A stretch of 64,000 bases of DNA from the NCBI RefSeq assembly GCF_003019035.1, contig NZ_CP027447.1. The stretch is one strand, 5' to 3'. Below the pieces are notes generated by a model. The model was not told the DNA's origin. It did no database searches and saw nothing but the letters and a program-made list of their open reading frames with translations. Positions within the stretch are counted from its first letter, which is position 1; every line of letters begins with the position of its first letter. Source of the stretch: Escherichia coli (GTDB lineage: Bacteria; Pseudomonadota; Gammaproteobacteria; Enterobacterales; Enterobacteriaceae). This document shows positions 1 through 64,000 of the stretch, piece after piece. Made by a program: the position numbers and the translations under genes.

Positions 1-302
1 CGAAAATAAGCTGAACTGTGGCTGCGCATTCTGGCCACCAGCAAAGGTGGCATTGCCTTTTCGATCGCTGGTAACAACGCCTGAATTTTTTCAACTGCAT
101 CAGGGGTGTCTTTCTCTACCCAGCGGAAAATTTTCTGGGTATTGCGAGCCAGGGCTTCCGGATGGCTGTCGTCATACAGTTCAGGAAACGTCATACCCAA
201 CTCAAAATAAGCCTGGGTTATTCCAGTTGCTGGAACTTTTTCGCCATCAGGACGCGCCCAGGCATTCATCGCCATGCGGATGTGTTCATGCTTGATTTTC
301 AT
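1..302 (-). CDS. YdaT-like prophage protein, N-terminal ~100 codons (gene runs off window)
   Basis: Open minus-strand frame from ATG at 300..302 (MKIKHEHIRMAMNAW...), 17-bp overlap with upstream ydaS-like gene; not in ORF track because no stop in window. Confidence 0.4.
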   Translation of the reverse strand, partial: MKIKHEHIRMAMNAWARPDGEKVPATGITQAYFELGMTFPELYDDSHPEALARNTQKIFRWVEKDTPDAVEKIQALLPAIEKAMPPLLVARMRSHSSAYF

Positions 303-567
303 GAATCAAGCTCCTAGTAAGTGGTTGTGTTAACGTTTTGGTATCTTCCAGCTCGGGCCAAATATTCATCCAATCAAAAGGCCTTAGTTGCTGACGTGTA
401 ACTTCACCATTACTGGCTCGCTCAATAAGGACACATAACGATGCCCCTAACATTTGACCTTTACTCAATGCCTTTCTTAGATAACCGATGCTAGTACCAC
501 ACTCACATGCAAACATACGCTGTTCATCTGACGAAAGAGAATTGAGAAATATTCTTAATTCTTCCAT
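286..567 (-). CDS. YdaS/Cro-like HTH prophage regulator
   Basis: 93-aa ORF divergent from repressor-like gene; small HTH protein ending ...LRPFDW... Confidence 0.5.
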   Translation of the reverse strand: MEELRIFLNSLSSDEQRMFACECGTSIGYLRKALSKGQMLGASLCVLIERASNGEVTRQQLRPFDWMNIWPELEDTKTLTQPLTRSLIHENQA

Positions 568-666
568 AGCTACTCCTTAGTAAACACAGCAAGAATACCT
601 ACAGGTAAACAAAAGTCAATACCCTTGGGTTGTTTACCTTGCGGTAATCGCATCTATTATTTACCT
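568..666. promoter_or_regulatory. Divergent promoter/operator region between repressor-like and ydaS-like genes
   Basis: 10-bp inverted repeat aggtaaacaa / ttgtttacct with 17-bp spacer between divergent starts. Confidence 0.35.
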
Positions 667-1086
667 ATGGACAAATATGAATTTAGACGACAACAACTCA
701 TCAAAATTCGTGATGAGAAATGCGATGGTAAAGCGGTTAACGTGGCCAGAAAGATCGGTCGCGAGCCTTCTTATGTATCAAGAATGTTGTACCCAGAGGG
801 GAAAAAAGGAAAAAAACGGATCGCTGATGATATGGTGGAGATTATAGAAGAGTCCTTTGGGTTACCCCGGGGATGGATGGATGGTATCGTTTCATCATCA
901 ACGAACACAGCCTCCAATTATGAAACAAGGGTTCTAACGCCACGACAACGTATTTTTTTAGATCTCTTAGACGAACTGCCAGAAAGTGAAGCGGATAACT
1001 TATTAAAAACTCTTGAAGAGAAAAAACAGTATTACAATATGATCTACGAAGAAATCCGTAAAAAGAAAGCACAAAACGCATCATAA
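667..1086 (+). CDS. CI/RacR-like prophage repressor (HTH)
   Basis: ORF from internal ATG (MDKYEFRR...); HTH-like segment AVNVARKIGREPSYVSRML; divergent from cro-like gene. Confidence 0.5.
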   Translation: MDKYEFRRQQLIKIRDEKCDGKAVNVARKIGREPSYVSRMLYPEGKKGKKRIADDMVEIIEESFGLPRGWMDGIVSSSTNTASNYETRVLTPRQRIFLDLLDELPESEADNLLKTLEEKKQYYNMIYEEIRKKKAQNAS

Positions 1087-1130
1087 CTCACCAAACAACC
1101 AGTCACCAGTTAAGATACTTCAAAAAAATT

Positions 1131-1165
1131 ACCCACGGGTATTTACTTTTTAAATACCCGTGGGT
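1131..1165. terminator. Hairpin (12-bp perfect stem) downstream of repressor-like gene, A-run 5' side
   Basis: acccacgggtat / atacccgtgggt arms with 11-nt loop. Confidence 0.4.
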
Positions 1166-1349
1166 ATCCTTCCTTTCATACCAACCCACCCCGTCCCACA
1201 GAACGCAGGGCAATACTTCGAGTTACCAGGCAGTGGTCAGGGGGTAAGTAGCCAGCCCGAGGCGTAAGAACATGACGGCAGGGTTCAACTTTAACTATGC
1301 AGCAGGTTTTTGTTCCGCTACCCCGGCGTTAAGGGGAAATGAGGTCAAC

Positions 1350-1505
1350 ATGGATACTATCGATCTTGGCAACAACGAATCTCTGGTGTACGGCGTGTTT
1401 CCCAACCAGGACGGCACATTCACCGCGATGACGTATACCAAAAGCAAAACGTTTAAAACCGAAAATGGTGCCCGTCGCTGGCTGGAAAGAAACTCAGGTG
1501 AGTGA
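1350..1505 (+). CDS. Small prophage protein (51 aa), ydaF-like
   Basis: Internal ATG of track ORF 1272..1505; MDTIDLGNNESLVYGV...; position in early-left region. Confidence 0.3.
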   Translation: MDTIDLGNNESLVYGVFPNQDGTFTAMTYTKSKTFKTENGARRWLERNSGE

Positions 1506-1506
1506 T

Positions 1507-1635
1507 ATGGATTTCGACACAATCATGGAAAAGGCTTACGAAGAATACTTCGAAGGCCTTGCCGAAGGCGAAGAAGCTCTCAGCTTCAGTGAGTTTAAAC
1601 AGGCGCTTTCCAGCTCGGCAAAATCTAACGGCTGA
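1507..1635 (+). CDS. Small prophage ORF (42 aa), acidic
   Basis: ATG 2 nt after preceding stop; MDFDTIMEKAYEEYFEGLAEGEE...; below ORF-track length cutoff. Confidence 0.3.
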   Translation: MDFDTIMEKAYEEYFEGLAEGEEALSFSEFKQALSSSAKSNG

Positions 1636-1664
1636 TAAGCGAAGCAGCACCGCGAGGAATCAGT

Positions 1665-1883
1665 ATGCAGAAACGAGAACCCGTCATCATCGCGCCAGAC
1701 TATACCGATGATGAACTTTATGAGTGGATGCGCCAGAAAATTAATGCAGCGCAGGATCTGAAATGGGCCAATGAAGCCAGGGCTAAGCAGGCTGAAAATC
1801 TGTCCGCTCTGGAGCAGGATATCACCAGGCTGGAAAAAGCAGCGGCATTAAGCATTGCCAGAATGATTACATACCCGCGTTAA
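1665..1883 (+). CDS. Hypothetical prophage protein (72 aa)
   Basis: ORF with AGGAA-type RBS upstream. Confidence 0.35.
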   Translation: MQKREPVIIAPDYTDDELYEWMRQKINAAQDLKWANEARAKQAENLSALEQDITRLEKAAALSIARMITYPR

Positions 1884-2450
1884 TAGCTAACCAACGAAGC
1901 TAAGGTTGGTAATTAAGGAGTTCTCCACGGGTGAGGTGGAGTGCGTGCGCCGGACACGGGTGAGCATCCGGCACTGACAGTTTACTGAAAGGATATTTCC
2001 ATGAAAAGTCAGACCATAACGCGAAAGCGCACGGCGAGGTAGCTGGTTCATAGATAGCCTGTCGTTAAATTTTCGTCGACCGTGCGCTTCCGGTTGTGGC
2101 ACTCCGCGAAATGGCGCGGCGGTAAGTATGGCGGGGTTATTCCTTCCCCGTTGAGGACACCGGGTTGTCAGGTTGACCATACTCTTAAGTGACACCCCCG
2201 CTGCAACGCCCTCTGTTATCAATTTTCTGGTGACGTTTGGCGGTATCAGTTTTACTCCGTGACTGCTCTGCCGCCCTTTTTAAAGTGAATTTTGTGATGC
2301 GGTGAATGCGGCTAAGCGCACGCGGAACAGTTAAAACCAAAAACAGTGTTATGGGTGGATTCTCTGTATCCGGCGTTAATTGTTAACTGGTTAACGTCAC
2401 CTGGAGGCACAAGGCACCGCATCACAAAACTCATTGTTGAGGGCGCGATA

Positions 2451-2639
2451 ATGAAAACGTTATTACCAAACGTTAATACGTCTGAAGGTTGTTTTGAAAT
2501 TGGTGTCAGAATCAGTAACCCTGTATTTACTGAAGATGCCATTAACAAGAGAAAACACGAACGGGAGCTATTAAATAAAATATGCATTCTTTCAATGCTG
2601 GCCCGTTTACGTCCGACTCAAAAAGGATACTGGCAATGA
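2451..2639 (+). CDS. Hypothetical prophage protein (62 aa)
   Basis: ATG with GAGGG RBS; stop overlaps next start (ATGA). Confidence 0.3.
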   Translation: MKTLLPNVNTSEGCFEIGVRISNPVFTEDAINKRKHERELLNKICILSMLARLRPTQKGYWQ

Positions 2640-2827
2640 ATACCACATTTGAACTTGTTCTGACAGTTTTTCTTGTTTCCGGTGAACCGATTGACATGGT
2701 TACTGGCGTATACGGCTCAATGAAAGAATGCATGGCTGCCGCAGCGGAACAGAAAATTCCCGGTAACTGTTACCAGGTCGATAAAGTTATTCACCAGGAT
2801 AATAACGAAATCCCGGCAGGATTTTAA
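2636..2827 (+). CDS. Hypothetical small hydrophobic prophage protein (63 aa)
   Basis: ATG with AAAGGA RBS; translationally coupled to upstream ORF. Confidence 0.3.
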   Translation: MNTTFELVLTVFLVSGEPIDMVTGVYGSMKECMAAAAEQKIPGNCYQVDKVIHQDNNEIPAGF

Positions 2828-2920
2828 AACAGCACCGTAATAAATATCCAGTTTCATTCTTATATGCCAGCAATGGCAGGGATTTGTTCATCCTTAAATC
2901 TGTCATGAGGTTAAAACAAA

Positions 2921-5392
2921 ATGAGTAAAGTCTTTATTTGCGCCGCTATTCCTGACGAACTGGCAACAAGGGAAGAAGGCGCTGTGGCTGTAGCCACAGC
3001 CATTGAAGCTGGCGACGAACGCCGCGCCCGTGCCAAATTTACCTGGCAATTCCTGGAGCAATATCCGGCTGCTCAGGACTGCGCTTATAAATTTCTTGTC
3101 TGCGAGGATAAACCCGGTATACCCCGCCCTGCCCTCGATTCCTGGGATGCTGAATATATGCAGGAAAACCGCTGGGATGAGGATTCTGCTTCTTTTGTTC
3201 CGGTTGAGAATGAATCCGATCCGATGAACGTCACTTTTGACAAGCTGGCCCCTGAAGTACAGAACGCTGTCATGGTTAAGTTCGACACATGTGAAAACAT
3301 CACCGTTGATATGGTTATTAGCGCACAGGAATTGTTGCAGGAAGACATGGCAACATTCGACGGACATATCGTTGAAGCGTTGATGAAAATGCCAGATGTT
3401 AACGCCATGTATCCGGAGCTTAAGCTGCATGCCATCGGGTGGGTTAAGCATAAATGTAAGCCTGGTGCCAAATGGCCCGAAATTCAGGCAGAGATGAGCA
3501 TCTGGAAAAAACGTCGCGAAGGTGAACGCAAGGAAACCGGAAAATACACGTCTGTTGTTGATCTCGCCCGCGCCAGAGCCAATCAACAGCACACTGAAAA
3601 CTCAGCAGAAAAAATCCCCCCTGTCACTGCAGTCATTCGTCGCGAATACAAGCAGACATGGAAAACACTGGATGATGAACTGGCCTACGCTCTCTGGCCT
3701 GGTGATGTGGATGCCGGAAACATTGACGGCAGCATCCATCGCTGGGCAAAAAATGAAGTTATCGACAACGACCGCGAAGACTGGAAGCGTATCTCGGCAT
3801 CAATGCGCAAACAGCCTGATGCCCTTCGCTACGACCGCCAGACTATTTTTGGCCTTGTTCGTGAACGTCCGATCGACATTCACAAAGACCCTGTGGCACT
3901 GAACAAATACATTACTGAATACCTGACTACAAAGGGCGTGTTTGAAGATGAAGGAAGAAATCAGAGCGCAACTGATACTCTCCCGTCGCCAGTACCAGAA
4001 ACTGATGCAGTGGAAACGGCAATTCTGGACAACGAAAAAACCGAATGCAAAGTGGAAGTCGAACCATCTGTAGAGCGTGAGGGGCCGTTCTACTTACTCT
4101 TCACCGACAAGGATGGCGAAAAATACGGTCGCGCAAACAAACTTTCTGGTCTGGATAAGGCACTGGCTGCCGGGGCTACTGAAATCACGAAAGAAGAATA
4201 TTTCGCCCGCAAAAACGGTACATACTCAGGTTCACAACAAAATACTGGTGCATCTGACACGACCGCACAACCAGGGCCGGTAAAAGTTACCGCTGACGAA
4301 GTAAACAAAATTATGCAGGCAGCCAATATCAGCCAGCCTGACGCCGATGAACTGCTTGCAGTATCACGTGGTGAATTTGTTGCAGGGATTAGCGATCCGA
4401 ATGATCCGAAATGGGTGAAGGGGATTGAAACCCGCGATTCTGTGAACCAGAACCAGCAAGAAACGGAACAGAGCGACCAGAAAGCGGAACAAAACAGCCC
4501 AAATACACAACAAAACGAGCCAGAAACGAAACAACCTGAACCAGTAGTGCAACAGGAACCGGAAAAGATCTGCACCGCCTGCGGTCAGAGCGGTGGCGGC
4601 AACTGCCCTGATTGTGGTGCGGTGATGGGCGACGCAACATACCAGGAAACATTCGATGAAGAGAATCAGGTTGAAGTTCAGGAAAATGATCCCGAGGAAA
4701 TGGAAGGCGCTGAACATCCACACAAGGAGAACCCTGGCGGCAATCAGCATCACGCCAGCGATAATAAAACTGGCGAGGCGACAGATCCCTTAATTAAGGT
4801 GAATGGTCATCATAAGCTCACATCCACCAGCAGAGCGGGGATTCATCTGATGATCGACCTTGAAACCATGGGAAAAAATCCCGATGCCCCGATTATCTCA
4901 ATAGGCGCAATATTTTTCGATCCACAAACCGGAGATATGGGACCGGAATTTAGCAAGACCATCGATCTGGATACTGCTGGCGGAGTCATTGATCGTGACG
5001 TCATTAAATGGTGGCTGAAGCAATCACGTGAGGCGCAGTCTGCCATTATGACCGATGAAATCCCGTTAGATGATGCACTACTGCAATTGCGGGAATTTAT
5101 CGACGAAAACTCCGGTGAATTTTTTGTTCAGGTCTGGGGTAATGGGGCCAACTTCGACAACGTGATTTTACGCCGTTCATACGAACGACAGGGTATCCCC
5201 TGCCCGTGGCGTTACTACAATGATCGCGATGTGCGCACAATTGTTGAACTGGGAAATTCCATTGGCTTTGATGTCAGAATGGCTATTCCATTCGAAGGTG
5301 TACCCCACAATGCACTTGATGATGCACGTCACCAGGCAAAACAAGTTTCAGCAATCTGGCAAAAACTGATCCCGAGTCAGGCTGATTTTTAA
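2921..5392 (+). CDS. Prophage exonuclease (823 aa) with C-terminal DEDDh-type 3'-5' exonuclease domain
   Basis: C-terminal motifs IDLETMG, WGNGANFD, HNALDDA; central CxxC-x9-CxxC zinc-ribbon-like motif; Q/E-rich linker; position upstream of xis-int. Confidence 0.6.
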   Translation: MSKVFICAAIPDELATREEGAVAVATAIEAGDERRARAKFTWQFLEQYPAAQDCAYKFLVCEDKPGIPRPALDSWDAEYMQENRWDEDSASFVPVENESDPMNVTFDKLAPEVQNAVMVKFDTCENITVDMVISAQELLQEDMATFDGHIVEALMKMPDVNAMYPELKLHAIGWVKHKCKPGAKWPEIQAEMSIWKKRREGERKETGKYTSVVDLARARANQQHTENSAEKIPPVTAVIRREYKQTWKTLDDELAYALWPGDVDAGNIDGSIHRWAKNEVIDNDREDWKRISASMRKQPDALRYDRQTIFGLVRERPIDIHKDPVALNKYITEYLTTKGVFEDEGRNQSATDTLPSPVPETDAVETAILDNEKTECKVEVEPSVEREGPFYLLFTDKDGEKYGRANKLSGLDKALAAGATEITKEEYFARKNGTYSGSQQNTGASDTTAQPGPVKVTADEVNKIMQAANISQPDADELLAVSRGEFVAGISDPNDPKWVKGIETRDSVNQNQQETEQSDQKAEQNSPNTQQNEPETKQPEPVVQQEPEKICTACGQSGGGNCPDCGAVMGDATYQETFDEENQVEVQENDPEEMEGAEHPHKENPGGNQHHASDNKTGEATDPLIKVNGHHKLTSTSRAGIHLMIDLETMGKNPDAPIISIGAIFFDPQTGDMGPEFSKTIDLDTAGGVIDRDVIKWWLKQSREAQSAIMTDEIPLDDALLQLREFIDENSGEFFVQVWGNGANFDNVILRRSYERQGIPCPWRYYNDRDVRTIVELGNSIGFDVRMAIPFEGVPHNALDDARHQAKQVSAIWQKLIPSQADF

Positions 5393-5450
5393 TGTTCAAC
5401 CCTAATTGCCGCTAACCGTATATAGTTAGCGGCGGTTATGAGATATAGCT

Positions 5451-5654
5451 ATGAGCAGCTTATTTTTAACCGAAGATGAATTGCTAATATTAACGGGCTG
5501 CAAATATGCAAGCCACCAGCGAAAATGGTTAACGGAAAACGGGCTTCCGTTCTATACCAATCGTAGTGGCAAACCGATTGTCAGCCGGGATCTATTTACC
5601 TGCAATAAAACTTTACCACCACGCGAGGTAGAGCCGAATTTTGGTGCGATCTGA
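5451..5654 (+). CDS. Excisionase-like protein (67 aa)
   Basis: Small ORF immediately upstream of and overlapping int (ATGA). Confidence 0.4.
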   Translation: MSSLFLTEDELLILTGCKYASHQRKWLTENGLPFYTNRSGKPIVSRDLFTCNKTLPPREVEPNFGAI

Positions 5655-6679
5655 TGGGAAGACGAAGGAAAAATCCTGAACACGAAAAATTACCTCCAAA
5701 TGTATACCCAAATAAATATAGTTATGTATGGAAACCAACATCCAGAGAATCTGTAACACTAACCGCCATCAAGGATGGTTTAGCTGCTTTATGGAAAAAG
5801 TATGAGGAAACTGTAAATAATCGCGATCGTGCAATGACATTCGGTCGCTTGTGGGAAAAATTCCTCGCCAGCGCCTATTACAGTGACCTCAGTCCAAGAA
5901 CACAAAAAGATTATCTGCAACATCAAAAAAAGTTGCTTGCCGTATTCGGTAAGGTGCCGGCAGATTCCATAAAACCAGAACACATCCGTCGATACATGGA
6001 CAAGAGAGGGGAACAGAGTAAAACGCAAGCCAACCATGAAAAAAGCAGTATGTCCCGCGTTTACAGTTGGGGGTATGAGCGAGGGTACGTGAAGGCTAAC
6101 CCATGTGCAGGTGTAAGTAAATTCAAGGCCAAAAACCGCGAACGATATGTAACCGACAAAGAATACCAGGCAGTATTAAGCGTTGCACCTCTTCCTGTTT
6201 TTATCGCAATGGAAATTGCCTATCTGTGTGCAGCGAGGGTTTCCGATGTGTTATCGCTGAAATGGGAGCAGATTGGAAACGACGGGATCTTTATCCAGCA
6301 AGGGAAAACAGGAAAAAAACAGATAAAAGCATGGAGTCCACGATTACAGGCGGCGATCGAAAAAGCAAAACAGTTACCAACATCCGCCTATGTAATCAGC
6401 AATCAATACGGCAACCGATATATGTACAAAGGCTTTAACGAAATGTGGGTAGAAGCAAGAAATCGCGCAGGCAAAATTTCAGGTATTTTAACCGACTTCA
6501 CCTTTCATGATCTGAAGGCGAAAGGAATTTCAGACTATGAAGGAAGCAGTCGGGATAAGCAACTTTTCTCTGGTCACAAAACCGAGGGGCAAGTGCTAAT
6601 CTATGACAGGAAGGTTAAAGTTTCACCGACACTTGATGTCCCGTTACCTGAAAATATTCCAAGAAAATATTCCAAGTAA
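5654..6679 (+). CDS. int: Phage integrase (tyrosine recombinase)
   Basis: 341-aa ORF ending 53 bp from the tRNA-Ser 3' end; typical lambda-family integrase architecture. Confidence 0.85.
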   Translation: MGRRRKNPEHEKLPPNVYPNKYSYVWKPTSRESVTLTAIKDGLAALWKKYEETVNNRDRAMTFGRLWEKFLASAYYSDLSPRTQKDYLQHQKKLLAVFGKVPADSIKPEHIRRYMDKRGEQSKTQANHEKSSMSRVYSWGYERGYVKANPCAGVSKFKAKNRERYVTDKEYQAVLSVAPLPVFIAMEIAYLCAARVSDVLSLKWEQIGNDGIFIQQGKTGKKQIKAWSPRLQAAIEKAKQLPTSAYVISNQYGNRYMYKGFNEMWVEARNRAGKISGILTDFTFHDLKAKGISDYEGSSRDKQLFSGHKTEGQVLIYDRKVKVSPTLDVPLPENIPRKYSK

Positions 6680-6731
6680 TTCCAAGTGTGATTTTTGTCA
6701 CTGACTTAATGATGTATAAGTGATTGAATTT

Positions 6732-6821
6732 TGGCGGAGAGAGGGGGATTTGAACCCCCGGTGGAGTTGCCCCCACTCCGGTTTTCGAGACCGGTCCGTT
6801 CAGCCGCTCCGGCATCTCTCC
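6732..6821 (-). tRNA. serU: tRNA-Ser (anticodon CGA)
   Basis: 90-nt tRNA with long variable arm; reverse complement reads GGAGAGATGCCGGAGCGG...GGTCTCGAAAACC...CTCTCCGCCA. Confidence 0.9.
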
Positions 6822-6914
6822 GTTCAGATGGTTGCCATGATGCCAGGAAATTTGGCATTTTAACAGTCCCTGTCCGTGCAATTTTGTTCAAGTGACGAGT
6901 TTGCGAGCAAAACG

Positions 6915-7712
6915 ATGATTAAGTGGCCCTGGAAAGTACAAGAATCAGCACATCAAACTGCCCTTCCCTGGCAGGAAGCACTATCGATCCCCCTTTTAAC
7001 GTGTCTGACGGAACAGGAACAAAGCAAATTAGTCACTCTTGCCGAACGTTTTTTACAGCAAAAGCGGCTTGTTCCTTTACAGGGCTTTGAACTGGATTCA
7101 TTAAGAAGCTGCCGGATAGCACTTCTATTTTGCCTACCCGTTCTGGAGTTAGGACTGGAATGGCTGGATGGTTTTCATGAAGTCTTAATTTATCCTGCGC
7201 CATTTGTGGTCGATGACGAATGGGAAGACGATATCGGTCTGGTGCATAACCAACGTATTGTTCAGTCAGGTCAGAGCTGGCAGCAAGGGCCTATCGTTTT
7301 GAACTGGTTGGATATACAAGATTCTTTTGATGCTTCTGGTTTTAACCTGATTATTCATGAAGTCGCTCATAAGCTGGACACCCGTAACGGCGATCGCGCC
7401 AGCGGAGTTCCCTTTATTCCGTTGCGTGAGGTTGCTGGCTGGGAACACGATCTTCATGCTGCAATGAACAACATTCAGGAAGAAATCGAATTGGTTGGCG
7501 AGAATGCGGCGAGCATTGATGCTTATGCTGCCAGTGATCCTGCTGAATGTTTTGCCGTACTTTCTGAATATTTCTTTAGCGCCCCAGAACTTTTTGCTCC
7601 TCGTTTCCCTTCATTGTGGCAACGTTTCTGCCAATTTTATCAACAAGATCCTTTGCAGAGACTGCATCACGCTAATGATACAGACTCGTTTTCGGCGACG
7701 AATGTTCATTAA
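6915..7712 (+). CDS. mtfA: Mlc titration factor A-like protein
   Basis: 265-aa product from MIKWPWK start; HEVAHKLD metalloprotease-like motif; position between serU and asnT. Confidence 0.8.
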
Positions 7713-7765
7713 TTAACAACTTTGCAGATTAATTAACCAATTGAAATGACTTATGAAATTTAGTG

Positions 7766-7794
7766 TTGACAGACAAGGTACCGCTAAGTAATAT
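7766..7794 (+). promoter_or_regulatory. asnT promoter (TTGACA, 17 bp, TAATAT)
   Basis: Consensus-like -35/-10; equivalent elements upstream of asnU, asnV and asnW copies. Confidence 0.5.
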
Positions 7795-7812
7795 GCGCCC
7801 CGTTCACACGAT

Positions 7813-7888
7813 TCCTCTGTAGTTCAGTCGGTAGAACGGCGGACTGTTAATCCGTATGTCACTGGTTCGAGTCCAGTCAGAGGAGCCA
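7813..7888 (+). tRNA. asnT: tRNA-Asn (anticodon GUU)
   Basis: 76-nt tRNA TCCTCTGTAGTTCAGTCGGTAGAACGGCGGACTGTTAATCCG...GGAGCCA; identical copies at 33015, 34839, 37247. Confidence 0.95.
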
Positions 7889-8049
7889 AATTCAAGTTTT
7901 CATGCTTATCCATACGTCTCTATATGTTTACGATTCAGTAAGTTAGCGTGAAAATCCTTCCCGATGCGTATCTGGTTTTCTCTCCGCATCGGGATAATTT
8001 GGTGGTCAGATCTGGGGTCAGTTTGGTTCGATTCTGGAGTGACCCCCAA

Positions 8050-9312
8050 ATGTCTTTAAACGATTCTAAAATCCGCACGTTAAAACCTTCTTCCCGTCCG
8101 GTAAAACTCTCCGACTCTCACGGTCTGTATCTGCTCGTCAATCCGGGCGGTTCACGCATCTGGTATCTCAAATATCGTTTCAACGGAAAAGAATCCAGAG
8201 TCAGTCTTGGCGCATACCCGCTGGTCTCACTGGCAGAAGCCAGGCAGCAGCGCGACGGTATCCGTAAGCTGCTGGCGCAGAATATCAACCCGGCGCAACA
8301 GCGCATGGCAGAGAAAACTGCCTGCTCTCCTGAAAAGTGCTTTAAGGCGGTGGCGCTGGCCTGGCACAAAACCAACAAAAAATGGTCGGCTGATTATGCT
8401 GCACGTATTCTCGCCAGCATGGAAAATCATATCTTCCCGGCGATTGGTCATCTGCCCGTTGCCACTCTTAAAACGCAGGATTTCACTGCTTTGTTGCGGG
8501 TTATCGAGGATAAAGGCTTTCTGGAAGTCGCGTCCCGAACACGGCAGCAACTCAGCAACATCATGCGCTATGCCGTTCAGCAGGGACTTACCGACAGTAA
8601 CCCAGCGCAGCATCTGGATGGCGTTGTCGCCTCCCCCGTAAAAAATCACTACCCCGCTTTACCGCTGGAGCGATTGCCTGAACTGCTTGACCGCATTGGC
8701 GACTACCGGCAGGGCCGGGAGTTAACCCGGCTGGCGGTGGTGCTGACGCTGCACCTGTTCATCCGCTCCAGCGAACTGCGTTTCGCCCGCTGGAGCGAGA
8801 TCGATTTCAGGCACAAAATCTGGACCATCCCCGCCACCCGCGAAGCCATCGACAAAGTACGGTTTTCCGATCGTGGCGCCAAAATGCGTAGTCCGCATAT
8901 CGTGCCGCTCTCCCGCCAGGCCATTGCCATTCTGAAACAGATACAGGAACTTTCCGGTCATCTGGATCTGGTGTTTCCCGGTGATCATAACCCGTACAAG
9001 CCAATGAGTGAAAACACCACCAACCGGGCGCTGCGCCTGATGGGGTATGATACGAAAACTGAAATCTGCGGACATGGACTCAGGGCGATGGCCTGTAGCG
9101 CCCTGGTGGAGTCAGATCTCTGGTCACGCGATACGGTGGAGCGGCAAATGAGCCACCAGGAGCGCAACAGCGTGCGTGCGGCATATGTGCATAAGGCGGA
9201 GCATCTGGAGGCCAGAAAAGCCATGATGCAGTGGTGGTCGGATTATCTGGATGTGTGCCGTGAGGGGTATATTGCGCCGTATATTTATGCCCGGCAGCAT
9301 AAGGCGGCCTGA
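8050..9312 (+). CDS. int: P4-type integrase (tyrosine recombinase, ~420 aa)
   Basis: Start MSLNDSKIRTLK...; C-terminal catalytic region with ...GHGLRAM... and terminal tyrosine segment; adjacent to tRNA-Asn. Confidence 0.85.
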   Translation: MSLNDSKIRTLKPSSRPVKLSDSHGLYLLVNPGGSRIWYLKYRFNGKESRVSLGAYPLVSLAEARQQRDGIRKLLAQNINPAQQRMAEKTACSPEKCFKAVALAWHKTNKKWSADYAARILASMENHIFPAIGHLPVATLKTQDFTALLRVIEDKGFLEVASRTRQQLSNIMRYAVQQGLTDSNPAQHLDGVVASPVKNHYPALPLERLPELLDRIGDYRQGRELTRLAVVLTLHLFIRSSELRFARWSEIDFRHKIWTIPATREAIDKVRFSDRGAKMRSPHIVPLSRQAIAILKQIQELSGHLDLVFPGDHNPYKPMSENTTNRALRLMGYDTKTEICGHGLRAMACSALVESDLWSRDTVERQMSHQERNSVRAAYVHKAEHLEARKAMMQWWSDYLDVCREGYIAPYIYARQHKAA

Positions 9313-9343
9313 ATCAGAAATAACGTAAATCATTAAAAATGTA

Positions 9344-9380
9344 AAAGCAGATCCTGATTGACCGGGATCTGCTTTTTTGT
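9344..9380 (+). terminator. Rho-independent terminator of the P4-type int gene
   Basis: Stem aagcagatcc / ggatctgctt followed by TTTTTT. Confidence 0.6.
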
Positions 9381-9430
9381 ATTGAGAGGTATTGCCGTTG
9401 TTTTTTATTATTATCAATCAGAAAGTATCT

Positions 9431-27267: not shown

Positions 27268-28383
27268 TCATATTCTCGCCAAAACACTTTTTAATGCCTT
27301 TGCGAATTCATCCAGACTTATATTGTCAATTTTTTGCCCAACGACGACTGACTCCGAAACATCGGCCATTGCTGGCCATCGCGTTTTGTAATCAGCATAA
27401 ATTGCAACAACGGGGGTATTATAGGCACTTGCCATATGTAATATTGAGGTGTCAGGAGTTATTGCGATATAAGCATCTTTTATGATTGCTGCTGAACGTT
27501 TAATCGAGGGTGATAAGGATAAACGGTAGACATTATTATAACAATCCACTAACACCCTGGCTTTTTCTTCCCCTTTTGGTCCATGAACGATCACTATTGG
27601 TATATCTGTTTCACTTTGAATTTTTTCTATTAGATTTTCTGCAATCGATAATGAAAATGTACGTTCCTGCGAGCTACCTTCTAAATTAAGCGCAATGTAA
27701 GATCCTAACGATCGCATTTCCTCGCGCACCTCATCGAGTACATCCTTACTTAGTGGCAATTCATATATTGGCCTGACTGCTGGAAAACCCGCCTCACGCA
27801 TCATAAATGCCCATGTCATGGGCACAGGAGCCCGGAGATTCTGATCCATCCGGGACGCGCTCTTACACAAAGGGGAATAGCACTTCATGGTTAAACCAAC
27901 AACCTGAAAATTCGTTTTTGCTTTCAACTGACTGATAAATATCATCGTTTTCAGGTTCTTTTTACGCATCGCCTCTATACAAAGATCCGGCGTACCGTAT
28001 TGCTGTGTTATGTTCTTCGCTAAATCTTTTATTTCTTTTAATGTTGCGTGATCCTGCATAGTCATTGTGACTAATGTTAATTTAGTCTGTTCAAGTTTGA
28101 GCGCATTAAAGACTTCTAAATTAATTGTCGACGTAACAATTAAAAGATGCTTAATTTTATGCAATTCAAGCGCCCGAATAACTGGAAAGATGGCCATAGC
28201 ATTGCCAATCTGATCGGGAATATGGATAACAACAAACTCTGTTTTTTCAATATTGAAATTAAAAGCTTTATAATCGTAGTAACTAAATGCAATACGTCTC
28301 AACAATGATGCTAAAAACATAACTAACCCCGCTTCCCTACTGGTTATAATGCAATGCAGTTTATCAGACTCATCAGGGCGCAA
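27268..28383 (-). CDS. yeeL: Glycosyltransferase family 9 (heptosyltransferase-like) protein, intact
   Basis: 371-aa ORF (likely start MFLASLLRR at 28320); GT9-like C-terminal region; convergent with yeeJ. Confidence 0.65.
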   Translation of the reverse strand: MRPDESDKLHCIITSREAGLVMFLASLLRRIAFSYYDYKAFNFNIEKTEFVVIHIPDQIGNAMAIFPVIRALELHKIKHLLIVTSTINLEVFNALKLEQTKLTLVTMTMQDHATLKEIKDLAKNITQQYGTPDLCIEAMRKKNLKTMIFISQLKAKTNFQVVGLTMKCYSPLCKSASRMDQNLRAPVPMTWAFMMREAGFPAVRPIYELPLSKDVLDEVREEMRSLGSYIALNLEGSSQERTFSLSIAENLIEKIQSETDIPIVIVHGPKGEEKARVLVDCYNNVYRLSLSPSIKRSAAIIKDAYIAITPDTSILHMASAYNTPVVAIYADYKTRWPAMADVSESVVVGQKIDNISLDEFAKALKSVLARI

Positions 28384-28634
28384 TTTTGTGCATATGCGGA
28401 CTTTTATGTTTCATATCTCGAATCTGTGGATCCTCTGCTTAATCCTTAAACAACACCAGAAACTCCTGCGCTTTCATCTTCCATCGAATTTTTCATGTTG
28501 CCGTTAATCAGCCATAAAATCATTTGCAGATGCGCTCTGTCGAGGTAGTCTCATAAGGTTCGTTTATAGATCGACGGCAATGTGAGTTACCTTTTCCATA
28601 CTAATTATAAAAAGACAGTACAAACAGGATCATT

Positions 28635-29951
28635 ATGGACTCCACGCTCATCTCCACTCGTCCCGATGAAGGGACGCTTTCGTTAAGTCGCGCCCGACGA
28701 GCTGCGTTAGGCAGTTTCGCTGGTGCCGTCGTCGACTGGTATGATTTTTTACTCTATGGCATTACCGCCGCTCTGGTGTTTAATCGCGAGTTTTTCCCGC
28801 AAGTAAGCCCGGCTATGGGAACGCTCGCTGCATTTGCCACCTTTGGTGTCGGATTCCTGTTCCGTCCGCTCGGCGGTGTCATTTTCGGTCACTTTGGCGA
28901 CCGACTGGGACGTAAGCGCATGTTAATGCTGACCGTCTGGATGATGGGCATCGCGACAGCCTTAATTGGTATTCTTCCTTCATTCTCGACCATTGGGTGG
29001 TGGGCCCCCATTTTACTGGTGACGCTGCGTGCCATTCAGGGATTTGCCGTCGGCGGCGAATGGGGAGGCGCGGCGTTACTTTCCGTTGAAAGTGCACCGA
29101 AAAATAAAAAAGCTTTTTACAGTAGCGGTGTACAAGTTGGCTACGGAGTAGGTTTACTGCTTTCGACCGGACTGGTTTCATTGATCAGTATGATGACGAC
29201 TGACGAACAGTTTTTAAGCTGGGGCTGGCGCATTCCTTTCCTGTTTAGCATCGTACTGGTACTGGGGGCATTGTGGGTGCGTAATGGCATGGAGGAGTCC
29301 GCGGAATTCGAACAACAGCAACATAATCAAGCGGCCGCGAAAAAACGCATTCCGGTTATCGAAGCACTATTACGGCATCCCGGTGCTTTCCTGAAGATTA
29401 TTGCGCTACGACTGTGCGAGTTGCTGACGATGTACATCGTTACCGCCTTCGCACTTAATTATTCAACCCAGAATATGGGGTTACCGCGCGAACTTTTCCT
29501 CAATATTGGTTTGCTGGTAGGTGGATTAAGCTGCCTGACAATTCCCTGTTTTGCCTGGCTTGCCGATCGTTTTGGTCGCCGCAGAGTTTATATCACAGGT
29601 GCGTTAATCGGAACGTTGAGCGCATTTCCTTTCTTTATGGCGCTTGAAGCACAATCTATTTTCTGGATAGTTTTCTTCTCCATAATGCTGGCAAACATTG
29701 CGCATGACATGGTGGTGTGTGTGCAACAACCGATGTTTACCGAAATGTTTGGTGCCAGTTATCGCTATAGTGGCGCTGGAGTCGGATATCAGGTTGCCAG
29801 TGTGGTTGGCGGTGGATTTACACCTTTCATTGCCGCTGCACTTATCACTTACTTTGCCGGGAACTGGCATAGCGTCGCTATTTATTTGCTGGCTGGATGC
29901 CTGATTTCCGCAATGACCGCTTTGTTGATGAAAGACAATCAACGCGCTTAA
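28635..29951 (+). CDS. shiA: Shikimate transporter (MFS)
   Basis: 438-aa 12-TM MFS protein; conserved position upstream of amn. Confidence 0.85.
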   Translation: MDSTLISTRPDEGTLSLSRARRAALGSFAGAVVDWYDFLLYGITAALVFNREFFPQVSPAMGTLAAFATFGVGFLFRPLGGVIFGHFGDRLGRKRMLMLTVWMMGIATALIGILPSFSTIGWWAPILLVTLRAIQGFAVGGEWGGAALLSVESAPKNKKAFYSSGVQVGYGVGLLLSTGLVSLISMMTTDEQFLSWGWRIPFLFSIVLVLGALWVRNGMEESAEFEQQQHNQAAAKKRIPVIEALLRHPGAFLKIIALRLCELLTMYIVTAFALNYSTQNMGLPRELFLNIGLLVGGLSCLTIPCFAWLADRFGRRRVYITGALIGTLSAFPFFMALEAQSIFWIVFFSIMLANIAHDMVVCVQQPMFTEMFGASYRYSGAGVGYQVASVVGGGFTPFIAAALITYFAGNWHSVAIYLLAGCLISAMTALLMKDNQRA

Positions 29952-30052
29952 TAGCCTGGCAAAGATCATCCGATCTTCGCCTTACACTTTTGTTTCACAT
30001 TCCTGTGACATACTATCGGAAGTGCGGTAATTGTATGGAACAGGAGACACAC

Positions 30053-31506
30053 ATGAATAATAAGGGCTCCGGTCTGACCCCAGCTCAGGCACTGGATAAA
30101 CTCGACGCGCTGTATGAGCAATCTGTAGTCGCATTACGCAACGCCATTGGCAAATATATTAGAAGTGGCGAATTACCTGATGAAAACGCCCGCAAACAAG
30201 GTCTTTTTGTCTATCCATCACTGACCGTAACCTGGGACGGTAGCACAACCAATCCCCCAAAACGCGCGCATTTGGTCGTTTTACTCACGCAGGCAGCTAC
30301 ACCACCACGATTACTCGCCCTACTCTCTTTCGTTCGTATCTCAATGAACAACTTACGTTGCTGTATCAGGATTATGGTGCGCATATCTCGGTGCAACCCT
30401 CGCAGCATGAAATCCCTTATCCTTATGTCATCGATGGCTCTGAATTGACACTTGATCGCTCAATGAGCGCTGGGTTAACTCGCTACTTCCCGACAACAGA
30501 ACTGGCGCAAATTGGCGATGAAACTGCAGACGGCATTTATCATCCAACGGAATTCTCCCCGCTATCGCATTTTGATGCGCGCCGCGTCGATTTTTCCCTC
30601 GCGCGGTTGCGCCATTATACCGGTACGCCAGTTGAACATTTTCAGCCGTTCGTCTTGTTTACCAACTACACACGTTATGTGGATGAATTCGTTCGTTGGG
30701 GATGCAGCCAGATCCTCGATCCTGATAGTCCCTACATTGCCCTTTCTTGTGCTGGCGGGAACTGGATCACCGCCGAAACCGAAGCGCCAGAAGAAGCCAT
30801 TTCCGACCTTGCATGGAAAAAACACCAGATGCCCGCATGGCATTTAATTACCGCCGATGGTCAGGGTATTACTCTGGTGAATATTGGCGTGGGACCGTCA
30901 AATGCTAAAACCATCTGCGATCATCTGGCGGTGCTACGCCCGGATGTCTGGTTGATGATTGGTCACTGTGGTGGCTTACGTGAAAGCCAGGCCATTGGAG
31001 ATTATGTACTTGCACACGCTTATTTACGCGATGACCACGTTCTTGATGCGGTACTGCCGCCCGATATTCCTATTCCGAGCATTGCTGAAGTGCAACGTGC
31101 GCTTTATGACGCTACCAAGTTAGTCAGCGGCAGGCCCGGCGAGGAAGTTAAACAGCGGCTACGTACTGGCACTGTGGTAACCACAGATGACAGGAACTGG
31201 GAATTACGTTACTCAGCTTCTGCACTTCGTTTTAACTTAAGCCGGGCCGTAGCAATTGATATGGAAAGTGCAACCATTGCCGCGCAAGGATATCGTTTCC
31301 GCGTGCCATACGGGACACTACTGTGTGTTTCAGATAAACCATTACATGGTGAGATTAAACTTCCCGGTCAGGCTAACCGTTTTTATGAAGGCGCTATTTC
31401 CGAACACCTGCAAATTGGCATTCGGGCGATCGATTTGCTGCGCGCAGAAGGCGACCGACTGCATTCACGGAAATTACGAACCTTTAATGAACCGCCGTTC
31501 CGGTAA
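30053..31506 (+). pseudogene. amn: AMP nucleosidase gene interrupted by a -1 frameshift in a C5A4 homopolymer
   Basis: N-terminus MNNKGSGLTPAQ in frame A; the rest in frame B (ORF 30358..31506); total 1454 nt, one short of 485 codons; frame B stop at 30241..30243 localises the shift to 30254..30262. Confidence 0.75.
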
Positions 31507-31847
31507 TAAGTTCTGTTCCTTTTTATCAGGAATAGATGTGAAGGATTTAGTAAGTCATCCAGCAAATAGCCTGCAATAAAGCAGGCTGTTTGCTTCCTTG
31601 GGCAGATGCGAGTTTTATTATAGCCTTAATGATTTCCATATATTAAAAGCAAGTATGCTTTCAAAACACAATTATAAAAAAATCCGCCAACAACATTAGT
31701 TTTTATGAGATTAAATATAAGATTATGGATTTAGAATATTTTTATTTCTAATAGACGAGATTTTTCCTGTTATGATATAATATGCCGAATTAACGCATGT
31801 TAACGATTTACCAGTAATGTAAATAAATTTTCGAGGAGATCATTCCA

Positions 31848-32564
31848 GTGGGACGTAAATGGGCCAATATTGTTGCTAAAAAAACGGCTAAAGACGGTGC
31901 AACGTCTAAAATTTATGCAAAATTCGGTGTAGAAATCTATGCTGCTGCTAAACAAGGTGAACCCGATCCAGAATTAAACACATCTTTAAAATTCGTTATT
32001 GAACGAGCAAAGCAGGCACAAGTTCCAAAGCATGTTATTGATAAAGCAATTGATAAAGCCAAAGGCGGCGGAGATGAAACGTTCGTGCAGGGCCGTTATG
32101 AAGGCTTTGGTCCTAATGGCTCAATGATTATCGCCGAGACCTTGACTTCAAATGTTAACCGTACGATTGCTAACGTTCGCACAATTTTCAATAAAAAAGG
32201 CGGCAATATCGGAGCGGCAGGTTCTGTCAGCTATATGTTTGACAATACGGGTGTGATTGTATTTAAAGGAACAGACCCTGACCATATTTTTGAAATTTTA
32301 CTTGAAGCTGAAGTTGATGTTCGTGATGTGACTGAAGAAGAAGGTAACATTGTTATTTATACCGAACCTACTGACCTTCATAAAGGAATCGCGGCTCTAA
32401 AAGCAGCTGGAATCACTGAGTTCTCAACAACAGAATTAGAAATGATTGCTCAATCTGAAGTTGAGCTTTCCCCAGAAGATTTAGAAATCTTTGAAGGGCT
32501 TGTTGATGCCCTTGAAGATGACGACGATGTACAAAAAGTTTATCATAACGTCGCAAATCTCTAA
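31848..32564 (+). CDS. yeeN: YebC/PmpR-family transcriptional regulator
   Basis: 238-aa ORF, GTG start; characteristic YebC-family sequence. Confidence 0.85.
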
Positions 32565-32574
32565 TTATATTTTA

Positions 32575-32605
32575 AAGAAATCTGTCTTTATGGCAGATTT
32601 CTTTA
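32575..32605 (+). terminator. Terminator after yeeN
   Basis: aaagaaatctg / cagatttcttt stem. Confidence 0.5.
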
Positions 32606-33014
32606 ATCTCATATGATTATTATAAAAATATAATGTTCAACTCGTCATATTGATTATAAAAAACCCCCATTCCCAGAGAAATAATATTTATTAAAATTCC
32701 AGTTCTTCTTTTTCTGATTACAGAAGGAAAAGTGGCAATTACGCATAGTTTCCCGATAAAGACGCGATAGCGACATCCCGCATAAGGCATTTTTTCTTTA
32801 TCTTTGTACGGTACTTCACGGAACGAAGTTTTTGACCCTGCGAATCGTGATGTCTGTTGGGGGGGCAATTTGCTCAATGAAGCATGAGACTCGATTAAGC
32901 GCACGAAACACAGAAATCAAAAAACCCGGTCACTTTTTACAAGGTAACCGGGTAAAAATATTTTTTATTTTTTAACTGTCTTGAGACTCATAGAGATGTC
33001 TCAAGACTAAAATT

Positions 33015-33090
33015 TGGCTCCTCTGACTGGACTCGAACCAGTGACATACGGATTAACAGTCCGCCGTTCTACCGACTGAACTACAGAGGA
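33015..33090 (-). tRNA. asnW: tRNA-Asn (GUU)
   Basis: Exact reverse complement of the asnT sequence; no island attached. Confidence 0.95.
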
Positions 33091-33190
33091 ATCGTGAGAA
33101 CGAGGCGAATATTAGCGACGCTCATCCACAATGTCAAAGCCTGTTTTTTAAATTTGAAATCGTTTGCTGAAATAATCTGCACTTTGTCGT

Positions 33191-34678
33191 TTATTCCGAC
33201 ACAACTGGCTTTTTTTCACACTTTTGCGGCTCAGGTCGAGGATATTTCCACAGCCAACGTCCAGTAACCATTCGCCAGTAAAACAGCACGGCCCGCACAG
33301 CCCAGTCGGCAAACATTCCCAACCAGACACCAACCACACCCCAGCCAAGCATGATTCCCAGCACATAACCGACTACAACCCGGCAACCCCACATGCTCAA
33401 CATAGAAACCCACATGGCGTAACGGGCATCACGAGCACCTTTAAATCCAGCGGGTAGCACCCATGAGGCGGACCAAATAGGCATAAATAAAGCATTTAGC
33501 CAAATCAGAATCACAACGACATGTTTAACCTGTGGATCCTGGGTGTAAAACGATGCCATAACCCCGGCAAAGGGAGCCGTTAGCCAGGCGATGGCCGTTA
33601 ATCCAAGAGTGGACAGCCAGAACACATGCCGCAACTGAATCTCTGCTTGCGCTATCTGCCCTACCCCCAACCTTCGGCCTGTAATGATCGTAGAAGCAGA
33701 GCCGAGCGCACTTCCGGGTAAGTTGATAAGAGCCGCAATTGAAAACGCGATAAAATTTCCGGCAATAACGCTGGTCCCCATCCCGGCAACGAACATTTGG
33801 GTTAATAACCGACCACTGGTAAATAACACTGATTCGACACTCGCTGGAATACCAATCCCCATGACTTCCCAGATAATGCTAAAATTCAGCGGTTTAAAAT
33901 AGCTCTTTAACGAAATCCTTAGCGCAGGATTAAAACCAATCGCCAGCACCCACAAAATTGCCACTGCGCCAATATAACGAGAAATGGTTAAACCCAACCC
34001 AGCCCCGACAAATCCCAGTCCCGGCCAGGAGAAAAGGCCGTAAATCAATATGCCGCTAATAATAATATTAAGAATATTCAGGCTACCGTTAATCAGTAGC
34101 GGTATTTTCGTATTCCCTGCACCACGAAGTGCCCCGCTACCAATCAAAGTGATGGCAGCTGCTGGATAACTGAGTACCGTCAGCTCCAGATAAGTCAACG
34201 CCAGTGCTTTAACTTCTGTCGTGGCATCACCCGCGACGAAATCAATAATTTGTTCGCCAAAATGATGAATAAGCGTTGCCAACAGTACGGCAAACAACGT
34301 CATGATCACCAATGACTGCCGCGTCGCCACCCTCGCTCGTCGTCGATCCCGCTTACCGAGACTAAATGCCACAACGACAGTAGTACCAAGATCGATAGCA
34401 GCAAAAAAAGCCATAATGACCATATTGAAGCTGTCCGCCAATCCCACGCCGGCCATCGCATCTTTTCCCAGCCAGCTGACCAGAAAAGTGCTCAGGACAC
34501 CCATCAACAGGACACAGGCGTTCTCCATGAAGATAGGAACAGCAAGCGGGGTTATCTCGCGCCAGAACAACACTTTGTAACTCTTGCGTTTGGCGTGCCA
34601 GCGAGTACCGTGAACAACCTGGCGTAAAGCAGAGGAGATATTCAAAGCCGACCTTAATTGCAGAAAGTGAAACCACAT
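33191..34678 (-). CDS. yeeO: MATE-family efflux transporter
   Basis: Polytopic membrane protein; likely start MWFHF (495 aa) inside the 546-aa track ORF. Confidence 0.8.
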   Translation of the reverse strand: MWFHFLQLRSALNISSALRQVVHGTRWHAKRKSYKVLFWREITPLAVPIFMENACVLLMGVLSTFLVSWLGKDAMAGVGLADSFNMVIMAFFAAIDLGTTVVVAFSLGKRDRRRARVATRQSLVIMTLFAVLLATLIHHFGEQIIDFVAGDATTEVKALALTYLELTVLSYPAAAITLIGSGALRGAGNTKIPLLINGSLNILNIIISGILIYGLFSWPGLGFVGAGLGLTISRYIGAVAILWVLAIGFNPALRISLKSYFKPLNFSIIWEVMGIGIPASVESVLFTSGRLLTQMFVAGMGTSVIAGNFIAFSIAALINLPGSALGSASTIITGRRLGVGQIAQAEIQLRHVFWLSTLGLTAIAWLTAPFAGVMASFYTQDPQVKHVVVILIWLNALFMPIWSASWVLPAGFKGARDARYAMWVSMLSMWGCRVVVGYVLGIMLGWGVVGVWLGMFADWAVRAVLFYWRMVTGRWLWKYPRPEPQKCEKKPVVSE

Positions 34679-34838
34679 TTCAAATGATGAGGGAGAATTA
34701 GCAAAGCTGCAAAGATTTTCGCCAACAAATTGTCTGCAAATGCAACAAACTGTTGATAGAAACGGCAAACAGTTGGTAAATTTAAAAATCGGGTTTGACA
34801 AAAGATTTTTCGCCGTTAAGATGTGCCTCAACAGCGAT

Positions 34839-34914
34839 TCCTCTGTAGTTCAGTCGGTAGAACGGCGGACTGTTAATCCGTATGTCACTGGTTCGAGTCC
34901 AGTCAGAGGAGCCA
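34839..34914 (+). tRNA. asnU: tRNA-Asn (GUU)
   Basis: Identical 76-nt sequence; followed by terminator hairpin aagcccgc / gcgggctt and T-run. Confidence 0.95.
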
Positions 34915-34951
34915 GATTTCTGAAAAGCCCGCTTTTATAGCGGGCTTTTTG

Positions 34952-35902
34952 CTATATCTGATAATCAATTTCCTCTTCACTGTTCTCCATCACCTGGCGC
35001 TTGATATCCTCAACTGACAGTCCTGCATTACAAAGTTCCAGAAAGCGCCAGACATAGTTACGTTGAAGTTGCCCTCGCTTCAGTCCCATCCAGACAGTAT
35101 TAGCATCGAAAAGATGCCTCGTATCCAGACGGATTAAATTCTTTTCCTCTTGTTCACCACTGGATTGTTCGGCAACTAATCCGATCCCCAGCCCAAGAGC
35201 AACATAGGTTTTAATGACATCAGAATCCTGCGCACTTAATACAATATCTGCCAGCAAACCTTTGCGGACAAATGCGTCATCAATACGTGAGCGCCCCGTA
35301 ATCCCCTGTCGGTAAGTGATTAACGGCCACTTCGCTATTGATTCCAGCGTCAACGGTGTAATTTGCGTCAAGGGATGATCGAGTGGAACAAGCAAACTAT
35401 GGTGCCAGCGAAACCACGGGAAGGCGGCGAGCTGCGGGTCATTACTCAAACGCTCGCTGGCGATACCAATATCAGCTTCGCCATTTTGCAACAACGTCGC
35501 AATTTCCTGTGGTGTACCCTGGATTAGCTCCAGCCGAACCTCCGGGAAAAGTTCGCGAAAAGCTTTAATGACCTCAGGCAAGCTATAACGTGCCTGAGTA
35601 TGCGTCGTTGCAATAGTGAGAACGCCAGACGTATCGTTGGTAAACAGGTCTGCAAGCCGACGAACATTACTGGCTTCATTAAGAATGCGTTCTGCAATGA
35701 CCAGTAATGCTTTGCCCGGTTCAGTCATGCCCAGCAGTCGCTTACCTCGTCGAACAAATATTTCGATGCCAAGTTCATCCTCCAGTTCCCGAATATGACG
35801 GCTGACGCCTGACTGTGAGGTAAAAAGCATATTCGCAACCTCTGTCAGGTTGTAATCCTGACGTGCAGCCTCGCGGATTATCTTTAGTTGTTGGAAATTC
35901 AC
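34952..35902 (-). CDS. cbl: LysR-type regulator Cbl (CysB-like)
   Basis: 316 aa; N-terminal LysR HTH; adjacent to nac. Confidence 0.9.
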   Translation of the reverse strand: MNFQQLKIIREAARQDYNLTEVANMLFTSQSGVSRHIRELEDELGIEIFVRRGKRLLGMTEPGKALLVIAERILNEASNVRRLADLFTNDTSGVLTIATTHTQARYSLPEVIKAFRELFPEVRLELIQGTPQEIATLLQNGEADIGIASERLSNDPQLAAFPWFRWHHSLLVPLDHPLTQITPLTLESIAKWPLITYRQGITGRSRIDDAFVRKGLLADIVLSAQDSDVIKTYVALGLGIGLVAEQSSGEQEEKNLIRLDTRHLFDANTVWMGLKRGQLQRNYVWRFLELCNAGLSVEDIKRQVMENSEEEIDYQI

Positions 35903-36003
35903 GGTAAACTCCGGGCAGTTCAGATTTCCCGTTATTGTTAAAGTCTAATGCCCGGCATAACAAATAATAAAAACCCGCATCTTATTCCATCCCGATATAA
36001 CGC

Positions 36004-36921
36004 TTAGCTCACCAATTGCCACTGCCTTTTTTCCATCACTGGAGAATTAATCACTGACATTAACAACTCTTTCACTGCCTGTGCCTGTGGCGATAAGTTC
36101 GCTCTGGCGGGTAAATTTAATGACAAAGAGAGACTCATGGAAGGAGTGGTAATGCGTGACATCCACCCATTTACTGCGCCACATAACGAACGCGCGGCCG
36201 ATTCGGGTAATACTGCAACGCCCATGCCGCTGGCAATCGCTGCGGTAAGCGTGGCAATAGACTCAATTTCACCAATGACTTTTGCCGTGAGCCGCCGTAG
36301 GGAAAAAGCCTCATCAACACGAAGTCTAACAGCACTGTAATCACTGGGGAGAAAGAGGTTCATTTGCGCAATAGCATTAACATCAACGCTTTGCCCCGGG
36401 CAATCTTGAGTTCCTACCAGGAAAAGATCTTCTTTCAGCAAAGCCTGGCTGGATACACCAGCCACAGGGGAATGCTCATAAATCACCGCCATATCGAGTT
36501 GATGATTTATCAGTTTTTCGTTAAGTACTGCACCGCTATTTTCATGAAGATAGATAACGACCTCCGGGAATTCAGCGCGAACCGCCTGTAATAAGGGCAT
36601 GGTGATGGATGACGCAGCGGTTCCTGGCGCAAAGCCAATCGAGACTTGCCCCGATAATGCCTGACCAACGTTATGCACCGCCAGTTGGGCCTGCTCACAC
36701 TGACGTAAAATGGCCCGCGCATGGGTATAGAGAATTTTTCCGGCGTCAGTTGGCGTAACACCCCGTTTTGTGCGAATCAAAAGTTGTTGATTTAACTCAC
36801 CTTCCAGTGTGGCAACCTGCTGACTGAGCGCTGGTTGTGCGATATGCAATACTTCAGCAGCCTGGGTCAGGCTACCAATATCTACAATTTTTACGAAGTA
36901 TTTCAGGCGTCTGAAGTTCAT
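36004..36921 (-). CDS. nac: Nitrogen assimilation control protein (LysR family)
   Basis: 305 aa from MNFRRLKYFVKIVDIGSLTQAAEVLHIAQPALSQQ... Confidence 0.9.
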   Translation of the reverse strand: MNFRRLKYFVKIVDIGSLTQAAEVLHIAQPALSQQVATLEGELNQQLLIRTKRGVTPTDAGKILYTHARAILRQCEQAQLAVHNVGQALSGQVSIGFAPGTAASSITMPLLQAVRAEFPEVVIYLHENSGAVLNEKLINHQLDMAVIYEHSPVAGVSSQALLKEDLFLVGTQDCPGQSVDVNAIAQMNLFLPSDYSAVRLRVDEAFSLRRLTAKVIGEIESIATLTAAIASGMGVAVLPESAARSLCGAVNGWMSRITTPSMSLSLSLNLPARANLSPQAQAVKELLMSVINSPVMEKRQWQLVS

Positions 36922-37246
36922 GTTGCCTCCGGTTTTTAAGAATCGGCCCAAGTGCCGCCATTACTTACAACCAGATTGCAAGATGCTTGCCAGTTTTATT
37001 GTGGCGTTGATGTACAAGCTAACCAACTGTCAAATAAGAGATTATGATAGATTCGTCATTGGTTCTTTTTATCAGCAGTCGCGTTCCCCTGCCCCATAAA
37101 AGGAGGGTATGCACCACGATGGTTCATTACCAATAAGATTGAAATCTCACCGCTTTGTTGAAATAGACAGCAAACAAACAAAAAAATGCATTTCACCCTT
37201 TGACATCACCATGTACTGCCATTAATATGCGCCCCGTTCACACGAT

Positions 37247-37322
37247 TCCTCTGTAGTTCAGTCGGTAGAACGGCGGACTGTTAATCCGTATGTCACTGGT
37301 TCGAGTCCAGTCAGAGGAGCCA
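37247..37322 (+). tRNA. asnV: tRNA-Asn (GUU)
   Basis: Identical 76-nt sequence; upstream leader identical to asnT; terminator hairpin follows. Confidence 0.95.
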
Positions 37323-37377
37323 GATTCAAAAAAGCCTGCTTTCTAGCAGGCTTTTTGCTTTCTAATTACCAACGCTC

Positions 37378-38313
37378 TTAAAACATCTGTCTTGAACCAG
37401 AACTAATTTGCACAGGCATTCCCGATCGACGTTGCAACGCAGCATTTGCGCGATTCACATCAACTTCTTGCCCGTTGATAAACGCCCGCAAAGATGGGGT
37501 TACCGGCAATGGCACTTTTCGGTCAGACTCATATTCTGCACGATTGCGCGACAGCGGCTCATGAACTTCCAGCCACTTTGATCCATCCGGTTCCGTTGTG
37601 TATTTCACTGGCTGATCAATAATTTGTACACGAGTACCTACAGGAACATTATCAAACAGATATTTGATATCGTCATTGCGCAGACGAATACAGCCCTGAC
37701 TTACCCGGAGCCCAATACCAAAATTGGCATTGGTACCGTGGATGGCATATAGCCTGCCAATATAAATCGCATACAGCCCCATGGGATTATCAGGCCCCGC
37801 AGGAACAAATGCGGGCAAACTCTCCCCTCGTTTCGCATATTCGCGCCGAGTGTTCGGCGTTGGCGTCCAGGTTGGAGCTTCTTGTTTACGTTCAACGGTA
37901 GTCACCCAGTTACGCGGGGTTTCTCGCCCAGCCTGACCGATACCTATAGGAAAGACTTCCACAGTATTACTGTCTGGTGGGTAGTAATAAAGACGCATCT
38001 CAGCGACGTTAACCACAATCCCTTTACGAACAGTGGCGGGCAAAATCAGTTGCTGCGGAATGGTGAGTTGCGAACCTGACTTCGGCAAGAAAACATCAGC
38101 GCCCGGATTCGCTTCCAGCATGTTACTTAACCCTTGCCCGTATTGTGCGGCAAAAGTCTCCAGCGGCTGGGTATTGTGATCAGGAACAGTTACAGTAAGT
38201 GACTGCCCCACTAAACGGCTACCCTCTGGAGGTAATGGATAAGTTACCGCCAGGCTAGTATGGCTGGCAAAAAGCAGAGCAAATGAGCAAAGAATATTTA
38301 CACGACGCATCAT
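37378..38313 (-). CDS. ldtA: L,D-transpeptidase (YkuD domain)
   Basis: 311 aa with signal peptide; YkuD-like catalytic region (…[13 protein letters not shown]…). Confidence 0.85.
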
Positions 38314-38374
38314 GTCCCTTTCCTAAGTCGCGAAAGCTATCCGTTAAGTATAGCTTTTATCAGACTTTTCGTTT

Positions 38375-39454
38375 TTAACTGTTCAAATCAGAAGTCGTAT
38401 TCCCCGGTAGAACAATATTACTGGCAGCAAGTTCGCCCATGTTGTTATATATCGCACAGGCAGCTTCGATGATGGGCATCGCCAGAGCTGCGCCACTCCC
38501 CTCACCTAAACGCATCTCCATATTGAGATAAGGCTCCAGCCCCAAATGCGACAGCGCAATACGCGCCCCTTTTTCTGCCGACAGGTGAGAAGGAATGAGA
38601 TACGGTTTGATCGCAGGAGACATCTGGCAGGCTGCGAGCGCAGCAGCATAAGAAAGAAATCCATCCAGCAACACGGGTAAACCGCAGGAAGCAGCGCCTA
38701 ACATCACGCCAGCCATTCCGACCAAATCAAATCCACCCACTTTTGCCAGAACATTAACGCCATCCTGCGGATTTGGCTGATTCAACGTAATCGCCCGGCG
38801 CACAACATCAATTTTATTAGCCAGTTTATCTGTCGGCAGGTTTGCGCCAATCCCAACCACTTCTTCAGGATCCCGGCCAGTGATTGTGCTGACTATTGCT
38901 GCTGCCGGTGTCGTGTTTGCCATCCCCAGTTCACCTACACCAAACAGCGTGACACCGTTTTTTGCCAGCTCCCGCGTATAACATATGACGTCCAAAAGCA
39001 ACTTTTCAGCCTGACGGCGACTCATTGCCGGAGCTGAAGCAATATTGCCGCTACCTCGTGCGACACGCATGTTGATAAGCCCGGGGATAGGCTCAGCAGT
39101 ATCAATACCAACATCAATTACGTGGACGTTAGCGCCCGCTTGTGCTGCCAGCACACACACGCCGGTTGTTCCGCGGGTCATATTTTCAGCCTGTATGGCT
39201 GTCACTTCTTTTGGAGAAATAGCGACCCCTTCCTCCCAGACGCCGTGATCGGCACACATAACCAGTATCGCTTTTTTGCCCACATGCGGTATGCCATTCA
39301 ACCCCGGCATTCCCGCCAGTTGTACGCCAAGCGCCTCCAGCTTTCCCAGGCTACCAACAGGTTTGAGTAACCCGTCAATATGCCGTTGTGCACGCGACAT
39401 AGCGGCAGGATCGATGGCTGGGATCGTATTCAGTAAATTGGCAAGTGTTTGCAT
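38375..39454 (-). CDS. cobT: Nicotinate-nucleotide--dimethylbenzimidazole phosphoribosyltransferase
   Basis: 359 aa; last gene of cobUST operon. Confidence 0.9.
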
Positions 39455-39465
39455 GTCACGTCTCT

Positions 39466-40209
39466 TTATAGCAGTGCCAGCAGGAAGACCAGTTCACCAA
39501 GCTCTATGGCTGCTCCCAGCGTATCGCCGGTTTGCCCGCCCAGCGTACGTTTGAGAAGCTGACCGAGGATGAAAATCGCCACCATCGTCACCACCATAGC
39601 AGCCACACCATGCATACCCGGCAATAATACGGCAGCAAAAATAGCGGCTAAGCCGAGTGTGACGCAGGTTTGTCGCCCATCAATTTTGCCAATGAACACA
39701 TTGCCAAGCCCTTCTTCCCGCGCATAACGATGACGATACATCAATAATGCGGCAGTCCCGCGGCTGACCGCACATGCTGCCGCCAGCGATGCAAGGATCG
39801 GTTCGCCACGCAGAGCCAACTCGCTTAACACCAGAATCTTTGCCAGTACCACAAAAATCAATGCCAGACCGCCGTGGGTGCCTAAACGGCTATCACGCAT
39901 GATTTCCAACATGCGATCGCGGCTACGTGCAGAAAATACGCCATCACAGGTATCAGCGAGGCCATCCAGGTGGAATCCCCCGGTCATCAGCGCCAGCACA
40001 AGTACGCTAAACAGTGCCGCCAGTGGTACGCCACACCATGCCTGCAGCACCATGAAGACCAGCCCGCTAATCGCGCCAAGCAATAATCCAATCAAAGGAA
40101 AAGTAATAATACCGCGAGAATAATGCTCGAAATCCAGTCCCTGGGACCAGCGACGCGGTACAGGCAGACGCGTAATAAATGAGAGCATCGCCCAAAATAA
40201 TTTACTCAT
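39466..40209 (-). CDS. cobS: Cobalamin (5'-phosphate) synthase
   Basis: 247-aa membrane protein; start overlaps cobU stop. Confidence 0.85.
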
Positions 40210-40751
40210 TTGATTTTTACTCCAATACCCGAAACCACCAGCCATACTTCATTTGCCGCAGCGGCCAACTGCTGGTTTACCCGCCCGGCAATATCACGAA
40301 AATGTCGTGCCAGACGACTCTCCGGCACAATCCCCATTCCCACTTCGTTAGTCACTAATACAACCTTTGCGGGGCAACGTTGGCAGGCAGCAATCAACGA
40401 CTGAATCTCAGCATTAATCGCCTGTTCCATCGCCTGATAATCCCATTCATCAGGGTCTTTATCGCCGCCATAATCAAACAACAGATTAGTCACCATTGTG
40501 GTAACGCATTCCAGCAGCACAGCCTCATTCGGGTTAATGTCTGCATGAATTAATTCATCAAGATGTTGCCAGCGCTCCACTGTGCGCCAGTGCGCCGGGC
40601 GGCCTTGCCGATGATGTTCTATCCGTGCAGCCATCTCATCATCAAGGATTTGCGAGGTAGCGATATACAGAACCTGTGAAGAGTCCCCAATAAGCGCCTC
40701 TGCGTGGCGACTCTTCCCGCTCCGTGCGCCCCCCGTCACCAAAATCATCAT
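40206..40751 (-). CDS. cobU: Adenosylcobinamide kinase / adenosylcobinamide-phosphate guanylyltransferase
   Basis: 181 aa; P-loop GGARSGKS. Confidence 0.9.
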
Positions 40752-40884
40752 ACCGACTCCTGATTCAAATGTATGATGGTATTCATTGAACAGAACAATG
40801 GATCCCCCACCGTTGCTGACCGCAAAACATTTACGCGATTAATACTGCGCGTAATATAATTAAAAATCCAGCATTCTCAATCCA

Positions 40885-41391
40885 TTACGAAAGAAGATGG
40901 CATTGCGGAATAGCCAGACTTCCTCGTGTTAACGTCCGACAAAATGCGTCATTGACAGCGGTTTCTCTGGCATGACAGATTTCATTAAGATAATGGATTA
41001 ATGCTACAGCCCCACCCGCCGGACCATTCAGCAAACGGGCATTGTGTTCTGTAATCAAAATTACCGTCGTTCCCTCAGAATGAGCGAGCCATTCTGGTAC
41101 GGATATCTCGCTTTCAGCTGCTATCAATAGCAGCACTGAATAATCGCTATACGCATCTGATAACGATTGCACAGGCCCACCGTCAAAAGGCTGGAAATCT
41201 TGCTGCCAGTCCTCACCAACAAAACAGGTTATTGGCAATATTTCCGCCAGATGTTTCGCCAGATCCACATCTCCAGATAAGAGGCAAAAAAGAGCTATCG
41301 ATTCGGGTTTTATCGTTTTCATGCCCCTCGCCCTCCACTTAATTTCCTGTAATGGCGGTCTGGTTGATAAGCCATGAAACAAGATTGCCAC
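40885..41391 (-). CDS. Hypothetical ORF (168 aa) between cob leader and cobU; possible vestige of deleted cbi genes
   Basis: Intact ORF at the position occupied by cbiA..cbiP in Salmonella; no P-loop or amidotransferase motif seen. Confidence 0.3.
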   Translation of the reverse strand: MAILFHGLSTRPPLQEIKWRARGMKTIKPESIALFCLLSGDVDLAKHLAEILPITCFVGEDWQQDFQPFDGGPVQSLSDAYSDYSVLLLIAAESEISVPEWLAHSEGTTVILITEHNARLLNGPAGGAVALIHYLNEICHARETAVNDAFCRTLTRGSLAIPQCHLLS

Positions 41392-41529
41392 ACCTTAAGT
41401 GCAGCCCTGGTGCCTGTCGGCACTGCGATGAAAGAACTAAATGATGCCGCCATACCCTGATCCTTTCAGGGTGGTAGGGGTATAAAGACGCGCCTGTACT
41501 CTACCGGACGCTTCCGGGCAACCCACTTC

Positions 41530-41700
41530 CCACCGAAGTTGTTGGTATTGACTGACTGGCTGGTCTTCTGGCTTAGCGTCATCCTCTCCCGACCTTCCCA
41601 ATCTCGCGATCAGTGGCATTTTCGGGTTTGTCAGCATTACAGCAGCGGGGGCTGCGAGGGATTTTCACCCTCTTCCCAGGCACAAATGTGCCACACCTGT
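41530..41700 (-). promoter_or_regulatory. Cobalamin (B12) riboswitch-like leader of the cob operon
   Basis: Minus strand reads ...GGGAAGAGGGTGAAAATCCCTCGCAGCCCCCGCTGCTGTAA...GGGAAGGTCGGGAGAGGATGACGCTAAGCCAGAAGACCAGCC (B12-box-like). Confidence 0.65.
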
Positions 41701-41806
41701 CAGCGTATGTTATGAGCTGATTTCACTTTTCCCATAACAGGGAAATAACGTTAATTATTCATTCCAGAGTTTATTTAAACCGTCCTCTTTTTTTGGGGCA
41801 TTTACT

Positions 41807-42721
41807 CTATACCGTTTCCATCGCCGCATTATCACTCACTTGCTGTCGATACACCTGCGGCGTAACCTGATAAGTCTGACGGAAAACTTTGCAAAAATAA
41901 CTTGTTTGCGAAAAACCTAAATTACGCGCAATGCTGGCGATGCTCCAGTCACTATGGCACAGTAACTCACGAGCGCTGGCCATCCGTTGTTGGTTTACCC
42001 ACGCATTAAACCCGATTCCATGGTATTTCTTAAATAACTTACTGAAATAATAAGGGCTTAGATAAACGTGCGAGGCGACATCTTCCAGACGCAAATCGTC
42101 TGATAAATGCGCATCAATATAACGTAAAGCTTTTTTCATTTTATTGTCGTGGGGACCAGGCGCACGAGTCTGGCGCAACGAATCTGACTGAGATTTGTTC
42201 TCTTTAATAACCACAAAATTGAGTTGTTTTTTTAGGCAATTTTCTACAATCAACTTCAACAAATCCGCAGAGGCCATAACTCTTGAGTAATCCATCTCAG
42301 GGACTTTGCGAAATTCATTAAGTAATTCGGGATCTGCCTGCCAGCAATCATCGACATTCAGAATATCGACCAAATCGACATCATCATTACGCAGACGAAC
42401 TTGCCCGCACAATACAAAACCAACTAAATGTCCGGCGATTACCAGTGGAATAGAGAAATCGGTTAATCCGGCATGACAGCGATAAATACAAGGCTGATCG
42501 GATTTAGAGGCTTCCAGGCCCCCACAACGATCGCTCATGCGACATCGAGTGCTTAGCTGAGGGTGTTGCCGCATCATCTGACAAAATGGAGTGAAGTTAA
42601 ACAGCTCGGAAATTTCATCGCCGTGAATATTGACCACGACAACCGCAAGGCTGGTCGCCTGCGCAAAATCCTGCGCGATTTTATTAATGAGTTCTGAATT
42701 AAGTGTCGCCGCAGAAATCAT
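41807..42721 (-). CDS. pocR: AraC-family activator of pdu/cob regulon
   Basis: 304 aa; C-terminal AraC HTH; between cob leader and pduF. Confidence 0.85.
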   Translation of the reverse strand: MISAATLNSELINKIAQDFAQATSLAVVVVNIHGDEISELFNFTPFCQMMRQHPQLSTRCRMSDRCGGLEASKSDQPCIYRCHAGLTDFSIPLVIAGHLVGFVLCGQVRLRNDDVDLVDILNVDDCWQADPELLNEFRKVPEMDYSRVMASADLLKLIVENCLKKQLNFVVIKENKSQSDSLRQTRAPGPHDNKMKKALRYIDAHLSDDLRLEDVASHVYLSPYYFSKLFKKYHGIGFNAWVNQQRMASARELLCHSDWSIASIARNLGFSQTSYFCKVFRQTYQVTPQVYRQQVSDNAAMETV

Positions 42722-42923
42722 GATAAAACCTCCCAGTTAATTTATTGTTATAGCAAAACAATTGTTTTACATTTAATCTTCACATCATCCTTGATGATTT
42801 ACTGACGAGAAGCACAAAGGACAATAACAAAAGCCTCCGTGAAGCGGGAGACTTTTTAATAAGTTCGGAAAGCAGATCACAAACAGTAAAAAAATAAACG
42901 TTTATAACTGCCAGATTATTTCG

Positions 42924-43733
42924 TTATTCGCTGATTTCTTTAGGCGTTACACTATTGACAGGTAAATTCTTTGCAATGAGATAGCGATAAATCGCCGCAC
43001 CAACACATGCCCCAATGATCGGTGCAATAATGGGTACAATGAAATAAGGAATATTGCGTCCACCAGTCATCGCAATTTCCCCCCAACCCGCAAACCAGGT
43101 GAAAATTTTAGGTCCAAAATCACGCGCTGGATTCATGGCAAAACCGGTTAATGGTCCGGTAGAAGCACCAATAACAGCAACCAGAATACCAATGAGTAAA
43201 GGCGCAAGCGGTCCTTTGGGTACGCCATTACCGTCATCGGTCAACGCCATAATCAACCCCATTAACATGGACGTTATGACCACTTCGACCAACGCAGCTT
43301 GCCATACATTAATCGCCGCTGCTGGATAAGTACTGAAGATACTGGCGAGTTGTAAACTTTCTGCGCTACCACGCACTATATTGTGAGCCGATTCAAAATC
43401 GGTAAACAAACTGCTGTAGAGAGAATATGCCAGAACCGCACCACCAAAGGCACCCGCTAATTGCGCCACACAAAATGGCAGCACTTTACGGGCTGGGAAA
43501 GAGGCAAACAGCCACAGAGCAATGGTAACTGCCGGGTTGAGATGAGCGCCGGAAATACCTGCCGTAAGGTAAACAGCAAGCGAAATCCCTAACCCCCATA
43601 TGATACAAATTTCCCACAGTCCCAGACTTGCCCCGGCAACTTTCAGGGCGCACAAACAACCAATGCCAAAAAAGAGGAACAGTCCGGTGCCCAAAAACTC
43701 GGCAACGCATTGCGCCTTGAGTGAATCATTCAT
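42924..43733 (-). CDS. pduF: Propanediol diffusion facilitator (MIP/aquaporin family)
   Basis: Two NPA motifs (HLNPAVT, AMNPARD); divergent from pduA. Confidence 0.8.
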   Translation of the reverse strand: MNDSLKAQCVAEFLGTGLFLFFGIGCLCALKVAGASLGLWEICIIWGLGISLAVYLTAGISGAHLNPAVTIALWLFASFPARKVLPFCVAQLAGAFGGAVLAYSLYSSLFTDFESAHNIVRGSAESLQLASIFSTYPAAAINVWQAALVEVVITSMLMGLIMALTDDGNGVPKGPLAPLLIGILVAVIGASTGPLTGFAMNPARDFGPKIFTWFAGWGEIAMTGGRNIPYFIVPIIAPIIGACVGAAIYRYLIAKNLPVNSVTPKEISE

Positions 43734-44244
43734 AGTGACACCTTCTTTACGGAGTTTTTCTTTATCAGCCAACTATGCGCTGATTGTTGTGTATACCGAG
43801 CGCAACTATAAAAAATTGCTCTGCAGAAAATATTGCCAACATGCATGACAGACTCGTGTAAAAATCGTGCTAACATAACAAATTATTGTCATTGCCGAAT
43901 CATGCAACACAGCGTTAATCAGTGTTGAAAGTAATAATTCCCACCAAACTTTTACAGTAAAAAATTGCCATCATGACATAATAAAATTGAAACAAATATC
44001 ACAGTTCCTTCCTCGAACCAAACTCAACGAAATATTACTCGCGATTAAACTCACTAGACAACGCAATTAATTCACATTGAAACATCCACAAAATAACCAA
44101 TAAATTAATAACATATAGTTCATAAAAGCAATTTTATAATATTTGTTCTCTATTAATTTTTCTCATTAGCCGATTAAGTCAGCCATTCTTTTTCCTCGCT
44201 TTTTTTTATAGTCATATCGTCAAAAAAATCCAGGCGAGGTCTTT
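43734..44244. promoter_or_regulatory. pduF-pduA divergent control region (AT-rich, ~510 bp)
   Basis: Long AT-rich intergenic region between divergent operons. Confidence 0.5.
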
Positions 44245-44529
44245 ATGCAACAAGAAGCGTTAGGAATGGTAGAAACCAAAGGCTTAACTGCCGCCATAGA
44301 GGCCGCGGACGCCATGGTGAAGTCGGCAAATGTTTTGCTGGTCGGCTACGAAAAAATAGGTTCCGGGCTGGTGACCGTCATCGTTCGTGGTGATGTCGGG
44401 GCGGTAAAAGCGGCAACAGACGCAGGTGCCGCAGCTGCGCGTAACGTCGGCGAAGTAAAAGCCGTGCACATTATTCCCCGCCCACATACCGATGTCGAAA
44501 AAATCTTACCAAAGGGAATTAACCCATGA
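44245..44529 (+). CDS. pduA: BMC-H shell protein
   Basis: 94 aa; canonical BMC domain [30 protein letters not shown]. Confidence 0.85.
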
Positions 44530-45338
44530 GCAGCAATGAACTGGTCGAACAGATCATGGCGCAGGTCATCGCTCGCGTAGCGACGCCAGAGTATGAGGTT
44601 CTCCCGAAAACCACTCATCAAATACGAGAGACGGCTATGGCAGAAAAAAGCTGCACGTTAACAGAATTTGTTGGCACCGCTATTGGCGACACTGTAGGTC
44701 TGGTCATTGCGAACGTTGATAGCGCCCTGTTGGACGCAATGAAACTTGAAAAACGCTATCGTTCCATTGGCATTCTGGGTGCGCGTATTGGCGCAGGTCC
44801 ACACATTATGGCCGCTGATGAAGCGGTAAAAGCCACCAACACTGAAGTTATTAGCATTGAACTTCCTCGCGATACTAAAGGCGGTGCCGGACACGGCTCA
44901 TTGATCCTCTTAGGTGGCAACGATGTTTCCGACGTGAAACGCGGTATTGAAGTTGCCCTGAAAGAACTCGATCGAACCTTTGGCGATGTCTATGCCAACG
45001 AAGCCGGACATCTTGAGCTGCAATATACCGCCCGCGCCAGCTATGCACTGGAAAAAGCGTTTGGTGCACCATTGGGACGGGCTTGCGGCGTTATTGTCGG
45101 CGCTCCAGCCGCTGTGGGTGTTCTGATGGCCGACACCGCGCTGAAGTCCGCCAATGTGGATGTCGTGGCATACAGCTCCCCCGCTCAAGGCACCAGCTAC
45201 AGCAACGAAGTCATTCTGATTATCTCGGGTGACTCCGGCGCGGTCCGCCAGGCGGTCATCTCCGCACGCGAAATCGGTAAAACCGTGCTTTCGACTCTCG
45301 GCGATACACCGAAAAACGATCGCCCTTCCTACATCTGA
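44526..45338 (+). CDS. pduB: Tandem-BMC-domain shell protein
   Basis: 270 aa; gene order. Confidence 0.8.
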
Positions 45339-45356
45339 ATTCTCTGAGGCAGATTT

Positions 45357-47021
45357 ATGAGATCGAAAAGATTTGAAGCACTGGCAAAACGCCCGGTCAA
45401 CCAGGACGGTTTCGTTAAAGAGTGGATTGAAGAAGGCTTCATTGCGATGGAAAGCCCGAACGATCCTAAACCGTCAATCAAAATTGTTAACGGCGTCGTT
45501 ACCGAACTGGATGGAAAACCCGCCAGTCAGTTTGACCTGATCGACCACTTTATCGCCCGCTACGGCATCAATCTCGCGCGCGCAGAAGAAGTCATCGCGA
45601 TGGATTCGGTAAAACTTGCCAATATGTTGTGCGATCCAAATGTCAAACGTAGCGATATCGTTCCCCTTACCACAGCAATGACGCCTGCAAAAATCGTCGA
45701 AGTGGTTTCGCAGATGAACGTGGTAGAGATGATGATGGCGATGCAGAAAATGCGCGCCCGTCGAACACCATCACAACAGGCTCACGTCACCAACATCAAA
45801 GATAACCCGGTACAAATTGCCGCCGACGCAGCTGAAGGCGCATGGCGCGGGTTTGATGAACAGGAAACCACCGTTGCCGTTGCTCGCTATGCACCGTTCA
45901 ACGCCATCGCCCTGCTGGTCGGCTCACAGGTGGGACGTCCGGGCGTCTTGACCCAGTGTTCACTGGAAGAAGCCACCGAACTGAAACTCGGTATGTTAGG
46001 CCACACCTGTTACGCCGAAACAATTTCTGTCTATGGTACAGAACCTGTTTTCACCGATGGCGATGATACCCCGTGGTCAAAAGGATTTCTCGCGTCATCC
46101 TATGCGTCTCGCGGCTTAAAAATGCGCTTTACTTCCGGCTCCGGCTCTGAAGTACAGATGGGTTACGCGGAAGGCAAATCAATGCTTTATCTCGAGGCTC
46201 GATGCATTTACATCACCAAAGCCGCAGGCGTTCAGGGTCTGCAGAATGGTTCGGTAAGCTGCATCGGTGTTCCATCAGCTGTGCCATCAGGCATCCGCGC
46301 AGTATTAGCGGAAAACTTAATTTGCTCATCGCTGGATCTGGAATGCGCCTCCAGTAATGACCAGACCTTTACCCACTCGGATATGCGCCGTACCGCACGT
46401 TTCCTGATGCAATTTCTGCCAGGTACCGACTTTATCTCTTCCGGTTTTTCCGCTGTGCCGAACTACGACAACATGTTTGCTGGTTCAAACGAAGATGCTG
46501 AAGACTTCGATGATTACAACGTCATTCAGCGTGACCTGAAGGTTGATGGCGGGCTGCGACCAGTACGCGAAGAAGATGTTATCGCAATCCGCAATAAAGC
46601 CGCTCGCGCTTTACAGGCTGTCTTTGCCGGTATGGGACTACCGCCAATTACCGATGAAGAAGTCGAAGCGGCAACCTATGCCCACGGTTCGAAAGATATG
46701 CCTGAGCGCAATATTGTGGAAGACATCAAGTTCGCCCAGGAGATTATCAATAAAAACCGTAACAGCCTGGAAGTGGTGAAAGCCCTGGCGCAAGGCGGTT
46801 TTACCGATGTCGCCCAGGACATGCTCAACATGCAAAAAGCAAAACTGACCGGCGATTATCTCCATACCTCAGCCATCATCGTCGATGACGGACAAGTGCT
46901 CTCAGCGGTCAATGACATCAATGATTACGCAGGGCCAGCTACAGGTTACCGCCTGCAAGGGGAACGCTGGGAAGAGATCAAAAATATTCCCGGTGCACTT
47001 GATCCCAACGAAATTGACTAA
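45357..47021 (+). CDS. pduC: B12-dependent diol dehydratase large subunit
   Basis: 554 aa; MRSKRFEALAKRPVNQDGFVKEWIEEG... signature. Confidence 0.9.
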   Translation: MRSKRFEALAKRPVNQDGFVKEWIEEGFIAMESPNDPKPSIKIVNGVVTELDGKPASQFDLIDHFIARYGINLARAEEVIAMDSVKLANMLCDPNVKRSDIVPLTTAMTPAKIVEVVSQMNVVEMMMAMQKMRARRTPSQQAHVTNIKDNPVQIAADAAEGAWRGFDEQETTVAVARYAPFNAIALLVGSQVGRPGVLTQCSLEEATELKLGMLGHTCYAETISVYGTEPVFTDGDDTPWSKGFLASSYASRGLKMRFTSGSGSEVQMGYAEGKSMLYLEARCIYITKAAGVQGLQNGSVSCIGVPSAVPSGIRAVLAENLICSSLDLECASSNDQTFTHSDMRRTARFLMQFLPGTDFISSGFSAVPNYDNMFAGSNEDAEDFDDYNVIQRDLKVDGGLRPVREEDVIAIRNKAARALQAVFAGMGLPPITDEEVEAATYAHGSKDMPERNIVEDIKFAQEIINKNRNSLEVVKALAQGGFTDVAQDMLNMQKAKLTGDYLHTSAIIVDDGQVLSAVNDINDYAGPATGYRLQGERWEEIKNIPGALDPNEID

Positions 47022-47030
47022 GGGTGAGAA

Positions 47031-47699
47031 ATGGAAATTAACGAAAAATTACTGCGTCAGATTATCGAAGGCGTGCTGGCAGAAATGCAAACCAGCGACA
47101 AGTCCGTTTCATTTCGTGCACCTGTCTCTGCAACTGTCTCTTCAGTGCCAGATACCGGAAATTTTCTGACCGAAATTGGCGAAGCCCAACAAGGCACTCA
47201 GCAAGATGAAGTCATTATTGCTGTAGGCCCGGCGTTCGGCCTGGCGCAAACCGTCAATATCATCGGTATTCCGCATAAAAACATTTTGCGCGAAGTGATT
47301 GCCGGTATCGAAGAAGAAGGCATTAAAGCCCGTGTGATTCGCTGCTTTAAATCGTCCGATGTCGCATTCGTAGCAGTCGAAGGAGATCGTCTTAGTGGTT
47401 CAGGTATTGCTATCGGTATTCAGTCGAAAGGCACAACGGTTATCCACCAGCAGGGACTTCCTCCCTTGTCTAACCTGGAACTTTTCCCACAAGCGCCTTT
47501 GTTGACGCTGGATACTTATCGTCAGATTGGCAAAAACGCCGCGCGTTATGCGAAGCGCGAGTCTCCACAACCGGTGCCGACCCTCAACGATCAAATGGCA
47601 CGACCGAAATACCAGGCCAAATCTGCCATTTTGCATATTAAAGAGACGAAGTACGTGGTCACTGGCAAAAAACCGCAAGAACTGCGCGTGACGTTTTAA
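47031..47699 (+). CDS. pduD: Diol dehydratase medium subunit
   Basis: 222 aa; order and size. Confidence 0.85.
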
Positions 47700-47713
47700 C
47701 AAAGGAAACCTTC

Positions 47714-48232
47714 ATGAATACCGATGCAATTGAGTCGATGGTCAGGGACGTGTTGAACCGCATGAACAGTTTACAGGATGCAGCTCCTGTTTCTGCGGTC
47801 CCCAGCGCGTCAATACAGAGCGCCAAAGTGACGGATTACCCGCTGGCAAATAAACATCCGGAATGGGTTAAAACAGCAACCAATAAAACGCTCGACGATT
47901 TCACTCTGGAAAATGTGCTAAGCGATAACGTCACCGCCCAGGATATGCGCATTACCCCTGAAACATTGCGTATTCAGGCTGCGATTGCCAGAGATGCTGG
48001 TCGCGATCGCCTGGCGATGAATTTCGAACGCGCCGCTGAGCTTACCTCAGTACCGGATGATCGCATCCTCGAAATCTACAATGCGTTACGCCCTTATCGT
48101 TCGACTAAGCAAGAACTTATTGCCATTGCTGACGATCTTGAACGGCGTTATCAGGCCAAAATTTGTGCTGCATTTGTCCGTGAAGCTGCGGAACTTTATG
48201 TCGAGCGCAAAAAACTGAAAGGCGACGATTAA
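47714..48232 (+). CDS. pduE: Diol dehydratase small subunit
   Basis: 172 aa; order and size. Confidence 0.85.
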   Translation: MNTDAIESMVRDVLNRMNSLQDAAPVSAVPSASIQSAKVTDYPLANKHPEWVKTATNKTLDDFTLENVLSDNVTAQDMRITPETLRIQAAIARDAGRDRLAMNFERAAELTSVPDDRILEIYNALRPYRSTKQELIAIADDLERRYQAKICAAFVREAAELYVERKKLKGDD

Positions 48233-48241
48233 GGACGAACT

Positions 48242-50074
48242 ATGCGATATATAGCAGGCATTGATATCGGCAACTCATCAACAGAGGTTGCGCTGGCAAC
48301 GCTCAGTGCAACTGGAGAGTTGTCGTTCGTGAGTAGCGCCCTGGCGGAAACCACCGGAATTAAAGGTACGTTGCGTAACGTCCATGGTATTCAGGAGGCG
48401 CTCGCACAGGCAACGAAAAAAGTCGGCATCAATGTTAGCGATATTTCGCTTATTCGTATCAACGAAGCAACTCCGGTCATTGGTGATGTGGCGATGGAAA
48501 CCATCACTGAAACTATCATCACCGAATCAACCATGATCGGTCACAACCCGAAAACGCCGGGCGGAGTGGGGCTGGGCGTAGGGCTCACCATCACTCCGCA
48601 AGAGTTATTAACATGCCCGGCGGACACACCCTACATTCTGGTGGTGTCATCGGCATTTGATTTTGCCGATATCGCAACAATGATAAACGCCTCCGTACGA
48701 GCCGGATATCAGCTGACTGGCGTTATTCTGCAACGCGACGATGGCGTGCTGGTCAGTAACCGACTGGAAATCCCTTTACCCATTGTTGATGAAGTCCTCT
48801 ACATCGATCGAATACCGCTCGGCATGCTGGCTGCAATTGAAGTTGCCGTTCCTGGGAAAGTTATCGAAACCCTGTCTAACCCGTATGGGATTGCCACCGT
48901 TTTCGCCCTCAATGCTGAAGAGACTAAAAATATTGTTCCTGTCGCGCGGGCGCTAATCGGCAACCGTTCAGCAGTGGTAGTGAAAACGCCTTCTGGCGAC
49001 GTTAAAGCCCGTTCGATACCCGCCGGAAATATCGAACTGCTTTCTGCCGGGCGCACAACGCGGGTTGATGTAGCTGCTGGTGCCGATGCCATTATGAAAG
49101 CGGTCGGTGAGTGCCCAAAACTGGAAAACGTGACGGGAGAACCTGGCTCCAACATCGGCGGAATGCTGGAACATGTTCGCCAGACCATGGCTGAGCTGAC
49201 CAACAAACCCAGCAACGAAATTTTTATTCAGGATTTGCTGGCGATAGATACCTCTGTCCCCGTCAACGTAACCGGTGGTCTGGCAGGTGAATTTTCACTG
49301 GAACAGGCTGTGGGTATTGCCTCTATGGTGAAATCCGACCGTCTGCAAATGGCGATGATCGCCAGTGAAATTAAGCAAAAACTACATGTTGATGTTCAGG
49401 TCGGAGGCGCAGAAGCAGAAGCCGCCATTCAGGGGGCCTTGACTACCCCTGGAACGACACGTCCACTGGCAATTCTGGACTTAGGTGCAGGCTCTACCGA
49501 TGCCTCCATCATCAATCAGAAAGGGGAAATAGTTGCCACTCACCTTGCGGGAGCGGGCGACATGGTAACGATGATTATCGCTCGTGAGCTGGGCTTAAAT
49601 GATCGTTATCTGGCAGAAGAAATCAAAAAGTACCCGTTGGCAAAAGTAGAAAGCCTGTTCCACTTACGCCATGAAGATGGCAGCGTTCAGTTCTTCCCTA
49701 CTCCCCTATCCCCTCATGTATTTGCCCGCGTTTGTGTGGTGAAACCTGACGAACTGGTGCCTATTCCCGGTGATTTGACGCTGGAAAAAGTACGCGCTGT
49801 CCGTCGTAGTGCGAAAGAGCGTGTCTTCGTAACTAATGCCCTGCGCGCGCTACGTCAGGTAAGCCCTGCAGGAAATATTCGCGACATTCCGTTCGTCGTT
49901 CTGGTGGGTGGTTCTTCGCTGGATTTCGAAGTACCGCAATTGGTCACCGACGCGCTGGCACATTATCGACTGGTCGCCGGGCGGGGGAATATCCGTGGTA
50001 GCGAAGGTCCGCGCAATGCGGTAGCTACTGGGCTCCTCATCGCCTGGCACAAGGAGTCGATTCATGGAAAGTAA
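48242..50074 (+). CDS. pduG: Diol dehydratase reactivase large subunit
   Basis: 610 aa; order. Confidence 0.85.
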   Translation: MRYIAGIDIGNSSTEVALATLSATGELSFVSSALAETTGIKGTLRNVHGIQEALAQATKKVGINVSDISLIRINEATPVIGDVAMETITETIITESTMIGHNPKTPGGVGLGVGLTITPQELLTCPADTPYILVVSSAFDFADIATMINASVRAGYQLTGVILQRDDGVLVSNRLEIPLPIVDEVLYIDRIPLGMLAAIEVAVPGKVIETLSNPYGIATVFALNAEETKNIVPVARALIGNRSAVVVKTPSGDVKARSIPAGNIELLSAGRTTRVDVAAGADAIMKAVGECPKLENVTGEPGSNIGGMLEHVRQTMAELTNKPSNEIFIQDLLAIDTSVPVNVTGGLAGEFSLEQAVGIASMVKSDRLQMAMIASEIKQKLHVDVQVGGAEAEAAIQGALTTPGTTRPLAILDLGAGSTDASIINQKGEIVATHLAGAGDMVTMIIARELGLNDRYLAEEIKKYPLAKVESLFHLRHEDGSVQFFPTPLSPHVFARVCVVKPDELVPIPGDLTLEKVRAVRRSAKERVFVTNALRALRQVSPAGNIRDIPFVVLVGGSSLDFEVPQLVTDALAHYRLVAGRGNIRGSEGPRNAVATGLLIAWHKESIHGK

Positions 50075-50414
50075 AGAGCGTGCACCAGCCATCGTTGTCA
50101 TGGAGATCGGTGACTGTATCACTACATGGGATGAAGTGCTTCTTGGCATTGAAGAGGAAGGTATTCCCTTTCGCATTCAACACATTCCGTCAGGTGAAGT
50201 TATCGATAGCGCCTGGCTGGCGGCTCGTCAATCTCCCCTGTTGGTTGGCATTGCCTGCGATCAGGAAAAACTGATTGTGCATTACAAAAACTTACCGGCA
50301 TCAGCGCCACTGTTTACGCTGATGTATCAACAAGATAACCATGACAGGCGCAGCATCGGCACTAACGCTGCCCGCCTGGTAAAAGGAATTCCCTTCCGGG
50401 AACTCCACTCATAA
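50064..50414 (+). CDS. pduH: Diol dehydratase reactivase small subunit
   Basis: 116 aa; overlaps pduG end. Confidence 0.8.
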
Positions 50415-50433
50415 TCCACAGGAGAAACGCAGT

Positions 50434-50709
50434 ATGAACAACGCACTAGGACTGGTTGAAACAAAAGGGTTAGTTGGCGCAATTGAAGCTGCAGATGCCA
50501 TGGTTAAATCCGCCAACGTGCAGCTGGTTGGCTATGAAAAGATTGGTTCGGGTCTGATTACGGTGATGGTCCGTGGCGATGTTGGCGCAGTAAAAGCCGC
50601 CGTTGATGCAGGAAGCGCCGCCGCAAGCGCCGTTGGCGAAGTGAAATCCTGCCATGTCATCCCGCGCCCACACAGTGATGTTGAGGCTATTTTACCTAAA
50701 TCAGCATAA
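50434..50709 (+). CDS. pduJ: BMC-H shell protein
   Basis: 91 aa; near-identical to PduA core. Confidence 0.85.
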
Positions 50710-50732
50710 CCCCATTCGCTAAGGAGCACAGC

Positions 50733-51155
50733 GTGAAGCAATCACTGGGATTACTTGAAGTCAGTGGTCTGGCACTCGCCATCAGTTGCGCAGATGCTAT
50801 GGCAAAAGCCGCGTCCATCACGCTGGTTGGCCTTGAGAAGACCAATGGCTCAGGCTGGACGCTCATCAAAATCACCGGTGACGTCGCCTCGGTTAATGCG
50901 GCGATCGCGACGGGAGCCAGTTTCGCCGGACAGCGAAATGGCCTCGTCGCACACAAAGTGATTGCCCGTCCGGGAGACGGCATTCTGCCCCACACAACTG
51001 AAGCATTGACTGTGACGGTTGAAACAAGCGAAACACCAGCAACAACCGTCATCTCAGAGATTATCAGTTGTAATTTGTGTCTTAACCCGGCATGTCAGCG
51101 GCAAAAAGGTGAGCCCCGCTCACTTTGCCTGCACGCCAATAAGCGAGGGGAGTAA
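50733..51155 (+). CDS. pduK: BMC shell protein with C-terminal extension
   Basis: 140 aa; BMC domain plus Cys-containing tail; GTG start. Confidence 0.75.
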   Translation: MKQSLGLLEVSGLALAISCADAMAKAASITLVGLEKTNGSGWTLIKITGDVASVNAAIATGASFAGQRNGLVAHKVIARPGDGILPHTTEALTVTVETSETPATTVISEIISCNLCLNPACQRQKGEPRSLCLHANKRGE

Positions 51156-51157
51156 CA

Positions 51158-51790
51158 GTGGATAAACAAACCTTGCAGGAAACAGTGAGCCAGATTCTGG
51201 ATGAGATGCGCGAGCGCCCTATCCCTCTGGGTGTTTCCAGTCGTCATATTCATCTTTCAACAGCGGATTATTTGCGTCTTTTTCCTGAACAACCGATTAG
51301 CGAGAAAACGCTGTTAATGCAACCTGGCCAATTCGCTGCTGAACAGGTTGTTACGCTGGAGGGACCAAAAGGTAAATTGCACAACGTTCGCTTGTTGGGG
51401 CCGCTACGCAATGCAAGCCAGGTGGAAATTTCCCGTACGGACGCCAGAACGTTAGGGATCACCGCTCCGCTACGCATGTCAGGCGATCTCAGCGGCACTC
51501 CAGGGATTCGTTTGATAAGCCCATTTGCGGAACTGGAGATCACATCTGGCGTCATTGTCGCGCAACGGCATATTCATATGTCTCCGCTGGATGCCCTGAT
51601 TTATGGCGTTACGCATGGCGATAAAGTGGCGGTTGCCATTAAAGGTGATGAGCGACGACTGATATTCGAAAACGTCGCTGTTCGCGTCTCTCCGGATATG
51701 CGTCTTGAAATGCATATTGATACCGATGAAGCCAACGCCGCAGGGGCTGATAGCCCTGACGTTTTTGCCACACTGGTGTCAGTGCCATGA
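51158..51790 (+). CDS. pduL: Phosphate propanoyltransferase
   Basis: 210 aa; order. Confidence 0.8.
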   Translation: MDKQTLQETVSQILDEMRERPIPLGVSSRHIHLSTADYLRLFPEQPISEKTLLMQPGQFAAEQVVTLEGPKGKLHNVRLLGPLRNASQVEISRTDARTLGITAPLRMSGDLSGTPGIRLISPFAELEITSGVIVAQRHIHMSPLDALIYGVTHGDKVAVAIKGDERRLIFENVAVRVSPDMRLEMHIDTDEANAAGADSPDVFATLVSVP

Positions 51791-52278
51791 ATAACATGCT
51801 GATGCAACGTATTGTTGACGAAGTGGTTTTTCGCCTTAAACAACGTGCGGGAAAAACACTCGTGCTGACTGTTTTTCAACTGCGAGACGCCAGCGTTCAA
51901 GAGATAGTTCATCAGTATGCATCATTACAAATCCGATATGTCGATCTGCCGTTGTTACGACAACTTGCGGAGAACAAAACGTCAGATCGAGCAGCAATTC
52001 AGATACACGAAACGTTAGCCTGGGGATTGCACATTCAATTGTCGTTGCAGCGTCATTTCCTGAACGCCATTGAATTGAAGACTCTCGCCCGTCTACCGCT
52101 AAGCTGGTGCGACGAGCAAGGGCAACCGATCTACCTTCATCGTGATCGACTTTTAAATTATGCCGATATTGCACAGTTAAGCTCGGGAATACTGGTGTTA
52201 CAGCGAAAATGTTGTGTGACCGCACTGGCTCGTGAAGCGGCAATTACCCGAAATATTCAGTTAATCAGGCAGGAGTAA
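51787..52278 (+). CDS. pduM: Microcompartment structural protein
   Basis: 163 aa; order. Confidence 0.7.
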   Translation: MNNMLMQRIVDEVVFRLKQRAGKTLVLTVFQLRDASVQEIVHQYASLQIRYVDLPLLRQLAENKTSDRAAIQIHETLAWGLHIQLSLQRHFLNAIELKTLARLPLSWCDEQGQPIYLHRDRLLNYADIAQLSSGILVLQRKCCVTALAREAAITRNIQLIRQE

Positions 52279-52281
52279 CCT

Positions 52282-52557
52282 ATGCATCTGGCTCGAGTCA
52301 CTGGCGCGGTAGTATCCACGCAAAAATCACCTTCTCTGATCGGGAAAAAACTGCTGCTGGTTCGCCGGGTCAGTGCTGACGGCGAACTGCCTCTCACGCC
52401 ATTAACCGGCGACGAAGTTGCCGTTGATTCCGTCGGCGCAGGCGTTGGTGAGTTGGTACTCCTCAGCAGTGGTTCCAGCGCCAGACATGTGTTTTCCGGC
52501 CCTAACGAAGCCATCGACCTAGCAGTGGTCGGCATTGTCGATACGCTTTCGCGCTAA
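52282..52557 (+). CDS. pduN: BMC vertex (pentamer) protein
   Basis: 91 aa; EutN/CcmL-like. Confidence 0.8.
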
Positions 52558-52568
52558 GGAGCTGAAAG

Positions 52569-53576
52569 ATGGCAATTTATACCCGAACAGGTGATTCAGG
52601 AAGTACGTCTTTATTTACCGGACAGCGCGTCAGCAAAACTCATCTACGTGTCGAAACCTATGGCACGCTGGATGAACTGAACGCGACACTCAGTCTGTGT
52701 TATTGCGCCACCGCCATCGAAAGCCATCGCATCTTACTGGAAGCCATTCAACAACAGATATTTTGGTTTAGCGCCGAACTCGCCAGTGAAAGCGAACAGC
52801 CGTCAGCGCAGCAGCGTTACATCGGTACGGAAGAAATTGCCGCGCTGGAAAACGCGATCGATAGCGCAATGAACGCCGTCCCCCCGGTTCACAGCTTCAT
52901 TCTGCCTGGTCGATGTGAAGCTGCAAGCCGCATGCATTTCGCCCGCACGGTGGCTCGACGGGCTGAAAGACGTCTGGTTGAACTGACAACAGAAACCACC
53001 GTCCGGAATGTTTTGCTGCACTATATCAACCGACTTTCCGATTGCCTGTATGCCCTCGCCCGCGTGGAAGACAACGTTGCTCATCAAAACCTGATGATTC
53101 AGGAAATCACAAAACGTTATCACGAAGCCAACCACACACCAGCATTGAAGGAACGCACAATGCCGCTCACTTTTCAGGATCTTCACCAGCTCATTCGTAG
53201 TGCGGCAATGCGCGCAGATGAACTGCATATTCCCGTTGTCATCAGCATTGTTGATGCCAACGGAACAGAAAGTGTTACCTGGCGGATGCCTGATGCCCTG
53301 TTGGTCAGCAGTGAACTGGCACCGAAAAAAGCCTGGACCGCCGTGGCGATGAAAACGGCAACCCACAAACTTGCTGATACCGTGCAACCCGGCGCGCCGC
53401 TTTACGGGCTCGAAAGCCATATGCAAGGCAAAGTCGTCACTTTTGGTGGCGGCTTCCCCCTCTGGCGTGACGGAAAATTGCTTGGCGGGCTTGGCATCAG
53501 CGGCGGTAGCGTTGAACAAGACATGGATATTGCCCAAAGCGCAATGGCGGCAATTAACGTGGGAGTAAACCAATGA
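52569..53576 (+). CDS. pduO: ATP:cob(I)alamin adenosyltransferase
   Basis: 335 aa; N-terminal PduO-type ATR domain. Confidence 0.85.
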   Translation: MAIYTRTGDSGSTSLFTGQRVSKTHLRVETYGTLDELNATLSLCYCATAIESHRILLEAIQQQIFWFSAELASESEQPSAQQRYIGTEEIAALENAIDSAMNAVPPVHSFILPGRCEAASRMHFARTVARRAERRLVELTTETTVRNVLLHYINRLSDCLYALARVEDNVAHQNLMIQEITKRYHEANHTPALKERTMPLTFQDLHQLIRSAAMRADELHIPVVISIVDANGTESVTWRMPDALLVSSELAPKKAWTAVAMKTATHKLADTVQPGAPLYGLESHMQGKVVTFGGGFPLWRDGKLLGGLGISGGSVEQDMDIAQSAMAAINVGVNQ

Positions 53577-54958
53577 ATAACTCTGAATTAGAAACACTGA
53601 TCCGCAATATTCTGCGTGAGCAGCTTGCCCCCGCTACGCAACGAGCGCAAAGAAACGCTATTTTCCAGACTGTTGATGAAGCGGTCTGCGCAGCACACCA
53701 GGCCTTTTTACGCTTTCAACAGTGCCCGCTTAAAACCCGTAGCGCCATTATCAGCGCCATTCGCGAAGAATTAATGCCCCGCCTTACCGAACTGGCAGAA
53801 GAAAGCGCCAGTGAAACAGGGATGGGAAATAAAGAGGATAAGTATCTAAAGAACAAAGCAGCACTCAATAATACGCCAGGAATTGAAGATTTAACCACCA
53901 CTGCACTAACCGGTGATGGTGGCATGGTTTTGTTTGAATACTCTCCGTTTGGGGTCATTGGCTCGGTCACGCCAAGCACCAACCCCACGGAAACCATCAT
54001 TAACAACAGCATCAGCATGCTGGCAGCAGGTAATAGCGTCTACTTCAGTCCACACCCGGGAGCCAAAAACGTTTCGTTAAAACTGATTACCATAATCGAA
54101 GACATCGCGTTTCGCTGTAGTGGCATTCATAACCTGATCGTTACCGTATCTGAACCGACCTTTGCTGCTACCGAACAGATGATGGCGCACCCTAAAATCA
54201 GCGTTCTGGCGATTACCGGTGGCCCGGGGATCGTCGCCATGGGAATGAAAAGTGGCAAGAAAGTGATTGGTGCCGGTGCGGGTAACCCACCCTGCATTGT
54301 CGATGAAACGGCGGATATTGTGAAAGCCGCCGAGGACATCATCAACGGCGCTTCATTTGATTACAACCTACCGTGTATCGCTGAAAAAAGCCTGATTGTC
54401 GTGGCGTCAGTGGCAGAGTATTTAATTCAACAGATGCAAAGCTTTGGCGCACTTCTTCTTAACCATGAACAAACGGAGAAATTGCGTGCAATTTGCCTGC
54501 CAGACGGTAGCGCCAACAAAAAACTGGTTGGGAAAAGCCCATCAGCCTTGCTGGAAGCGGCAGGCCTCCCTTTGCCCGCAAAAGCGCCGCGCCTACTGAT
54601 TGCTGTTGTCGACGCCAATGATAGTTGGGTTACTTGTGAACAACTGATGCCAATGCTGCCCATTGTGAAGGTCAACGATTTTGATAGCGCTCTCACCCTG
54701 GCGCTGAAAGTGGAAGACGGCTTGCACCACACGGCAATTATGCACTCGCAGAACGTCTCACGGCTCAACCTTGCCGCACGCGTTATGCAAACCTCAATCT
54801 TTGTCAAAAACGGCCCCTCCTGGGCGGGCATTGGCGTCGGCGGCGAAGGCTTTACCACCTTTACCATTGCAACACCGACCGGAGAAGGGACAACGTCAGC
54901 ACGGACTTTTGCCCGCTCACGACGCTGCGTGTTAACCAGCGGCTTTTCAATTCGCTAG
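53573..54958 (+). CDS. pduP: CoA-acylating propionaldehyde dehydrogenase
   Basis: 461 aa; aldehyde dehydrogenase fold. Confidence 0.85.
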   Translation: MNNSELETLIRNILREQLAPATQRAQRNAIFQTVDEAVCAAHQAFLRFQQCPLKTRSAIISAIREELMPRLTELAEESASETGMGNKEDKYLKNKAALNNTPGIEDLTTTALTGDGGMVLFEYSPFGVIGSVTPSTNPTETIINNSISMLAAGNSVYFSPHPGAKNVSLKLITIIEDIAFRCSGIHNLIVTVSEPTFAATEQMMAHPKISVLAITGGPGIVAMGMKSGKKVIGAGAGNPPCIVDETADIVKAAEDIINGASFDYNLPCIAEKSLIVVASVAEYLIQQMQSFGALLLNHEQTEKLRAICLPDGSANKKLVGKSPSALLEAAGLPLPAKAPRLLIAVVDANDSWVTCEQLMPMLPIVKVNDFDSALTLALKVEDGLHHTAIMHSQNVSRLNLAARVMQTSIFVKNGPSWAGIGVGGEGFTTFTIATPTGEGTTSARTFARSRRCVLTSGFSIR

Positions 54959-54968
54959 AGAAACGGAA

Positions 54969-56081
54969 ATGAATACTTTTTCACTGCAGACGCGTTTATA
55001 CAGCGGACCAGGAAGTCTCAAGGTACTTAGCCGTTTCTCTCATAGACACATCTGGATTATTTGCGATGCCTTTCTGGCACACTCACCACTCATTGACACG
55101 TTGCATCAGGCGCTGCCCGACAGTAATCGTCTCAGTATTTTTAGCGAAATAACGCCCGACCCAACTATCCAGACCGTGGTGAAAGGCATTGCGCAAATGC
55201 AGACTTTACGCCCGGATGTGGTTATCGGTTTTGGCGGCGGTTCTGCCCTGGACGCCGCAAAAGCGATTGTCTGGTTTGGTCGCCAGTGTGGCATTGAAAT
55301 TGAAACCTGCGTAGCCATTCCTACCACCAGCGGTACCGGTTCCGAAGTGACCAGTGCTTGTGTCATCAGCGATTCTGAGAAAGGGATTAAATTTCCCCTT
55401 TTCGATAATGCACTTTATCCGGATATCGCGATCCTTGATCCATCTTTGGTCGTCAGCGTGCCACCGGCGATAACGGCCAATACCGGGATGGATGTTTTAA
55501 CCCATGCACTTGAAGCTTATGTTTCTCCCCGCGCCAGCGACTTCACGGATGCACTGGTCGAAAAAGCCGTGCAAATTGTTTTTCAATACCTGCCCACTGC
55601 AGTGAAGAAAGGCGATTGTCTTGCCACCCGTGGCAAAATGCATAATGCATCGACGCTTGCAGGAATAGCCTTTAGCCAGGCCGGACTCGGTTTAAACCAT
55701 GCAATTGCTCATCAACTCGGCGGACAGTTTCATCTGCCGCACGGCCTGGCGAATGCGCTCCTGCTCACGGCAGTTATCCGCTTTAATGCTGGCGATCCGC
55801 GCACAGCCAAACGCTATGCCCGGCTGGCGAAAACGTGCCATTTATGCCCGGACAACGCCAATGACACCGCCAGCCTGAATGCACTTATTCAACATATTGA
55901 GCAGCTTAAAACAACCTGTACGCTGCCGACTCTTACCAATGCGCTGAAAGAAAAAAAAGCAGAATGGTCAGTTCGCATACCAGATATGGTTCAGGCGGCA
56001 CTGGCGGATGCAACGTTGCGTACCAACCCGCGTGCGGCTGATGCTTCCGCGATTGCAGAACTGCTCGAGGAGTTGTTATGA
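54969..56081 (+). CDS. pduQ: 1-propanol dehydrogenase (iron-containing ADH)
   Basis: 370 aa; GGGS...D motif region. Confidence 0.85.
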   Translation: MNTFSLQTRLYSGPGSLKVLSRFSHRHIWIICDAFLAHSPLIDTLHQALPDSNRLSIFSEITPDPTIQTVVKGIAQMQTLRPDVVIGFGGGSALDAAKAIVWFGRQCGIEIETCVAIPTTSGTGSEVTSACVISDSEKGIKFPLFDNALYPDIAILDPSLVVSVPPAITANTGMDVLTHALEAYVSPRASDFTDALVEKAVQIVFQYLPTAVKKGDCLATRGKMHNASTLAGIAFSQAGLGLNHAIAHQLGGQFHLPHGLANALLLTAVIRFNAGDPRTAKRYARLAKTCHLCPDNANDTASLNALIQHIEQLKTTCTLPTLTNALKEKKAEWSVRIPDMVQAALADATLRTNPRAADASAIAELLEELL

Positions 56082-57421
56082 ATGTCGGATTAACCTCCTG
56101 CGACGACCAGACCATCCGCGAGCGAGTACAAGCAGCAGGTGTCGTGGGTGCTGGCGGCGCAGGTTTTCCAACCCATATTAAGCTACAAGCGCGTGTTGAC
56201 ACGTTCCTGGTGAATGCGGCGGAATGCGAACCCATGTTGAAAGTGGATCAACAGTTAATGGCGCAGCAAGCCAGCCGCCTGCTTCGCGGTGTTCACTATG
56301 CGATGAAAGCCACCGGGGCCAGTAGCGGAATCATCGCGCTGAAAGAGAAATATCAACTGGCAATAAACGCACTCACCCCCCTATTACCACCGGATATCCG
56401 CCTGCATATTTTGCCCGACGTTTACCCCGCAGGAGACGAAGTGCTGACCATCTGGATGGCAACTGGTCGCCGCGTTCCACCCGCTGCATTACCCGTTAGC
56501 GTCGGTGTGGTGGTCAATAATGTTCAAACCGTACTTAATATTGCCAGAGCCGTCGAGCAACAGTATCCAGTGACGCGCCGCACACTCACTATTAATGGTG
56601 CAGTGGCGAAACCAATAACGGTAACCGTCCCCATCGGCATGTCTTTACGTGAAGTCCTGGCGCTGGCGGGCGGCGCAACAGTAGATGCTCCTGGTTTTAT
56701 CAATGGCGGGCCGATGATGGGAAGTTTGATCACATCGCTCGACACACCCGTCAGCAAAACCACTGGCGGCTTGCTGGTTTTACCCAACTCTCATTCACTG
56801 ATCCAACGTCGAATGCAGAATGACCGCAGCGTACTTACCGTCGCGAAAACTGTTTGTGAGCAATGCCGCTTGTGTACCGATCTCTGCCCACGTCATTTAG
56901 TCGGTCACGAACTGGCACCCCATTTATTAGTACGTGCGGTTAACTACCAACAGCTCGCTACGCCACAACTGTTACTGACGGCGCTCACCTGTTCGGAGTG
57001 CAACGTCTGCGCCAGCGTCGCCTGTCCGGTAGGAATTTCACCAATGCGCATAAACCGCCTGCTTAAGCAGGAATTACGCGCACAAAATCTCCGCTACGAA
57101 GGTGCTTTAAATCCTGCAGATCCCTTGGCAAATTATCGACTGATTCCCGTAAAACGGCTGGTAACCAGACTGGGCTTAACCCCGTGGTATCAGGATGCGC
57201 CATTGTCTGAACAGGTGCCTCAGCCCGAAAAAGTGACGTTATTGTTACGCCAGCACATCGGTGCCAGCGCAATTGCGTGTGTACAAAAAGGCGATCGCGT
57301 CGTTCATGGGCAATGTGTAGGTCAAATTCCACACGGCACATTAGGTGCCCCCATTCATGCCAGTATTGATGGCATGGTCAGCGATGTGACAGAAAACGCG
57401 ATTACGCTTGTGAGAGGTTAA
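56078..57421 (+). CDS. pduS: Cobalamin reductase (Fe-S flavoprotein)
   Basis: 447 aa; two CxxCxxCxxxCP ferredoxin-like motifs. Confidence 0.85.
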
Positions 57422-57423
57422 CG

Positions 57424-57978
57424 ATGTCGAAAGCGGTAGGTATTTTAGAACTTAGCAGTATCGCGAAAGGGATGGAAACCGGCGACGCCATGCTGAAAAG
57501 CGCCAACGTTGAGTTACTGGTCAGCAAAACGCTATGCCCCGGAAAATTTCTGCTGATGCTCGGTGGCGATGTGAGCGCGGTGCAACAGGCCATCAACAGC
57601 GGTGCTTCCCTTGCTGGTGAAATGCTGGTCGACAGTCTTGTCCTGCCGAATATTCATCCCAGTCTCCTTTCTGCAATCAGCGGACTGAACCATGTTGAGC
57701 AGCACCGGGCTGTCGGCGTAGTCGAAACCTGGAGTGTCGCTGCCTGCATTGACGCTGCCGATTGTGCTGTCAAAGCTGCGAATGTCATTCTCGTTCGCGT
57801 GCATATGGCTTTTGGCATTGGCGGAAAATGCTACATGGTGGTTGCTGGCGATATTTCAGATGTTAATAACGCGGTCTCTGTCGCCAGCGAGCGTGCGGGA
57901 GAAAAAGGTTTGTTGGTCTATCGGTCGGTGATTGCCCGTCCACATGAAGCCATGTGGCGTCAGATGGTGGAGGGATAA
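57424..57978 (+). CDS. pduT: Tandem-BMC shell protein
   Basis: 184 aa; order. Confidence 0.8.
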
Positions 57979-58328
57979 TGACAACTCAGCACACAACTGA
58001 ACGGATGATTCAGGAATATGTCCCTGGTAAGCAGGTCACGCTGGCACATGTCATCGCCAATCCTGGGAAGGATCTGTTTAAGAAATTGGGTTTACCAGAC
58101 ACCGTTTCTGCTATTGGCATTCTGACGATTACCCCCAGCGAAGCATCTATCATCGCATGCGATATCGCCACAAAATCAGGCGCTGTAGAGATCGGTTTTC
58201 TTGATCGTTTTACCGGTGCCGTAGTGCTGACTGGTGATGTTTCAGCCATTGAATATGCACTTAGCCAGGTTACCCGTACGCTGGGTGAAATGATGCGCTT
58301 TACCGCCTGCCCCATTACGCGGACCTGA
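57978..58328 (+). CDS. pduU: BMC shell protein (permuted)
   Basis: 116 aa from MTTQHTT; order. Confidence 0.8.
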
Positions 58329-58332
58329 CGTT

Positions 58333-58776
58333 ATGCAACGTATGATGCTTATCGGCCCCAGCCAGTGCGGAAAAACGTCACTCACGCAATGTCTGCGTGG
58401 CGAAAATATTCATTATCAGAAAACGCAGGCAATCGTCTGGTCCCCGACCACCATTGATACACCAGGCGAATACCTCGAAAACCGCAGCCTCTACAGTGCA
58501 TTGTTGGTCAGTGCCTGCGAAGCAGACATTATCGCGCTGGTACTTAATGCGGGCGCACCGTGGTCCCCTTTTTCGCCAGGCTTTACCTCGTCAATGAATC
58601 GTCCGGTCATTGGAGTAGTAACCAAAGCAGATTTAGCCAGCATGGAACAAATATCTTTGGTGAAATGTTGGTTACGGGAAGCTGGAGCGCACAACGTGTT
58701 AGTAACCAGTGCGGTTAATAACAATGGAGTTACAGAACTTTTTGCCTTGCTGCATACAGAAGATGTCTGTCGCTAA
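58333..58776 (+). CDS. pduV: Ras-like GTPase of pdu microcompartment (EutP/PduV family)
   Basis: 147 aa; P-loop [10 protein letters not shown]. Confidence 0.8.
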
Positions 58777-58835
58777 TTTCGATAGGTTATCAGATGGGAA
58801 TGATGACTTTGATACACAGAAAAGAATCAATGAGC

Positions 58836-58864
58836 AATGAGGGTTGCCGGGCAACCCTCATTGA
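58836..58864. terminator. Bidirectional terminator between pduV and yeeX
   Basis: Perfect 14-bp stem caatgagggttgcc / ggcaaccctcattg, A/T runs on both sides. Confidence 0.6.
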
Positions 58865-58876
58865 ATAAAACAGGAA

Positions 58877-59206
58877 TTACTTCGCTTCGCCGTTTTTCAT
58901 TTCGCCCATAGCTTTCAGCTTTTTGGAGATATCGCGGCGTTCTTTGGAGAGCTCGGCATTTTTGATGATGTAATCGTCAACGCGATCTTCATAGTCACCT
59001 TTCATGCTGGCGATGATGCCCTGGATTGCTTCAACGCTCATCCCTGGCTTGATGTAATCGCTCAGGTTGTCCAGCAACAGGACGCGCTTCTGGTTGTCAC
59101 GGATCTTTTTCTCAACGTCCTGAATTTCACGTTGCAGTTTGTTCTTACGACGGAACAGACGAACAAATTCCAGTACGTCCTGGAATGAAGGCTTGGTAGT
59201 TTCCAT
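58877..59206 (-). CDS. yeeX: DUF496-family protein
   Basis: 109 aa from [30 protein letters not shown]... Confidence 0.8.
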
Positions 59207-59377
59207 TTTTATACCCCTGATAATGTGAGAGTCGGATTCGTTTAAGCAACCGCTATTCGTTAGGGCCAACATTACTCATAGCTGCCGCAGATGACAATGC
59301 TTTTATCCCTTTTCACTATCATACCCTTTATCCTTGCTGAATCGAAGCAGCAGCAAGATGATTCTGAAGTTCAGGAA

Positions 59378-60436
59378 TTATTTGCGCAAGGCCCGGCAAA
59401 TCAGACTCGATAGCAACTCAAGCTGATGTGCCGTTTCCATGTTCAGCCACACATAACCATAGATTGGTGTTTCCACAACCTTCAGGTCATGGTGGTTATT
59501 CAGCAACTGACGCAGCTCTTCCACAGCATCGTTCAATTTTTCCGTATTGGCAAAAACCGGCTGCGGATTACCTTCGTACAGCGCATGAACAAGGCTCAGC
59601 AGTATTTGCTGCATCATGTGCTGGGTATCACGAAGTTTTTGCGCGTTCAATAACACGAAATGGCTGGGGCGCGTGGCCCAGTATGCATTGATTTGCAACT
59701 CCAGCATACAAACCAGATTGCGATTAATGGTCTGGATACCTTCATATATCGATTTTGGAATACGGGTTTCTTTGCTGGCGGGCGCAATCAGCCCACGCAT
59801 TTTCACGGCATCGGTCAGCAGTTTTTGTAGATGGCTTTCCAGACGTGGGCGTTCGAGTAAGTTCGGTGAGAATGCCGATTGATAGACCCGATTATACTCG
59901 GTCAGACTTTTCGCCAGTTGAATGCGCCAGTGGATGAACGCGCGTTGTGGCCAGATACCGGTAAACAACATTGCCAGTAAAGAGCCGAGGATCACATCGC
60001 CGCTTCGCCATAACGCCGTATCAATTTCACCTGTCGGGGAACCCACAACAATTGCCAGCGTCACCCCAATCAATAATCCTTGATACGGTTTCTTGCCCAG
60101 CGCCAGCCAACCGCAAAGAAACATCGCCGCCGCGCACCAGACTAACATCAGCGGTAACGAGATTAATTCCAGTTGCAGAGCGATAAGACCTAAAATCGAA
60201 CCCAACACCGTACCGCCAATACGTTCGAAGGCACGAGGGACAACGTTACCCCAGAACGAGATTGGCCCCATAATCACCACCATGGTGACCAGCGGCCAGG
60301 TACTTTCCGGGATAGTAAACAGGCGGATAATGAGAAAAGTGAGCAGGAATGCCAGCGCGACCCGAGTACCATGCACAATGCGGTAATGGCGGTATACCCG
60401 GATTTCAAACGGGCTTAATGACTTATCGGCACGCAC
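59378..60436 (-). CDS. yeeA: FUSC-family inner membrane protein
   Basis: 352-aa polytopic membrane protein; order. Confidence 0.8.
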   Translation of the reverse strand: MRADKSLSPFEIRVYRHYRIVHGTRVALAFLLTFLIIRLFTIPESTWPLVTMVVIMGPISFWGNVVPRAFERIGGTVLGSILGLIALQLELISLPLMLVWCAAAMFLCGWLALGKKPYQGLLIGVTLAIVVGSPTGEIDTALWRSGDVILGSLLAMLFTGIWPQRAFIHWRIQLAKSLTEYNRVYQSAFSPNLLERPRLESHLQKLLTDAVKMRGLIAPASKETRIPKSIYEGIQTINRNLVCMLELQINAYWATRPSHFVLLNAQKLRDTQHMMQQILLSLVHALYEGNPQPVFANTEKLNDAVEELRQLLNNHHDLKVVETPIYGYVWLNMETAHQLELLSSLICRALRK

Positions 60437-60633
60437 GCAGAAACTCCGTAATGAAGATTAAAAGCGCTCATAACTCATCTGTCGGCCAGAAGGCGCGCCT
60501 CTGAATTATCCGACGGACATACCGGGAACAGTGTAATTTCCCGGCAGGAGCGAAAAATTTGAAAGGCGCATCTTACTCTTTTCGCTTCCAAAAAAAGAGT
60601 GGTCATCGCGTTAACACACCGCCCTGAGATGAA

Positions 60634-61107
60634 TTAGTGATGTTTTGGCTGCACCGCAACATACATTTCGATATCCCAGTACCCCTCTTCCGCGCCATTG
60701 TTCAAATAAACCTCAAAGCAGGGCTTTGGTAACATTTCATAAGCACTGTCCTGCAAGAGGCTATTAAAGAACTGATACCAGGGTTTAGCAAAATCATCAC
60801 CGACTACACGAGCCACCGCCACCGCATACTGACCACCTGAAATTTCTGTCAGAATGACGCCCTCACTGTTGTCGGGGAGCGTAAAGTTATTCGGCACCGT
60901 CACGACGGTGTCGCAGCGTAATTTTTCGGCGGGTGTTTCATCTGGATTGTCATAATAGACAGCAACCCACTCCTTCGGCACAATATTTTTGCTATCTACC
61001 CACATCATCAACTGCTCAAAGCCTTTCTTTACCGTCTGTTCCCACGGGCCAACGAGATGGAAACCTGCAACGGTACGTTTATCTTCCTGCTTAATCTCGT
61101 AGTTCAT
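60634..61107 (-). CDS. sbmC: DNA gyrase inhibitor (GyrI)
   Basis: 157 aa; [25 protein letters not shown]... Confidence 0.9.
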
Positions 61108-61225
61108 GACGCCTCCATTAATACTGTTTTTATATACAGTATAGTTGCAATATTAAAACCACAAGGAATGAGTGTTGATTATGCGAGCAGACTCGCACTC
61201 CTGCCAGTCTGCTGCAAAAGAAAGG

Positions 61226-64000: not shown

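Follow-up and report, generated by a model that had tools for sequence, protein, structure and literature searches.

A probable lambdoid immunity region with a YdaT-family CII equivalent in an Escherichia coli prophage

We analysed a 64,000-nucleotide stretch of Escherichia coli DNA (hereafter, the window) and propose with high confidence that positions 1–1200 are the lysis/lysogeny immunity region of a lambdoid prophage, with no dedicated toxin module. A repressor gene and a cro-like gene diverge from a predicted three-site operator (sites starting at 596, 620 and 635) that overlaps two promoter-like matches, and a second operator set (1130 and 1155) lies downstream of the repressor gene at a putative pL-type promoter. 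The prophage is lambdoid, belongs to the Qin/Rac/CP-933 mosaic family, and is inserted at tRNA-Ser beside mtfA.

Results

Gene organization

The repressor gene (plus strand, 667–1086 from the ATG to the end of the stop codon) encodes 139 aa and is divergent from a 93-aa Cro-like HTH gene (286–567, minus strand), which is preceded by an AAGGAG ribosome-binding site. The cro-like gene is the first in its operon and lies directly upstream of a YdaT-family gene on the same strand (1–302, start codon at 300–302). The latter is open to base 1, where the window truncates it, so that the 5' part with 100 of approximately 141 codons is present. The cro-like stop region and the ydaT start have 17 bp in common (286–302). 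This arrangement agrees with a preliminary description of this DNA, which had reported a repressor-like gene divergent from a cro-like HTH gene with a 17-bp overlap between the latter and ydaT. All three ORFs are intact as far as the window shows, and full-length proteins of nearly the same sequence have annotations in hundreds of E. coli genomes, indicating genuine genes and not chance ORFs.

The same description had placed the module at the prophage edge; it is at the edge of the window only. The prophage continues leftward past the window start, and it ends approximately 5.6 kb to the right of the module at the integrase gene (5654–6679) and tRNA-Ser (6732–6821). In relatives, the replication, Q, lysis and head genes are located left of the module, and the dicB–exonuclease–xis–int arm is on the other side. 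The window's integrase gene is intact, with an ORF of 341 aa; some relatives carry a frameshifted integrase.

Repressor protein

Residues 1–74 of the repressor form an XRE-like HTH domain common to S24-type CI repressors. This segment is 85% identical to a Salmonella S24/LexA-family repressor, and the DNA-binding domain is 65% identical to that of the annotated cI of the sequenced phage mEp043. A disordered linker (residues 76–87) leads to a DicA-like helical hairpin (residues ~88–138). The tail matched NCBIfam PRK09706 over residues 84–136 with an E value of 2.5e-5, under the family cutoff, and BLASTP against DicA gave 1e-7; no sequence similarity between the repressor N-terminus and DicA was detected by BLASTP. 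The S24 peptidase domain (PF00717), which relatives with the same DNA-binding domain carry, is absent from the 139-aa protein. Because a DicA-type tail replaces the S24 autopeptidase domain, RecA activation probably does not lead to cleavage of the repressor, and its sequence would group it with the non-cleavable repressors of the DicA/Gifsy/SPC32H type.

The AF2 model of the repressor had a pLDDT of 86. Foldseek matched this model to XRE-type HTH proteins and to the SPC32H Rep-Ant complex 5D50, all weakly (best E 1.4e-3, to the SPC32H complex); these matches support the predicted XRE-type HTH fold and nothing more specific. The protein also matched PHROG 5736 (E 5e-70). Identity as a RacR homologue was ruled out: the best BLASTP alignment to K-12 RacR had an E value of 2.3, and there was no Pfam match. 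The repressor is thus a positional analogue only, RacR being found in its slot in the RacR-type prophage (L010).

Predicted operators and promoters

Four exact matches to TACC-N4-GGTA were found in the window, all of them in OR or OL (expected, 0.4; four or more in 0 of 100 shuffles). Predicted operator OR-a, TACCTACAGGTA (596–607), is an exact match in the spacer and -10 element of the pR-like promoter, and its position is conserved in Salmonella and mEp043. Predicted operator OR-b, TACCCTTGGGTT (620–631), has one mismatch, lies between two -35 elements, and forms a repeat (D5/I11) with an OL site; the conserved block aligned across loci is CAATACCC. Predicted operator OR-c, TACCTTGCGGTA (635–646), overlaps the -35 element of the pRM-like promoter. 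The OL pair (1130–1166), consisting of TACCCACGGGTA (1130–1141) and TACCCGTGGGTA (1155–1166) spaced 25 bp apart, forms a perfect 16-bp inverted repeat that flanks or overlaps the pL-like promoter. Salmonella and mEp043 have both OL sites at conserved positions, with TATATT as the -10 element. In Salmonella, Klebsiella and mEp043, TACC-N4-GGTA sites occupy the same two places next to repressors that have this DNA-binding domain; none was found in the Rac, Qin, RacR-type or Tritos loci. The hairpin at 1130–1166 has a z score of -6.4. It could be read as a terminator, but its plus-strand U-tract is poor and its arms fit better as conserved operators.

A consensus scan of positions 1–1400 returned only a divergent pair of promoter-like matches, both overlapping the operators: a putative pR-like promoter for the cro-like/ydaT operon (TTGACT-16-TATTCT, 592–619, minus strand, 9 of 12) and a putative pRM-like promoter for the repressor gene (TTTACC-16-TATTAT, 633–660, plus strand). 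Their number was no higher than that in shuffles (2 vs a mean of 2.3); it is the placement alone, and not the number, that is suggestive. The putative pL-like promoter (-35 TTTACT at 1142–1147, -10 TATCCT at 1165–1170) agrees with the consensus at 8 of 12 positions, below the scan threshold. There is no Shine–Dalgarno sequence ahead of the repressor ATG; a pRM start approximately 6–8 nt past the promoter would fall at this ATG (667) and yield a leaderless repressor mRNA, as is the case for the paaR2 and lambda cI mRNAs (PMC8630535). A search of the plus strand near and downstream of the YdaT box for a PRE-like reverse promoter gave no convincing -35/-10 pair. From these patterns, we infer protein binding at the operators and the box, as well as promoter activity, at this locus.

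Cro-like and YdaT-family proteins

The preliminary description had called the region a RacR/YdaS/YdaT-like module and had proposed profile searches against the YdaS and YdaT families. The gene order and the YdaT assignment stood: the 100-aa ydaT fragment scored 38.9 bits against Pfam YdaT_toxin (PF06254; cutoff 21), which refutes an absence of significant similarity for YdaT. The RacR part failed, as described above, and the YdaS part was borne out only as a weak relationship. The Cro-like protein reached 25.9 bits against Pfam YdaS (PF15943), under the cutoff of 30, with a similarity that is weak and nevertheless significant (E 8.9e-6), and BLASTP aligned it to K-12 YdaS with 39% identity over 44 aa (E 9e-7). 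Its PDB relatives are the 'Cro' chains 8C7K/8CO2 (E 1.5e-10 over ~70 residues), and it matched PHROG 35 (E 2e-23). On this sequence evidence, the protein is a homologous HTH protein and a distant YdaS relative, not a clear member of the YdaS family.

A full-length relative of the YdaT fragment is approximately 95% identical to PDB 3C4R, 85% identical to CP-933P YdaT (PDB 8BT1; E 4e-79), and 33% identical to K-12 (Rac) YdaT. The protein matched PHROG 163, 'CII-like transcriptional activator' (E 3e-45). The C-terminal alpha-6 helix, which forms the tetramer, is found in near-identical relatives; residues after 100 lie beyond the window. The R-W pair of the recognition helix is kept here, and so is the DNA box. 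This YdaT box, TTGATTTTCATGAATCAA (292–309), covers the start codon of ydaT as well as the end of the cro-like ORF and is the sole exact match to TTGATT-N6-AATCAA within the 64 kb. The same motif is the footprinted site of CP-933P YdaT (PMC9986795). The Rac box, ATGATTCATGAAAATCAA (PMC11879457), differs from it by 1 base. The box is kept in loci L001 and L003 and in Rac, and its position at the cro/ydaT junction is as in Rac and CP-933P. The sequenced phage Tritos carries the same ydaT in the cII position, adjoining replication genes.

An exchangeable cassette

Homology breakpoints delimit an exchangeable immunity cassette at 309–1176, comprising the cro-like gene, OR, the repressor gene and OL. 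A RacR-type prophage inserted at the same tRNA-Ser/mtfA site is homologous up to 308 and again from 1177, and phage Tritos has only 1–314, 970–1086 and 1184–3000 in common with the window. The cassette boundaries coincide with the YdaT box and the predicted pL start. The intact cassette was present in 821 of 5426 complete E. coli genomes (15%), mostly as a single copy; 695 of the 821 genome copies were at least 99% identical, and the operators and the YdaT box were conserved to the base over divergent hosts. A megablast search of the cassette against sequenced phages matched nothing, and its relatives came from the protein search only. Our literature search on the mEp043 repressor or its operators found nothing relevant.

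The pL arm

Downstream of OL lies an operon (1350–2827, plus strand) that is presumably controlled by the repressor. It consists of a ydfA-like DUF1391 gene (1350–1505, Pfam match), ydfB/ydfC-like ORFs, the DicF sRNA (2225–2276; Rfam DicF, 76.7 bits), dicB (2448–2639; Pfam DicB, 123 bits), and a ydfD-like DUF1482 gene ending at 2827 (Pfam match), all on the plus strand. Positions 1312–3000 are 95% identical at the DNA level to Qin of K-12.

Discussion

Proposed switch

In the proposed switch, the repressor would take the role of CI and bind the 12-bp TACC-N4-GGTA palindromes, three at OR and two at OL. Occupancy of these operators would turn off the leftward pR-like promoter (the cro-like gene, then ydaT, then the replication genes) and the rightward pL-like promoter (ydfABC–dicF–dicB, exonuclease, xis and int), while the pRM-like promoter would supply the leaderless repressor message. 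The Cro-like protein would act as a counter-repressor at the same operators. YdaT, as the CII equivalent, would bind the box that lies in the cro/ydaT overlap and turn on a PRE-like promoter in the reverse direction, thereby raising the repressor level. Inactivation of the repressor, if it occurs, may proceed through an antirepressor or bistable switching, as for DicA. The same switch logic has been established for CP-933P (PMC8630535, PMC9986795), Rac (PMC11879457) and Qin (PMC10448788).

The closest characterised counterpart is the CP-933P immunity region of E. coli O157:H7 (paaR2/ydaS/ydaT; Jurenas 2021, Prolic-Kalinsek 2023), which has an identical box at the ydaS/ydaT junction. Both regions have a divergent repressor and Cro-like gene with an intergenic region of approximately 100 bp, a Cro-type partner, and a predicted leaderless repressor mRNA. 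However, the repressor here is not PaaR2, no paaA2–parE2 toxin–antitoxin pair follows it, the operators differ, and the Cro-like protein is only moderately similar to the PDB Cro chains.

Qin (K-12 dicA–dicC–ydfX with dicBF) resembles the region in its repressor tail, DicA and the repressor both being short and free of an S24 domain, in the 17-bp dicC/ydfX overlap, and in the ydfABC–dicF–dicB–ydfD arm. It differs in that the DNA-binding domain of the repressor is not that of DicA, TACC-N4-GGTA sites are missing, the Cro-like protein is a protein other than DicC (E 0.04), and ydfX is a truncated relative of YdaT whose box is degenerate.

Rac (K-12 racR–ydaS–ydaT) has the same gene order, a YdaT of the same family, a weakly similar YdaS HTH region, and a nearly identical box on the ydaT start codon, whereas its ydaS and ydaT do not overlap and RacR is unrelated to the repressor here. 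At the same att site, prophages that are otherwise homologous carry either the RacR-type cassette or the present one as alternative alleles. The S24-type CI repressors of mEp043 and Salmonella have a DNA-binding domain at the N-terminus that is 65–85% identical to that of the repressor and the same operator layout of TACC-N4-GGTA sites, three in OR and two in OL. In contrast, they possess an S24 autopeptidase domain, which presumably makes them SOS-cleavable, and their cro and cII genes differ from those here.

Alternative explanations

The preliminary description had read the region as a toxic module, in which the repressor mainly silences toxic YdaS and YdaT and is essential for this reason. 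We consider this improbable. The Rac gene racR is essential, and ydaS–ydaT expression rises when it is depleted (PMC5700373, PMC5700377); Rac YdaT expression causes filamentation and death (PMC11879457); the gene order is identical here, and with the R-W pair and the box both kept, off-target binding of YdaT to host DNA is conceivable. However, the toxicity was shown for Rac YdaT, and the YdaT here is far closer to CP-933P YdaT than to Rac YdaT. CP-933P YdaS and YdaT are Cro and CII equivalents and not a toxin–antitoxin pair, that view having been examined and rejected (PMC8630535, PMC9986795; Jobling, PMC5917428), and toxicity tests of CP-933P YdaT were negative (PMC8630535). The Pfam toxin and antitoxin names of YdaT and YdaS are historical (PMC5917428). 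The toxic-module claim is therefore contradicted by the work on the closest characterised relative, and the unrelatedness of the repressor to RacR, the location of ydaT at the cII position of Tritos, and a stronger source of toxicity on the other arm, dicF/dicB, all speak against it as well.

That other arm offers a different route to essentiality, which is compatible with the lambdoid switch and refines its consequence. Loss of the repressor would derepress ydfABC–dicF–dicB, blocking division, together with the pR operon (replication, Q and lysis), so that the repressor would be conditionally essential and DicA-like in function. We regard the chances of this as roughly even. DicF and dicB lie downstream of the OL/pL-like site in an arm nearly identical to that of Qin, the DicA tail is common to the repressor, DicA represses dicBp with derepressed dicBF+ cells apparently unable to form colonies (PMC10448788), and transposon screens score dicA as essential (PMC11481867). 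On the other side, frameshifted A8 (instead of A7) repressor alleles are recorded in genomes whose cro, ydaT and dicB genes are intact. They may be homopolymer sequencing errors and carry no weight as an argument against essentiality; the 60 best RefSeq complete-genome matches included no A8 allele. In the EC958 TraDIS tables (PMC3789825), no EC958_22xx-tagged essential gene is among the entries listed, which is suggestive at most with a tag range that is estimated for this locus. It is plausible that host viability depends on the repressor, and the harm from its loss would probably arise chiefly through DicF/DicB and the lytic genes; ydfABC–dicF–dicB is a better-supported route to such dependence than ydaS/ydaT.

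A decayed, non-functional remnant that persists only through drift is the least probable of the explanations weighed here. Many prophages of the family are cryptic (Qin, Rac and CP-933P), frameshifted integrases occur, and the late genes are not within the window. Nevertheless, the three ORFs and the integrase ORF are intact, the operators and the box agree base for base between divergent hosts, most cassette copies are near-identical, and the switches of the cryptic Qin and CP-933P prophages still work (PMC10448788, PMC8630535).

Implications

A further, speculative reading, which we consider improbable, is that the repressor arose by a natural domain swap that joined the operator-recognition domain of an SOS-cleavable S24 CI family (mEp043 and Salmonella type) to a non-cleavable tail of the DicA type. 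If both forms bind the same TACC-N4-GGTA operators, the prophage would provide SOS-proof protection from phages belonging to that immunity group, and the repressor could keep a co-resident S24-type prophage silent during DNA damage. The tail common to DicA, Tritos CI and the repressor would then be a docking module for a lineage-specific antirepressor, and the A6-GG-A7 tract in the repressor gene could also make repressor expression phase-variable.

Our result is mainly a correction of labels and does not raise a new biological question. Genes that carry the labels 'toxin YdaT family protein' or 'hypothetical protein' in approximately 15% of the complete E. coli genomes, ST131, O145 and O55:H7 strains among them, very likely belong to a standard lambdoid switch, and the 'hypothetical protein' can be annotated as a prophage repressor with a predicted operator sequence. 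A repressor without an autocleavage domain, located directly upstream of dicF/dicB, may aid in interpreting strain-specific essential genes in transposon screens, and the same two traits may help to predict prophage inducibility and to design prophage deletions.

Results

Gene content and prophage setting

The three genes that the preliminary description had placed in the module are real and lie within window positions 1–1086. On the minus strand, the YdaT-family gene starts at the ATG at 300–302 and runs past window base 1, leaving 100 of ~141 translated codons in the window. The 93-aa Cro-like gene (286–567, minus strand; AAGGAG ribosome-binding site) overlaps it by exactly 17 bp (286–302), as had been described, and the ORF of the 139-aa repressor (667–1086, plus strand) is divergent from the Cro-like gene. 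Using megablast, we found E. coli chromosomes that match a 1.3-kb module stretch at >99% identity, with the labels "toxin YdaT family protein", "transcriptional regulator" and "hypothetical protein".

In related genomes, genes for replication proteins, HokD, RusA, Q, lysis, terminase and portal lie to the left of ydaT. To the right of the module, the window contains ydfA/B/C-like genes, followed in the pL arm by the DicF sRNA (2225–2276; Rfam 76.7 bits) and dicB (2448–2639), then a DUF1482 gene, an 823-aa exonuclease, a DUF4224 excisionase-like gene, an intact integrase (5654–6679) and tRNA-Ser (6732–6821), which adjoins mtfA in relatives. These neighbors on both sides identify the module as a central immunity region, that of a lambdoid prophage whose int-proximal end is ~5.6 kb away; the edge at which it had been placed is that of the window only. 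The "exonuclease" (2921–5392) occupies the RecE position; at its C terminus lies an Rv2179c-like 3'-5' exoribonuclease domain (Pfam 220 bits), which is not RecE-type. Beyond the prophage, a second integrase-like ORF (454 aa, 7948–9312) directly follows tRNA-Asn (7813–7888), suggesting that another integrated island adjoins the prophage. Further on are two very large ORFs of 1259 aa and 2685 aa (13643–17422 and 18950–27007), whose syntenic region in strain NDM1 encodes an RHS core protein and the YeeJ adhesin.

YdaT, its box and the Cro-like protein

The YdaT fragment scored 38.9 bits against a Pfam cutoff of 21, whereas the Cro-like protein scored 25.9 bits against Pfam YdaS (E 8.9e-6), under the cutoff of 30. 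Thus, the YdaT assignment stands and the YdaS profile match falls short. The assignment as Cro-like holds, with matches to PDB chains titled "Cro" (E 1.5e-10) and to PHROG 35 (E 2e-23); it is a distant YdaS relative (BLASTP to K-12 YdaS, E 9e-7 over 44 aa). The full-length YdaT of a 99.6%-identical relative shows ~95% identity to PDB 3C4R and 85% to 8BT1, the YdaT of prophage CP-933P, but only 33% to K-12 Rac YdaT. The CP-933P protein, a DNA-binding tetramer, is equivalent in function to lambda CII: its footprint covers a TTGATT-N6-AATCAA repeat where ydaS meets ydaT, and it switches on a PRE-like promoter. No toxicity was seen for it (PMC9986795, PMC8630535).

The sole exact TTGATT-N6-AATCAA match in the 64-kb window (292–309; TTGATTCATGAAAATCAA on the coding strand) lies over the 17-bp overlap and the ydaT start codon, marking the overlap as a putative CII-type operator. 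The Rac YdaT-box, ATGATTCATGAAAATCAA, differs from it by one base and is needed for YdaT-dependent activation of the reverse promoter feeding racR (PMC11879457). In Qin of K-12, dicC and ydfX likewise overlap by 17 bp (1121–1137 of locus L004); the product of ydfX is a YdaT relative truncated to 96 aa (38% identity, E 8e-9), and the box is degenerate (TTGAACAATGAAAATCAC). Phage Tritos (locus L012, 1164–1589) encodes a YdaT nearly identical to that of the window, and its label, "Rha family transcriptional regulator", is probably a misannotation.

The repressor

No similarity to RacR and no Pfam domain were found in the repressor; hence, the proposed RacR homology was not borne out. Over residues 1–74, it shares 85% identity with the N-terminal domain of LexA-family (S24) repressors, 221 aa long, from Salmonella prophages; identity of this domain to the cI annotated in phage mEp043 is 65%. 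Residues 84–136 resemble the DicA C-terminal tail (NCBIfam E 2.5e-5; BLASTP E 1e-7). At the DNA level, the tail is 76% identical to that of Tritos CI, which has another DNA-binding domain. In the AF2 model (pLDDT 86), the HTH domain is helical, residues 76–87 form a disordered linker, and a helical hairpin follows; with this model, Foldseek retrieved HTH proteins of the XRE type and, as a weak hit, the complex of the non-cleavable SPC32H phage Rep with its antirepressor. In alignment, one DNA-binding domain is common to two architectures: a short form with the DicA-like tail (E. coli, Salmonella, Serratia, Yersinia) and a long form with an S24 peptidase domain. The repressor is an unannotated chimera of known modules.

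The repressor gene also contains an A6-GG-A7 homopolymer tract (802–816) encoding the KKGKK loop of the DNA-binding domain. Other assemblies (L013–L015; protein clusters P0009, P0013, P0015, P0016 and P0019) have A8 alleles, which carry a +1 frameshift, with cro, ydaT and dicB intact; none was seen in the 60 best RefSeq complete genomes. A8 represents either a true allele that is rare or phase-variable, or an error in sequencing the homopolymer.

Operators, promoters and the exchangeable cassette

The window contains four exact TACC-N4-GGTA palindromes, all of them in the module, two in the intergenic OR (596 and 635) and two in OL, just after the repressor gene (1130 and 1155); 0.4 were expected, and at least four occurred in 0/100 shuffles. 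A one-mismatch copy lies at 620. Every examined repressor with the same DNA-binding domain (Salmonella L005–L007, Klebsiella L008–L009 and phage mEp043) has the motif at both equivalent locations, and the alignments keep the sites while the flanks have diverged. The motif is absent at the Rac, Qin, RacR-type and Tritos loci.

Only two promoter-like matches occur in 1–1400, a divergent pair overlapping the predicted operators: a predicted pR-like promoter on the minus strand toward the Cro-like gene (TTGACT-16-TATTCT), and a predicted plus-strand repressor-gene promoter (TTTACC-16-TATTAT). The latter ends 6 nt before the repressor ATG, so a leaderless mRNA is predicted; leaderless starts have been shown for lambda cI and paaR2 mRNAs (PMC8630535). 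A weaker, putative pL-like promoter (TTTACT-17-TATCCT, 1142–1170) lies within the OL pair. The two OL operators are also perfect inverted repeats of each other over 16 bp, around a 5-nt loop (1130–1166; RNA fold -25.9 kcal/mol, z = -6.4). On the minus strand a T7 run comes next, so the pair could double as a terminator shielding the repressor gene from antisense transcription.

Homology to a RacR-carrying prophage at the same tRNA-Ser/mtfA site covers 5–308 and 1177–3000 only; that to Tritos, 1–314, 970–1086 and 1184–3000; and that to Qin of K-12 (dicBF operon), 1312–3000 at 95% identity. By these breakpoints, 309–1176 (Cro-like gene, OR, repressor and OL) is an exchangeable immunity cassette. 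Its limits are the YdaT box at one end and the predicted pL start at the other, and RacR-type and window-type cassettes are alternative alleles. The Qin-like dicF/dicB arm is also present in Tritos, a sequenced phage.

Discussion

As the best-supported reading, we largely infer that the module would act as a CI/Cro/CII-type bistable switch. The repressor at OR and OL would silence pR (Cro-like gene, ydaT and replication genes) and pL (ydfABC-dicF-dicB, exonuclease, xis and int), the Cro-like protein would work against it, and YdaT at 292–309 would raise repressor synthesis via a reverse promoter. Because the repressor is without an S24 domain, induction is probably RecA-independent at the repressor level. 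The same holds for DicA, whose repression is lifted by the antirepressor Rem or through spontaneous switching (PMC10448788).

The Rac precedent invoked in the preliminary description is real (PMC5700373, PMC5700377, PMC11879457). However, the reading as a toxic module was not upheld, as the YdaT here is of the CP-933P clade, reported to be non-toxic, and the repressor is unrelated to RacR. Repressor loss is nevertheless probably harmful, because the gene is directly upstream of a Qin-type dicF/dicB operon, the derepression of which blocks division (dicA scored essential in transposon screens; PMC10448788, PMC11481867), and because the lytic arm would also be derepressed. The cassette was present in 821/5426 complete E. 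coli genomes, nearly always as a single copy, including EC958/JJ1886 (ST131), O145:H28 and O55:H7 strains. The locus is an ordinary, widespread lambdoid immunity region.

Follow-up and report, generated by a model that had tools for sequence, protein, structure and literature searches.

We identified a structured RNA in the spacer between dicF, which encodes a small RNA, and dicB, which encodes a cell-division inhibitor, in a prophage of Escherichia coli. The spacer lies in a stretch of 64,000 nucleotides of contig NZ_CP027447.1 (assembly GCF_003019035.1), called the window below, and all positions count from its first nucleotide. An inverted repeat that frames the spacer is the closing helix (P1) of a folded RNA and not a DNA signal, and the interior that it encloses is a pseudoknotted domain homologous to STnc100/PasD. 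The same element precedes kilR and tciA in related phages and prophages. P1 probably closes an RNA of approximately 150 nt that is a substrate of RNase III in transcripts reading through the DicF terminator. The role of P1 as a processed stem is not new and goes back to work published in 1990. What appears to be new lies in the interior, which is an unannotated relative of STnc100.

The first 6.7 kb of the window form the early-left operon of a Qin-type lambdoid prophage, with the gene order ydfC, dicF, dicB, ydfD, a recE-like gene, xis and int, followed by a tRNA. An integrase and an excisionase are encoded 3 kb downstream of the spacer; the integrase is that of an ordinary prophage, beside a tRNA attachment site. 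The locus is 96–97% identical to K-12, whose Qin spacer differs by a few substitutions, and the spacer is without annotation in K-12 and in almost all E. coli matches listed. DicF scores 76.7 bits against Rfam RF00039 at 2225–2276 (gathering score 48). Because DicF ends before it and the DicB ORF begins at 2451, the repeat fills the dicF-dicB spacer. It starts at 2285, outside the DicF RNA proper (2225–2276), and among the DicF forms only the processed one of 72 nt extends into its 5' arm. A search in and around the element found no + strand sigma-70-like promoter and one weak - strand site, as expected by chance, and no terminator-like site was found in 1850–2700. The features of the locus are the following.

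2225–2277, + strand: DicF small RNA, 53-nt form (Rfam RF00039; identical to K-12 dicF, b1574)
2277–2281, + strand: U-tract of the DicF terminator, directly after the terminator hairpin
2282–2437, + strand: structured element in full, comprising an STnc100-like domain whose closing helix is extended (model R1; sub-threshold match to Rfam STnc100)
2285–2304, + strand: 5' arm of P1, GUGAAUUUUGUGAUGCGGUG (repeat search, covariation)
2296–2297, + strand: putative RNase III cut in the 5' arm (72-nt count from the DicF 5' end)
2305–2307, + strand: junction AAU, within the invariant GGUGAAU motif (alignments A2 and A3, canonical STnc100)
2308–2323, + strand: P2 hairpin, GCGGC / GC-A-CGC with loop UAAGC (RNAalifold consensus)
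2324–2326, + strand: 5' strand of P2a, GGA, pairing with UCC at 2369–2371 (RNAalifold, pair counts)
2328–2334, + strand: 5' strand of the pseudoknot, CAGUUAA (seven Watson-Crick pairs with 2383–2389)
2335–2368, + strand: P3, closed by P2a and variable in sequence and length (A2, A3)
2372–2398, + strand: P4 hairpin, stem 2372–2379 / 2391–2398 and loop UUGUUAACUGG at 2380–2390 (covariation)
2383–2389, + strand: 3' strand of the pseudoknot, in the P4 loop (pairs with 2328–2334)
2400–2414, + strand: P5 hairpin, CCUGG-AGGCA-CAAGG, with the invariant GGAGGCAC motif (covariation)
2415–2434, + strand: 3' arm of P1, CACCGCAUCACAAAACUCAU (repeat search, covariation)
2424–2425, + strand: putative staggered RNase III cut in the 3' arm (2-nt 3' overhang rule, PMC6212723)
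2439–2443, + strand: Shine-Dalgarno sequence of dicB, GAGGG (sequence; the ATG follows 7 nt further on)
2451–2639, + strand: dicB, cell-division inhibitor of 62 aa (ORF list; RefSeq 'cell division inhibition protein DicB' under BLAST matches)

The repeat itself can be read directly. The arms ttttgtgatgcggtg (2290–2304) and caccgcatcacaaaa (2415–2429) form a perfect 15-nt inverted repeat with 110 nt between them, and this interior contains both of the GTTAAC palindromes noted in the sequence-only reading (2382–2387 and 2390–2395). The ORF that was said to follow at 2451 is dicB, whose ATG begins there. A repeat finder lengthens the arms to 19 nt at 95% identity (2286–2304 / 2415–2433), and by hand they extend to a 20-bp helix (2285–2304 / 2415–2434) that includes one A.C mismatch, 2289/2430, and ends in a G.U pair. 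We simulated the window 300 times under a first-order Markov model and searched for perfect 15-nt inverted repeats whose arms are 3–150 nt apart. Only one of the 300 simulated windows held such a repeat, and chance is therefore not the explanation. The earlier judgement that the repeat was improbable holds, although its estimate of about 1e-2 was slightly conservative compared with the simulated mean of 0.003 per window. The RNA spanning 2280–2440 is predicted to fold at -56.3 kcal/mol (z = -4.5 versus shuffles). The window contains two more perfect inverted repeats of 15 nt or longer, at 1130–1166 and 9795–9830. The former lies between a dicA-like ORF (625–1086) and a ydfA-like ORF (1272) and gives spurious mir-2041 matches on both strands.

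BLAST detected copies of the element upstream of kilR in Rac-like and Stx phages, upstream of tciA/terB in P1, P7 and D6, and also in Klebsiella phages. Scanning viral contigs for exact motifs contributed about 120 more loci, for a total of 125 copies (80 distinct sequences) from viral contigs, phages and K-12. We aligned 31 representatives that are less than 95.5% identical (alignment A3). The closing helix and three inner helices covary across these divergent homologues. RNAalifold, unaided, recovered the inner 9 bp of P1 together with P2, P2a, P4 and P5 from the 31 sequences; the outer part of P1 was added to this consensus by hand and then tested by pair counting. In the full model 91.4% of the cells are paired, versus 32–39% when the partners are slid by 1–3 columns. 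Changes on both sides are seen at 26 pairs, and none of 500 shuffles attains any of the five measures used.

P1 (helix 1) shows both-side changes in 14 of its 20 pairs. The seven innermost pairs include G.U 25 times and A.C three times, and their variants TGCGGTG/CACCGCA, TGTGGTG/CACCGCA, TGTGGTG/CACCACA and TGCAGTG/CACTGCA form a chain connected by wobble intermediates. The K-12 Qin copy differs by two arm substitutions, both of which give G.U pairs on the + strand only, and one Klebsiella copy has a perfect 18-bp helix of wholly different sequence (AGACCTTGCAATGCAGTG / CACTGCATTGCAAGGTCT). Since G.U is tolerated and A.C is rare, whereas a DNA-level site would treat both alike, the helix acts as + strand RNA. 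In related prophages the repeat is neither absent nor degenerate: homologues of the Qin-like, Rac-like, Stx-phage, P1/P7/D6 and Klebsiella phage types retain the helix and show compensatory changes in it.

The inner helices differ in how they vary. In the P4 stem (helix 5) seven of the eight pairs are changed on both sides and 95.3% of the cells are paired, and the loop is conserved. P2a varies at pair 45/115 (AU 15, GC 4, CG 4, GU 2, UG 1) and P5 (helix 6) at pair 149/159 (UA 19, GC 12); in the window one pair of P5 is a G.A mismatch. The search pattern fixed P2 in this set; canonical STnc100 sequences have CCCCC/GGGG or CCUUUC/GAAAGG at this position. The loop of P4 pairs with the strand preceding P3, and the versions CAGUUAA/UUAACUG, UGGUUAU/AUAACCA, UGGUUAG/CUAACCA and AAGGUUG/CAACCUU each provide seven Watson-Crick pairs. 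Because these are independent sequence versions at the same positions, a pseudoknot is the best reading. The two GTTAAC palindromes are thereby explained: one supplies the P4 loop strand of the pseudoknot, the other the 3' strand of the P4 stem. Outside P1, the U-tract of the DicF terminator and the AAA that follows it (2277–2284) can pair with U(G)UUGAGGG (2435–2443), which includes the dicB Shine-Dalgarno sequence. Through many G.U pairs this would extend the helix to about 28 bp, and it is reminiscent of fourU elements. The U-tract of the Rac copy pairs with an A-run instead.

STnc100 (RF02076) is the only Rfam family that matches the element, with 30.6 bits at 2288–2428 (model positions 21–154 of 206), which is below the gathering threshold of 47 bits. 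Nine homologues representing all subtypes likewise score 28–44.3 bits, every one below 47, and other families searched against 2150–2500 at E up to 10 gave chance-level matches only. However, the cmscan alignment to STnc100 matches helix for helix, and the closing helix, GGUGAAU, P2, P4 and CACC-GGAGGCAC-GGCACC are found in both. We also built a covariance model (R1) from our own alignment of dicB-, kilR- and tciA-type copies, from which canonical STnc100 was excluded. R1 scores 157.6 bits on the window element (E 2e-44) and finds no further copy in the window besides the reverse strand of the same site (30 bits); the region upstream of DicF is vaguely similar by eye only. The same model finds canonical STnc100 over its full length with 45–67 bits (E 1e-11 to 1e-17), and the canonical sequences have pseudoknots of their own, AUCAGC/GCUGAU, CUGGUG/CACCGG and UCCAGCCA/UGGCUGGA. 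STnc100 has been described as an uncharacterised prophage RNA, found for instance 75 nt downstream of stx2B, and was recently tied to the PasD small RNAs of prophages in pathogenic E. coli (bioRxiv 10.64898/2026.05.13.724894). That work makes no mention of DicF, dicB, kilR, RNase III or a pseudoknot. In some viral contigs canonical STnc100 occurs as tandem pairs about 480 nt apart (L060, 11942–12085 and 12424–12563; L142, 1182–1315 and 1588–1736; also L137, L157 and L176). The C4 antisense RNA of P1/P7 was considered and rejected, as the matches in these phages lie upstream of tciA/terB in the ban operon and not in immI, and Rfam C4 gave no match.

The element is widespread in E. coli, occurring at 10406 places in 4631 of 5426 complete genomes (median 2, maximum 9 per genome). 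It is also found on P1-like phage-plasmids, and the genera among the matches seen are Escherichia, Shigella, Salmonella and Klebsiella. In the subtype to which the window copy belongs, 84 of 100 copies begin 3–5 nt past an intrinsic terminator. In copies that follow a terminator P1 has a median length of 28 bp when two defects are allowed, compared with 8–12 bp in other subtypes. Start codons lie approximately 17–40 nt beyond the element in nearly all copies. The downstream ORF belongs to the DicB family in about 53 copies, is KilR in 13 and TerB/TciA-like in 6, and the remainder are short, mostly hydrophobic ORFs. Copies of this E. coli prophage segment also appear in two phage records whose hosts are not Enterobacteriaceae, at 98% identity in MT713136 (Aeromonas phage AP1, 249906–250152) and at about 81–86% identity in PP818812 (Actinobacillus phage vB_Apl-pPE4, 5840–6254); contamination or chimeric assembly may explain both. 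Elsewhere in the window, outside the prophage, matches at the Rfam gathering level are EFASI (11569–11697, - strand), C4 antisense RNA (13177–13264, - strand), a cobalamin riboswitch (41541–41715, - strand) and STnc230 (42782–42865, + strand). Together with four tRNA matches of equal score (72.6 bits; 7813, 33018, 34839 and 37247) they point to the insertion of additional mobile elements close to tRNA genes.

The Rac prophage of K-12 has the small RNA KilS (b4833) with its terminator, then an unannotated copy of the element (R1, 142.8 bits), then kilR (L131, NC_000913.3 1417800–1419800, minus strand 448–703). KilS ends at a DicF-like terminator (Rfam DicF, 39 bits). KilS has been placed in the kilR 5' UTR with its own start site, and the element between KilS and kilR was not described (PMC8175672). 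A further subtype, with the pseudoknot AAGGUUG/CAACCUU, continues into UGCUGUGUGUAGUCCUGGCGG and a terminator, that is, a seed and hairpin like those of KilS and DicF. It was seen in L040 (5550–5760) and 13 similar viral contigs and has the full architecture of an STnc100 gene. The presence of this seed and hairpin in the subtype suggests that DicF and KilS descend from STnc100-type genes that lost their 5' domain.

Processing by RNase III connects the element with published work on DicF. According to two secondary summaries (PMC5069750, PMC9438474) of Faubladier, Cam and Bouche (1990), the 72-nt DicF is an RNase III product of the full-length or read-through dicBF mRNA. Counting from the annotated DicF 5' end, its 3' end would be at 2225 + 72 - 1 = 2296, which is 12 nt into the 20-nt 5' arm. 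Because this reported end falls in the arm, the role of the helix as a processed stem was already known, and the proposal of a processed RNA stem in the sequence-only reading is borne out both by this RNase III-dependent end and by the + strand RNA covariation. The placement of the cut depends on the two summaries and the 72-nt count: an error of a few nucleotides would keep it within the arm, and a different DicF 5' end would shift it out. In vivo, the two pairs between staggered RNase III cuts usually include a G-C pair (PMC6212723). If the 72-nt arithmetic is right, these pairs would be U2295-A2424 and G2296-C2423, which include the G-C pair that the rule prefers. The 20 bp of P1, with one A.C mismatch, also agree with the helix of about two turns (approximately 20–22 bp) expected of an RNase III substrate.

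Sequencing data give weak support to RNase III action on the dicF-dicB spacer. Table S1 of PMC5371410 lists 1649470 (dicF-dicB), which corresponds to 2313 in the window, with 0 and 0 reads in the wild type versus 26 in the rnc mutant; these 26 reads are unstranded and come from a table of about 2000 sites, in which the authors marked this one as already known. A 2023 study from the Vanderpool laboratory (PMC10448788) describes only an upstream RNase III site, at the 5' end of a 190-nt DicF species, and mentions no downstream one. That 5' end falls at about 2088 in the window, in the 3' arm of an imperfect hairpin of about 22 bp upstream of DicF (2014–2099; -37.4 kcal/mol, z = -2.3). The operon thus seems to place DicF between two distinct RNase III helices. 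In PMC3175480 and PMC4152368 we found nothing specific to an expressed core RNA from the dicF-dicB spacer.

Based on these observations we propose the following sequence of events. The RNA of approximately 150 nt would be made only in early-left (dicBF) transcripts that read past the DicF terminator. P1, with 20 bp, or about 28 bp if the U-tract pairs with the ribosome-binding region of dicB, would then be the duplex on which host RNase III acts. If the enzyme cuts with a stagger, at about 2296/2297 in one arm and 2424/2425 in the other, DicF would carry 19 additional nucleotides at its 3' end, which makes it the published 72-nt species, and a core of 128 nt (2297–2424) would be released. The cut in the 3' arm would also produce a dicB mRNA starting at 2425, with a 26-nt leader before the AUG. 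The predicted core consists of an 8-bp stem, four hairpins and the 7-bp pseudoknot. It would belong to the STnc100/PasD family, and its stem would have the length found in free-standing STnc100.

The stable release of the core and any effect on dicB translation or stability are more conjectural. The excised core alone is predicted to fold no better than shuffles (z = -1.4). The predicted probability that the dicB Shine-Dalgarno sequence is unpaired is 0.02 in the read-through RNA and 0.78 after processing. However, the dicB AUG is predicted to behave in reverse and to close after processing, and the Rac kilR leader shows neither pattern. As Qin and Rac are inconsistent, we do not use the predicted accessibility of the ribosome-binding site as evidence. 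We offer only tentatively the idea that the cuts release a functional pseudoknotted RNA of 128 nt, protein-binding or trans-acting, which would appear only upon read-through of the DicF or KilS terminator, with DicF and KilS being the seed-plus-terminator halves of former STnc100-type genes.

A folded leader could also control the translation or stability of a toxic downstream gene in cis, independently of RNase III, with the long helix, the pseudoknot or the exposed GGAGG in the P5 loop setting the access of ribosomes or RNases to dicB and kilR. Such a leader might respond to a protein, temperature or a small ligand, although we know of no such ligand or protein. The element ends 5 nt before the dicB Shine-Dalgarno sequence, start codons follow closely in nearly all copies, and the downstream genes encode small, mostly toxic products (DicB, KilR, TerB/TciA-like proteins, short hydrophobic peptides). 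In addition, GAAU, the AGGCA loop and ACC are unpaired and invariant, which a plain RNase III site would not need, and folding of the read-through RNA predicts pairing between the terminator U-tract and the dicB Shine-Dalgarno sequence. However, this pairing is not reproduced at Rac kilR. The same core also occurs in canonical STnc100 genes, where it precedes a terminator and not an ORF, and control of a gene therefore cannot be its sole role. We regard this explanation as unlikely. Another candidate is a processive antiterminator like the put RNA of HK022, which would make RNA polymerase ignore downstream terminators. It is suggested by the presence of a structured RNA in a lambdoid early-left operon and by the location of canonical STnc100 between a promoter-like site and a terminator. 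The window element, however, follows the DicF terminator instead of preceding it. The put RNA consists of two hairpins, unlike the closing helix, four hairpins and pseudoknot found here, and R1, run against the complete HK022 genome to test for similarity to putL or putR, gave no match at E up to 10. This explanation is highly improbable.

Explanations at the level of DNA fit poorly with the pattern of variation. The perfect 15-bp repeat, its inner GTTAAC palindromes and the nearby integrase and excisionase would suit an invertible segment, or a site at which the two repeats fix protein binding or looping, both of which the sequence-only reading had raised. However, a switch of the Hin, Gin or Fim type should be found in both orientations among its copies, and in none of the 125 is the interior flipped with respect to the terminator before it and the gene after it; in 84 the terminator is on the same side. 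The sequence of the arms varies and their pairing is kept, and the preference for G.U over A.C is relevant only to + strand RNA. The interior has covarying helices and a pseudoknot of its own and no + strand promoter-like site, and the integrase is an ordinary one beside its attachment site. The proposal of an invertible element is not supported by these data and that of a looping regulatory element is without support; we reject both and consider a DNA-level element of either kind extremely unlikely. A miniature mobile element of the MITE type, with the arms as terminal inverted repeats, would account for the many copies per genome and for sharp borders, such as the BLAST matches in other prophage types that end at 2435, just beyond the right arm. 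However, the flanks (AAA / TGT) show no direct duplication, every copy whose neighbouring gene could be called is co-oriented with that gene, and all sampled copies are in phage or prophage DNA. Moreover, the arms of the P1/P7/D6 and Klebsiella copies are conserved only as pairing and not as sequence, and copy number follows the number of lambdoid prophages. A mobile element is thus also very unlikely.

An RNase III substrate enclosing an STnc100-like domain, our preferred reading, would provide a structural basis for the long-known 72-nt DicF and links both DicF and KilS to the STnc100/PasD family. Few prophage regulators of E. coli have been studied as much as DicF and DicB, and the Rac toxin KilR has drawn clinical notice. 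The 170-nt spacers before dicB and kilR are blank in the K-12 annotation, yet they hold a conserved pseudoknotted RNA. The STnc100 threshold of Rfam misses this branch, which is the commonest of the family with approximately 10400 copies in 5426 genomes. Should the core prove functional, most E. coli genomes would contain between one and nine copies of a structured RNA class that has gone unrecognised there. The structure also defines mutants, in P1, the pseudoknot and the P5 loop, with which to ask how toxic prophage genes are kept silent.

The known system closest to the element is the RNase III site of the dicBF transcript described by Faubladier and coworkers in 1990, which is at the same locus and places the 3' end of the 72-nt DicF in the 5' arm. 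The summaries in PMC5069750 and PMC9438474 give the size of the product only, and include no helix, enclosed RNA or fate of the dicB side. The KilS locus of Rac (b4833; PMC8175672) repeats the Qin arrangement of a small RNA with its terminator, the element and a division inhibitor. STnc100/PasD resembles the element in its closing helix, GGUGAAU junction, P2, pseudoknotted P4 loop, CACC-NGGAGGCAC-NNGGCACC motif and prophage location. However, canonical STnc100 is a stand-alone gene located close to Q and stx in the late region, and it consists of a promoter-like TTGAC(A/T), a domain closed by an 8-bp P1, a linker of 20–30 nt and a strong intrinsic terminator. The window copy is inside an operon between DicF and dicB, has a P1 of 20–28 bp and no terminator of its own, and is followed by the Shine-Dalgarno sequence and ATG of dicB.

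RNase III sites are well known from the polycistronic mRNAs of phages, including those of the lambda N leader and sib and the early sites R1–R5 of T7. The element resembles them as a long, near-perfect helix between cistrons of an early transcript that would be cut by host RNase III. Cleavage of the lambda and T7 type separates functional RNAs and resets the 5' leader of the next gene, and by analogy the same may apply to DicF and dicB. The lambda and T7 sites are simple hairpins with internal loops. In contrast, the helix described here encloses a conserved pseudoknotted domain of several helices, relatives of which occur as free-standing RNAs.

Follow-up and report, generated by a model that had tools for sequence, protein, structure and literature searches.

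Among the closest described counterparts of the gene considered here is recE of the Rac prophage, whose product, exonuclease VIII, has a PD-(D/E)XK catalytic domain of 5'-3' polarity and is encoded where the early-left operon ends, ahead of xis and int; the K-12 Rac gene order is racC-recE-recT-ralR-rcbA-xisR-intR. SynExo recombinases such as RecET and lambda Red pair an exonuclease of 5'-3' polarity with an annealase encoded by the adjacent gene. The N-terminal region of RecE has been described as being of unknown function, yet it enhances linear-linear recombination (review PMC11611040). The other relevant enzymes are DEDDh exonucleases: DexA of the lytic phage T4 (PDB 8kel, 8ken), which stands alone as a protein of 227 aa; Rv2179c, a small stand-alone 3'-5' exoribonuclease of Mycobacterium tuberculosis that gives the Pfam family PF16473 its name; and EcD (HREX), an E. 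coli-encoded enzyme of the DexA family (PMC12153337).

We have analysed a stretch of E. coli DNA of 64,000 nucleotides (contig NZ_CP027447.1; hereafter the window) in which a prophage gene for an 823-aa protein occupies the recE-recT position of Rac, as an earlier sequence-only reading had proposed. To near certainty, judged by comparison with its homologues, this gene is ydfE in intact form, known from K-12 Qin as a pseudogene. Our search of the literature on ydfE, the dicBF operon, RecE/DEDDh and Rv2179c/PF16473 did not find a functional study of YdfE.

Results

The prophage is a Qin/Rac-type lambdoid element integrated at tRNA-Ser(CGA) beside mtfA, and ydfE is its last early-left gene. The features of the locus are as follows.

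286-567, minus strand: Cro/YdaS-like regulator, divergent from the repressor gene (PF15943 YdaS_toxin, E 9e-6; phrog_35 transcriptional repressor, E 5e-23)
625-1086, plus strand: repressor-like transcriptional regulator in the position of dicA in K-12 Qin (phrog_5736 'transcriptional regulator', full length, E 5e-70)
1130-1166, no strand assigned: bidirectional terminator-like hairpin with a 16-bp stem, between the repressor gene and ydfA (pattern scan only)
1350-1505, plus strand: ydfA (DUF1391; PF07151, E 5.5e-28)
1507-1635, plus strand: ydfB homologue (phrog_2061, E 5e-37; collinear with K-12 ydfB)
1665-1883, plus strand: ydfC homologue (phrog_1744, E 2e-39; collinear with K-12 ydfC)
2225-2276, plus strand: DicF small RNA (Rfam RF00039, full model, 76.7 bits against a gathering score of 48, E 7e-16)
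2451-2639, plus strand: dicB, cell-division inhibitor (PF05358, full profile, E 1.2e-35)
2636-2827, plus strand: ydfD (DUF1482; PF07358, E 8.5e-20)
2921-5392, plus strand: intact ydfE, a chimera of RecE-type scaffold and DEDDh exonuclease (ORF with ATG start, 823 aa; PHROG 2082 over its full length)
5451-5654, plus strand: excisionase, xis (DUF4224; PF13986, E 2.8e-16)
5654-6679, plus strand: tyrosine integrase (PF00589, E 3e-11, with SAM-like N-terminal domains)
6732-6821, minus strand: tRNA-Ser(CGA), the attachment-site tRNA (ARAGORN; Rfam tRNA)
6876-7712: mtfA, next after the tRNA (Peptidase_M90, E 5e-60)

The Cro/YdaS-like regulator marks the immunity region, so the remainder of the prophage lies to the left of the window. 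The product of the repressor-like gene had no Pfam match, and the gene probably starts at the ATG at 667. The early-left operon, which lies wholly inside the window and all of whose genes were identified by Pfam, PHROG and Rfam, is a complete one of dicBF type that ydfE closes (ydfA-ydfB-ydfC-DicF-dicB-ydfD-exo-xis-int-tRNA-Ser), and K-12 Qin is 95% identical to it at the nucleotide level over 1312-3687. The 823-aa ORF had been placed at these coordinates in the sequence-only reading and is real, as is the absence of an annealase gene before xis: from the repressor to int all plus-strand genes are small and of known Qin type, none of those in the operon encodes an annealase, and the 58 bp that separate the ydfE stop (5392) from the xis start (5451) are intergenic sequence with no ORF and, by pattern scan, no terminator-like site. 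A tRNA-Asn island was also considered as a candidate yersiniabactin island and rejected, its contents being integrases, an Rhs protein and a YeeJ-like adhesin.

The phrog_2082 profile spans residues 1-823 of the 823-aa protein (1816 bits), K-12 YdfE residues 1-256 are 94% identical to it over 256 aa, and many E. coli copies of the gene are 96% identical to the window copy at the nucleotide level. The K-12 copy is truncated and disrupted by IS2. A copy covering at least 80% of the gene was found in 3532 of 5426 complete E. coli genomes; viable phages such as mEp460 have it too. The sequence-only reading had implied that the gene is unusual; it is in fact a very common and already catalogued E. 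coli prophage gene, found in some 65% of complete genomes and annotated by PGAP as 'exonuclease' or, in many copies, as '3'-5' exoribonuclease'. The dN/dS ratio is 0.22-0.26 overall and falls to 0.10-0.18 in the first domain (D1, residues 1-222) and the DEDDh domain; in the disordered linkers, where counts are small, it is mostly higher (0.24-1.04). Divergent homologues (53-59% identical, or matching only domain by domain) retain the same architecture. By these ratios ydfE is under purifying selection, and the low values in D1 and the DEDDh domain, together with the presence of the gene in 3532 of 5426 genomes and in viable phages, argue that the protein is functional.

YdfE is a three-part mosaic, in which a YdfE-type scaffold is followed by a disordered Q/E-rich linker with a zinc ribbon and then by a DexA-like DEDDh domain. 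Its parts are listed here.

2921-3586, plus strand: domain D1, YdfE_N, residues 1-222 (alpha/beta subdomain followed by a helical bundle)
3653-3955, plus strand: domain D2, helical, residues 245-345 (YdfE_C; aligns to the RecE 278-340 region; AF2 pLDDT 94-98)
4073-4234, plus strand: domain D3, a small beta-hairpin and helix, residues 385-438 (AF2 pLDDT 94-96)
4345-4794, plus strand: linker shared with recE, residues 476-625 (Q/E-rich low complexity, zinc ribbon and acidic tail)
4571-4615, plus strand: four-cysteine zinc ribbon CTACGQSGGGNCPDC, C551/C554/C562/C565 (regular expression on the translation)
4844-5359, plus strand: DexA-like DEDDh 3'-5' exonuclease domain, residues 642-813 (PF16473, DexA match and residue mapping)

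The labels YdfE_N (PF27430) and YdfE_C (PF27432) are precomputed annotations on homologues 90-93% identical to YdfE and were not scored on the window protein itself. In the predicted structure the scaffold consists of three confidently folded domains without a recognisable fold. A fold check of both parts of the protein had been proposed in the sequence-only reading: it was productive for the C-terminus, for which T4 DexA was the nearest structure, and returned no informative fold relative for D1 or the rest of the N-terminal scaffold.

The relationship to RecE proved closer than the sequence-only reading knew. YdfE residues 246-625 are homologous to the non-catalytic region of RecE (positions 271-602 of 877 in the RecE equivalog NF007259), and BLASTP aligned YdfE 262-625 with RecE 278-591 at E 2e-62, so that the two proteins share a homologous middle region and a nearly identical zinc-ribbon and acidic linker; within residues 470-625 or so (zinc ribbon and acidic tail) about 80% of amino acids are identical to those of RecE 450-591. 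The likeness ends at RecE residue 591, the start of the RecE nuclease domain, beyond which no similarity was found. With the RecE PD-(D/E)XK domain (592-866; PF12684 DUF3799) as query, phmmer gave no match in a representative 93% identical to YdfE (P0004), while it did match relatives such as P0246 and P0142. At exactly the position of the RecE nuclease, YdfE carries the DEDDh domain. The first 245 residues also differ, being of YdfE_N type and without a PF06630 Exonuc_VIII match at E<=1, and no recT follows ydfE, unlike recE in Rac. YdfE is thus not a member of the RecE equivalog, against which it scored 277.9 bits (curated cutoff 1269). Relatives P0128, P0140 and P0255 have RecE's own N-terminus (PF06630) ahead of a DEDDh domain.

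The Q/E-rich low-complexity linker noticed in the sequence-only reading is present at about residues 508-548. The pair of CxxC motifs that it described does form a four-cysteine zinc ribbon, but with a spacer of seven residues (C551-x2-C554-x7-C562-x2-C565) and not the nine it had given. The segment matched PF12773 DZR weakly (E 0.13), and the motif is kept in RecE as CNACGQTGGDNCPDC. Both features are inherited from the RecE lineage and are therefore not distinguishing marks of YdfE. The DNA is also mosaic here: K-12 recE is 77% identical to window positions 4345-4794, with the match ending at 4794, and a related locus, L006, is 95.6% identical to the window from 4367 on, so that the junctions (4345/4367 and 4794) lie at both edges of the linker shared with recE.

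That the catalytic domain is DEDDh rather than RecB-like was borne out by both the ending of RecE similarity before the nuclease domain and the PF16473 match ('Rv2179c-like 3'-5' exoribonuclease domain', 220.1 bits against a gathering cutoff of 27, E 2.2e-65, positions 2-177 of 177), the latter at a level that chance does not explain. The motifs DLETMG, WGNGANFD and HNALDDA were found at residues 646, 739 and 796, respectively. Catalytic residues D646, E648, D746, H796 and D801 align with D7, E9, D119, H186 and D191 of DexA and are invariant in six phage homologues. In searches of the PDB, DexA (8kel) was recovered at E 1.2e-5 with the single sequence and at 2.7e-17 with a profile, compared with about 1e-2 for RNase T, PolC exo and DnaQ in the profile search; Rv2179c was not detected by either search even at E<=1. 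By sequence, no other solved structure comes nearly as close to this domain as DexA. DexA and the YdfE domain share all five catalytic residues and are 34% identical over the core, but two DexA-specific loops are missing from YdfE, and in this temperate-phage protein of 823 aa the domain is C-terminal to a scaffold. The DEDDh fold predicts a polarity of 3'-5', opposite to that of RecE.

Relatives differ in what the scaffold is fused to: some have a RecE-type nuclease, others a DEDDh nuclease or a Rad52-like annealase, and some lack a catalytic domain altogether. The Rad52-like fold was recognised in the phrog_7838 C-terminal module, which is labelled 'exonuclease' and which we rejected as a further nuclease. 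All eight DEDDh-type loci examined (the window, E. coli EC416, phage mEp460, L006, L008, L009, L010 and L011) run directly into xis/int, and no annealase was found in any of them. The wider search for recT-, erf- or redB-like genes that the sequence-only reading had called for was run on mEp460, a close relative: none of its 60 genes is annotated as an annealase, and the seven of its eight unnamed or FIG-labelled ORFs counted in the Pfam search (the eighth, of 121 aa, was excluded) matched no annealase family. Profile searches likewise did not place YdfE in a well-characterised family with a known partner encoded elsewhere in the prophage, the outcome that the same reading had named as contradicting it. 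By comparison, recT follows in two of three RecE-nuclease loci examined, K-12 Rac and L013 (PF03837, E 2e-36). In the third (P0246) the next gene encodes a 271-aa protein from a PHROG of unknown function, which was considered as a RecT and not counted as an annealase, having no Pfam match and no BLASTP similarity to RecT.

Discussion

What the sequence-only reading observed is confirmed and its interpretation, a possible recombination or anti-defence nuclease, is partly supported. Our working hypothesis, to which we give slightly better than an even chance on the strength of these comparisons, is that YdfE is a stand-alone DNA-end-processing exonuclease of polarity opposite to that of RecE and without an annealase of its own; lacking an annealase neighbour, it does not have the SynExo arrangement. 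We hypothesize that YdfE would be made from a transcript shared with DicF, dicB and ydfD, and only upon inactivation of the prophage repressor. Its DEDDh site would then act on free 3'-OH ends of DNA, removing nucleotides through two-metal-ion hydrolysis and releasing dNMPs, and the scaffold would direct the catalytic domain to whatever substrate or partner RecE has, linear double-stranded DNA ends and recombination intermediates being the most plausible. YdfE would in this way trim 3' tails or expose 5' tails, with strand pairing left to host functions. Because the scaffold gave no informative fold match, a targeting role for it is something that we can only infer.

The biological role, recombination or end processing as opposed to plain DNA degradation, is assigned tentatively, from sequence comparison and with a confidence well short of even. 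A 3'-5' exonuclease destroys the 3' tails normally used by RecA and annealases, and a pro-recombination role is therefore not the obvious one. Homologues without the scaffold also occupy the same slot in other phages: ST64B sb30 and the PhiR55_1 'ExoVIII', of about 190 aa, are 57-61% identical to YdfE residues 642-820 and are encoded directly upstream of xis or int. Their early-left operons, unlike that of ydfE, contain YfdP, YfdQ/DUF2303, an HD 5'-nucleotidase and Ea22, and the presence of the nucleotidase points to DNA or nucleotide catabolism and not to recombination. The naming of the domain as an exoribonuclease by Pfam and PGAP also counts against our working hypothesis.

It is possible, though we think it doubtful, that YdfE is instead a DNA degrader like DexA or HREX, which, when the prophage is induced or the lysogen expresses it leakily, would digest host or competing-phage DNA, possibly modified, to nucleotides for scavenging or phage exclusion. 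DexA is the nearest solved relative, EcD, a homologue of DexA from E. coli, reportedly digests 5hmC DNA and confers protection from T4 (PMC12153337), and stand-alone homologues share operons with HD phosphohydrolase/5'-nucleotidase genes in ST64B, PhiR55_1 and Pseudomonas phage pAN. However, the residues reported to define HREX (equivalents of W152 and of the acidic D169, and loss of D90; PMC12153337) are not those of YdfE: W152, which with D169 is reported to recognize 5hmC, is replaced by Y766 and D169 falls in a deleted loop, a mapping that is moderately firm as it comes from a two-sequence alignment that can shift, while DexA D90, which forms the tetramer and is Ala in EcD, is retained as D718. 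Nor is YdfE the same protein as EcD, which starts MIDTET and ends TIPETYD, differs at these key residues and has a primer sequence that is absent from the window. A repressor-controlled operon is atypical of constitutive prophage defence genes, PADLOC returned only a generic CRISPR-associated DEDDh model (E 6e-4), and DNA degradation leaves a conserved RecE-type scaffold of 620 aa unexplained. That scaffold also bears on a role in trimming RNA 3' ends, as in DicF maturation or host RNA turnover, which the naming of the Pfam family after Rv2179c, the PGAP calls of '3'-5' exoribonuclease' for many copies and the processing of DicF from the same transcript as ydfE might suggest. Otherwise the scaffold is joined to DNA recombination enzymes (RecE-type nuclease, Rad52-like annealase), the PDB searches detected the DNA exonuclease DexA and not Rv2179c, and K-12 makes DicF despite its IS2-disrupted ydfE, so that we regard an RNA substrate as improbable.

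We see only a slim chance that YdfE is an anti-defence nuclease that would destroy a molecule of host immunity, for example retron msDNA, a guide RNA or a linear oligonucleotide that acts as a signal. Short oligonucleotides are within reach of DEDDh enzymes, and ydfE is an early gene in the part of the genome that lambdoid phages use for accessory and anti-host functions, but beyond the generic DEDDh model PADLOC matched no defence or counter-defence family, and none of the eight loci examined has a defence-related neighbour gene. The visibly mosaic gene and the truncated K-12 copy might be taken to indicate a non-functional relic of inter-prophage recombination, a broken recE still open by chance; this explanation, already disfavoured, is highly improbable given the dN/dS of 0.10-0.18 in D1 and the DEDDh domain, the fully intact set of catalytic residues, the distribution of the gene in E. 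coli genomes and viable phages, and the architecture retained in divergent homologues.

A broader and more speculative proposal, which we consider unlikely as it stands, is that the scaffold is a general recombination platform with interchangeable heads (5'-3' nuclease, 3'-5' nuclease or Rad52-like annealase), the DEDDh version being a one-protein, reversed-polarity device for recombination or end joining, or else an anti-recombination device. As the former it would leave 5' tails exposed and do without a dedicated annealase, for which the XthA-dependent in vivo cloning activity of the host offers a comparison; as the latter it would deliberately remove the 3' tails on which RecA loads.

The gene ydfE itself is ordinary, being among the commonest of E. 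coli prophage genes. For its annotation, the names 'exodeoxyribonuclease VIII' and 'RecE' carry the wrong chemistry and the wrong polarity, and 'exoribonuclease' probably the wrong substrate. The N-terminal two thirds of RecE, as used in direct cloning with 'full-length RecE', is a conserved, well-folded scaffold, and its natural pairings with nucleases of either polarity (5'-3' or 3'-5') or with a Rad52-like annealase give a concrete handle on what it does, the natural chimeras being a ready test set for recombineering.

Gene identity and locus

The prophage exonuclease gene proposed from the sequence-only reading was recovered as an ATG-initiated ORF of 823 aa (2921-5392, +). It belongs to the immunity region and complete early-left arm of a lambdoid prophage (286-6821), the remainder of which lies to the left of the window.

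Features of the immunity region and early-left arm
286-567, -, Cro/YdaS-like gene
625-1086, +, repressor-like gene (phrog_5736)
1130-1166, strong hairpin
1350-1505, ydfA (DUF1391)
1507-1635, ydfB
1665-1883, ydfC
2225-2276, DicF small RNA (Rfam, 76.7 bits)
2451-2639, dicB
2636-2827, ydfD (DUF1482)
2921-5392, +, exonuclease ORF
5451-5654, excisionase gene (DUF4224)
5654-6679, tyrosine integrase gene
6732-6821, -, tRNA-Ser(CGA)

Gene order in this arm is that of the K-12 Qin prophage, with 95 % DNA identity over 1312-3687. In K-12, ydfD is followed by the pseudogene ydfE, interrupted by IS2E, and the first 256 residues of K-12 YdfE are 94 % identical to the exonuclease; order and identity, as judged from sequence, identify our gene as the intact form of ydfE. 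At least 80 % of the gene is covered in 3532 of 5426 complete E. coli genomes, often at several places per genome (median 2, maximum 10, partial matches counted), and it is also present in sequenced phages (mEp460, Tritos, HannyBb, Evi and PPompW phages).

The stop codon lies 58 bp from the start of the excisionase gene (xis), a gap correctly described beforehand as holding no annealase gene, and a pattern scan of the window found no terminator-like site between the two genes. The hairpin at 1130-1166, between the repressor gene and ydfA, has a perfect 16-bp stem with T-runs on both strands and looks like a bidirectional terminator heading the exonuclease-containing operon, so that read-through or antitermination may be required for exonuclease expression. 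The protein in the repressor position (625-1086) matches phrog_5736 ('transcriptional regulator') over its full length and has no Pfam helix-turn-helix match; it is unlike DicA of K-12 Qin, though the downstream operon is 95 % identical to Qin.

Elsewhere in the window, within 7813-27007, a tRNA-Asn gene (7813-7888) beside mtfA is followed by a small island.

Features of the island
7948-9312, P4-type integrase gene
10628-11584, -, integrase gene, Integrase_1 family
11569-11697, -, EFASI RNA (97 bits), at the 5' end of the Integrase_1 gene
13643-17422, Rhs-repeat protein gene
18950-27007, YeeJ-like inverse autotransporter gene (2685 aa)

Phage mEp460 has, on the opposite strand in the interval separating its replication genes from the Q region, an ORF of 449 aa (33822-35171, -) for which Pfam gave no match; such a position is typical of a phage accessory or defence cargo gene.

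A DexA-type exonuclease on a RecE-type body

All five DEDDh residues (D646, E648, D746, H796 and D801) are present in the C-terminal domain, and the three motifs expected there begin at residues 646 (DLETMG), 739 (WGNGANFD) and 796 (HNALDDA). The Q/E-rich low-complexity stretch also noted in advance is real, and the four cysteines of the predicted zinc motif exist, with a central spacer of seven residues rather than nine (C551-x2-C554-x7-C562-x2-C565). Residues 642-813 cover the whole of the Pfam profile PF16473 ('Rv2179c-like 3'-5' exoribonuclease domain', E 2.2e-65), and the protein matches PHROG 2082 ('exonuclease') over 1-823 of 823. Near-identical proteins are named 'exonuclease', '3'-5' exoribonuclease' or '3'-5' exoribonuclease domain-containing protein' by PGAP, and a newer Pfam release assigns YdfE_N (PF27430) and YdfE_C (PF27432) on homologues. 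The exonuclease belongs to PF16473 and to the YdfE family, which is catalogued but unstudied.

The nearest solved relative of the C-terminal domain is the DNA exonuclease T4 DexA (E 1.2e-5 as a single-sequence query, 2.7e-17 when a six-sequence profile was used); E-values for RNase T, PolC exo and DnaQ were about 1e-2, and the same structure-database search did not pick up Rv2179c. Residues 1-470 were modelled with AlphaFold2 from 64 homologues (mean pLDDT 85.5), giving three confidently folded units split by disordered linkers: D1 (residues 1-222), an alpha/beta subdomain then a helical bundle; D2 (245-345), which is helical; and D3 (385-438), made of helices and two beta-hairpins. Against two homologous copies, dN/dS was 0.10-0.18 in both D1 and the DEDDh domain and mostly higher in the disordered linkers (0.24-1.04, on small counts); the low values argue that the YdfE protein is maintained by selection.

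The RecE equivalog model aligns with residues 246-625 through its non-catalytic positions 271-602 alone, and at 278 bits against a cutoff of 1269 the exonuclease is not a member. Unlike RecE, it lacks both a PD-(D/E)XK and an Exonuc_VIII domain, and no recT accompanies it; it is best described as a RecE body bearing a DexA-type exonuclease. Across residues 470-625, a stretch that takes in the acidic tail and the zinc ribbon (CNACGQTGGDNCPDC in RecE), identity to K-12 RecE 450-591 is about 80 %, and protein similarity stops just ahead of the RecE nuclease domain. At the DNA level, only window 4345-4794 matches K-12 recE (77 % identity), the match ending at 4794. In a second prophage (L006), which occupies the identical tRNA-Ser/mtfA site, the same DEDDh domain is preceded by a RecE-type N-terminus; from 4367 on, through xis, int, tRNA-Ser and mtfA, L006 shares 95.6 % identity with the window, and the 5' part of its gene is unrelated. 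Both mosaic junctions therefore fall at the edges of the shared linker, and from these alignments we regard the linker part of the gene as a recombination junction. The L006 operon is Rac-like (sieB, kilR, ydaE).

Interchangeable heads and partner genes

With residues 1-625 as the query, a full HMMER scan across 1.84 billion representative proteins yielded just 240 relatives, of which the long ones were dissected by domain queries. Dissected members begin with YdfE_N or RecE Exonuc_VIII (PF06630), followed by a common middle and zinc linker, and end in one of several heads: DEDDh (the window gene, P0122, P0128, P0140, P0141, P0255), a RecE-type PD-(D/E)XK nuclease (P0246, P0142, P0195, P0130), or the phrog_7838 module, labelled 'exonuclease' in PHROGs (at least 14 representatives). 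P0125 and P0134 have no recognisable catalytic domain, only a short conserved helical tail. The scaffold is thus found joined to one or the other half of a phage recombinase, a nuclease or a Rad52-like annealase. The tail of P0125 (locus L014, 6001-8109) and P0134 is about 45 aa long (…LTIAA(L/I)xGLCANPA…), and xis/int directly follow P0125. In P0204 (703 aa), the N-terminal ~525 residues of RecE run in frame, from a point just within the zinc ribbon, into a sequence bearing GHAYLLPFGNKNEKSGKK, which by eye we take to be RecT; P0204 looks like recE fused to recT by a natural deletion.

Partner genes were compared at eleven loci, of which eight carry a DEDDh head and three a RecE-type nuclease head. 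At every one of the former (window, EC416, mEp460, L006, L008, L009, L010, L011), xis/int or int directly follows. No annealase is annotated among the 60 genes of the complete mEp460 genome, and of eight unnamed or FIG-labelled ORFs scanned against Pfam, the seven with an interpretable result showed no annealase family. With the RecE-type nuclease, recT comes next in two of three loci, K-12 Rac and L013 (PF03837, E 2e-36). Next to P0246, in the recT position of the third (L012, 8565-9380), lies a gene for a 271-aa protein of phrog_3657, a PHROG of unknown function; it has no Pfam match and no BLASTP similarity to RecT, and may be an annealase family not yet recognised. The gene after the scaffold-Rad52-like fusion P0135 encodes a Sipho_Gp157 protein. 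An annealase gene thus apparently accompanies only the 5'-3' head.

Stand-alone DEDDh genes, which encode ~190 aa with 57-61 % identity to the C-terminal domain, occur in ST64B (Salmonella) and PhiR55_1 (E. coli), last before xis like the exonuclease; their operons also hold YfdQ/DUF2303 and an HD 5'-nucleotidase, and Pseudomonas phage pAN has a similar set. The recurrence of YfdQ/DUF2303, a stand-alone DEDDh exonuclease and an HD phosphohydrolase or 5'-deoxynucleotidase in three unrelated temperate phages suggests a DNA or nucleotide-catabolism module.

Locations of the shared gene set
2231-6564, ST64B
3345-6567, PhiR55_1
1778-5298, pAN

Proposed role

Domain content, an intact active site, closeness to a DNA exonuclease and operon position are established at the sequence level, as are the absence of an annealase and the scaffold's tie to recombination enzymes. 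Our working model is that, once repression is lost, the exonuclease would be expressed with DicF, dicB and ydfD; YdfE is predicted to remove nucleotides from DNA 3' ends, and the scaffold would deliver it to whatever the RecE N-terminus recognises. That RecE region, of unknown function according to a 2023 review, is dispensable for basic RecET recombination and boosts linear-linear recombination (PMC11611040). We therefore favour a role in DNA-end processing: the enzyme would work at linear DNA in the lytic cycle with no annealase of its own.

The chief alternative is simple DNA degradation as by DexA or HREX; in a 2025 paper, EcD, a DexA homologue encoded by E. coli, is reported to cut 5hmC DNA and to give protection against T4 (PMC12153337). 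EcD is a different protein, and the exonuclease departs from HREX at the residues to which that paper ascribes 5hmC recognition, W152 being Y766 and D169 falling in a deleted loop. An RNA role, the activity named in the PF16473 title, is less likely for a domain closest to DexA, as is an anti-defence role; that the protein is a 'dead relic' is likewise less likely, given its intact active site and the selection acting on it. DNA-end processing remains our preferred reading.

We found no description in the literature of a modular scaffold whose heads are interchangeable and include a Rad52-like annealase, nor of the apparent rule linking annealase genes to the 5'-3' head. As an object already in every database and most E. 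coli genomes, the exonuclease itself is of modest interest; the modular scaffold and the rule relating head to annealase are the part worth testing.

Follow-up and report, generated by a model that had tools for sequence, protein, structure and literature searches.

The open yeeL frame of an Escherichia coli lineage encodes a putative GT9 glycosyltransferase with asparagine at the predicted catalytic-base position

The yeeL gene of Escherichia coli is flagged as a pseudogene in K-12, while in other strains it is annotated as an intact glycosyltransferase of family GT9; both facts are already contained in public annotation. We analysed a 64,000-nucleotide stretch of E. coli DNA (hereafter the window), in which yeeL is open, and for which the original prediction proposed that the strain might retain a surface-glycosylation function that K-12 has lost. 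What our analysis adds is a single detail, an apparent lineage-specific loss of the catalytic aspartate, which runs against that functional proposal.

The yeeL frame in the window and across E. coli

The ORF listing of the window contains one uninterrupted frame on the minus strand, 27268..28383, which has 371 amino acids when read from a TTG as the maximal frame. The real coding sequence is most likely 27268..28320, encoding 350 amino acids, because all homologues begin at the Met encoded at 28320 and RefSeq uses that ATG. Between 27100 and 28650 the window is 100% identical to E. coli SCU-301, where RefSeq begins the gene at the ATG at 28320 and describes the product (WP_096987174.1, 350 amino acids) as 'glycosyltransferase family 9 protein'; GGGAAGCGGGG is found 6-16 nt upstream of this ATG. 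The coordinates first proposed for the gene, 27268-28383, thus apply to the maximal ORF, and as limits of the coding sequence they should probably give way to 27268..28320. The relevant features of the locus are as follows.

27268..28320, minus strand, stop codon included: yeeL coding sequence, predicted GT9-family GT-B glycosyltransferase, 350 amino acids (ORF, SCU-301 RefSeq entry, PF01075, AlphaFold model with pLDDT 85)
28321..28383, minus strand: in-frame upstream extension of 21 codons to the TTG, part of the maximal ORF and probably untranslated
28201..28203, minus strand: codon 40, corresponding to the catalytic-base Asp of GT9; it reads AAT (Asn) in the window and GAT (Asp) in almost every other E. 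coli
27616..27618, minus strand: codon 235, CAA (Gln) in the window; TAA (stop) in K-12, BL21, C and relatives
27451..27453, minus strand: codon 290, Asp of the PDTSILH donor-binding motif, kept in the window copy; equivalent to WaaC D261 and invariant in the homologue alignment
27027..27054, plus strand: hairpin and T-run terminator of yeeJ (12-bp stem with 6 GC pairs, then TTTT), within the 260-bp gap between the convergent genes
19025..27007, plus strand: yeeJ-type inverse autotransporter adhesin gene (context; not the same system as yeeL)
28635..29951, plus strand: shiA, shikimate transporter gene, divergent neighbour of yeeL (context)

In the homologue alignment both the N- and C-termini of YeeL match orthologues from five genera, and the truncation relative to full-length relatives that might have undermined the original prediction was not seen. 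An intact GT9 frame of about 350 amino acids is accordingly borne out by the single open frame, by these termini and by a PF01075 match above the cut-off, and the convergent arrangement with yeeJ was also correctly described, the yeeJ-type gene lying tail to tail with yeeL.

In BW25113 the orthologous coding sequence is flagged by RefSeq as a pseudogene with an 'internal stop'. When aligned codon by codon, the K-12 and window genes are both 1053 nt long and differ by 38 nt (~96% identity; 95.6% nucleotide identity across the wider 1551-bp locus), with no frameshift or deletion, and the only nonsense codon in K-12 is Q235* (CAA>TAA), a lesion that the window copy does not have. The original prediction had the K-12 gene as a 'split pseudogene'; it is indeed disrupted, the split amounting to one in-frame nonsense codon in a gene of the same length. 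Hence the K-12 pseudogene resembles the window copy in locus and length, but combines TAA235 with Asp40 where the window has CAA235 and Asn40.

Alleles were counted in 5426 complete E. coli genomes using 55-mers centred on the variable base, so that each 28-nt megablast seed must span that base. Q235* was present in at least 771 of the 5426, including K-12 derivatives, BL21, C, C600 and some wild isolates, and CAA235 in at least 1720; these 55-mers resolved 2491 of the ~5340 genomes concerned, nearby SNPs breaking the 28-nt seeds in the rest. yeeL DNA as such was present in 5268-5342 of the 5426 genomes. As a supplement we took 12 genomes without the K-12 allele, evenly spaced along the nucleotide match ranking; 11 have an intact 350-aa yeeL ORF and the twelfth, LR-48, has a different stop, at codon 60. 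The ranking also included copies split by IS1 in ETEC H10407 and two other strains, together with one truncated and one absent copy. Among proteins, the 90%-identity cluster that contains the 350-aa form comprises 10,923 distinct member sequences, and truncated forms from Shigella sonnei, labelled 'partial' by their source, are abundant in the database. By a rough estimate, the frame remains open in about two-thirds of E. coli genomes. An intact yeeL is therefore the usual state in E. coli and does not set the window strain apart, while the gene has been lost repeatedly and independently through nonsense codons, IS1 insertions and deletions.

Length also varies among copies that are annotated as intact. 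Many E. coli alleles encode 346 amino acids, owing to an in-frame deletion of four codons (VLDE) in a linker at ~195-198 (window ~27727-27738, minus strand), and a 341-aa form is without nine residues near 95-103.

Predicted fold, active site and the substitution at codon 40

YeeL matches PF01075 (Glyco_transf_9) at 31.7 bits, compared to a gathering cut-off of 22 (E=1.3e-7), over residues 207-321, that is, in its C-terminal half only. A PDB sequence search with the single protein returned nothing significant, and a profile search reached WaaC only at E=7e-4. Wider relationships emerge from structure and profile comparison. An AlphaFold2 model built from a 30-sequence alignment (mean pLDDT 85.4, pTM 0.83) has a predicted GT-B fold that is closest to solved GT9 structures; its best Foldseek matches in the PDB are all full-length GT9 proteins, namely 3TOV (E=5e-14), WaaF (1PSW) and WaaC (2GT1, 2H1H and 6DFE), the top ten consisting of these entries plus one GT9-like plant NDH subunit, and more distant GT-B enzymes rank after the GT9 structures. 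Comparison of the YeeL alignment with E. coli WaaC, WaaF and WaaU by hhalign gave a probability of 94.9% (E=4.6e-8). The putative active-site residues correspond as follows.

YeeL G215 / S216 / R220: WaaC T187 / T188 / K192 (HMMER)
YeeL D290 / T291 / H295: WaaC D261 / T262 / H266 (profile alignments)
YeeL H-I-P-D-Q-I-G-[D40]: WaaC T-S-S-M-G-D13 (profile alignments)

Both hhalign and HMMER align PDTSILH of YeeL with VDTGLSH of WaaC, and the C-terminal donor-binding residues (G215, S216 and R220; D290, T291 and H295) are invariant or nearly so among homologues. In HepI and HepII, K192, D261 and H266 bind heptose (10.1101/2021.06.16.448588; 10.1101/2022.06.13.495986). From these correspondences we infer that YeeL is very probably a GT-B glycosyltransferase of family GT9 that uses ADP-heptose and an Asp40 base, the donor being deduced from membership of the family and from no more than four or five aligned residues.

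Identity as an LPS core heptosyltransferase I, II or III, or as RfaQ, was considered and rejected, since YeeL scores far below the NCBIfam equivalog cut-offs (TIGR02193, 39.2 against 185.3 bits; TIGR02195, 19.9 against 134.6; TIGR02201, 17.3 against 170.2; RfaQ NF007742, 15.6 against 467) and its gene lies outside the waa cluster. The acceptor domain is unlike that of any characterised GT9 member. Residues 142-162 (window ~27835-27897, minus strand) are the one stretch modelled with low confidence (pLDDT about 40), and are nevertheless among the most conserved in the family (GLTMKCYSPxCKxASRMDQxxRAPVPMTW), with three nearly invariant cysteines (114, 147 and 152) in or near the loop; this region may bind the acceptor, or may be a metal or disulfide site.

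The window copy departs from its family at position 40, where codon AAT specifies Asn and K-12 has Asp. Asp occupies this position in 29 of 29 other aligned homologues, down to 24% identity, in all 88 database cluster representatives containing the motif, and in each of 13 other E. coli copies translated. Counted by centred 55-mers, the Asn40 allele occurs in two of 5426 genomes (SCU-301 and E7-1N7), and the Asp40 allele in at least 5056. The exact N40 protein is found on 102 public contigs, so a sequencing error is not the explanation, and the alleles nearest to the window yeeL, only 4-5 nt away, carry GAT, which identifies D40N as a recent G>A transition.

Position 40 is matched to the catalytic Asp of the LPS enzymes by two routes: hhalign pairs YeeL 30-VVIHIPDQIGN-40 with WaaC 3-VLIVKTSSMGD-13, and HMMER pairs the same motif with G12-D13 of WaaF. 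The equivalence of D40 and WaaC D13 rests on these profile alignments and on identity of the motif. Mutagenesis implicates Asp13 as the catalytic base of HepI, and the residue is conserved in HepI-III (10.1101/2021.06.16.448588; 10.1101/2022.06.13.495986); substitution of the equivalent Asp in TibC (D110A) gives a catalytically inactive enzyme (PMC4358343). The N-terminal Gly-Asp motif that supplies the base is thus present in the YeeL family and missing from the window copy, which bears on the activity of that copy and not on its ancestry. Judged from these alignments, N40 YeeL is probably a strongly impaired enzyme. Replacement of Asp with Asn lowers activity but need not abolish it in every glycosyltransferase, and another residue could serve as base; an open N40 frame on 102 contigs fits residual function as well as it fits recent loss.

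Conservation, genomic context and the possible role of YeeL

E. albertii, Pseudocitrobacter, Erwinia and Rosenbergiella encode full-length YeeL orthologues of 52-73% identity that share long invariant motifs. Outside this clade similarity drops sharply, an Elusimicrobiaceae protein at 82 bits being an example of the next relatives. The family is a tight GT9 clade restricted to Enterobacterales, distinguished by particular invariant motifs in the acceptor domain and by a flexible, cysteine-containing loop that is conserved. Median pairwise dN/dS among 14 E. coli yeeL alleles is near 0.22, which, with the cross-genus orthologues and their invariant motifs, argues that yeeL encodes a real protein, subject to purifying selection in genomes that retain it. 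Its GC content is 38.7%, compared to about 50% in the flanks, and the gene was possibly acquired horizontally. On comparative evidence we regard yeeL as a real, conserved but dispensable accessory gene for a predicted enzyme. Outside the E. coli arrangement, orthologues were found in six contexts.

Erwinia persicina: an MFS transporter gene immediately upstream
Rosenbergiella: likewise an MFS transporter gene immediately upstream
Pseudocitrobacter: flanked by shiA and mtfA
Escherichia lineage with 73% identity: flanked by hchA and mtfA
E. albertii: yciA-ompW region
A sixth genome: flanked by maeB and the eut operon

No inverse autotransporter gene lies near yeeL in any of these six, adjacency to yeeJ being restricted to E. 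coli, and in every context examined yeeL is a monocistronic orphan. Four of the seven contexts place an MFS transporter gene beside it: in Erwinia and Rosenbergiella the transporter gene (401 and 389 aa) precedes yeeL on the same strand, and in E. coli and Pseudocitrobacter it is shiA, transcribed divergently; the paired genes span 8636-11113 in locus L003, 8678-11050 in L004, 8479-11053 in L005 and 27268-29951 in the window. The 73%-identity YeeL (P0043; loci L007, L008 and L009) comes from some genomes labelled E. coli, in which the gene stands in opposite orientation between hchA and mtfA, without yeeJ and without hprRS, msrPQ or zinT between; these genomes may represent a cryptic Escherichia clade in which the region has been rearranged.

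Within E. coli, a simple scan gave no convincing sigma-70 promoter in the yeeL-shiA spacer, the sole minus-strand match lying inside the first yeeL codons. An Rfam scan of 26500-29000 found no RNA family, and hence offers no riboswitch or sRNA explanation for the long spacers. The literature searched contained no functional study of yeeL; its only use there is as a neutral pseudogene integration site in K-12.

The reading that we favour, at a probability of about 0.7, is that YeeL is a stand-alone cytoplasmic GT9 enzyme, that the frame in the window is complete, and that D40N leaves its product weak or dead. Homology with WaaC and WaaF suggests that a nucleotide-sugar, most likely ADP-heptose, would be bound in the C-terminal Rossmann domain through G215, S216 and R220 together with D290, T291 and H295, and the acceptor in the N-terminal domain, whose conserved basic residues point to an anionic acceptor. 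Asp40 of HIPDQIGDAM would serve as general base, activating the hydroxyl of the acceptor for inverting transfer; its replacement by Asn40 would remove the base from a full-length protein, leaving it catalytically weak or dead. D40N would then add to the several ways in which E. coli has repeatedly inactivated this dispensable gene. The sequences of the K-12, B and C lineages carry Q235*, the window frame is complete, and a recent G>A transition has given it Asn40; the consequences for catalysis are predicted from homology.

The proposal that this strain retains a surface-glycosylation function lost from K-12 does not survive this comparison: an intact frame is common, D40N is present and nothing links the protein to a surface protein target. 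Retained activity is doubtful because D40N falls at the GT9 catalytic-base position, where Asn occurs in two of 5426 genomes. We consider it unlikely that the intact gene is fully functional here, with Asn40 tolerated and surface glycosylation provided that is absent from K-12, even though the frame is complete with orthologue-matching termini, the donor-site residues D290, T291, H295, R220 and S216 are all kept, the N40 allele is maintained as an ORF on 102 contigs and yeeL overall is under purifying selection (dN/dS near 0.2). The Asp that Asn replaces is otherwise universal in the YeeL family and in GT9, mutation of its equivalent abolishes TibC activity, and HepI mutagenesis points to it as the base; moreover, D40 alleles are only 4-5 nt away, leaving too little time for further decay to show. 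Somewhat less probable again is that no E. coli has a functional yeeL, the gene being an AT-rich relic of horizontal acquisition that is possibly silenced, in which case the open frame would be irrelevant. The low GC content relative to its flanks, the recurrence of independent lesions, the failure of a simple scan to detect a promoter and the lack of any phenotype or study in the literature searched would agree with such a state, but dN/dS near 0.2 within E. coli, the strong conservation of motifs among orthologues (52-73% identity) that come from at least five genera and occupy different chromosomal sites, and intact copies in roughly two-thirds of E. coli genomes indicate that selection maintains the protein.

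The adjacent adhesin suggests another role, in which YeeL would be the dedicated glycosyltransferase of YeeJ, in the manner of TibC with TibA or Aah with AIDA-I. In E. coli yeeL and yeeJ lie side by side in tail-to-tail orientation, and GT9-like heptosyltransferases are known to modify autotransporters (PMC4358343); even so, we think this role very improbable, and rejected it on context, distribution and missing features of the bacterial autotransporter heptosyltransferases (BAHTs). Adjacency is absent from the six other contexts, and convergent genes with a terminator between them do not form an operon. An intact yeeJ occurs in ~40% of E. coli genomes (PMC5595812), compared to the 5268-5342 of 5426 that contain yeeL DNA, and in K-12, despite its yeeL pseudogene, the YeeJ of MG1655 is exported to the surface and promotes biofilm (PMC5595812). 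In BAHTs an N-terminal beta-barrel of ~97 residues precedes the catalytic domain (PMC4358343), whereas in the YeeL model one helix is predicted to lead directly into the Rossmann strand, 29-33, that bears the catalytic motif. TibC further has an iron finger, a C-lobe insertion with four cysteines, C339, C342, C358 and C370 (PMC4358343); YeeL has only four cysteines in all (114, 147, 152 and 259), none of them beyond 259, and no such finger. No TibC chain appeared in PDB sequence searches at E<=10 or among the top 50 Foldseek matches.

The yeeJ-type gene of the window encodes ~2660 aa (2685 aa from an upstream TTG), compared to 2358 aa in K-12 (7077 nt). Two length variants of yeeJ are known, the long, UMN026-type variant carrying a 906-bp insert (PMC5595812); the size difference matches this insert, and the window gene is probably of the long type. 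In K-12, yeeJ directly follows asnT (PMC5595812). In the window a ~10-kb island (~7,800-18,100) lies between them, directly downstream of the tRNA-Asn gene (7813-7888). As annotated in the identical strain SCU-301, it contains a tyrosine recombinase, a second integrase-domain protein, an HTH protein and an RHS element core protein of ~1260 aa (~13,640-17,420), followed by two small ORFs that may be immunity genes. Three more tRNA-Asn (GTT) genes with an identical anticodon (33015-33090, minus strand; 34839-34914, plus strand; 37247-37322, plus strand) flank yeeO and cbl-nac, so that, counting asnT, 30 kb contain four asn tRNA genes, any of which could serve as a site of island integration.

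More tentatively, the YeeL clade might modify an acceptor outside the canonical LPS core pathway, such as a conditional side-branch of the core, another anionic glycolipid or a protein, a suggestion to which we attach a low probability. If it were true, the intact D40, D40N, Q235* and IS1-split copies would constitute a ready-made allelic series for finding that acceptor. For the window strain itself there is little consequence, thousands of E. coli genomes having an intact yeeL in their annotation. That a frame is open does not show that its product works, as the window copy, which has lost its expected general base, illustrates, and searches for the product would be better conducted with a D40 allele, such as the copy of O157:H7 or 55989, than with K-12 or the window lineage.

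Comparison with characterised heptosyltransferases

BAHTs such as TibC and Aah recall YeeL and its locus in the GT-B-like core of a heptosyltransferase, in the use of Asp as general base and in the position of their genes beside that of an adhesin (PMC4358343). YeeL differs in having neither the N-terminal beta-barrel, the beta-hairpin thumb nor the four-Cys iron finger, in that its adhesin adjacency is not conserved, and in having no detectable match to TibC by sequence or among the top 50 folds. The best structural match to YeeL, 3TOV (E=5e-14, TM 0.71), is an uncharacterised GT9 protein of Veillonella parvula, which is only 15% identical, belongs to a different phylum and brings no functional information.

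The closest characterised relatives are the LPS enzymes WaaC and WaaF (CAZy GT9; 2GT1, 2H1H, 6DFE and 1PSW). Their GT-B fold matches the YeeL model over its full length (Foldseek E of 1e-11 to 1e-12), and the YeeL family shares with them the N-terminal G-D catalytic motif, the C-terminal D-T-x-x-x-H donor motif and the S/T...K/R contacts to phosphate and heptose. YeeL is only 11-15% identical to them, and is encoded by an orphan gene between yeeJ and shiA, whereas the waa cluster (rfaF, rfaC, waaU) is elsewhere on the chromosome. Its acceptor domain bears invariant motifs of its own, DLCIEAMRKKN and SRMDQxxRAPVPMTW, and the conserved loop 142-162, and the window copy differs further from WaaC and WaaF in having Asn in place of their catalytic Asp.

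Follow-up and report, generated by a model that had tools for sequence, protein, structure and literature searches.

A single lost C in the amn gene of an Escherichia coli clone, very probably a genuine loss-of-function allele

In the Escherichia coli DNA analysed here, a stretch of 64,000 nucleotides that we refer to as the window, the gene for AMP nucleosidase, amn, has lost one of six consecutive C residues, and the resulting frameshift is very probably a genuine, inherited loss-of-function allele. Amn (EC 3.2.2.4) converts AMP to adenine and ribose 5-phosphate, a function that the sequence predicts to be lost in this strain. The same frameshifted sequence occurs in independent public assemblies, in which it marks a clone and not a single isolate, and comparable frameshifts are scattered at low frequency across the species.

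The lost base and its consequences for Amn

The amn pseudogene occupies positions 30053..31506 on the plus strand, between shiA (28635-29951) and yeeN (31848-32564), and the order shiA-amn-yeeN is the conserved one in E. coli. An intact GGAG ribosome-binding site can be read off the sequence at 30043..30046 (+), 6 nt 5′ of the start ATG (30053-30055, +). From there to the stop TAA (31504-31506, +) the gene measures 1454 nt, against 1455 nt (484 codons plus stop) for the intact form. There is no single uninterrupted 484-codon open reading frame, as the frame changes after codon 70. Codons 1-70 (MNNKGSG...TNPPK) are translated in the original frame from 30053..30262 (+), while codons 71-484 and the TAA lie in the -1 frame at 30262..31506 (+). 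This second frame reads TRAFGRFTHAGSY...NEPPFR from 30262 and its 414 codons specify Amn residues 71-484. Followed from the ATG, frame 0 yields 70 native and 61 out-of-frame residues before a premature TGA at 30446..30448 (+) closes a 131-aa product.

A TAG in the downstream frame at 30241..30243 (+) sets the upstream bound on the frame change, which is confined to CCCCCAAAA at 30254-30262. The only homopolymers between the frame limits are a C5 run (30254..30258, +) and the adjoining A4 run (30259..30262, +). The A4 run has the same length as in intact alleles; the C5 run is C6 in those alleles, at gene nucleotides 202-207, and is the site of the deletion. The original prediction had named the gene as amn, deduced a 1-bp deletion from the count of 1454 against 1455 nt and used the TAG to place the shift within 30254..30262. 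The identification is borne out by the Pfam domains, the match to structure 1T8R and the identity to strain SCU-301 described below; the arithmetic is correct, and translation confirms both the TAG and the interval. The second part is out of frame as it had said, although the label of +1 that it gave to that frame should be -1 (equivalently +2) relative to the start.

To identify the lost base, we turned to 5426 complete RefSeq E. coli genomes, in 5412 of which amn was found. The nearest intact allele is that of E. coli SCU-301 (NZ_CP051751.1; amn protein WP_001060216.1). Over an alignment of 1551 nt, the window and SCU-301 differ by one gap and no substitutions, all 1454 amn bases being identical, and an 82-mer from SCU-301 is matched exactly by 1325 genomes. 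The tract reads CCCCCCAAAA (C6A4) in both SCU-301 and K-12 DH1 and CCCCCAAAA (C5A4) in the window. Because both intact strains are C6A4, the lost base is a C, (C)6 to (C)5, at gene nucleotides 202-207. The original prediction had left open whether an A or a C was missing and had proposed comparison with the amn of related strains, in which a single open reading frame is indeed restored by C6A4. Loss of an A, which supposes a K-12 tract of C5A5, is ruled out by the K-12 DH1 alignment. The difference from SCU-301 is thus a one-base change in a mononucleotide run with nothing else altered in 1454 nt, as homopolymer slippage would leave it, and the deletion must be recent, since those 1454 nt contain no second change.

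The Amn of SCU-301, to which the repaired window gene is equivalent, aligns with the E. coli structure 1T8R over residues 1-484 (E = 0, 1118.7 bits). It comprises an N-terminal domain, AMNp_N (PF10423, residues 12-167), and a catalytic domain, PNP_UDP_1 (PF01048, residues 266-431). Both are still encoded in the window DNA, with PF10423 split between the frames at about profile position 57. The 131-aa product retains profile positions 1-57 of PF10423 only; positions 55-151, the remainder of the N-terminal domain, lie in the -1 frame together with the whole of PF01048. Translation from the normal start therefore misses the entire catalytic domain and about 60% of the N-terminal one. Gene callers place a 371-aa open reading frame in the 3′ part of amn, beginning at a GTG at 30391. 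We saw no convincing ribosome-binding site ahead of this GTG, and expression of the fragment is unsupported. The locus should be annotated as one frameshifted pseudogene, not as two open reading frames of 131 and 371 aa.

The allele in independent assemblies and the window beside SCU-301

A homopolymer that is one base short invites the suspicion of an error in assembly. The exact 131-aa product is present on 53 public contigs, among them one NCBI chromosome of 5,168,620 bp. Over 2.7-5.5 kb, five Logan contigs, from runs SRR28454873, SRR27539014, SRR27538924, SRR27539045 and SRR27538748, are 100% identical to the region 27053-33040 of the window and share its C5. The contigs of two further runs, SRR28454867 and SRR28455285, have C5 together with a single private SNP, which in both cases lies in shiA. 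At least seven run assemblies are hence identical to the window or one private SNP away from it, and error-free contigs of several kilobases argue for accurate reads. As C5 is found in independent Logan assemblies, an error confined to a single assembly cannot account for the allele.

We compared positions 6775-64000 of the window with SCU-301 and found three differences in these 57 kb: an additional T at 13619, the missing C at 30259 and an A/G SNP at 52157. Only one indel other than that in amn is present, and it lies outside homopolymers; the amn allele is, moreover, also found elsewhere. The strain of the window is a very close relative of SCU-301 and yet distinct from it, since it carries a prophage at a tRNA-Ser gene at which SCU-301 has none. 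We had considered whether the window could simply be SCU-301 with one altered base, based on a 24.9-kb match with a single gap, and rejected this in view of the prophage, the T at 13619 and a S124N difference in PduM.

It is improbable that a consensus error at the homopolymer produced C5 in the window assembly and that amn is in truth C6 and intact in the strain. Two unique 1-bp indels to one SNP relative to SCU-301 over 57 kb is a larger share of indels than is usual for natural divergence, and as a sign of assembly error this 2:1 ratio would speak for such a reading, but at amn it is outweighed by the independent Logan contigs. The eight RefSeq genomes with C5, listed below, fall in a narrow range of accessions, all between CP026612 and CP034404, whose numbering suggests deposit around 2018. 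Several NCBI assemblies with C5 (L019, L031, L037, L039) have fragmented neighbouring genes, for example shiA and yeeO, and such fragmentation is typical of error-prone long-read assemblies. These observations hint that C5 is a technology-linked consensus error in some long-read-only assemblies, beside real cases. Against an error in the window stand the seven or more separate Logan run assemblies with C5 in 100% identical flanks, two of them with SNPs of their own; the lack of any other broken gene in the window relative to SCU-301 over 57 kb; and the occurrence of the same frameshift in other lineages, on isolate contigs of ~39.7 kb from many runs. We conclude that the allele is genuine with high confidence and that an assembly error is very probably not its cause. 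The original prediction had offered a strain-specific pseudogene or a sequencing error; the former is favoured by the identical frameshifted sequence in independent Logan assemblies, though as a clone-wide allele and not one strictly specific to the strain. A suspected homopolymer error can thus be settled without recourse to reads, if independent public assemblies are searched for the exact truncated product.

The other two differences from SCU-301 lie far from amn. The additional T at 13619 (CAGATGAGCC in the window, CAGAGAGCC without it) falls outside homopolymers, 24 nt 5′ of the ATG (13643) of an rhs core-protein gene, and neither SCU-301 nor the other E. coli listed has it. This base may be authentic or may stem from an assembly error, with a possible effect on the leader or ribosome-binding region of rhs. 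The SNP at 52157 is the only one in the 57 kb and lies in pduM (51787-52278), where it gives Asn at residue 124 in the window and Ser in SCU-301. With 159 blocks of the public collection containing it, the PduM version of the window is the common one, and the derived form is probably that of SCU-301.

At its left end, the window holds the end of a lambdoid prophage (1-6715) at tRNA-Ser(CGA) (6732-6821). This segment encodes an integrase (5654-6679), DicF RNA (2225-2276) and an exonuclease, and its closest matches are only ~96.7% identical. The tRNA-Ser(CGA) gene itself differs from that of SCU-301 at two bases, 6763 (G/A) and 6774 (C/T), which look like a compensatory stem pair, of the kind expected where the 3′ portion of a tRNA gene comes from a phage. 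An island with integrase genes (7813-17422) adjoins a tRNA-Asn gene (7813-7888); the EFASI sRNA (11569-11697), a C4 antisense RNA (13177-13264) and the Rhs core protein of 1259 aa (13643-17422) map to this stretch, with small open reading frames after Rhs. Three identical tRNA-Asn(GTT) genes, at 33015-33090 (-), 34839-34914 (+) and 37247-37322 (+), are arranged around yeeO, cbl and nac, making four copies with that at 7813. This cluster is the site of the pks island in other strains (PMC11707995); no pks island is present at the cluster in the window (33015-37322). Further downstream, a complete pdu microcompartment operon with pocR and pduF lies within 41541-64000. A cobalamin riboswitch (41541-41715, -) and the sRNA STnc230 (42782-42865) map to the same region, and of the cob genes only cobUST are found beside the operon.

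Recurrence of amn frameshifts across E. coli

To determine how widespread the deletion is, we ran a 40-mer able to match the deleted form only against the 5426 complete RefSeq genomes. The C5 frameshift was present in eight (~0.15%): 2015C-4498, 2013C-3513, FORC_082, CRE10, N3, 2013C-3181, 89-3156 and DTU-1. In all four that we inspected (2015C-4498, 2013C-3513, FORC_082 and CRE10), PGAP labels amn as frameshifted. When these four and one Logan haplotype were compared, 25-33 nt separated them from the window and 6-24 nt from one another. C5 in the four genomes would represent separate events, in some cases possibly assembly errors.

The truncated products form a cluster of 139 members at 90% identity, and all ten sequences retrieved from it switch frame at the same point, ...TNPPK|RAHLVV. 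One variant, P0003 (AXV12775.1), occurs on 175 contigs, some of which are isolate-style, ~39.7 kb long and drawn from several runs. There are 576 indexed blocks with the 371-aa C-terminal fragment, and products of the opposite change, an insertion giving C7, are found on 22 and 6 contigs. As a control, we searched for the products of one-base deletions in a T5 run at codon 51, which are found on 97 and 157 contigs. In the haplotype of the window, at least 1000 contigs encode the intact protein and 53 the broken one. The notion of the C6 run as an exceptional mutational hot spot was rejected on these counts, as the T5 run breaks about as often. In amn, a dispensable gene, frameshifts at homopolymers make up a generic polymorphism of low frequency, and a short C6 run has been broken repeatedly across the species at a low and unremarkable rate.

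Two Logan contigs, from runs SRR27596379 and ERR14939166, encode a 131-aa product identical to that of the window, and the first 433 nt of their amn equal those of the window. The rest of the gene differs at 25 positions and the flanks diverge by ~3%. Either the deletion arose independently in these contigs, on a related 5′ haplotype, or their amn is a recombinant that carries the broken 5′ end.

The tract has also been seen to mutate in the laboratory. In a 1200-day stationary-phase evolution experiment, a 1-bp insertion arose at amn coding position 207 of 1455, the last C of the run (PMC7858067), which indicates that the tract mutates in real time.

Recurrence of this kind could be read in another way, with the C6 run acting as a mutational on/off switch or with amn loss being adaptive in niches such as starvation or the gut. 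This is very unlikely. In its favour, the same deletion is found on many amn haplotypes, 6-33 nt apart, with the 139-member cluster of products, the 576 blocks of the 371-aa fragment and the C7 products (22 and 6 contigs) all adding to the tally; the insertion at the run was among the mutations fixed in one stationary-phase lineage (PMC7858067); and an amn knockout has more ATP, according to the citing source discussed below. Rarity argues against it (8 of 5426 complete genomes, and 53 broken against at least 1000 intact contigs for the haplotype), as does the similar behaviour of the T5 control tract (97 and 157 contigs). Six bases is, furthermore, short for a contingency locus. The profile is not that of a phase-variable locus: a 6-nt tract, variants in ~0.15% of genomes and a control run that behaves alike. 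We hold it equally doubtful that the run, at codons 68-69, is a recurrent target of convergent adaptive loss in which -1 slippage might keep a trace of enzyme. Were the adaptive reading true, loss of Amn might raise the adenylate and ATP pool in starvation.

History of the allele and comparison with known systems

Ordinary loss of a dispensable gene remains the preferred reading, for which we propose the following history. In a bacterium closely related to SCU-301, replication slippage would recently have deleted one C of the C6 run at gene nucleotides 202-207 and left the amn allele otherwise unchanged. The cells would then be without AMP nucleosidase, save for the at most ~0.1% of translations that spontaneous -1 slippage may rescue. 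With amn dispensable, the allele would have persisted and spread with its clone. It is common to a clone seen in many samples. In PMC3042610, Morrison & Shain 2008 is cited for an amn knockout that is viable, with ~30% more ATP and better cold tolerance. The effects of amn loss should be mild, which fits spread with the clone. In the transcriptome of E. coli O157:H7, amn is induced 14.5-fold under phosphate limitation (PMC3978041). The strain and its clone are predicted to be Amn-less, and their adenylate pools, phosphate-starvation response and cold tolerance may change slightly. Beyond annotation, the importance of the allele is small.

The deletion leaves behind a potential -1 slippery site. 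The heptamer C_CCA_AAA at 30256..30262 (+) is in phase with frame 0, as read from the sequence, and were the Pro and Lys tRNAs to slip by -1 upon it, translation would continue into ACG (Thr71) and restore the exact wild-type ...NPPKTRAF... Sharma et al. (PMC4066793) include C_CC.A_AA.A among the patterns at which frameshifting in E. coli exceeds 0.10% with no stimulator present, and motifs of this stimulator-less type reach at most ~10 times the 0.055% background (PMC4066793). Downstream of the heptamer, we found no stimulatory structure in the 68 nt of 30263-30330: the minimum free energy is -8.3 kcal/mol (z = +0.69), and 148 of 200 shuffled sequences fold at least as well. Nor was a Shine-Dalgarno-like sequence seen upstream. 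The two-frame layout is not conserved, with 5409 genomes matching across the tract and the frameshifted form in 8 of 5426. The efficiency to be expected does not exceed a few tenths of a percent. Slippage could plausibly supply full-length Amn in trace amounts. That programmed -1 frameshifting on this heptamer should yield useful amounts of full-length wild-type Amn is so unlikely as to be negligible, for although the in-phase heptamer restores exactly the wild-type residues and its pattern exceeds 0.10% unaided, the sequence downstream does not fold to stimulate it, the ceiling without stimulators is low, and amn is one open reading frame in more than 99.8% of complete genomes.

The known -1 sites of dnaX, IS911 and IS3, with their X_XXZ_ZZN heptamers, share with the window an in-phase heptamer of the required form; the window has neither a stimulatory hairpin or pseudoknot nor a conserved two-ORF layout. 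Known E. coli Amn (PDB 1T8R/1T8S/1T8W/1T8Y; WP_001060216.1) is another counterpart: the window has the same DNA, the same gene order shiA-amn-yeeN and the same two domains, PF10423 and PF01048, and is set apart by the one C missing from gene nucleotides 202-207 and by the 131-aa product that results from the normal start. The mutation of Ratib et al. 2021 (PMC7858067) struck the same homopolymer and is likewise a frameshift, but it is an insertion in a laboratory K-12 background, whereas the window has a deletion. Further counterparts are the amn genes labelled as frameshifted by PGAP in RefSeq, which have the same CCCCCAAAA tract and the same kind of truncated product, one of them being AXV12775.1 in NCBI nr, in amn backgrounds that lie 30-33 nt from the window in 2015C-4498, 2013C-3513, FORC_082 and CRE10. 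The event in the window is of a known kind, the ordinary loss of a dispensable gene that is already represented in public annotation.

Follow-up and report, generated by a model that had tools for sequence, protein, structure and literature searches.

The window, a stretch of 64,000 nucleotides from an Escherichia coli contig (NZ_CP027447.1), carries on its minus strand the order pduF, pocR, riboswitch, a short open reading frame (ORF), cobU, cobS, cobT and ldtA, according to the ORF list and the PGAP names of a RefSeq record (NZ_CP042896) that is 100% identical to the locus. The products of cobU, cobS and cobT carry out late, cobinamide-salvage steps of B12 assembly. This gene order agrees with the preliminary description, in which cbiA–cbiP were missing and an ORF was followed directly by cobU. 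We call that ORF cbiG′ and list the features of the locus below in minus-strand order.

41807..42721, minus strand: pocR, AraC-type regulator of pdu/cob (304-aa ORF; PGAP name pocR)
41716..41806, minus strand: pocR–aptamer spacer of 91 nt, shortened in the alignment with Salmonella and Citrobacter
41541..41715, minus strand: cobalamin riboswitch aptamer, RF00174 (covariance-model match)
41454..41540, minus strand: expression platform, near-invariant from Salmonella to E. coli
41437..41637, minus strand: spurious 66-aa ORF overlapping aptamer and platform
41319..41453, minus strand: upstream ORF (uORF) of 44 codons, with a cbiA′ start, an unassignable middle and a weakly matching ′cbiF end
40987..41322, minus strand: cbiG′ ORF, CbiG-derived codons 1–112 (homology by NF004463, BLASTP and nhmmer)
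40885..40986, minus strand: cbiG′ ORF tail, codons 113–145 and stop, with the final few codons and stop in out-of-frame cbiP-derived sequence
40853..40880, minus strand: candidate sigma-70 promoter, TTGAGA-16-TATATT (10/12 consensus match)
40752..40884, minus strand: decayed cbiP 3′ end, an untranslated spacer before cobU (alignment with full operons; nhmmer)
38375..40751, minus strand: cobUST, with cobU at 40206–40751, cobS at 39466–40209 and cobT at 38375–39454 (ORFs and PGAP names; ω 0.01–0.2)

A cobalamin-riboswitch-like element had been proposed on the minus strand downstream of pocR, together with an Infernal scan as its check. In that scan, cmscan matched RF00174 (Cobalamin) to positions 41541–41715 (−) at 109.4 bits (E = 1.7e-26; gathering threshold, 31.5 bits) over the whole model (1–189 of 189), and the motifs quoted earlier are present in the sequence. 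The same 175 nt are already annotated as ‘cobalamin riboswitch’ by RefSeq/PGAP in NZ_CP042896, and orthologues in six other species, including E. albertii, E. marmotae, E. fergusonii, Salmonella and Citrobacter, score 105–114 bits. The element is the same-strand 5′ leader of cbiA′, cbiG′ and cobUST and is orthologous to the leaders of full cbi operons. Among Escherichia lineages, the aptamer diverges by 5.5% and the platform by 5.4%, both with 0 indels, against ~20% divergence in flanking noncoding DNA. The 66-aa ORF at 41437–41637, suspected from the outset to be spurious, overlaps this conserved RNA, matches no family and has counterparts of inconstant length in other lineages (29, 45, 45, 45 and 56 aa).

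The platform of ~87 nt ends in a 7-bp hairpin (41472–41454; ACCCUGA-AAGGA-UCAGGGU) whose loop contains the Shine-Dalgarno sequence, which lies 1 nt before the cbiA′ AUG and which was found in both the MFE and centroid folds; its stem arms are invariant across 8 genomes and hence provide no covariation evidence. A hairpin at the cbiA ribosome-binding site (RBS), immediately 5′ of the start codon, is the arrangement of the Salmonella enterica cob leader, which the locus resembles almost base-for-base in its aptamer, ~90-nt platform, RBS hairpin and ATG-GCG-GCA start, and also in its position just after pocR and the pdu divergon. The distance from aptamer to ATG differs (87 nt here, 97 nt in Salmonella). 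Hardly any variation separates E. coli, E. fergusonii, Salmonella and C. sedlakii in aptamer, platform, RBS hairpin or ATGGCGGCA, and the element does occupy the cbiA-leader position of Salmonella that had been assigned to it. Judged from score and alignment, this is a genuine B12 riboswitch, the counterpart of the Salmonella cob leader, now followed by the remains of a deleted operon for B12 synthesis. Given the near-identity with the Salmonella leader and the strong purifying selection on the aptamer, we infer that it binds AdoCbl; regulation of what lies downstream, and of the locus by B12, would follow by analogy with the Salmonella orthologue.

PocR itself is 88–90% identical to its Salmonella and Citrobacter counterparts. 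Between pocR and the aptamer, however, alignment shows that ~230 nt conserved in Salmonella and Citrobacter are absent from all Escherichia, so that the spacer is 91 nt long here compared with ~300–330 nt in three comparison loci. The missing segment presumably holds the native cob promoter region, and with that segment gone, transcription probably reaches the leader by read-through from pocR. What is left of the spacer is the most divergent segment of the locus (p-distance 0.198, 3 indels), and a consensus scan of the minus strand from pocR to the aptamer, which is weak evidence, found no promoter-like or terminator-like site. These features would also suit a riboswitch that serves pocR, acting as a 3′-UTR element that tunes the fate of pocR mRNA by B12 and leaves the downstream ORFs incidental: the aptamer follows pocR in the same orientation without an intervening terminator, the presumed promoter is gone throughout Escherichia, and the riboswitch persists in E. 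fergusonii, which lacks cobUST. We regard this as very improbable, because conservation of the platform, RBS hairpin and cbiA ATG equals that of the aptamer, which implies that selection sees control of downstream translation, and the consensus scans carry little weight. To our knowledge, a 3′-UTR role has no precedent in this riboswitch family.

The start codon next to the hairpin opens the uORF (41453–41319), which begins at the original riboswitch-controlled cbiA ATG and whose TGA stop overlaps the cbiG′ ATG (ATGA). Its first codons, ATGGCGGCA (Met-Ala-Ala), are common to the cbiA start of Salmonella and Citrobacter; beyond them, similarity to cbiA is not significant (p = 0.04–0.8), while a resemblance to the cbiF 3′ end is seen over the final 30 nt (p = 0.0025–0.04). 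Searches with nhmmer profiles of the cbiA 5′ and cbiF 3′ ends gave no match, and an NCBIfam search with the uORF peptides gave nothing meaningful. The uORF has 44 codons and the ATGA overlap in all five non-fergusonii lineages examined. In E. fergusonii it has 49 codons, ends at the native cbiF stop and overlaps the next ORF by 20 nt, identical to the native cbiF/cbiG overlap. The stop/start overlap is thus conserved across lineages, with translational coupling as its predicted consequence. On the strength of its start and position, the uORF is a true cbiA remnant, separate from the main ORF and unannotated. An intrinsic terminator considered within it (41405–41387) was rejected, the count of terminator-like sites being not above chance, the stem weak and the U-run displaced.

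The main ORF had been given as 168 aa (40885..41391). A mechanical frame of that length does open at a GTG at 41391, but the supported gene starts at ATG 41322 and encodes 145 aa: this is the PGAP call, CbiG similarity runs from that Met, and a GGAGG lies 9 nt upstream. Nor is the product without a recognisable motif, as first thought, for NCBIfam NF004463 (CbiG) matches it at 73.1 bits (E = 2.3e-20; profile positions 1–126 of 351). Comparison with Cbi and other families, suggested as a check, yielded an in-frame alignment to CbiG, collinear from the start codon, with 36% identity to a full-length CbiG (BLASTP E = 2e-20) and 42–47% to those of Citrobacter, Salmonella and Klebsiella; tblastn matched 62 enterobacterial cbiG genes at E-values between 1e-13 and 1e-24, and an nhmmer cbiG profile matched at E = 1e-26. 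Descent from cbiG is clear from these alignments, and the ORF, far from a set of out-of-frame cbi fragments behind a leader of doubtful identity, is in frame with cbiG, follows a strong covariance-model match and is conserved as an ORF across Escherichia.

The likeness to CbiG (cobalt-precorrin-5A hydrolase) is confined to the N-terminal ~112–118 residues, and the cbiG′ product is one third the length of the enzyme. Its 73.1 bits fall far below the CbiG equivalog cut-off of 546. Pfam gave no match on the ORF, CbiG_N included, whereas a full-length CbiG relative shows the complete domain set (CbiG_N at 54–134, CbiG_mid at 140–224 and CbiG_C at 238–354). Homology ends at about CbiG residue 118–125, short of the end of CbiG_N (PVITTATD), CbiG_mid and the CobE-like CbiG_C. 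Within the shared part, cbiG′ carries an 8-residue deletion; the top conserved CbiG motifs (GATGxAVR..DPAVVVIDE, SGHxGGAN and PVITTATD) are changed or lost, and derived residues (WQQ and GGPxQSLSDA) are fixed in all short forms. The ORF is, to judge from the alignments, the first ~112–118 codons of cbiG in frame, followed by an unconstrained tail of ~30 codons (33). Structure prediction gave a compact alpha/beta fold (pLDDT 81–88 for most of residues 10–120, low in the tail) resembling the N-terminal region of the CbiG homologue 3EEQ, a partly circular result in that the alignment used for prediction contained real CbiG. Beyond 3EEQ, the fold search returned generic Rossmann-like matches only (E > 0.01) and no functional lead.

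The suggestion that the ORF is a fused remnant of the cbi deletion holds in that it is a remnant, composed of the cbiG N-terminus plus a tail. A CbiA/CbiP fusion was rejected: the ORF aligns to CbiG from codon 1, cbiP similarity begins only near the stop (5–30 nt before it), and cbiA is represented by the separate uORF. The other suggestion, a gene captured under riboswitch control, fails, as nothing foreign was captured. Mapping against full operons placed the cbiA start and the cbiP end and left the cbiA′/′cbiF junction without an exact position. The cbiP remnant of ~140 nt, identified by DNA alignment with four full operons and by an nhmmer cbiP-3′ profile (E = 1.7e-5), has kept the arrangement of intact operons, in which the terminal N-Q-E-S-V-stop overlaps the ATG of cobU; its cbiP frame contains stops and indels and is decayed in every lineage. 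Just downstream of the cbiG′ stop, within sequence that K-12-type strains keep, falls the candidate promoter at 40853–40880, in a region where the count of promoter-like sites is not above chance. Where the Salmonella leader drives cbiABCDETFGHJKLMNQOP-cobUST, the 17 cbi genes are here reduced to the uORF, the 145-aa cbiG′ and a dead cbiP end. By these alignments, the 17-gene cbiA–cbiP block was lost through internal deletions that left the uORF, cbiG′ and the cbiP 3′ end.

This layout is present in 643 of 5426 complete E. coli genomes (about 12%), as well as in E. albertii, E. fergusonii, E. marmotae, E. whittamii and two divergent lineages labelled ‘E. coli’; outside Escherichia, only full-length cbiG was found and no short cbiG′. 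The distance from cbiA ATG to cbiG ATG is 131 nt compared with 130 nt in E. fergusonii, a near-equal spacing that implies one ancestral event, with the composite arising, to all appearances, once and ahead of the split between the Escherichia species. Seven divergent lineages, at 50–77% identity, retain an intact ORF. E. albertii lacks cobT, and its cobU contains stops in every frame, yet riboswitch, uORF and ORF are intact; E. fergusonii has no cobUST and keeps the riboswitch (113 bits), the uORF and a 156-aa ORF as the common allele. As no date can be put on the loss of cobUST in E. fergusonii, survival of the ORF in that species may reflect recent history. In one pdu-positive E. coli lineage the uORF is frameshifted and the ORF shortened to 136 aa. 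In K-12-type strains (~88% of complete genomes), pdu, pocR, riboswitch, uORF and the 5′ part of cbiG′ are gone; the 3′-terminal ~170 nt of the ORF remain, as does the spacer derived from cbiP, and IS debris adjoins the ORF fragment, which PGAP labels a pseudogene.

Codons 1–112 of cbiG′ have ω of 0.25–0.51, and likelihood-ratio tests against ω = 1 gave p = 2e-3, 3e-2 and 1e-5 in three phylogenetically independent pairs. The values are 10–20 times that of functional CbiG (0.024), and neighbouring genes lie well below them at 0.01–0.2; dN relative to Salmonella is 0.45–0.5. In the tail, ω (0.6–1.0) does not differ from 1 and the p-distance is 0.205, with no indels; the uORF (ω 0.3–1.3) likewise has no indels. 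The 569 translated nt carry 1 indel (in-frame), compared with 6 in 224 flanking noncoding nt, a deficit with a Poisson probability of about 4e-6 overall and about 0.002 for uORF and tail alone. Simulation of stop codons at the neutral rate gave P of about 0.002 that codons 1–112 stay open in five lineages, and a modest result at most for the tail and uORF (0.13 and 0.18). A set of four near-identical E. albertii genomes differed at one nonsynonymous position. Thus the CbiG-derived part of cbiG′ is weakly constrained across Escherichia, while the tail and uORF are nearly neutral yet indel-free.

Against this background, we consider it unlikely that cbiG′ is a neutral scar, a pseudogene fragment open by chance below a riboswitch conserved only for cobUST regulation. 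An ω that is high relative to real genes, the loss of CbiG motifs and domains, decay in one E. coli lineage and the pseudogene label on the K-12-type fragment all fit such a scar, and the 33-codon tail behaves as a pseudogene fragment at the substitution level. Codons 1–112 do not: ω is significantly below 1 in three independent contrasts, the frame has stayed free of stops and nearly free of indels, and it is intact in seven divergent lineages, whereas the adjacent cobU has decayed in E. albertii and the cbiP remnant in every lineage.

The indel-free tail and uORF bear on another possibility. Upstream ORFs and translational coupling are known to relay riboswitch or attenuator decisions, for example in Rho-coupled riboswitches. 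The uORF and cbiG′ might be kept open so that ribosomes cover ~570 nt of mRNA at low B12 and pass the riboswitch decision to cobUST, by shielding from Rho or decay, with the amino acids being irrelevant. As in known relay uORFs, a short ORF sits at the regulated RBS with its stop overlapping the next start (ATGA); unlike them, it is the fossil of a deleted operon's first gene rather than a dedicated leader peptide, and no Rho site is evident by composition. Near-neutral ω with fixed length and stop position and no indels, and conservation of both the ATGA overlap and GGAGG, are what such a relay would leave; moreover, as is established for cob and btuB leaders, a Salmonella-type leader acts on translation, and control of distal genes needs some coupling. 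Amino-acid constraint on codons 1–112 is, however, not predicted by it. In addition, G exceeds C along almost all of the mRNA, and a composition scan found no C-rich, G-poor Rho-loading stretch; a 133-nt untranslated gap and the candidate promoter separate the ORF from cobU; and K-12-type strains hold cobUST with no riboswitch, uORF or 5′ cbiG′. The ORF is also kept in E. albertii ahead of ~520 nt of untranslatable dead cobU, and in E. fergusonii with no cob gene downstream. We therefore hold a purely translational relay to be doubtful.

We favour, with a probability of roughly 55%, a reading in which cbiG′ would be an expressed, B12-repressed small protein that retains the CbiG N-terminal fold without catalysis and has a weakly selected B12/Pdu accessory role, rather than being a mere spacer. 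A more specific proposal, which we advance tentatively and at well under even odds, is that cbiG′ may be a domesticated enzyme fragment, with its own Shine-Dalgarno sequence and new fixed residues, whose B12-repressed product could act as an accessory protein, for example in corrinoid binding or hand-off for the Pdu diol dehydratase or in cobinamide salvage; it would be Escherichia-specific and kept even without cobU or cobUST.

For an expressed small protein, the locus could work as follows. With AdoCbl bound, initiation at the cbiA′ AUG would be blocked as in Salmonella, to judge from homology and anatomy. At low B12, the uORF would be translated, and termination–reinitiation would carry ribosomes into cbiG′, aided by the GGAGG that appears to have been acquired in Escherichia. 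Transcripts, probably begun by read-through from pocR, may run on into cobUST, which would also have at least one proximal promoter of its own, the 40853–40880 site being the candidate.

On this evidence, Escherichia lost de novo B12 synthesis piecemeal: at least three internal deletions left pdu and pocR in place, together with cobUST and the riboswitch and its start codon. This pattern bears on the long-standing view that cob/pdu in enteric bacteria evolved by ‘loss and reacquisition’. In E. coli, about 12% of complete genomes, pdu-positive strains included, have a second B12 riboswitch besides that of btuB, placed before salvage genes and overlooked by K-12-based regulatory models. At this locus a regulatory leader has outlived the operon it served, and part of an enzyme has apparently survived under selection to dS of about 0.4–2, a tractable natural example of both. 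For annotation, ‘CbiG’ or an unqualified ‘cobalamin biosynthesis protein’ is best avoided for the product, and no enzyme activity should be assumed. Searches of full-text literature turned up neither this remnant nor any mention of a riboswitch preceding cobUST in E. coli. The K-12 cobUST operon, reportedly described by Lawrence and Roth in 1995, is like the present locus in having cobU-cobS-cobT-ldtA at the same chromosomal place.

Over the 1151 nt surrounding the finding, the E. coli window matches strain CFSAN061771 at 100% identity; a riboswitch leader is here linked to the remains of a lost operon, with the following features:

From 44245, plus strand: pdu operon, divergent from the minus-strand pduF-ldtA genes
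41807-42721, minus strand: pocR, preceded by pduF and followed by the non-coding leader
41541-41715, minus strand: cobalamin aptamer
41454-41540, minus strand: expression platform
41472-41454, minus strand: 7-bp hairpin with the Shine-Dalgarno sequence AAGGA in its loop (leader alignment and RNA fold)
41453-41319, minus strand: 44-codon upstream ORF (uORF, cbiA'), opened by the cbiA ATG, its TGA overlapping the cbiG' ATG as ATGA
40885-41322, minus strand: cbiG', the short ORF
40880-40853, minus strand: candidate cobUST-proximal promoter (promoter scan), in a segment retained by riboswitch-less strains
40752-40884, minus strand: cbiP remnant
40206-40751, minus strand: cobU, followed by cobS, cobT and ldtA

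Scanning with all Rfam families, we matched the full-length Cobalamin model (RF00174) at 41541-41715 (109.4 bits, E=1.7e-26; gathering score 31.5), and the same 175 nt are already labelled a cobalamin riboswitch in RefSeq, bearing out the preliminary description of a cobalamin-riboswitch-like element. The RNA itself, an annotated orthologue of a classic, is therefore not new. An alignment of leaders from the window, Salmonella, C. sedlakii and five other Escherichia lineages revealed that the aptamer, the platform of ~87 nt, the RBS hairpin and ATGGCGGCA are almost invariant. The complete Salmonella-type sensor and RBS hairpin are under strong purifying selection. Between pocR and the aptamer, Salmonella and Citrobacter share a conserved segment of ~230 nt that all Escherichia lack, and which presumably carried the native cob promoter region. 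Upstream of the leader, between pocR and pduF and antisense to both, lies a match to the enterobacterial sRNA STnc230 (76 bits, 42782-42865, plus strand), whose position is conserved across E. albertii, E. marmotae, E. fergusonii, Salmonella, Citrobacter and Klebsiella.

The ORF had been described as 168 aa long, which reflects a mechanical call of the frame from a GTG at 41391; the PGAP start is the ATG at 41322, giving 145 aa. While a Pfam search of the ORF returned no match, the NCBIfam CbiG model NF004463 matched it with E=2.3e-20 over profile positions 1-126 of 351 only, at 73 bits, far below the cut-off of 546 bits. BLASTP aligned it with full-length CbiG from Met to Met (36% identity over 125 residues), and identity to 62 enterobacterial cbiG genes ranged from 35 to 47% (tblastn). 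On this sequence evidence, the ORF is a descendant of cbiG. The earlier view of it as a possible remnant of cbi loss is thus supported by its descent from the cbiG start, while the reported absence of any motif is not. The Pfam domains of a full-length relative are CbiG_N (54-134), CbiG_mid (140-224) and CbiG_C (238-354); the ORF therefore lacks the end of CbiG_N and all of CbiG_mid and CbiG_C. Compared with CbiG, it also carries an 8-residue deletion, and the most conserved motifs are replaced. Every membership test for a CbiG enzyme failed, and with these motifs and two domains lost, activity as a precorrin-5A hydrolase is unlikely. The predicted fold is compact, with pLDDT 81-88 over most of residues 10-120 and low values in the tail (codons 113-145); among known structures, the CbiG homologue 3EEQ is the best meaningful neighbour (prob 0.99, TM 0.52), although the prediction is partly circular.

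The ATG following the RBS hairpin is the cbiA start: Salmonella CbiA opens MAARHHAFILAGTGSG, and the window reads MAASFSSFIAVPTGTR. The sensor and hairpin are therefore joined to the start codon of a short ORF that overlaps the cbiG' start. The 44 codons and the ATGA overlap recur in E. albertii, E. marmotae, E. whittamii and two divergent lineages labelled E. coli. In E. fergusonii a 49-codon uORF terminates at the native cbiF stop codon, 20 nt inside cbiG', exactly like the cbiF/cbiG overlap of intact operons. The distance from the cbiA ATG to the cbiG' ATG is 131 nt in the window and 130 nt in E. fergusonii, which implies that a single ancestral deletion joined cbiA' to the 3' end of cbiF. 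Past its third codon the uORF shows weak cbiA similarity (p=0.04-0.8), and its final 30 nt are similar to the 3' end of cbiF (p=0.0025-0.04). A GGAGG lies 9 nt upstream of the cbiG' ATG in Escherichia except E. fergusonii; the native cbiF/cbiG junction has none. At the other end, the final ~150 nt of cbiP can be aligned to the 133 nt that separate cbiG' from cobU (nhmmer E=1.7e-5). This spacer still closes N-Q-E-S-V-stop overlapping the cobU ATG, its cbiP frame now holds stops and indels, and the cbiG' stop codon sits at its upstream edge.

By analogy with the Salmonella orthologue, bound adenosylcobalamin would block initiation at the cbiA' AUG, and at low B12 ribosomes would translate the uORF and then re-initiate at cbiG'. 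The leader is probably transcribed by pocR read-through, since the native promoter region is gone and no terminator-like site was found after pocR; transcripts could run on into cobUST. Within the uORF, a weak hairpin (41387-41405, minus strand) precedes a T-rich run, ...GCAATCTTTTTTCATGG. Compared with the window (TTGTTT), other Escherichia lineages show this run longer (6-8 T) and better conserved. Hairpin and T run could form a translation-sensitive attenuator, although the count of terminator-like sites is not above chance.

The whole stretch is present in 643 of 5426 complete E. coli genomes; in most of the others, all that is left of the ORF is its 3' ~170 nt, which adjoin IS debris and carry a truncated-pseudogene annotation. 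E. albertii, E. marmotae, E. whittamii and E. fergusonii commonly have the short form intact. When 1.84 billion representative proteins were searched with a profile, only 35 matches were obtained, none of them a short form outside Escherichia save obvious frameshift artefacts of full-length cbiG. A one-genome-per-species scan likewise found the short form in Escherichia only, and full-length cbiG in Citrobacter, Salmonella, Klebsiella, Enterobacter, Kosakonia, Buttiauxella, Edwardsiella and others. The MAG 'Citrobacter sp. HRGM_Genome_0066' holds the E. coli short form (100% identity) and a genuine Citrobacter full-length cbiG on separate contigs, so that chimerism or E. coli contamination of the bin is probable. 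The complete genome of Enterobacter sp. EA-1 has 8 stop codons in the first 450 nt of the cbiG frame (10001-10450 of locus L077), either an independent pseudogene or a sequencing frameshift. In Escherichia sp. MOD1-EC7003, cbiG is of the full-length type (42% identity over residues 1-125) and PocR is only 84% identical to that of E. coli; either the genus label is wrong or this is a relative of Escherichia in which the full operon was kept or regained.

Selection on the ORF was assessed by region.

Constraint and divergence by segment (omega, pairwise GY94 maximum likelihood with LRT against omega=1; p-distance and indels, seven Escherichia loci)
Aptamer: p-distance 0.055, 0 indels
Platform: p-distance 0.054, 0 indels
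uORF: omega 0.3-1.3, not significant in 3 of 4 pairs, p=6e-3 in one; p-distance 0.150, 0 indels in 131 nt
ORF codons 1-112: omega 0.25-0.51, p=2e-3, 3e-2 and 1e-5 in three phylogenetically independent pairs; p-distance 0.131, 1 indel (3 nt, in-frame)
ORF tail, 33 codons: omega 0.6-1.0, not significant; p-distance 0.205, 0 indels in 102 nt
pocR-aptamer spacer: p-distance 0.198, 3 indels in 91 nt
cbiP remnant: p-distance 0.100, 3 indels in 133 nt

By Nei-Gojobori, omega of the whole ORF was 0.30-0.52 at dS 0.31-0.54, against 0.03-0.08 for pocR, 0.12-0.20 for cobU, 0.01-0.04 for cobS and 0.08-0.10 for cobT. Functional enzymes give 0.024 over the same CbiG region (Salmonella versus Citrobacter), and dN is 0.45-0.50 between cbiG' and Salmonella cbiG, against 0.08-0.13 for neighbouring genes; constraint is therefore relaxed 10-20-fold, not abolished. 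From the segment counts, the 569 translated nt would be expected to carry 15 indels but have a single in-frame one (Poisson P about 4e-6); for uORF plus tail, 6.2 were expected and 0 observed (P about 0.002). Simulated substitution left five lineages stop-free with probability 0.13 for the uORF, 0.18 for the tail and, at the neutral rate, 0.002 for codons 1-112. Two natural controls are available: no lineage has escaped decay of the cbiP remnant, and E. albertii, whose cobU is interrupted by stops in every frame and which has lost cobT, keeps riboswitch (113 bits), uORF and ORF intact. Against strong selection speak two E. coli ORF alleles, which differ by 4 synonymous and 5 nonsynonymous changes, and the decay in a pdu-positive E. 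coli lineage (L081, GCA_027276035.1, 5860-6411), where the uORF is frameshifted and stops after 19 codons and a 9-nt deletion and early stop leave a 136-aa cbiG', an allele common to several complete genomes. That the ORF is merely a leftover nevertheless seems to us improbable.

We favour, at about even odds, the reading that cbiG' encodes a B12-repressed small protein. This would account for the amino-acid constraint and fixed derived residues, the acquired Shine-Dalgarno sequence and the independence from cobU, and is consistent with the compact predicted fold. A further, non-exclusive possibility, which we regard as rather doubtful, is that ribosome cover over uORF and cbiG' ties the translational switch to cobUST. 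Such a relay would explain an open frame in segments that are neutral at the amino-acid level, but leaves unexplained the constraint on codons 1-112 and the persistence of the ORF both in E. albertii, upstream of 520 nt of untranslatable cobU, and in E. fergusonii, which lacks cobUST; moreover, a composition scan found no C-rich Rho loading region. We located no account in the literature of the composite anatomy of riboswitch, cbiA' uORF, cbiG', cbiP remnant and cobUST, of its having arisen once, before Escherichia radiated, or of evidence for selection maintaining cbiG'.

Neighbouring loci also differ between species. In E. albertii (L003-L005 and L016; compare window 38375-40751), cobU is heavily decayed, cobT is missing, yet cobS is intact and strongly constrained, with omega 0.02-0.035. 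Since dS from E. coli is far higher for cobS and ldtA (0.9-1.4) than for pocR, pduF and cbiG' (0.36-0.5), the sequences suggest a recombination boundary within the dead cobU and exchange of the pdu-to-cbiG' segment between Escherichia species. In E. fergusonii (L012, 10471-20471), cobUST is absent and ldtA directly follows the short ORF, the 229-nt gap holding no recognisable cobUST remnant; a little further on comes a choline-type glycyl-radical microcompartment cluster, and PocR is only 88.7% identical to that of E. coli, equal in distance to that of Salmonella.

Elsewhere in the window, DicF RNA (2225-2276, plus strand), EFASI RNA (11569-11697, minus strand) and C4 antisense RNA (13177-13264, minus strand), the last belonging to the P1/P7-type immunity RNA family, all score above their gathering thresholds, suggesting prophage or mobile-element content in the first quarter. 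Four tRNA genes have equal scores (72.6 bits; 7813-7885, plus; 33018-33090, minus; 34839-34911, plus; 37247-37319, plus), the two nearest ldtA/nac/cbl being tRNA-Asn in the identical RefSeq record, and a fifth, longer tRNA lies at 6735-6821 on the minus strand.

Follow-up and report, generated by a model that had tools for sequence, protein, structure and literature searches.

The Pdu locus is complete from pduA to pduV

The 1,2-propanediol utilization (Pdu) microcompartment locus described here is very probably the native Escherichia form of this locus, type PDU1B, which arose by one old deletion of pduW and pduX. The window, that is, the whole 64-kb stretch of DNA that we analyzed, is 100% identical to the chromosome of E. 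coli SCU-301 (RefSeq record NZ_CP051751.1). Its minus strand encodes pocR and pduF, which are followed by 19 forward genes, pduABCDEGHJKLMNOPQSTUV (44245-58776), which are separated by intergenic gaps of at most 23 nt and overlap in seven gene pairs. A reading made from the sequence alone had described a complete pdu operon and called for profile searches of its open reading frames; NCBIfam/Pfam profile scans and RefSeq annotation identified all 21 genes, upholding the identity of each, and none carries a pseudogene flag in the RefSeq annotation. The features of the locus are as follows.

38375..40751, minus strand: cobT-cobS-cobU, nucleotide-loop assembly (salvage) end of the B12 pathway (RefSeq; CobU NF004469, 247 bits, cutoff 161)
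40885..41322, minus strand: cbiG' remnant, 145-aa ORF (NCBIfam NF004463, E = 1.4e-20; hypothetical protein in RefSeq)
41541..41715, minus strand: cobalamin riboswitch aptamer (Rfam RF00174, 109.4 bits, full model 1-189; RefSeq-annotated)
41807..42721, minus strand: pocR, AraC-family activator of the pdu/cob regulon (NF047788 PocR equivalog, 553 bits, cutoff 500)
42924..43733, minus strand: pduF, MIP-family propanediol diffusion facilitator (TIGR00861 MIP, 224.6 bits; RefSeq name PduF)
43734..44244, no strand: putative pduF/pduA divergent control region, 511 bp, no annotated ORF in RefSeq (function suggested by the Salmonella system)
44245-44529, plus strand: pduA, BMC-H shell protein (best NCBIfam match EutM-like, 124.9 bits; RefSeq-named)
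44526-45338, plus strand: pduB, BMC-T shell protein (NF011944, 473 bits; RefSeq-named)
45357..48232, plus strand: pduC, pduD, and pduE, B12-dependent diol dehydratase (NF011979, 1072 bits; NF011616, 389 bits; NF011971 PduE equivalog, 357.6 bits)
48242..50414, plus strand: pduG and pduH, large and small subunits of the diol dehydratase reactivase (PduG TIGR04491, 960 bits)
50434..51155, plus strand: pduJ, BMC-H shell protein, and pduK, BMC-H protein with a C-terminal extension (BMC-domain matches)
51158..52557, plus strand: pduL, phosphate propanoyltransferase (NF011652, 251.7 bits); pduM (NF011957 PduM, 240.5 bits); pduN, BMC-P vertex protein (CcmL/EutN family)
52569..56081, plus strand: pduO, adenosyltransferase (TIGR00636, 160.8 bits); pduP, CoA-acylating propionaldehyde dehydrogenase (NF011927, 718.6 bits); pduQ, 1-propanol dehydrogenase (Fe-ADH family); RefSeq names
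56078..58328, plus strand: pduS, RnfC-like Fe-S cobalamin reductase (TIGR01945, 256.9 bits); pduT, BMC-T protein (PduT/EutT-type, 154.9 bits); pduU, permuted BMC-H protein, EutS-like (NF012012, 134.7 bits)
58333..58776, plus strand: pduV, EutP/PduV-family GTPase, last gene of the operon (TIGR02528, 185 bits, cutoff 138)
58777..58876, no strand: pduV-tmaR spacer, 100 bp, site of pduW-pduX in other genera (sequence and fold)
58877..59206, minus strand: tmaR (yeeX), convergent chromosomal neighbor (NF040881 TmaR, 188.5 bits)

PduH had no NCBIfam match; it matched Pfam PF02288 at E = 2e-31 and, like PduG, aligned with its orthologues over its full length. PduJ and PduK were 97 to 100% and 60 to 73% identical, respectively, over their full length to their orthologues in Citrobacter, Salmonella, Klebsiella, and Phytobacter, and PduS was 80 to 83% identical to the product of the pduS-position gene of Citrobacter and Salmonella. 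PduG through PduV aligned end to end with the orthologues of E. albertii, E. whittamii, and the same four genera. The pduF/pduA intergenic region contained one promoter-like match (44077-44106, plus strand).

PDU1B loci are defined as carrying all pdu genes except those for PduW and PduX, with cobSTU only (Axen, Erbilgin, and Kerfeld 2014, PMC4207490 supplement). The locus encodes the signature enzyme PduCDE, with all three profiles scoring above their curated cutoffs; the shell classes BMC-H (PduA, PduJ, PduK, and PduU), BMC-T (PduB and PduT), and BMC-P (PduN); and the metabolosome core of PduP, PduQ, and PduL. PduGH, PduO, PduS, PocR, and PduF were recognized through TIGR04491, PF02288, TIGR00636, an RnfC-like subfamily, the PocR equivalog, and the MIP family. 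PduW and PduX, whose absence divides PDU1B from PDU1A, are missing, and cobUST is adjacent while the remaining cob/cbi operon is not co-localized. A Salmonella-type PDU1A locus (pduA-X with full cbi-cob) was rejected because pduW and pduX are absent and all that is left of the cbi coding sequence is a 145-aa CbiG fragment.

pduW and pduX are absent from the locus and its surroundings

The sequence-only reading had the operon ending at pduV and leading straight into yeeX, with no pduW or pduX. Indeed, a 100-bp spacer separates pduV from the convergent tmaR (yeeX), and a tblastn search of the entire window with Salmonella arizonae PduW and PduX (E ≤ 1e-5) returned no match, including just outside the locus. 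In the non-Escherichia loci reaching past pduV, the same queries always detected the two genes, except in one (L044) that had pduW only.

Since the window represents 64 kb of a 5.05-Mb chromosome, pduW and pduX might have moved to another place in the genome, but a wider search makes this vanishingly improbable. Sensitive blastn with a Citrobacter pduW-pduX query detected no pduX-like DNA in 5,426 complete E. coli genomes, among them that of SCU-301; for pduW, it returned a 63-bp match to tdcD in six genomes and a single foreign kinase in an unrelated strain, E. coli strain 48. This pduW-like kinase lies beside IS66 elements in a foreign, divergent pdu island elsewhere on the strain 48 chromosome. 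A published search of a pdu+ Crohn's disease isolate also recovered TdcD, at 44% identity, as the sole PduW homologue (PMC7360682).

The pduV-tmaR spacer contains a conserved hairpin

The 100-nt spacer has a predicted fold of -31.5 kcal/mol (z = -5.5 versus shuffles) and includes a hairpin at 58835-58863, a 14+1+14 palindrome (CAATGAGGGTTGCC-G-GGCAACCCTCATTG) that forms a 13-bp stem closed by a 3-nt loop. A bidirectional terminator with a perfect 14-bp stem had been proposed at 58836..58864; the hairpin is real, but it lies one base further left and its stem is 13 bp. Although the G+C-rich stem-loop of an intrinsic bidirectional terminator is present, a U-tract directly 3' of the stem on each strand is not. 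Since the tail after the hairpin on the plus (operon) strand, AAUAAAACAGG, lacks a U-tract, that on the minus strand, CUCAUUGAUUCUUUUC, is weakly U-rich, and a terminator scan did not call the pduV-tmaR hairpin, "bidirectional terminator" is an unverified label.

The pduV-tmaR junction aligned base for base among E. albertii, E. whittamii, and three E. coli-type genomes, and the hairpin stem carries compensatory substitutions in E. whittamii and E. albertii. Its outer stem, CA(A/G)TGAGG, corresponds to sequence in C. sedlakii, Salmonella, and C. braakii that comprises the pduX stop codon and a hairpin. No statistically significant relic of pduX or pduW was detected in the 100-bp spacer.

An old, genus-wide loss and probable vertical descent

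The junction lacking pduW and pduX was common to E. albertii, E. whittamii, and E. coli in the synteny table. In contrast, the 40+ non-Escherichia loci extending past pduV keep pduV-pduW-pduX (with L044 again keeping only pduW), most then continuing into tmaR-yeeA-sbmC. The genera that keep this arrangement are Citrobacter, Salmonella, Klebsiella, and Phytobacter, and tmaR lies downstream of pduX in Salmonella, Citrobacter, and Phytobacter. Because three Escherichia species have this junction in common and other genera keep pduW-pduX, the ~2.1-kb loss is old and genus-wide. It is thus a fixed trait of Escherichia, published as PDU1B (PMC4207490 supplement), rather than the feature of strain or lifestyle that the sequence-only reading had implied.

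We propose that one old deletion of ~2.1 kb in an Escherichia ancestor began immediately past pduV and stopped just short of the pduX stop codon and terminator hairpin and that the rest of the operon was lost later in most E. coli lineages. A single event is suggested by a short stretch of similarity, about 16 nt, at the right-hand boundary, on which this scenario rests. The Pdu proteins are 53 to 100% identical to those of Citrobacter and Salmonella, a range that brackets the flanking YeeA, SbmC, and DacD (74 to 88%), and the GC content of the locus is ordinary (0.47 to 0.55), so vertical descent fits.

The operon is nonetheless patchy in E. coli, being present in 636 of 5,426 complete genomes (~12%). 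This island-like pattern, together with the foreign pdu island that strain 48 does bear, would suit an operon acquired recently by horizontal transfer from Salmonella, Citrobacter, or Klebsiella, with its end cut off at pduV during integration. We consider such an import very unlikely, given that the operon occupies its ancestral slot, with the same neighbors as in Salmonella and Citrobacter, and that an identical pduW/X-less junction is found in E. albertii and E. whittamii. In addition, no mobility genes are annotated in the flanks of this normal-GC locus, and its proteins are 53 to 92% identical to any non-Escherichia source, with the exception of the near-invariant shell proteins PduJ and PduN.

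Strains without the operon also argue against import. In pdu-negative E. coli sampled from 5,410 matching genomes, the 3' end of pduV still lies beside the same spacer, the last 183 bp of the gene (58594-58776), or a few bases less, being the sole survivor of the operon. The cobU-CP4-44-yoeF-tmaR region of K-12 retains window positions 34988-41056 and 58594-63845 at 97 to 98% identity; the second segment contains the spacer, the hairpin, and, within yoeF, the final 183 bp of pduV. Between the two, the CP4-44 cryptic prophage stands in place of 41057-58593, which in the window holds the rest of cbiG', the riboswitch, pocR, pduF, and pduA through most of pduV. K-12 accordingly has only the 3' part of cbiG', up to 41056. 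The pduV and cbiG' relics at both edges in pdu-negative strains such as K-12 show that the operon originally occupied this site.

If most E. coli lineages have deleted the operon, the copy analyzed here might itself be a decaying, nonfunctional remnant, with the loss of pduW and pduX as the first step of erosion. The neighboring cbi operon is already down to a fragment, and several independent deletion alleles join cobU to the pduV relic (H63, H86, and H87). However, all 19 genes are intact and full-length, as are pocR and pduF, and three Escherichia species share the set. Moreover, in other E. coli strains with the same locus type, growth on 1,2-propanediol depends on pduC, a pduC deletion mutant of CUMT8 failing to grow (PMC9220930), and the operon is inducible: bile salts induce most pdu genes of LF82, though not pduU or pduV, in a gene table that stops at pduV (PMC6379400). 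We therefore regard decay as decidedly unlikely and favor an old deletion within an otherwise retained operon. Since 88% of E. coli lost the operon, it is evidently under selection that is weak or confined to certain niches.

B12 salvage genes and the cbiG remnant

The sequence-only reading had cobUST kept and the cbi genes gone. The first part stands, but cbi is not wholly gone, as a 5' fragment of cbiG and the cobalamin riboswitch persist between pocR and cobU. The first 119 residues of the cbiG' ORF align with the N-terminal part of CbiG (cobalt-precorrin-5A hydrolase), the first 126 of its 351 positions, and score far under the full-length cutoff. The riboswitch is the leader of the former cbi-cob operon and now lies upstream of cbiG'-cobUST; the region containing it (40600-42000) is covered to at least 80% in 643 of the 5,426 E. 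coli genomes. Because the CobUST salvage steps alone probably remain, PduX, an L-threonine kinase acting toward the aminopropanol linker when B12 is made de novo, would have no role, and it is reasonable to tie the loss of pduX to that of cbi.

Predicted pathway and proposed substitution of the propionate kinase

By analogy with the Salmonella system, and given the gene content, PocR would respond to propanediol by activating the divergent pduF and pduA-V transcripts, and PduF would admit the substrate. The shell would be built from PduA, PduB, PduJ, PduK, PduN, PduT, and PduU, together with PduM, and PduV is likely compartment associated. Inside, PduCDE with adenosyl-B12 would produce propionaldehyde, which PduP would convert to propionyl-CoA and PduQ to 1-propanol, and PduL would make propionyl-phosphate; PduGH, PduO, and PduS would keep the cofactor active.

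Since pduW is absent, we infer that propionyl-phosphate conversion must use housekeeping kinases, as the sequence-only reading had supposed. Cytosolic AckA and/or TdcD would convert propionyl-phosphate to propionate and ATP; alternatively, propionyl-CoA carbon may pass into the methylcitrate cycle. That these two kinases have probably taken over the PduW step is suggested by their enzyme family and by Salmonella genetics reportedly due to Palacios et al. in 2003. Consistent with this, ackA-pta is annotated in the SCU-301 genome itself, and both kinase genes are near-universal in E. coli (ackA in 5,424 and tdcD in 5,391 of 5,426 genomes).

Comparison with known Pdu loci

The pocR-pduF arrangement, the gene order from pduA to pduV, and the tmaR-yeeA-sbmC-dacD neighbors are those of the PDU1A (pduA-X) loci of Salmonella enterica and Citrobacter, and the pathway and shell are expected to be as in these organisms. 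The present locus differs from PDU1A in lacking pduW (propionate kinase) and pduX (L-threonine kinase), as well as the cbi genes for de novo B12 synthesis other than the cbiG 5' fragment and riboswitch. The PduW and PduX of Salmonella are cytosolic proteins that lie outside the compartment (PMC7181861); therefore, the Escherichia operon retains all of the compartment-associated genes.

The closest counterparts are the PDU1B loci of E. coli E24377A, LF82, and UMN026 and of Shigella sonnei, which have the same gene set, with cobSTU adjacent and the rest of cob absent; the neighboring ldtA (YkuD-type) and LysR-type regulator (nac and cbl) genes also agree. Residues 28 to 245 of PduP are 98 to 99% identical to the published PDU1B PduP of UMN026 and E24377A, and we see no substantive difference from these loci, the locus falling within the usual 2 to 3% nucleotide divergence of E. 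coli pdu alleles. The locus type is thus real but ordinary and already known, having been described as PDU1B in 2014 (Axen et al.).

A complete pdu locus that ends at pduV

When window positions 41000-62000 were compared by megablast with 5,426 complete E. coli genomes, the chromosome of strain SCU-301 (NZ_CP051751.1), which its record traces to a rectal swab from a healthy student, matched the region over its full length at 100% identity. The RefSeq annotation of this chromosome provides the following features.

Features of the pdu locus (window positions; RefSeq annotation of NZ_CP051751.1)
Minus strand: cobT-cobS-cobU
40885-41322, minus strand: 145-aa hypothetical protein, with an N-terminal CbiG match
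41541-41715, minus strand: cobalamin riboswitch, complete
41807-42721, minus strand: pocR (NCBIfam PocR equivalog, 553 bits)
42924-43733, minus strand: pduF
44245-58776, plus strand: 19 pdu genes, from pduA (start at 44245) to the EutP/PduV-family gene pduV (58333-58776)
58877-59206, minus strand: tmaR (yeeX), then yeeA, sbmC, and dacD

Profile matches of the encoded proteins (NCBIfam scans)
PduB: 473 bits
PduC, PduD, and PduE: 1072, 389, and 358 bits
PduG: 960 bits
PduL: 252 bits
PduM: 240 bits
PduO, N-terminal domain: 161 bits
PduP: 719 bits
PduV/EutP: 185 bits
PduA, PduJ, PduK, PduN, PduT, and PduU: shell matches of the BMC, EutN, and EutS types

PduH had no match in the NCBIfam scan and was recognized by Pfam (PF02288, E = 2e-31). 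PduS scores among the RnfC-like Fe-S proteins and, compared along its full length, shares 80-83% identity with the product of the gene at the pduS position in Citrobacter and Salmonella. End-to-end alignments with orthologues from eight other species were obtained for every protein from PduG to PduV. The genes are separated by at most 23 nt, and seven gene pairs overlap. The profile scans thus confirm the ORF identities that had been assigned from sequence, and, together with the RefSeq annotation, the full-length alignments, and the short gaps, they show that the sequence-only reading of 19 intact, tightly packed pdu genes accompanied by pocR and pduF was correct.

The 202-bp pocR-pduF spacer also contains a full-length match to the enterobacterial sRNA STnc230 of Rfam (42782-42865, plus strand; 76.3 bits, gathering score 50). 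It lies on the strand opposite to both genes, and part of it coincides with a terminator-like hairpin that was called immediately after pduF on the minus strand (42856-42829). Elsewhere in the window there are four tRNA-Asn genes. After the one at 7813-7888 come genes for a tyrosine integrase, another protein with an integrase domain, an RHS core protein (~13642-17421), and a 2,660-aa protein with Ig-like domains (~19024-27006); the region from ~7800 to 27000 resembles a genomic island at tRNA-Asn that has nothing to do with pdu.

Absence of pduW and pduX throughout Escherichia

The operon had been predicted to end at pduV without pduW and pduX, and tblastn searches with queries from the Salmonella arizonae locus indeed found neither PduW nor PduX in the 64-kb window. 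For comparison across genera, one genome per species was scanned with PduU, 10 kb of flanking sequence was taken, and PduV, PduW, PduX, TmaR, YeeA, and SbmC were located in 48 loci. In every genuine Escherichia locus (E. albertii, E. whittamii, two further E. coli-type representatives, and the window), pduV leads directly to tmaR. Every non-Escherichia locus extending past pduV carries pduV-pduW-pduX, save one with pduW only (L044); these loci include many from Citrobacter as well as those of S. enterica arizonae and diarizonae, the Klebsiella oxytoca group, Phytobacter, Kosakonia, Pseudocitrobacter, Intestinirhabdus, and Tolumonas. In most of the non-Klebsiella lineages, pduW/pduX is followed by tmaR-yeeA-sbmC, the same genes that lie beside the window operon.

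Two loci did not fit their labels. The locus of "Escherichia sp. MOD1-EC7003," which carries pduW and pduX, is of the Klebsiella type, being 92% identical to K. spallanzanii and lacking a downstream tmaR. A contig from a metagenome-assembled "Citrobacter sp." (L003) encodes a PduV identical to the E. coli protein and is likely derived from E. coli. The corresponding bin, Citrobacter sp. HRGM_Genome_0066, holds two pdu contigs: L003, on which the N-terminal half of PduV is 100% identical to the E. coli protein across the 70 residues present, and L030, a Citrobacter-type contig with pduW and pduX. Sequences of E. coli and Citrobacter have probably been mixed in this bin.

Identities of the Pdu proteins to those of Citrobacter and Salmonella range from 53 to 100%, bracketing the 74-88% of the flanking housekeeping proteins, and the GC content of the locus is unremarkable. 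The simplest reading is that the locus would have been inherited vertically and that a single deletion of ~2.1 kb in the Escherichia ancestor would have removed pduW-pduX. Judged by its distribution, the loss is genus-wide and old rather than a peculiarity of one strain.

The pduV-tmaR junction

pduV ends at 58776 and the stop codon of tmaR begins at 58877. The spacer between them folds far better than shuffled sequences (z = -5.5) and contains a palindrome at 58835-58863 with 14-nt arms around a single central G, which folds into a 13-bp stem with a 3-nt loop. The sequence-only reading had placed a bidirectional terminator with a perfect 14-bp stem at 58836..58864; a stable hairpin is indeed present, but its position was off by one base and its stem is shorter. 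Its assignment as a bidirectional terminator fared less well, in that the hairpin is followed on the operon strand by AAUAAAACAGG, which has no U-tract, and was not called in our terminator scan. On the tmaR strand, a weakly U-rich stretch follows the hairpin. The consensus promoter and terminator scan showed no enrichment over shuffled sequences and was not taken as evidence.

Among Escherichia species the alignment of the junction is base for base, and compensatory substitutions occur in the hairpin stem, such as GGGTTG/CAACCC to GGATTG/CAATCC in E. whittamii. The outer part of this stem, CA(A/G)TGAGG, corresponds in the alignment to the stop codon of pduX together with the hairpin in C. sedlakii (CAGTGAGG), Salmonella (CAGTGAGA), and C. 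braakii (CAATAAGG), which suggests that the Escherichia hairpin may be the former pduX/tmaR terminator, with the deletion ending immediately upstream. Positional similarity in the spacer is confined to the hairpin and the stop-codon context. A relic of the pduW or pduX coding sequence in the 100-bp spacer has no statistical support: permissive nucleotide local alignments with six pduW-pduX regions from Citrobacter, Salmonella, and Pseudocitrobacter did not outscore shuffled sequences (best z of ~2), and three-frame translations of five Escherichia spacers yielded no PduX relic against eight PduX proteins (z ≤ 1.7). We also considered whether ATGTCT at 58763-58768 might be a surviving pduW start, given the ATG TCT of Citrobacter, and rejected this idea because the other aligned Escherichia sequences lack ATGTCT at this position.

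Scars of the pdu locus in pdu-negative E. coli

At least 80% of pduA-V is present in 636 of the 5,426 genomes (11.7%). We sampled pdu-negative genomes spread across the ranking, and every one of them, K-12, O157:H7, and ST131 included, matched the last 174-183 bp of pduV alone, with a few matching somewhat more or less. In K-12 MG1655, homology to the window ends at 41056, inside the stub of cbiG, and restarts within pduV at 58594; the cryptic prophage CP4-44 lies between the two breakpoints. The last 183 bp of pduV (58594-58776) are contained in the K-12 ORF yoeF (18576-18932 of the extracted locus, L050), which stops 100 bp short of tmaR, exactly the distance seen for pduV in the window, and is followed by the same spacer and hairpin; PGAP names the pduV stub "EutP/PduV family microcompartment system protein." The right breakpoint recurs in most pdu-negative genomes of the sample, O157:H7 and ST131 among them, although a few are off by several bases or more, and the left breakpoint is likewise common to most. 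In a few genomes (H63, H86, and H87), cobU or the cbiG stub is fused straight to the pduV relic without the CP4-44 island.

Since relics of pduV and cbiG persist at both edges in pdu-negative genomes, the operon must, on sequence evidence, have been there first, already without pduW and pduX, and have been lost later by most E. coli. On this evidence, yoeF and the "cobalamin biosynthesis protein" stub beside cobU in K-12 are scars left by the pdu locus. The cobU-proximal flank (40600-41056) of the window is only 94-95% identical to most pdu-negative strains, compared to 97-100% among pdu-positive strains. This difference suggests that two old haplotypes may exist at the locus.

These shared breakpoints and the genus-wide loss hint at an old presence/absence polymorphism and at a vertical rather than re-acquired ancestry of enteric pdu. 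In its fullest form, to which we give even chances, this reading holds that the locus without pduW/X is ancestral to the whole genus Escherichia and occupies the Salmonella/Citrobacter slot; that nearly all pdu-negative E. coli (~88%, including K-12, O157:H7, and ST131) carry the same two scars, the 3' end of the cbiG remnant to 41056 and the last 183 bp of pduV in yoeF; and that a single replacement allele of ancient origin has persisted beside the intact one in a long-lived presence/absence polymorphism. If true, it argues against the classic view that the ancestor of E. coli and Salmonella lost cob/pdu entirely and that Salmonella regained them from outside.

Cobalamin context

The sequence-only reading had considered the cbi genes gone, which is nearly right, except that a CbiG fragment and a cobalamin riboswitch remain. 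The CbiG match of the ORF at 40885-41322 covers the first 126 of 351 positions, and the complete riboswitch at 41541-41715 lies on the same strand. Since both are located between pocR and cobU, cobUST therefore lie downstream of the old cob leader in pdu-positive strains. The fragment begins at the CbiG start codon and not at cbiA, which would be expected directly after the leader, implying that at least two internal deletions would have occurred. The riboswitch region (40600-42000) is covered to at least 80% in 643 of the 5,426 genomes. PduX is cited as producing L-threonine phosphate for the aminopropanol linker in de novo B12 synthesis (PMC7181861). We infer that PduX has no obvious role here because CobUST is all that is left of the pathway.

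Kinases elsewhere in the genome

Beyond the window, sensitive blastn searches with Citrobacter pduW-pduX DNA detected no pduX in any of the 5,426 E. coli genomes, and the pduW query matched nothing other than a 63-bp stretch of tdcD in six genomes and, in strain 48, one kinase gene of 75.5% identity, which forms the end of a second, divergent pdu island edged by IS66 and other IS fragments. Strain 48 (NZ_CP166879.1, 5,246,959-5,272,121) came from deer faeces and has a 5.9-Mb chromosome. This pdu operon occupies a different chromosomal site, where pduV is followed by the acetate/propionate-family kinase (75.5% nucleotide identity to Citrobacter pduW) and then by IS66, IS21, and IS4 fragments. 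pduX is missing, and the island appears to have been acquired horizontally.

Redundancy between PduW and AckA was reportedly described by Palacios et al. in 2003, and Fan and Bobik are said to have studied PduX in 2008. ackA-pta is annotated in SCU-301 (1,645,742-1,649,163), and ackA and tdcD are found in 5,424 and 5,391 of the 5,426 genomes, respectively. In a pdu-positive Crohn's isolate, TdcD was the sole PduW homologue found (44% identity) (PMC7360682).

Predicted function and comparison with known Pdu systems

The gene content indicates what would be a standard Pdu metabolosome. PocR would activate transcription and PduF would bring propanediol uptake; PduA, -B, -J, -K, -N, -T, and -U would form the shell; PduCDE, PduP, PduQ, and PduL would serve as the pathway enzymes; PduGH, PduO, and PduS would maintain the cofactors; and PduV would be associated with the compartment. 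Propionyl-phosphate exiting the shell could be handled by AckA or TdcD; alternatively, carbon may enter the methylcitrate cycle as propionyl-CoA. In adherent-invasive E. coli of Crohn's disease, the pdu operon has been widely studied as a marker (pduC) of fitness or virulence. A pduC deletion mutant of E. coli CUMT8 does not grow on 1,2-propanediol (PMC9220930), and bile salts induce most pdu genes in LF82, whose gene table likewise stops at pduV (PMC6379400). Pdu function in E. coli is thus supported by literature on other strains, and for SCU-301 it is predicted.

The locus is a correct re-discovery of a described type, PDU1B, since its gene content was published in 2014 and its PduP is 98-99% identical to the printed PDU1B PduP of UMN026 and E24377A. 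Axen, Erbilgin and Kerfeld (2014) report PDU1B loci without PduW in their main text, and their supplement lists this type in E. coli E24377A, LF82, and UMN026 and in Shigella sonnei, with homologues of all PDU1A pdu genes "except for PduX and PduW" and with cobSTU encoded but the rest of cob not co-localized (PMC4207490). The original observation is therefore confirmed and its interpretation supported, with minor corrections concerning the position and function of the hairpin and the cbiG and riboswitch remnants. As a discovery it has little importance, as the locus is in the RefSeq annotation and its gene content was already published; the evolutionary angle, namely, the genus-wide loss and the shared breakpoints, is the sole mildly new point. 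Engineers who host Pdu compartments in E. coli may bear in mind that the species' natural Pdu systems manage without a propionate kinase of their own. Since PduW and PduX are cytosolic in Salmonella and not compartment components (PMC7181861), the Escherichia operon, relative to that of Salmonella, has kept every compartment-associated gene and is missing the two whose products are cytosolic.
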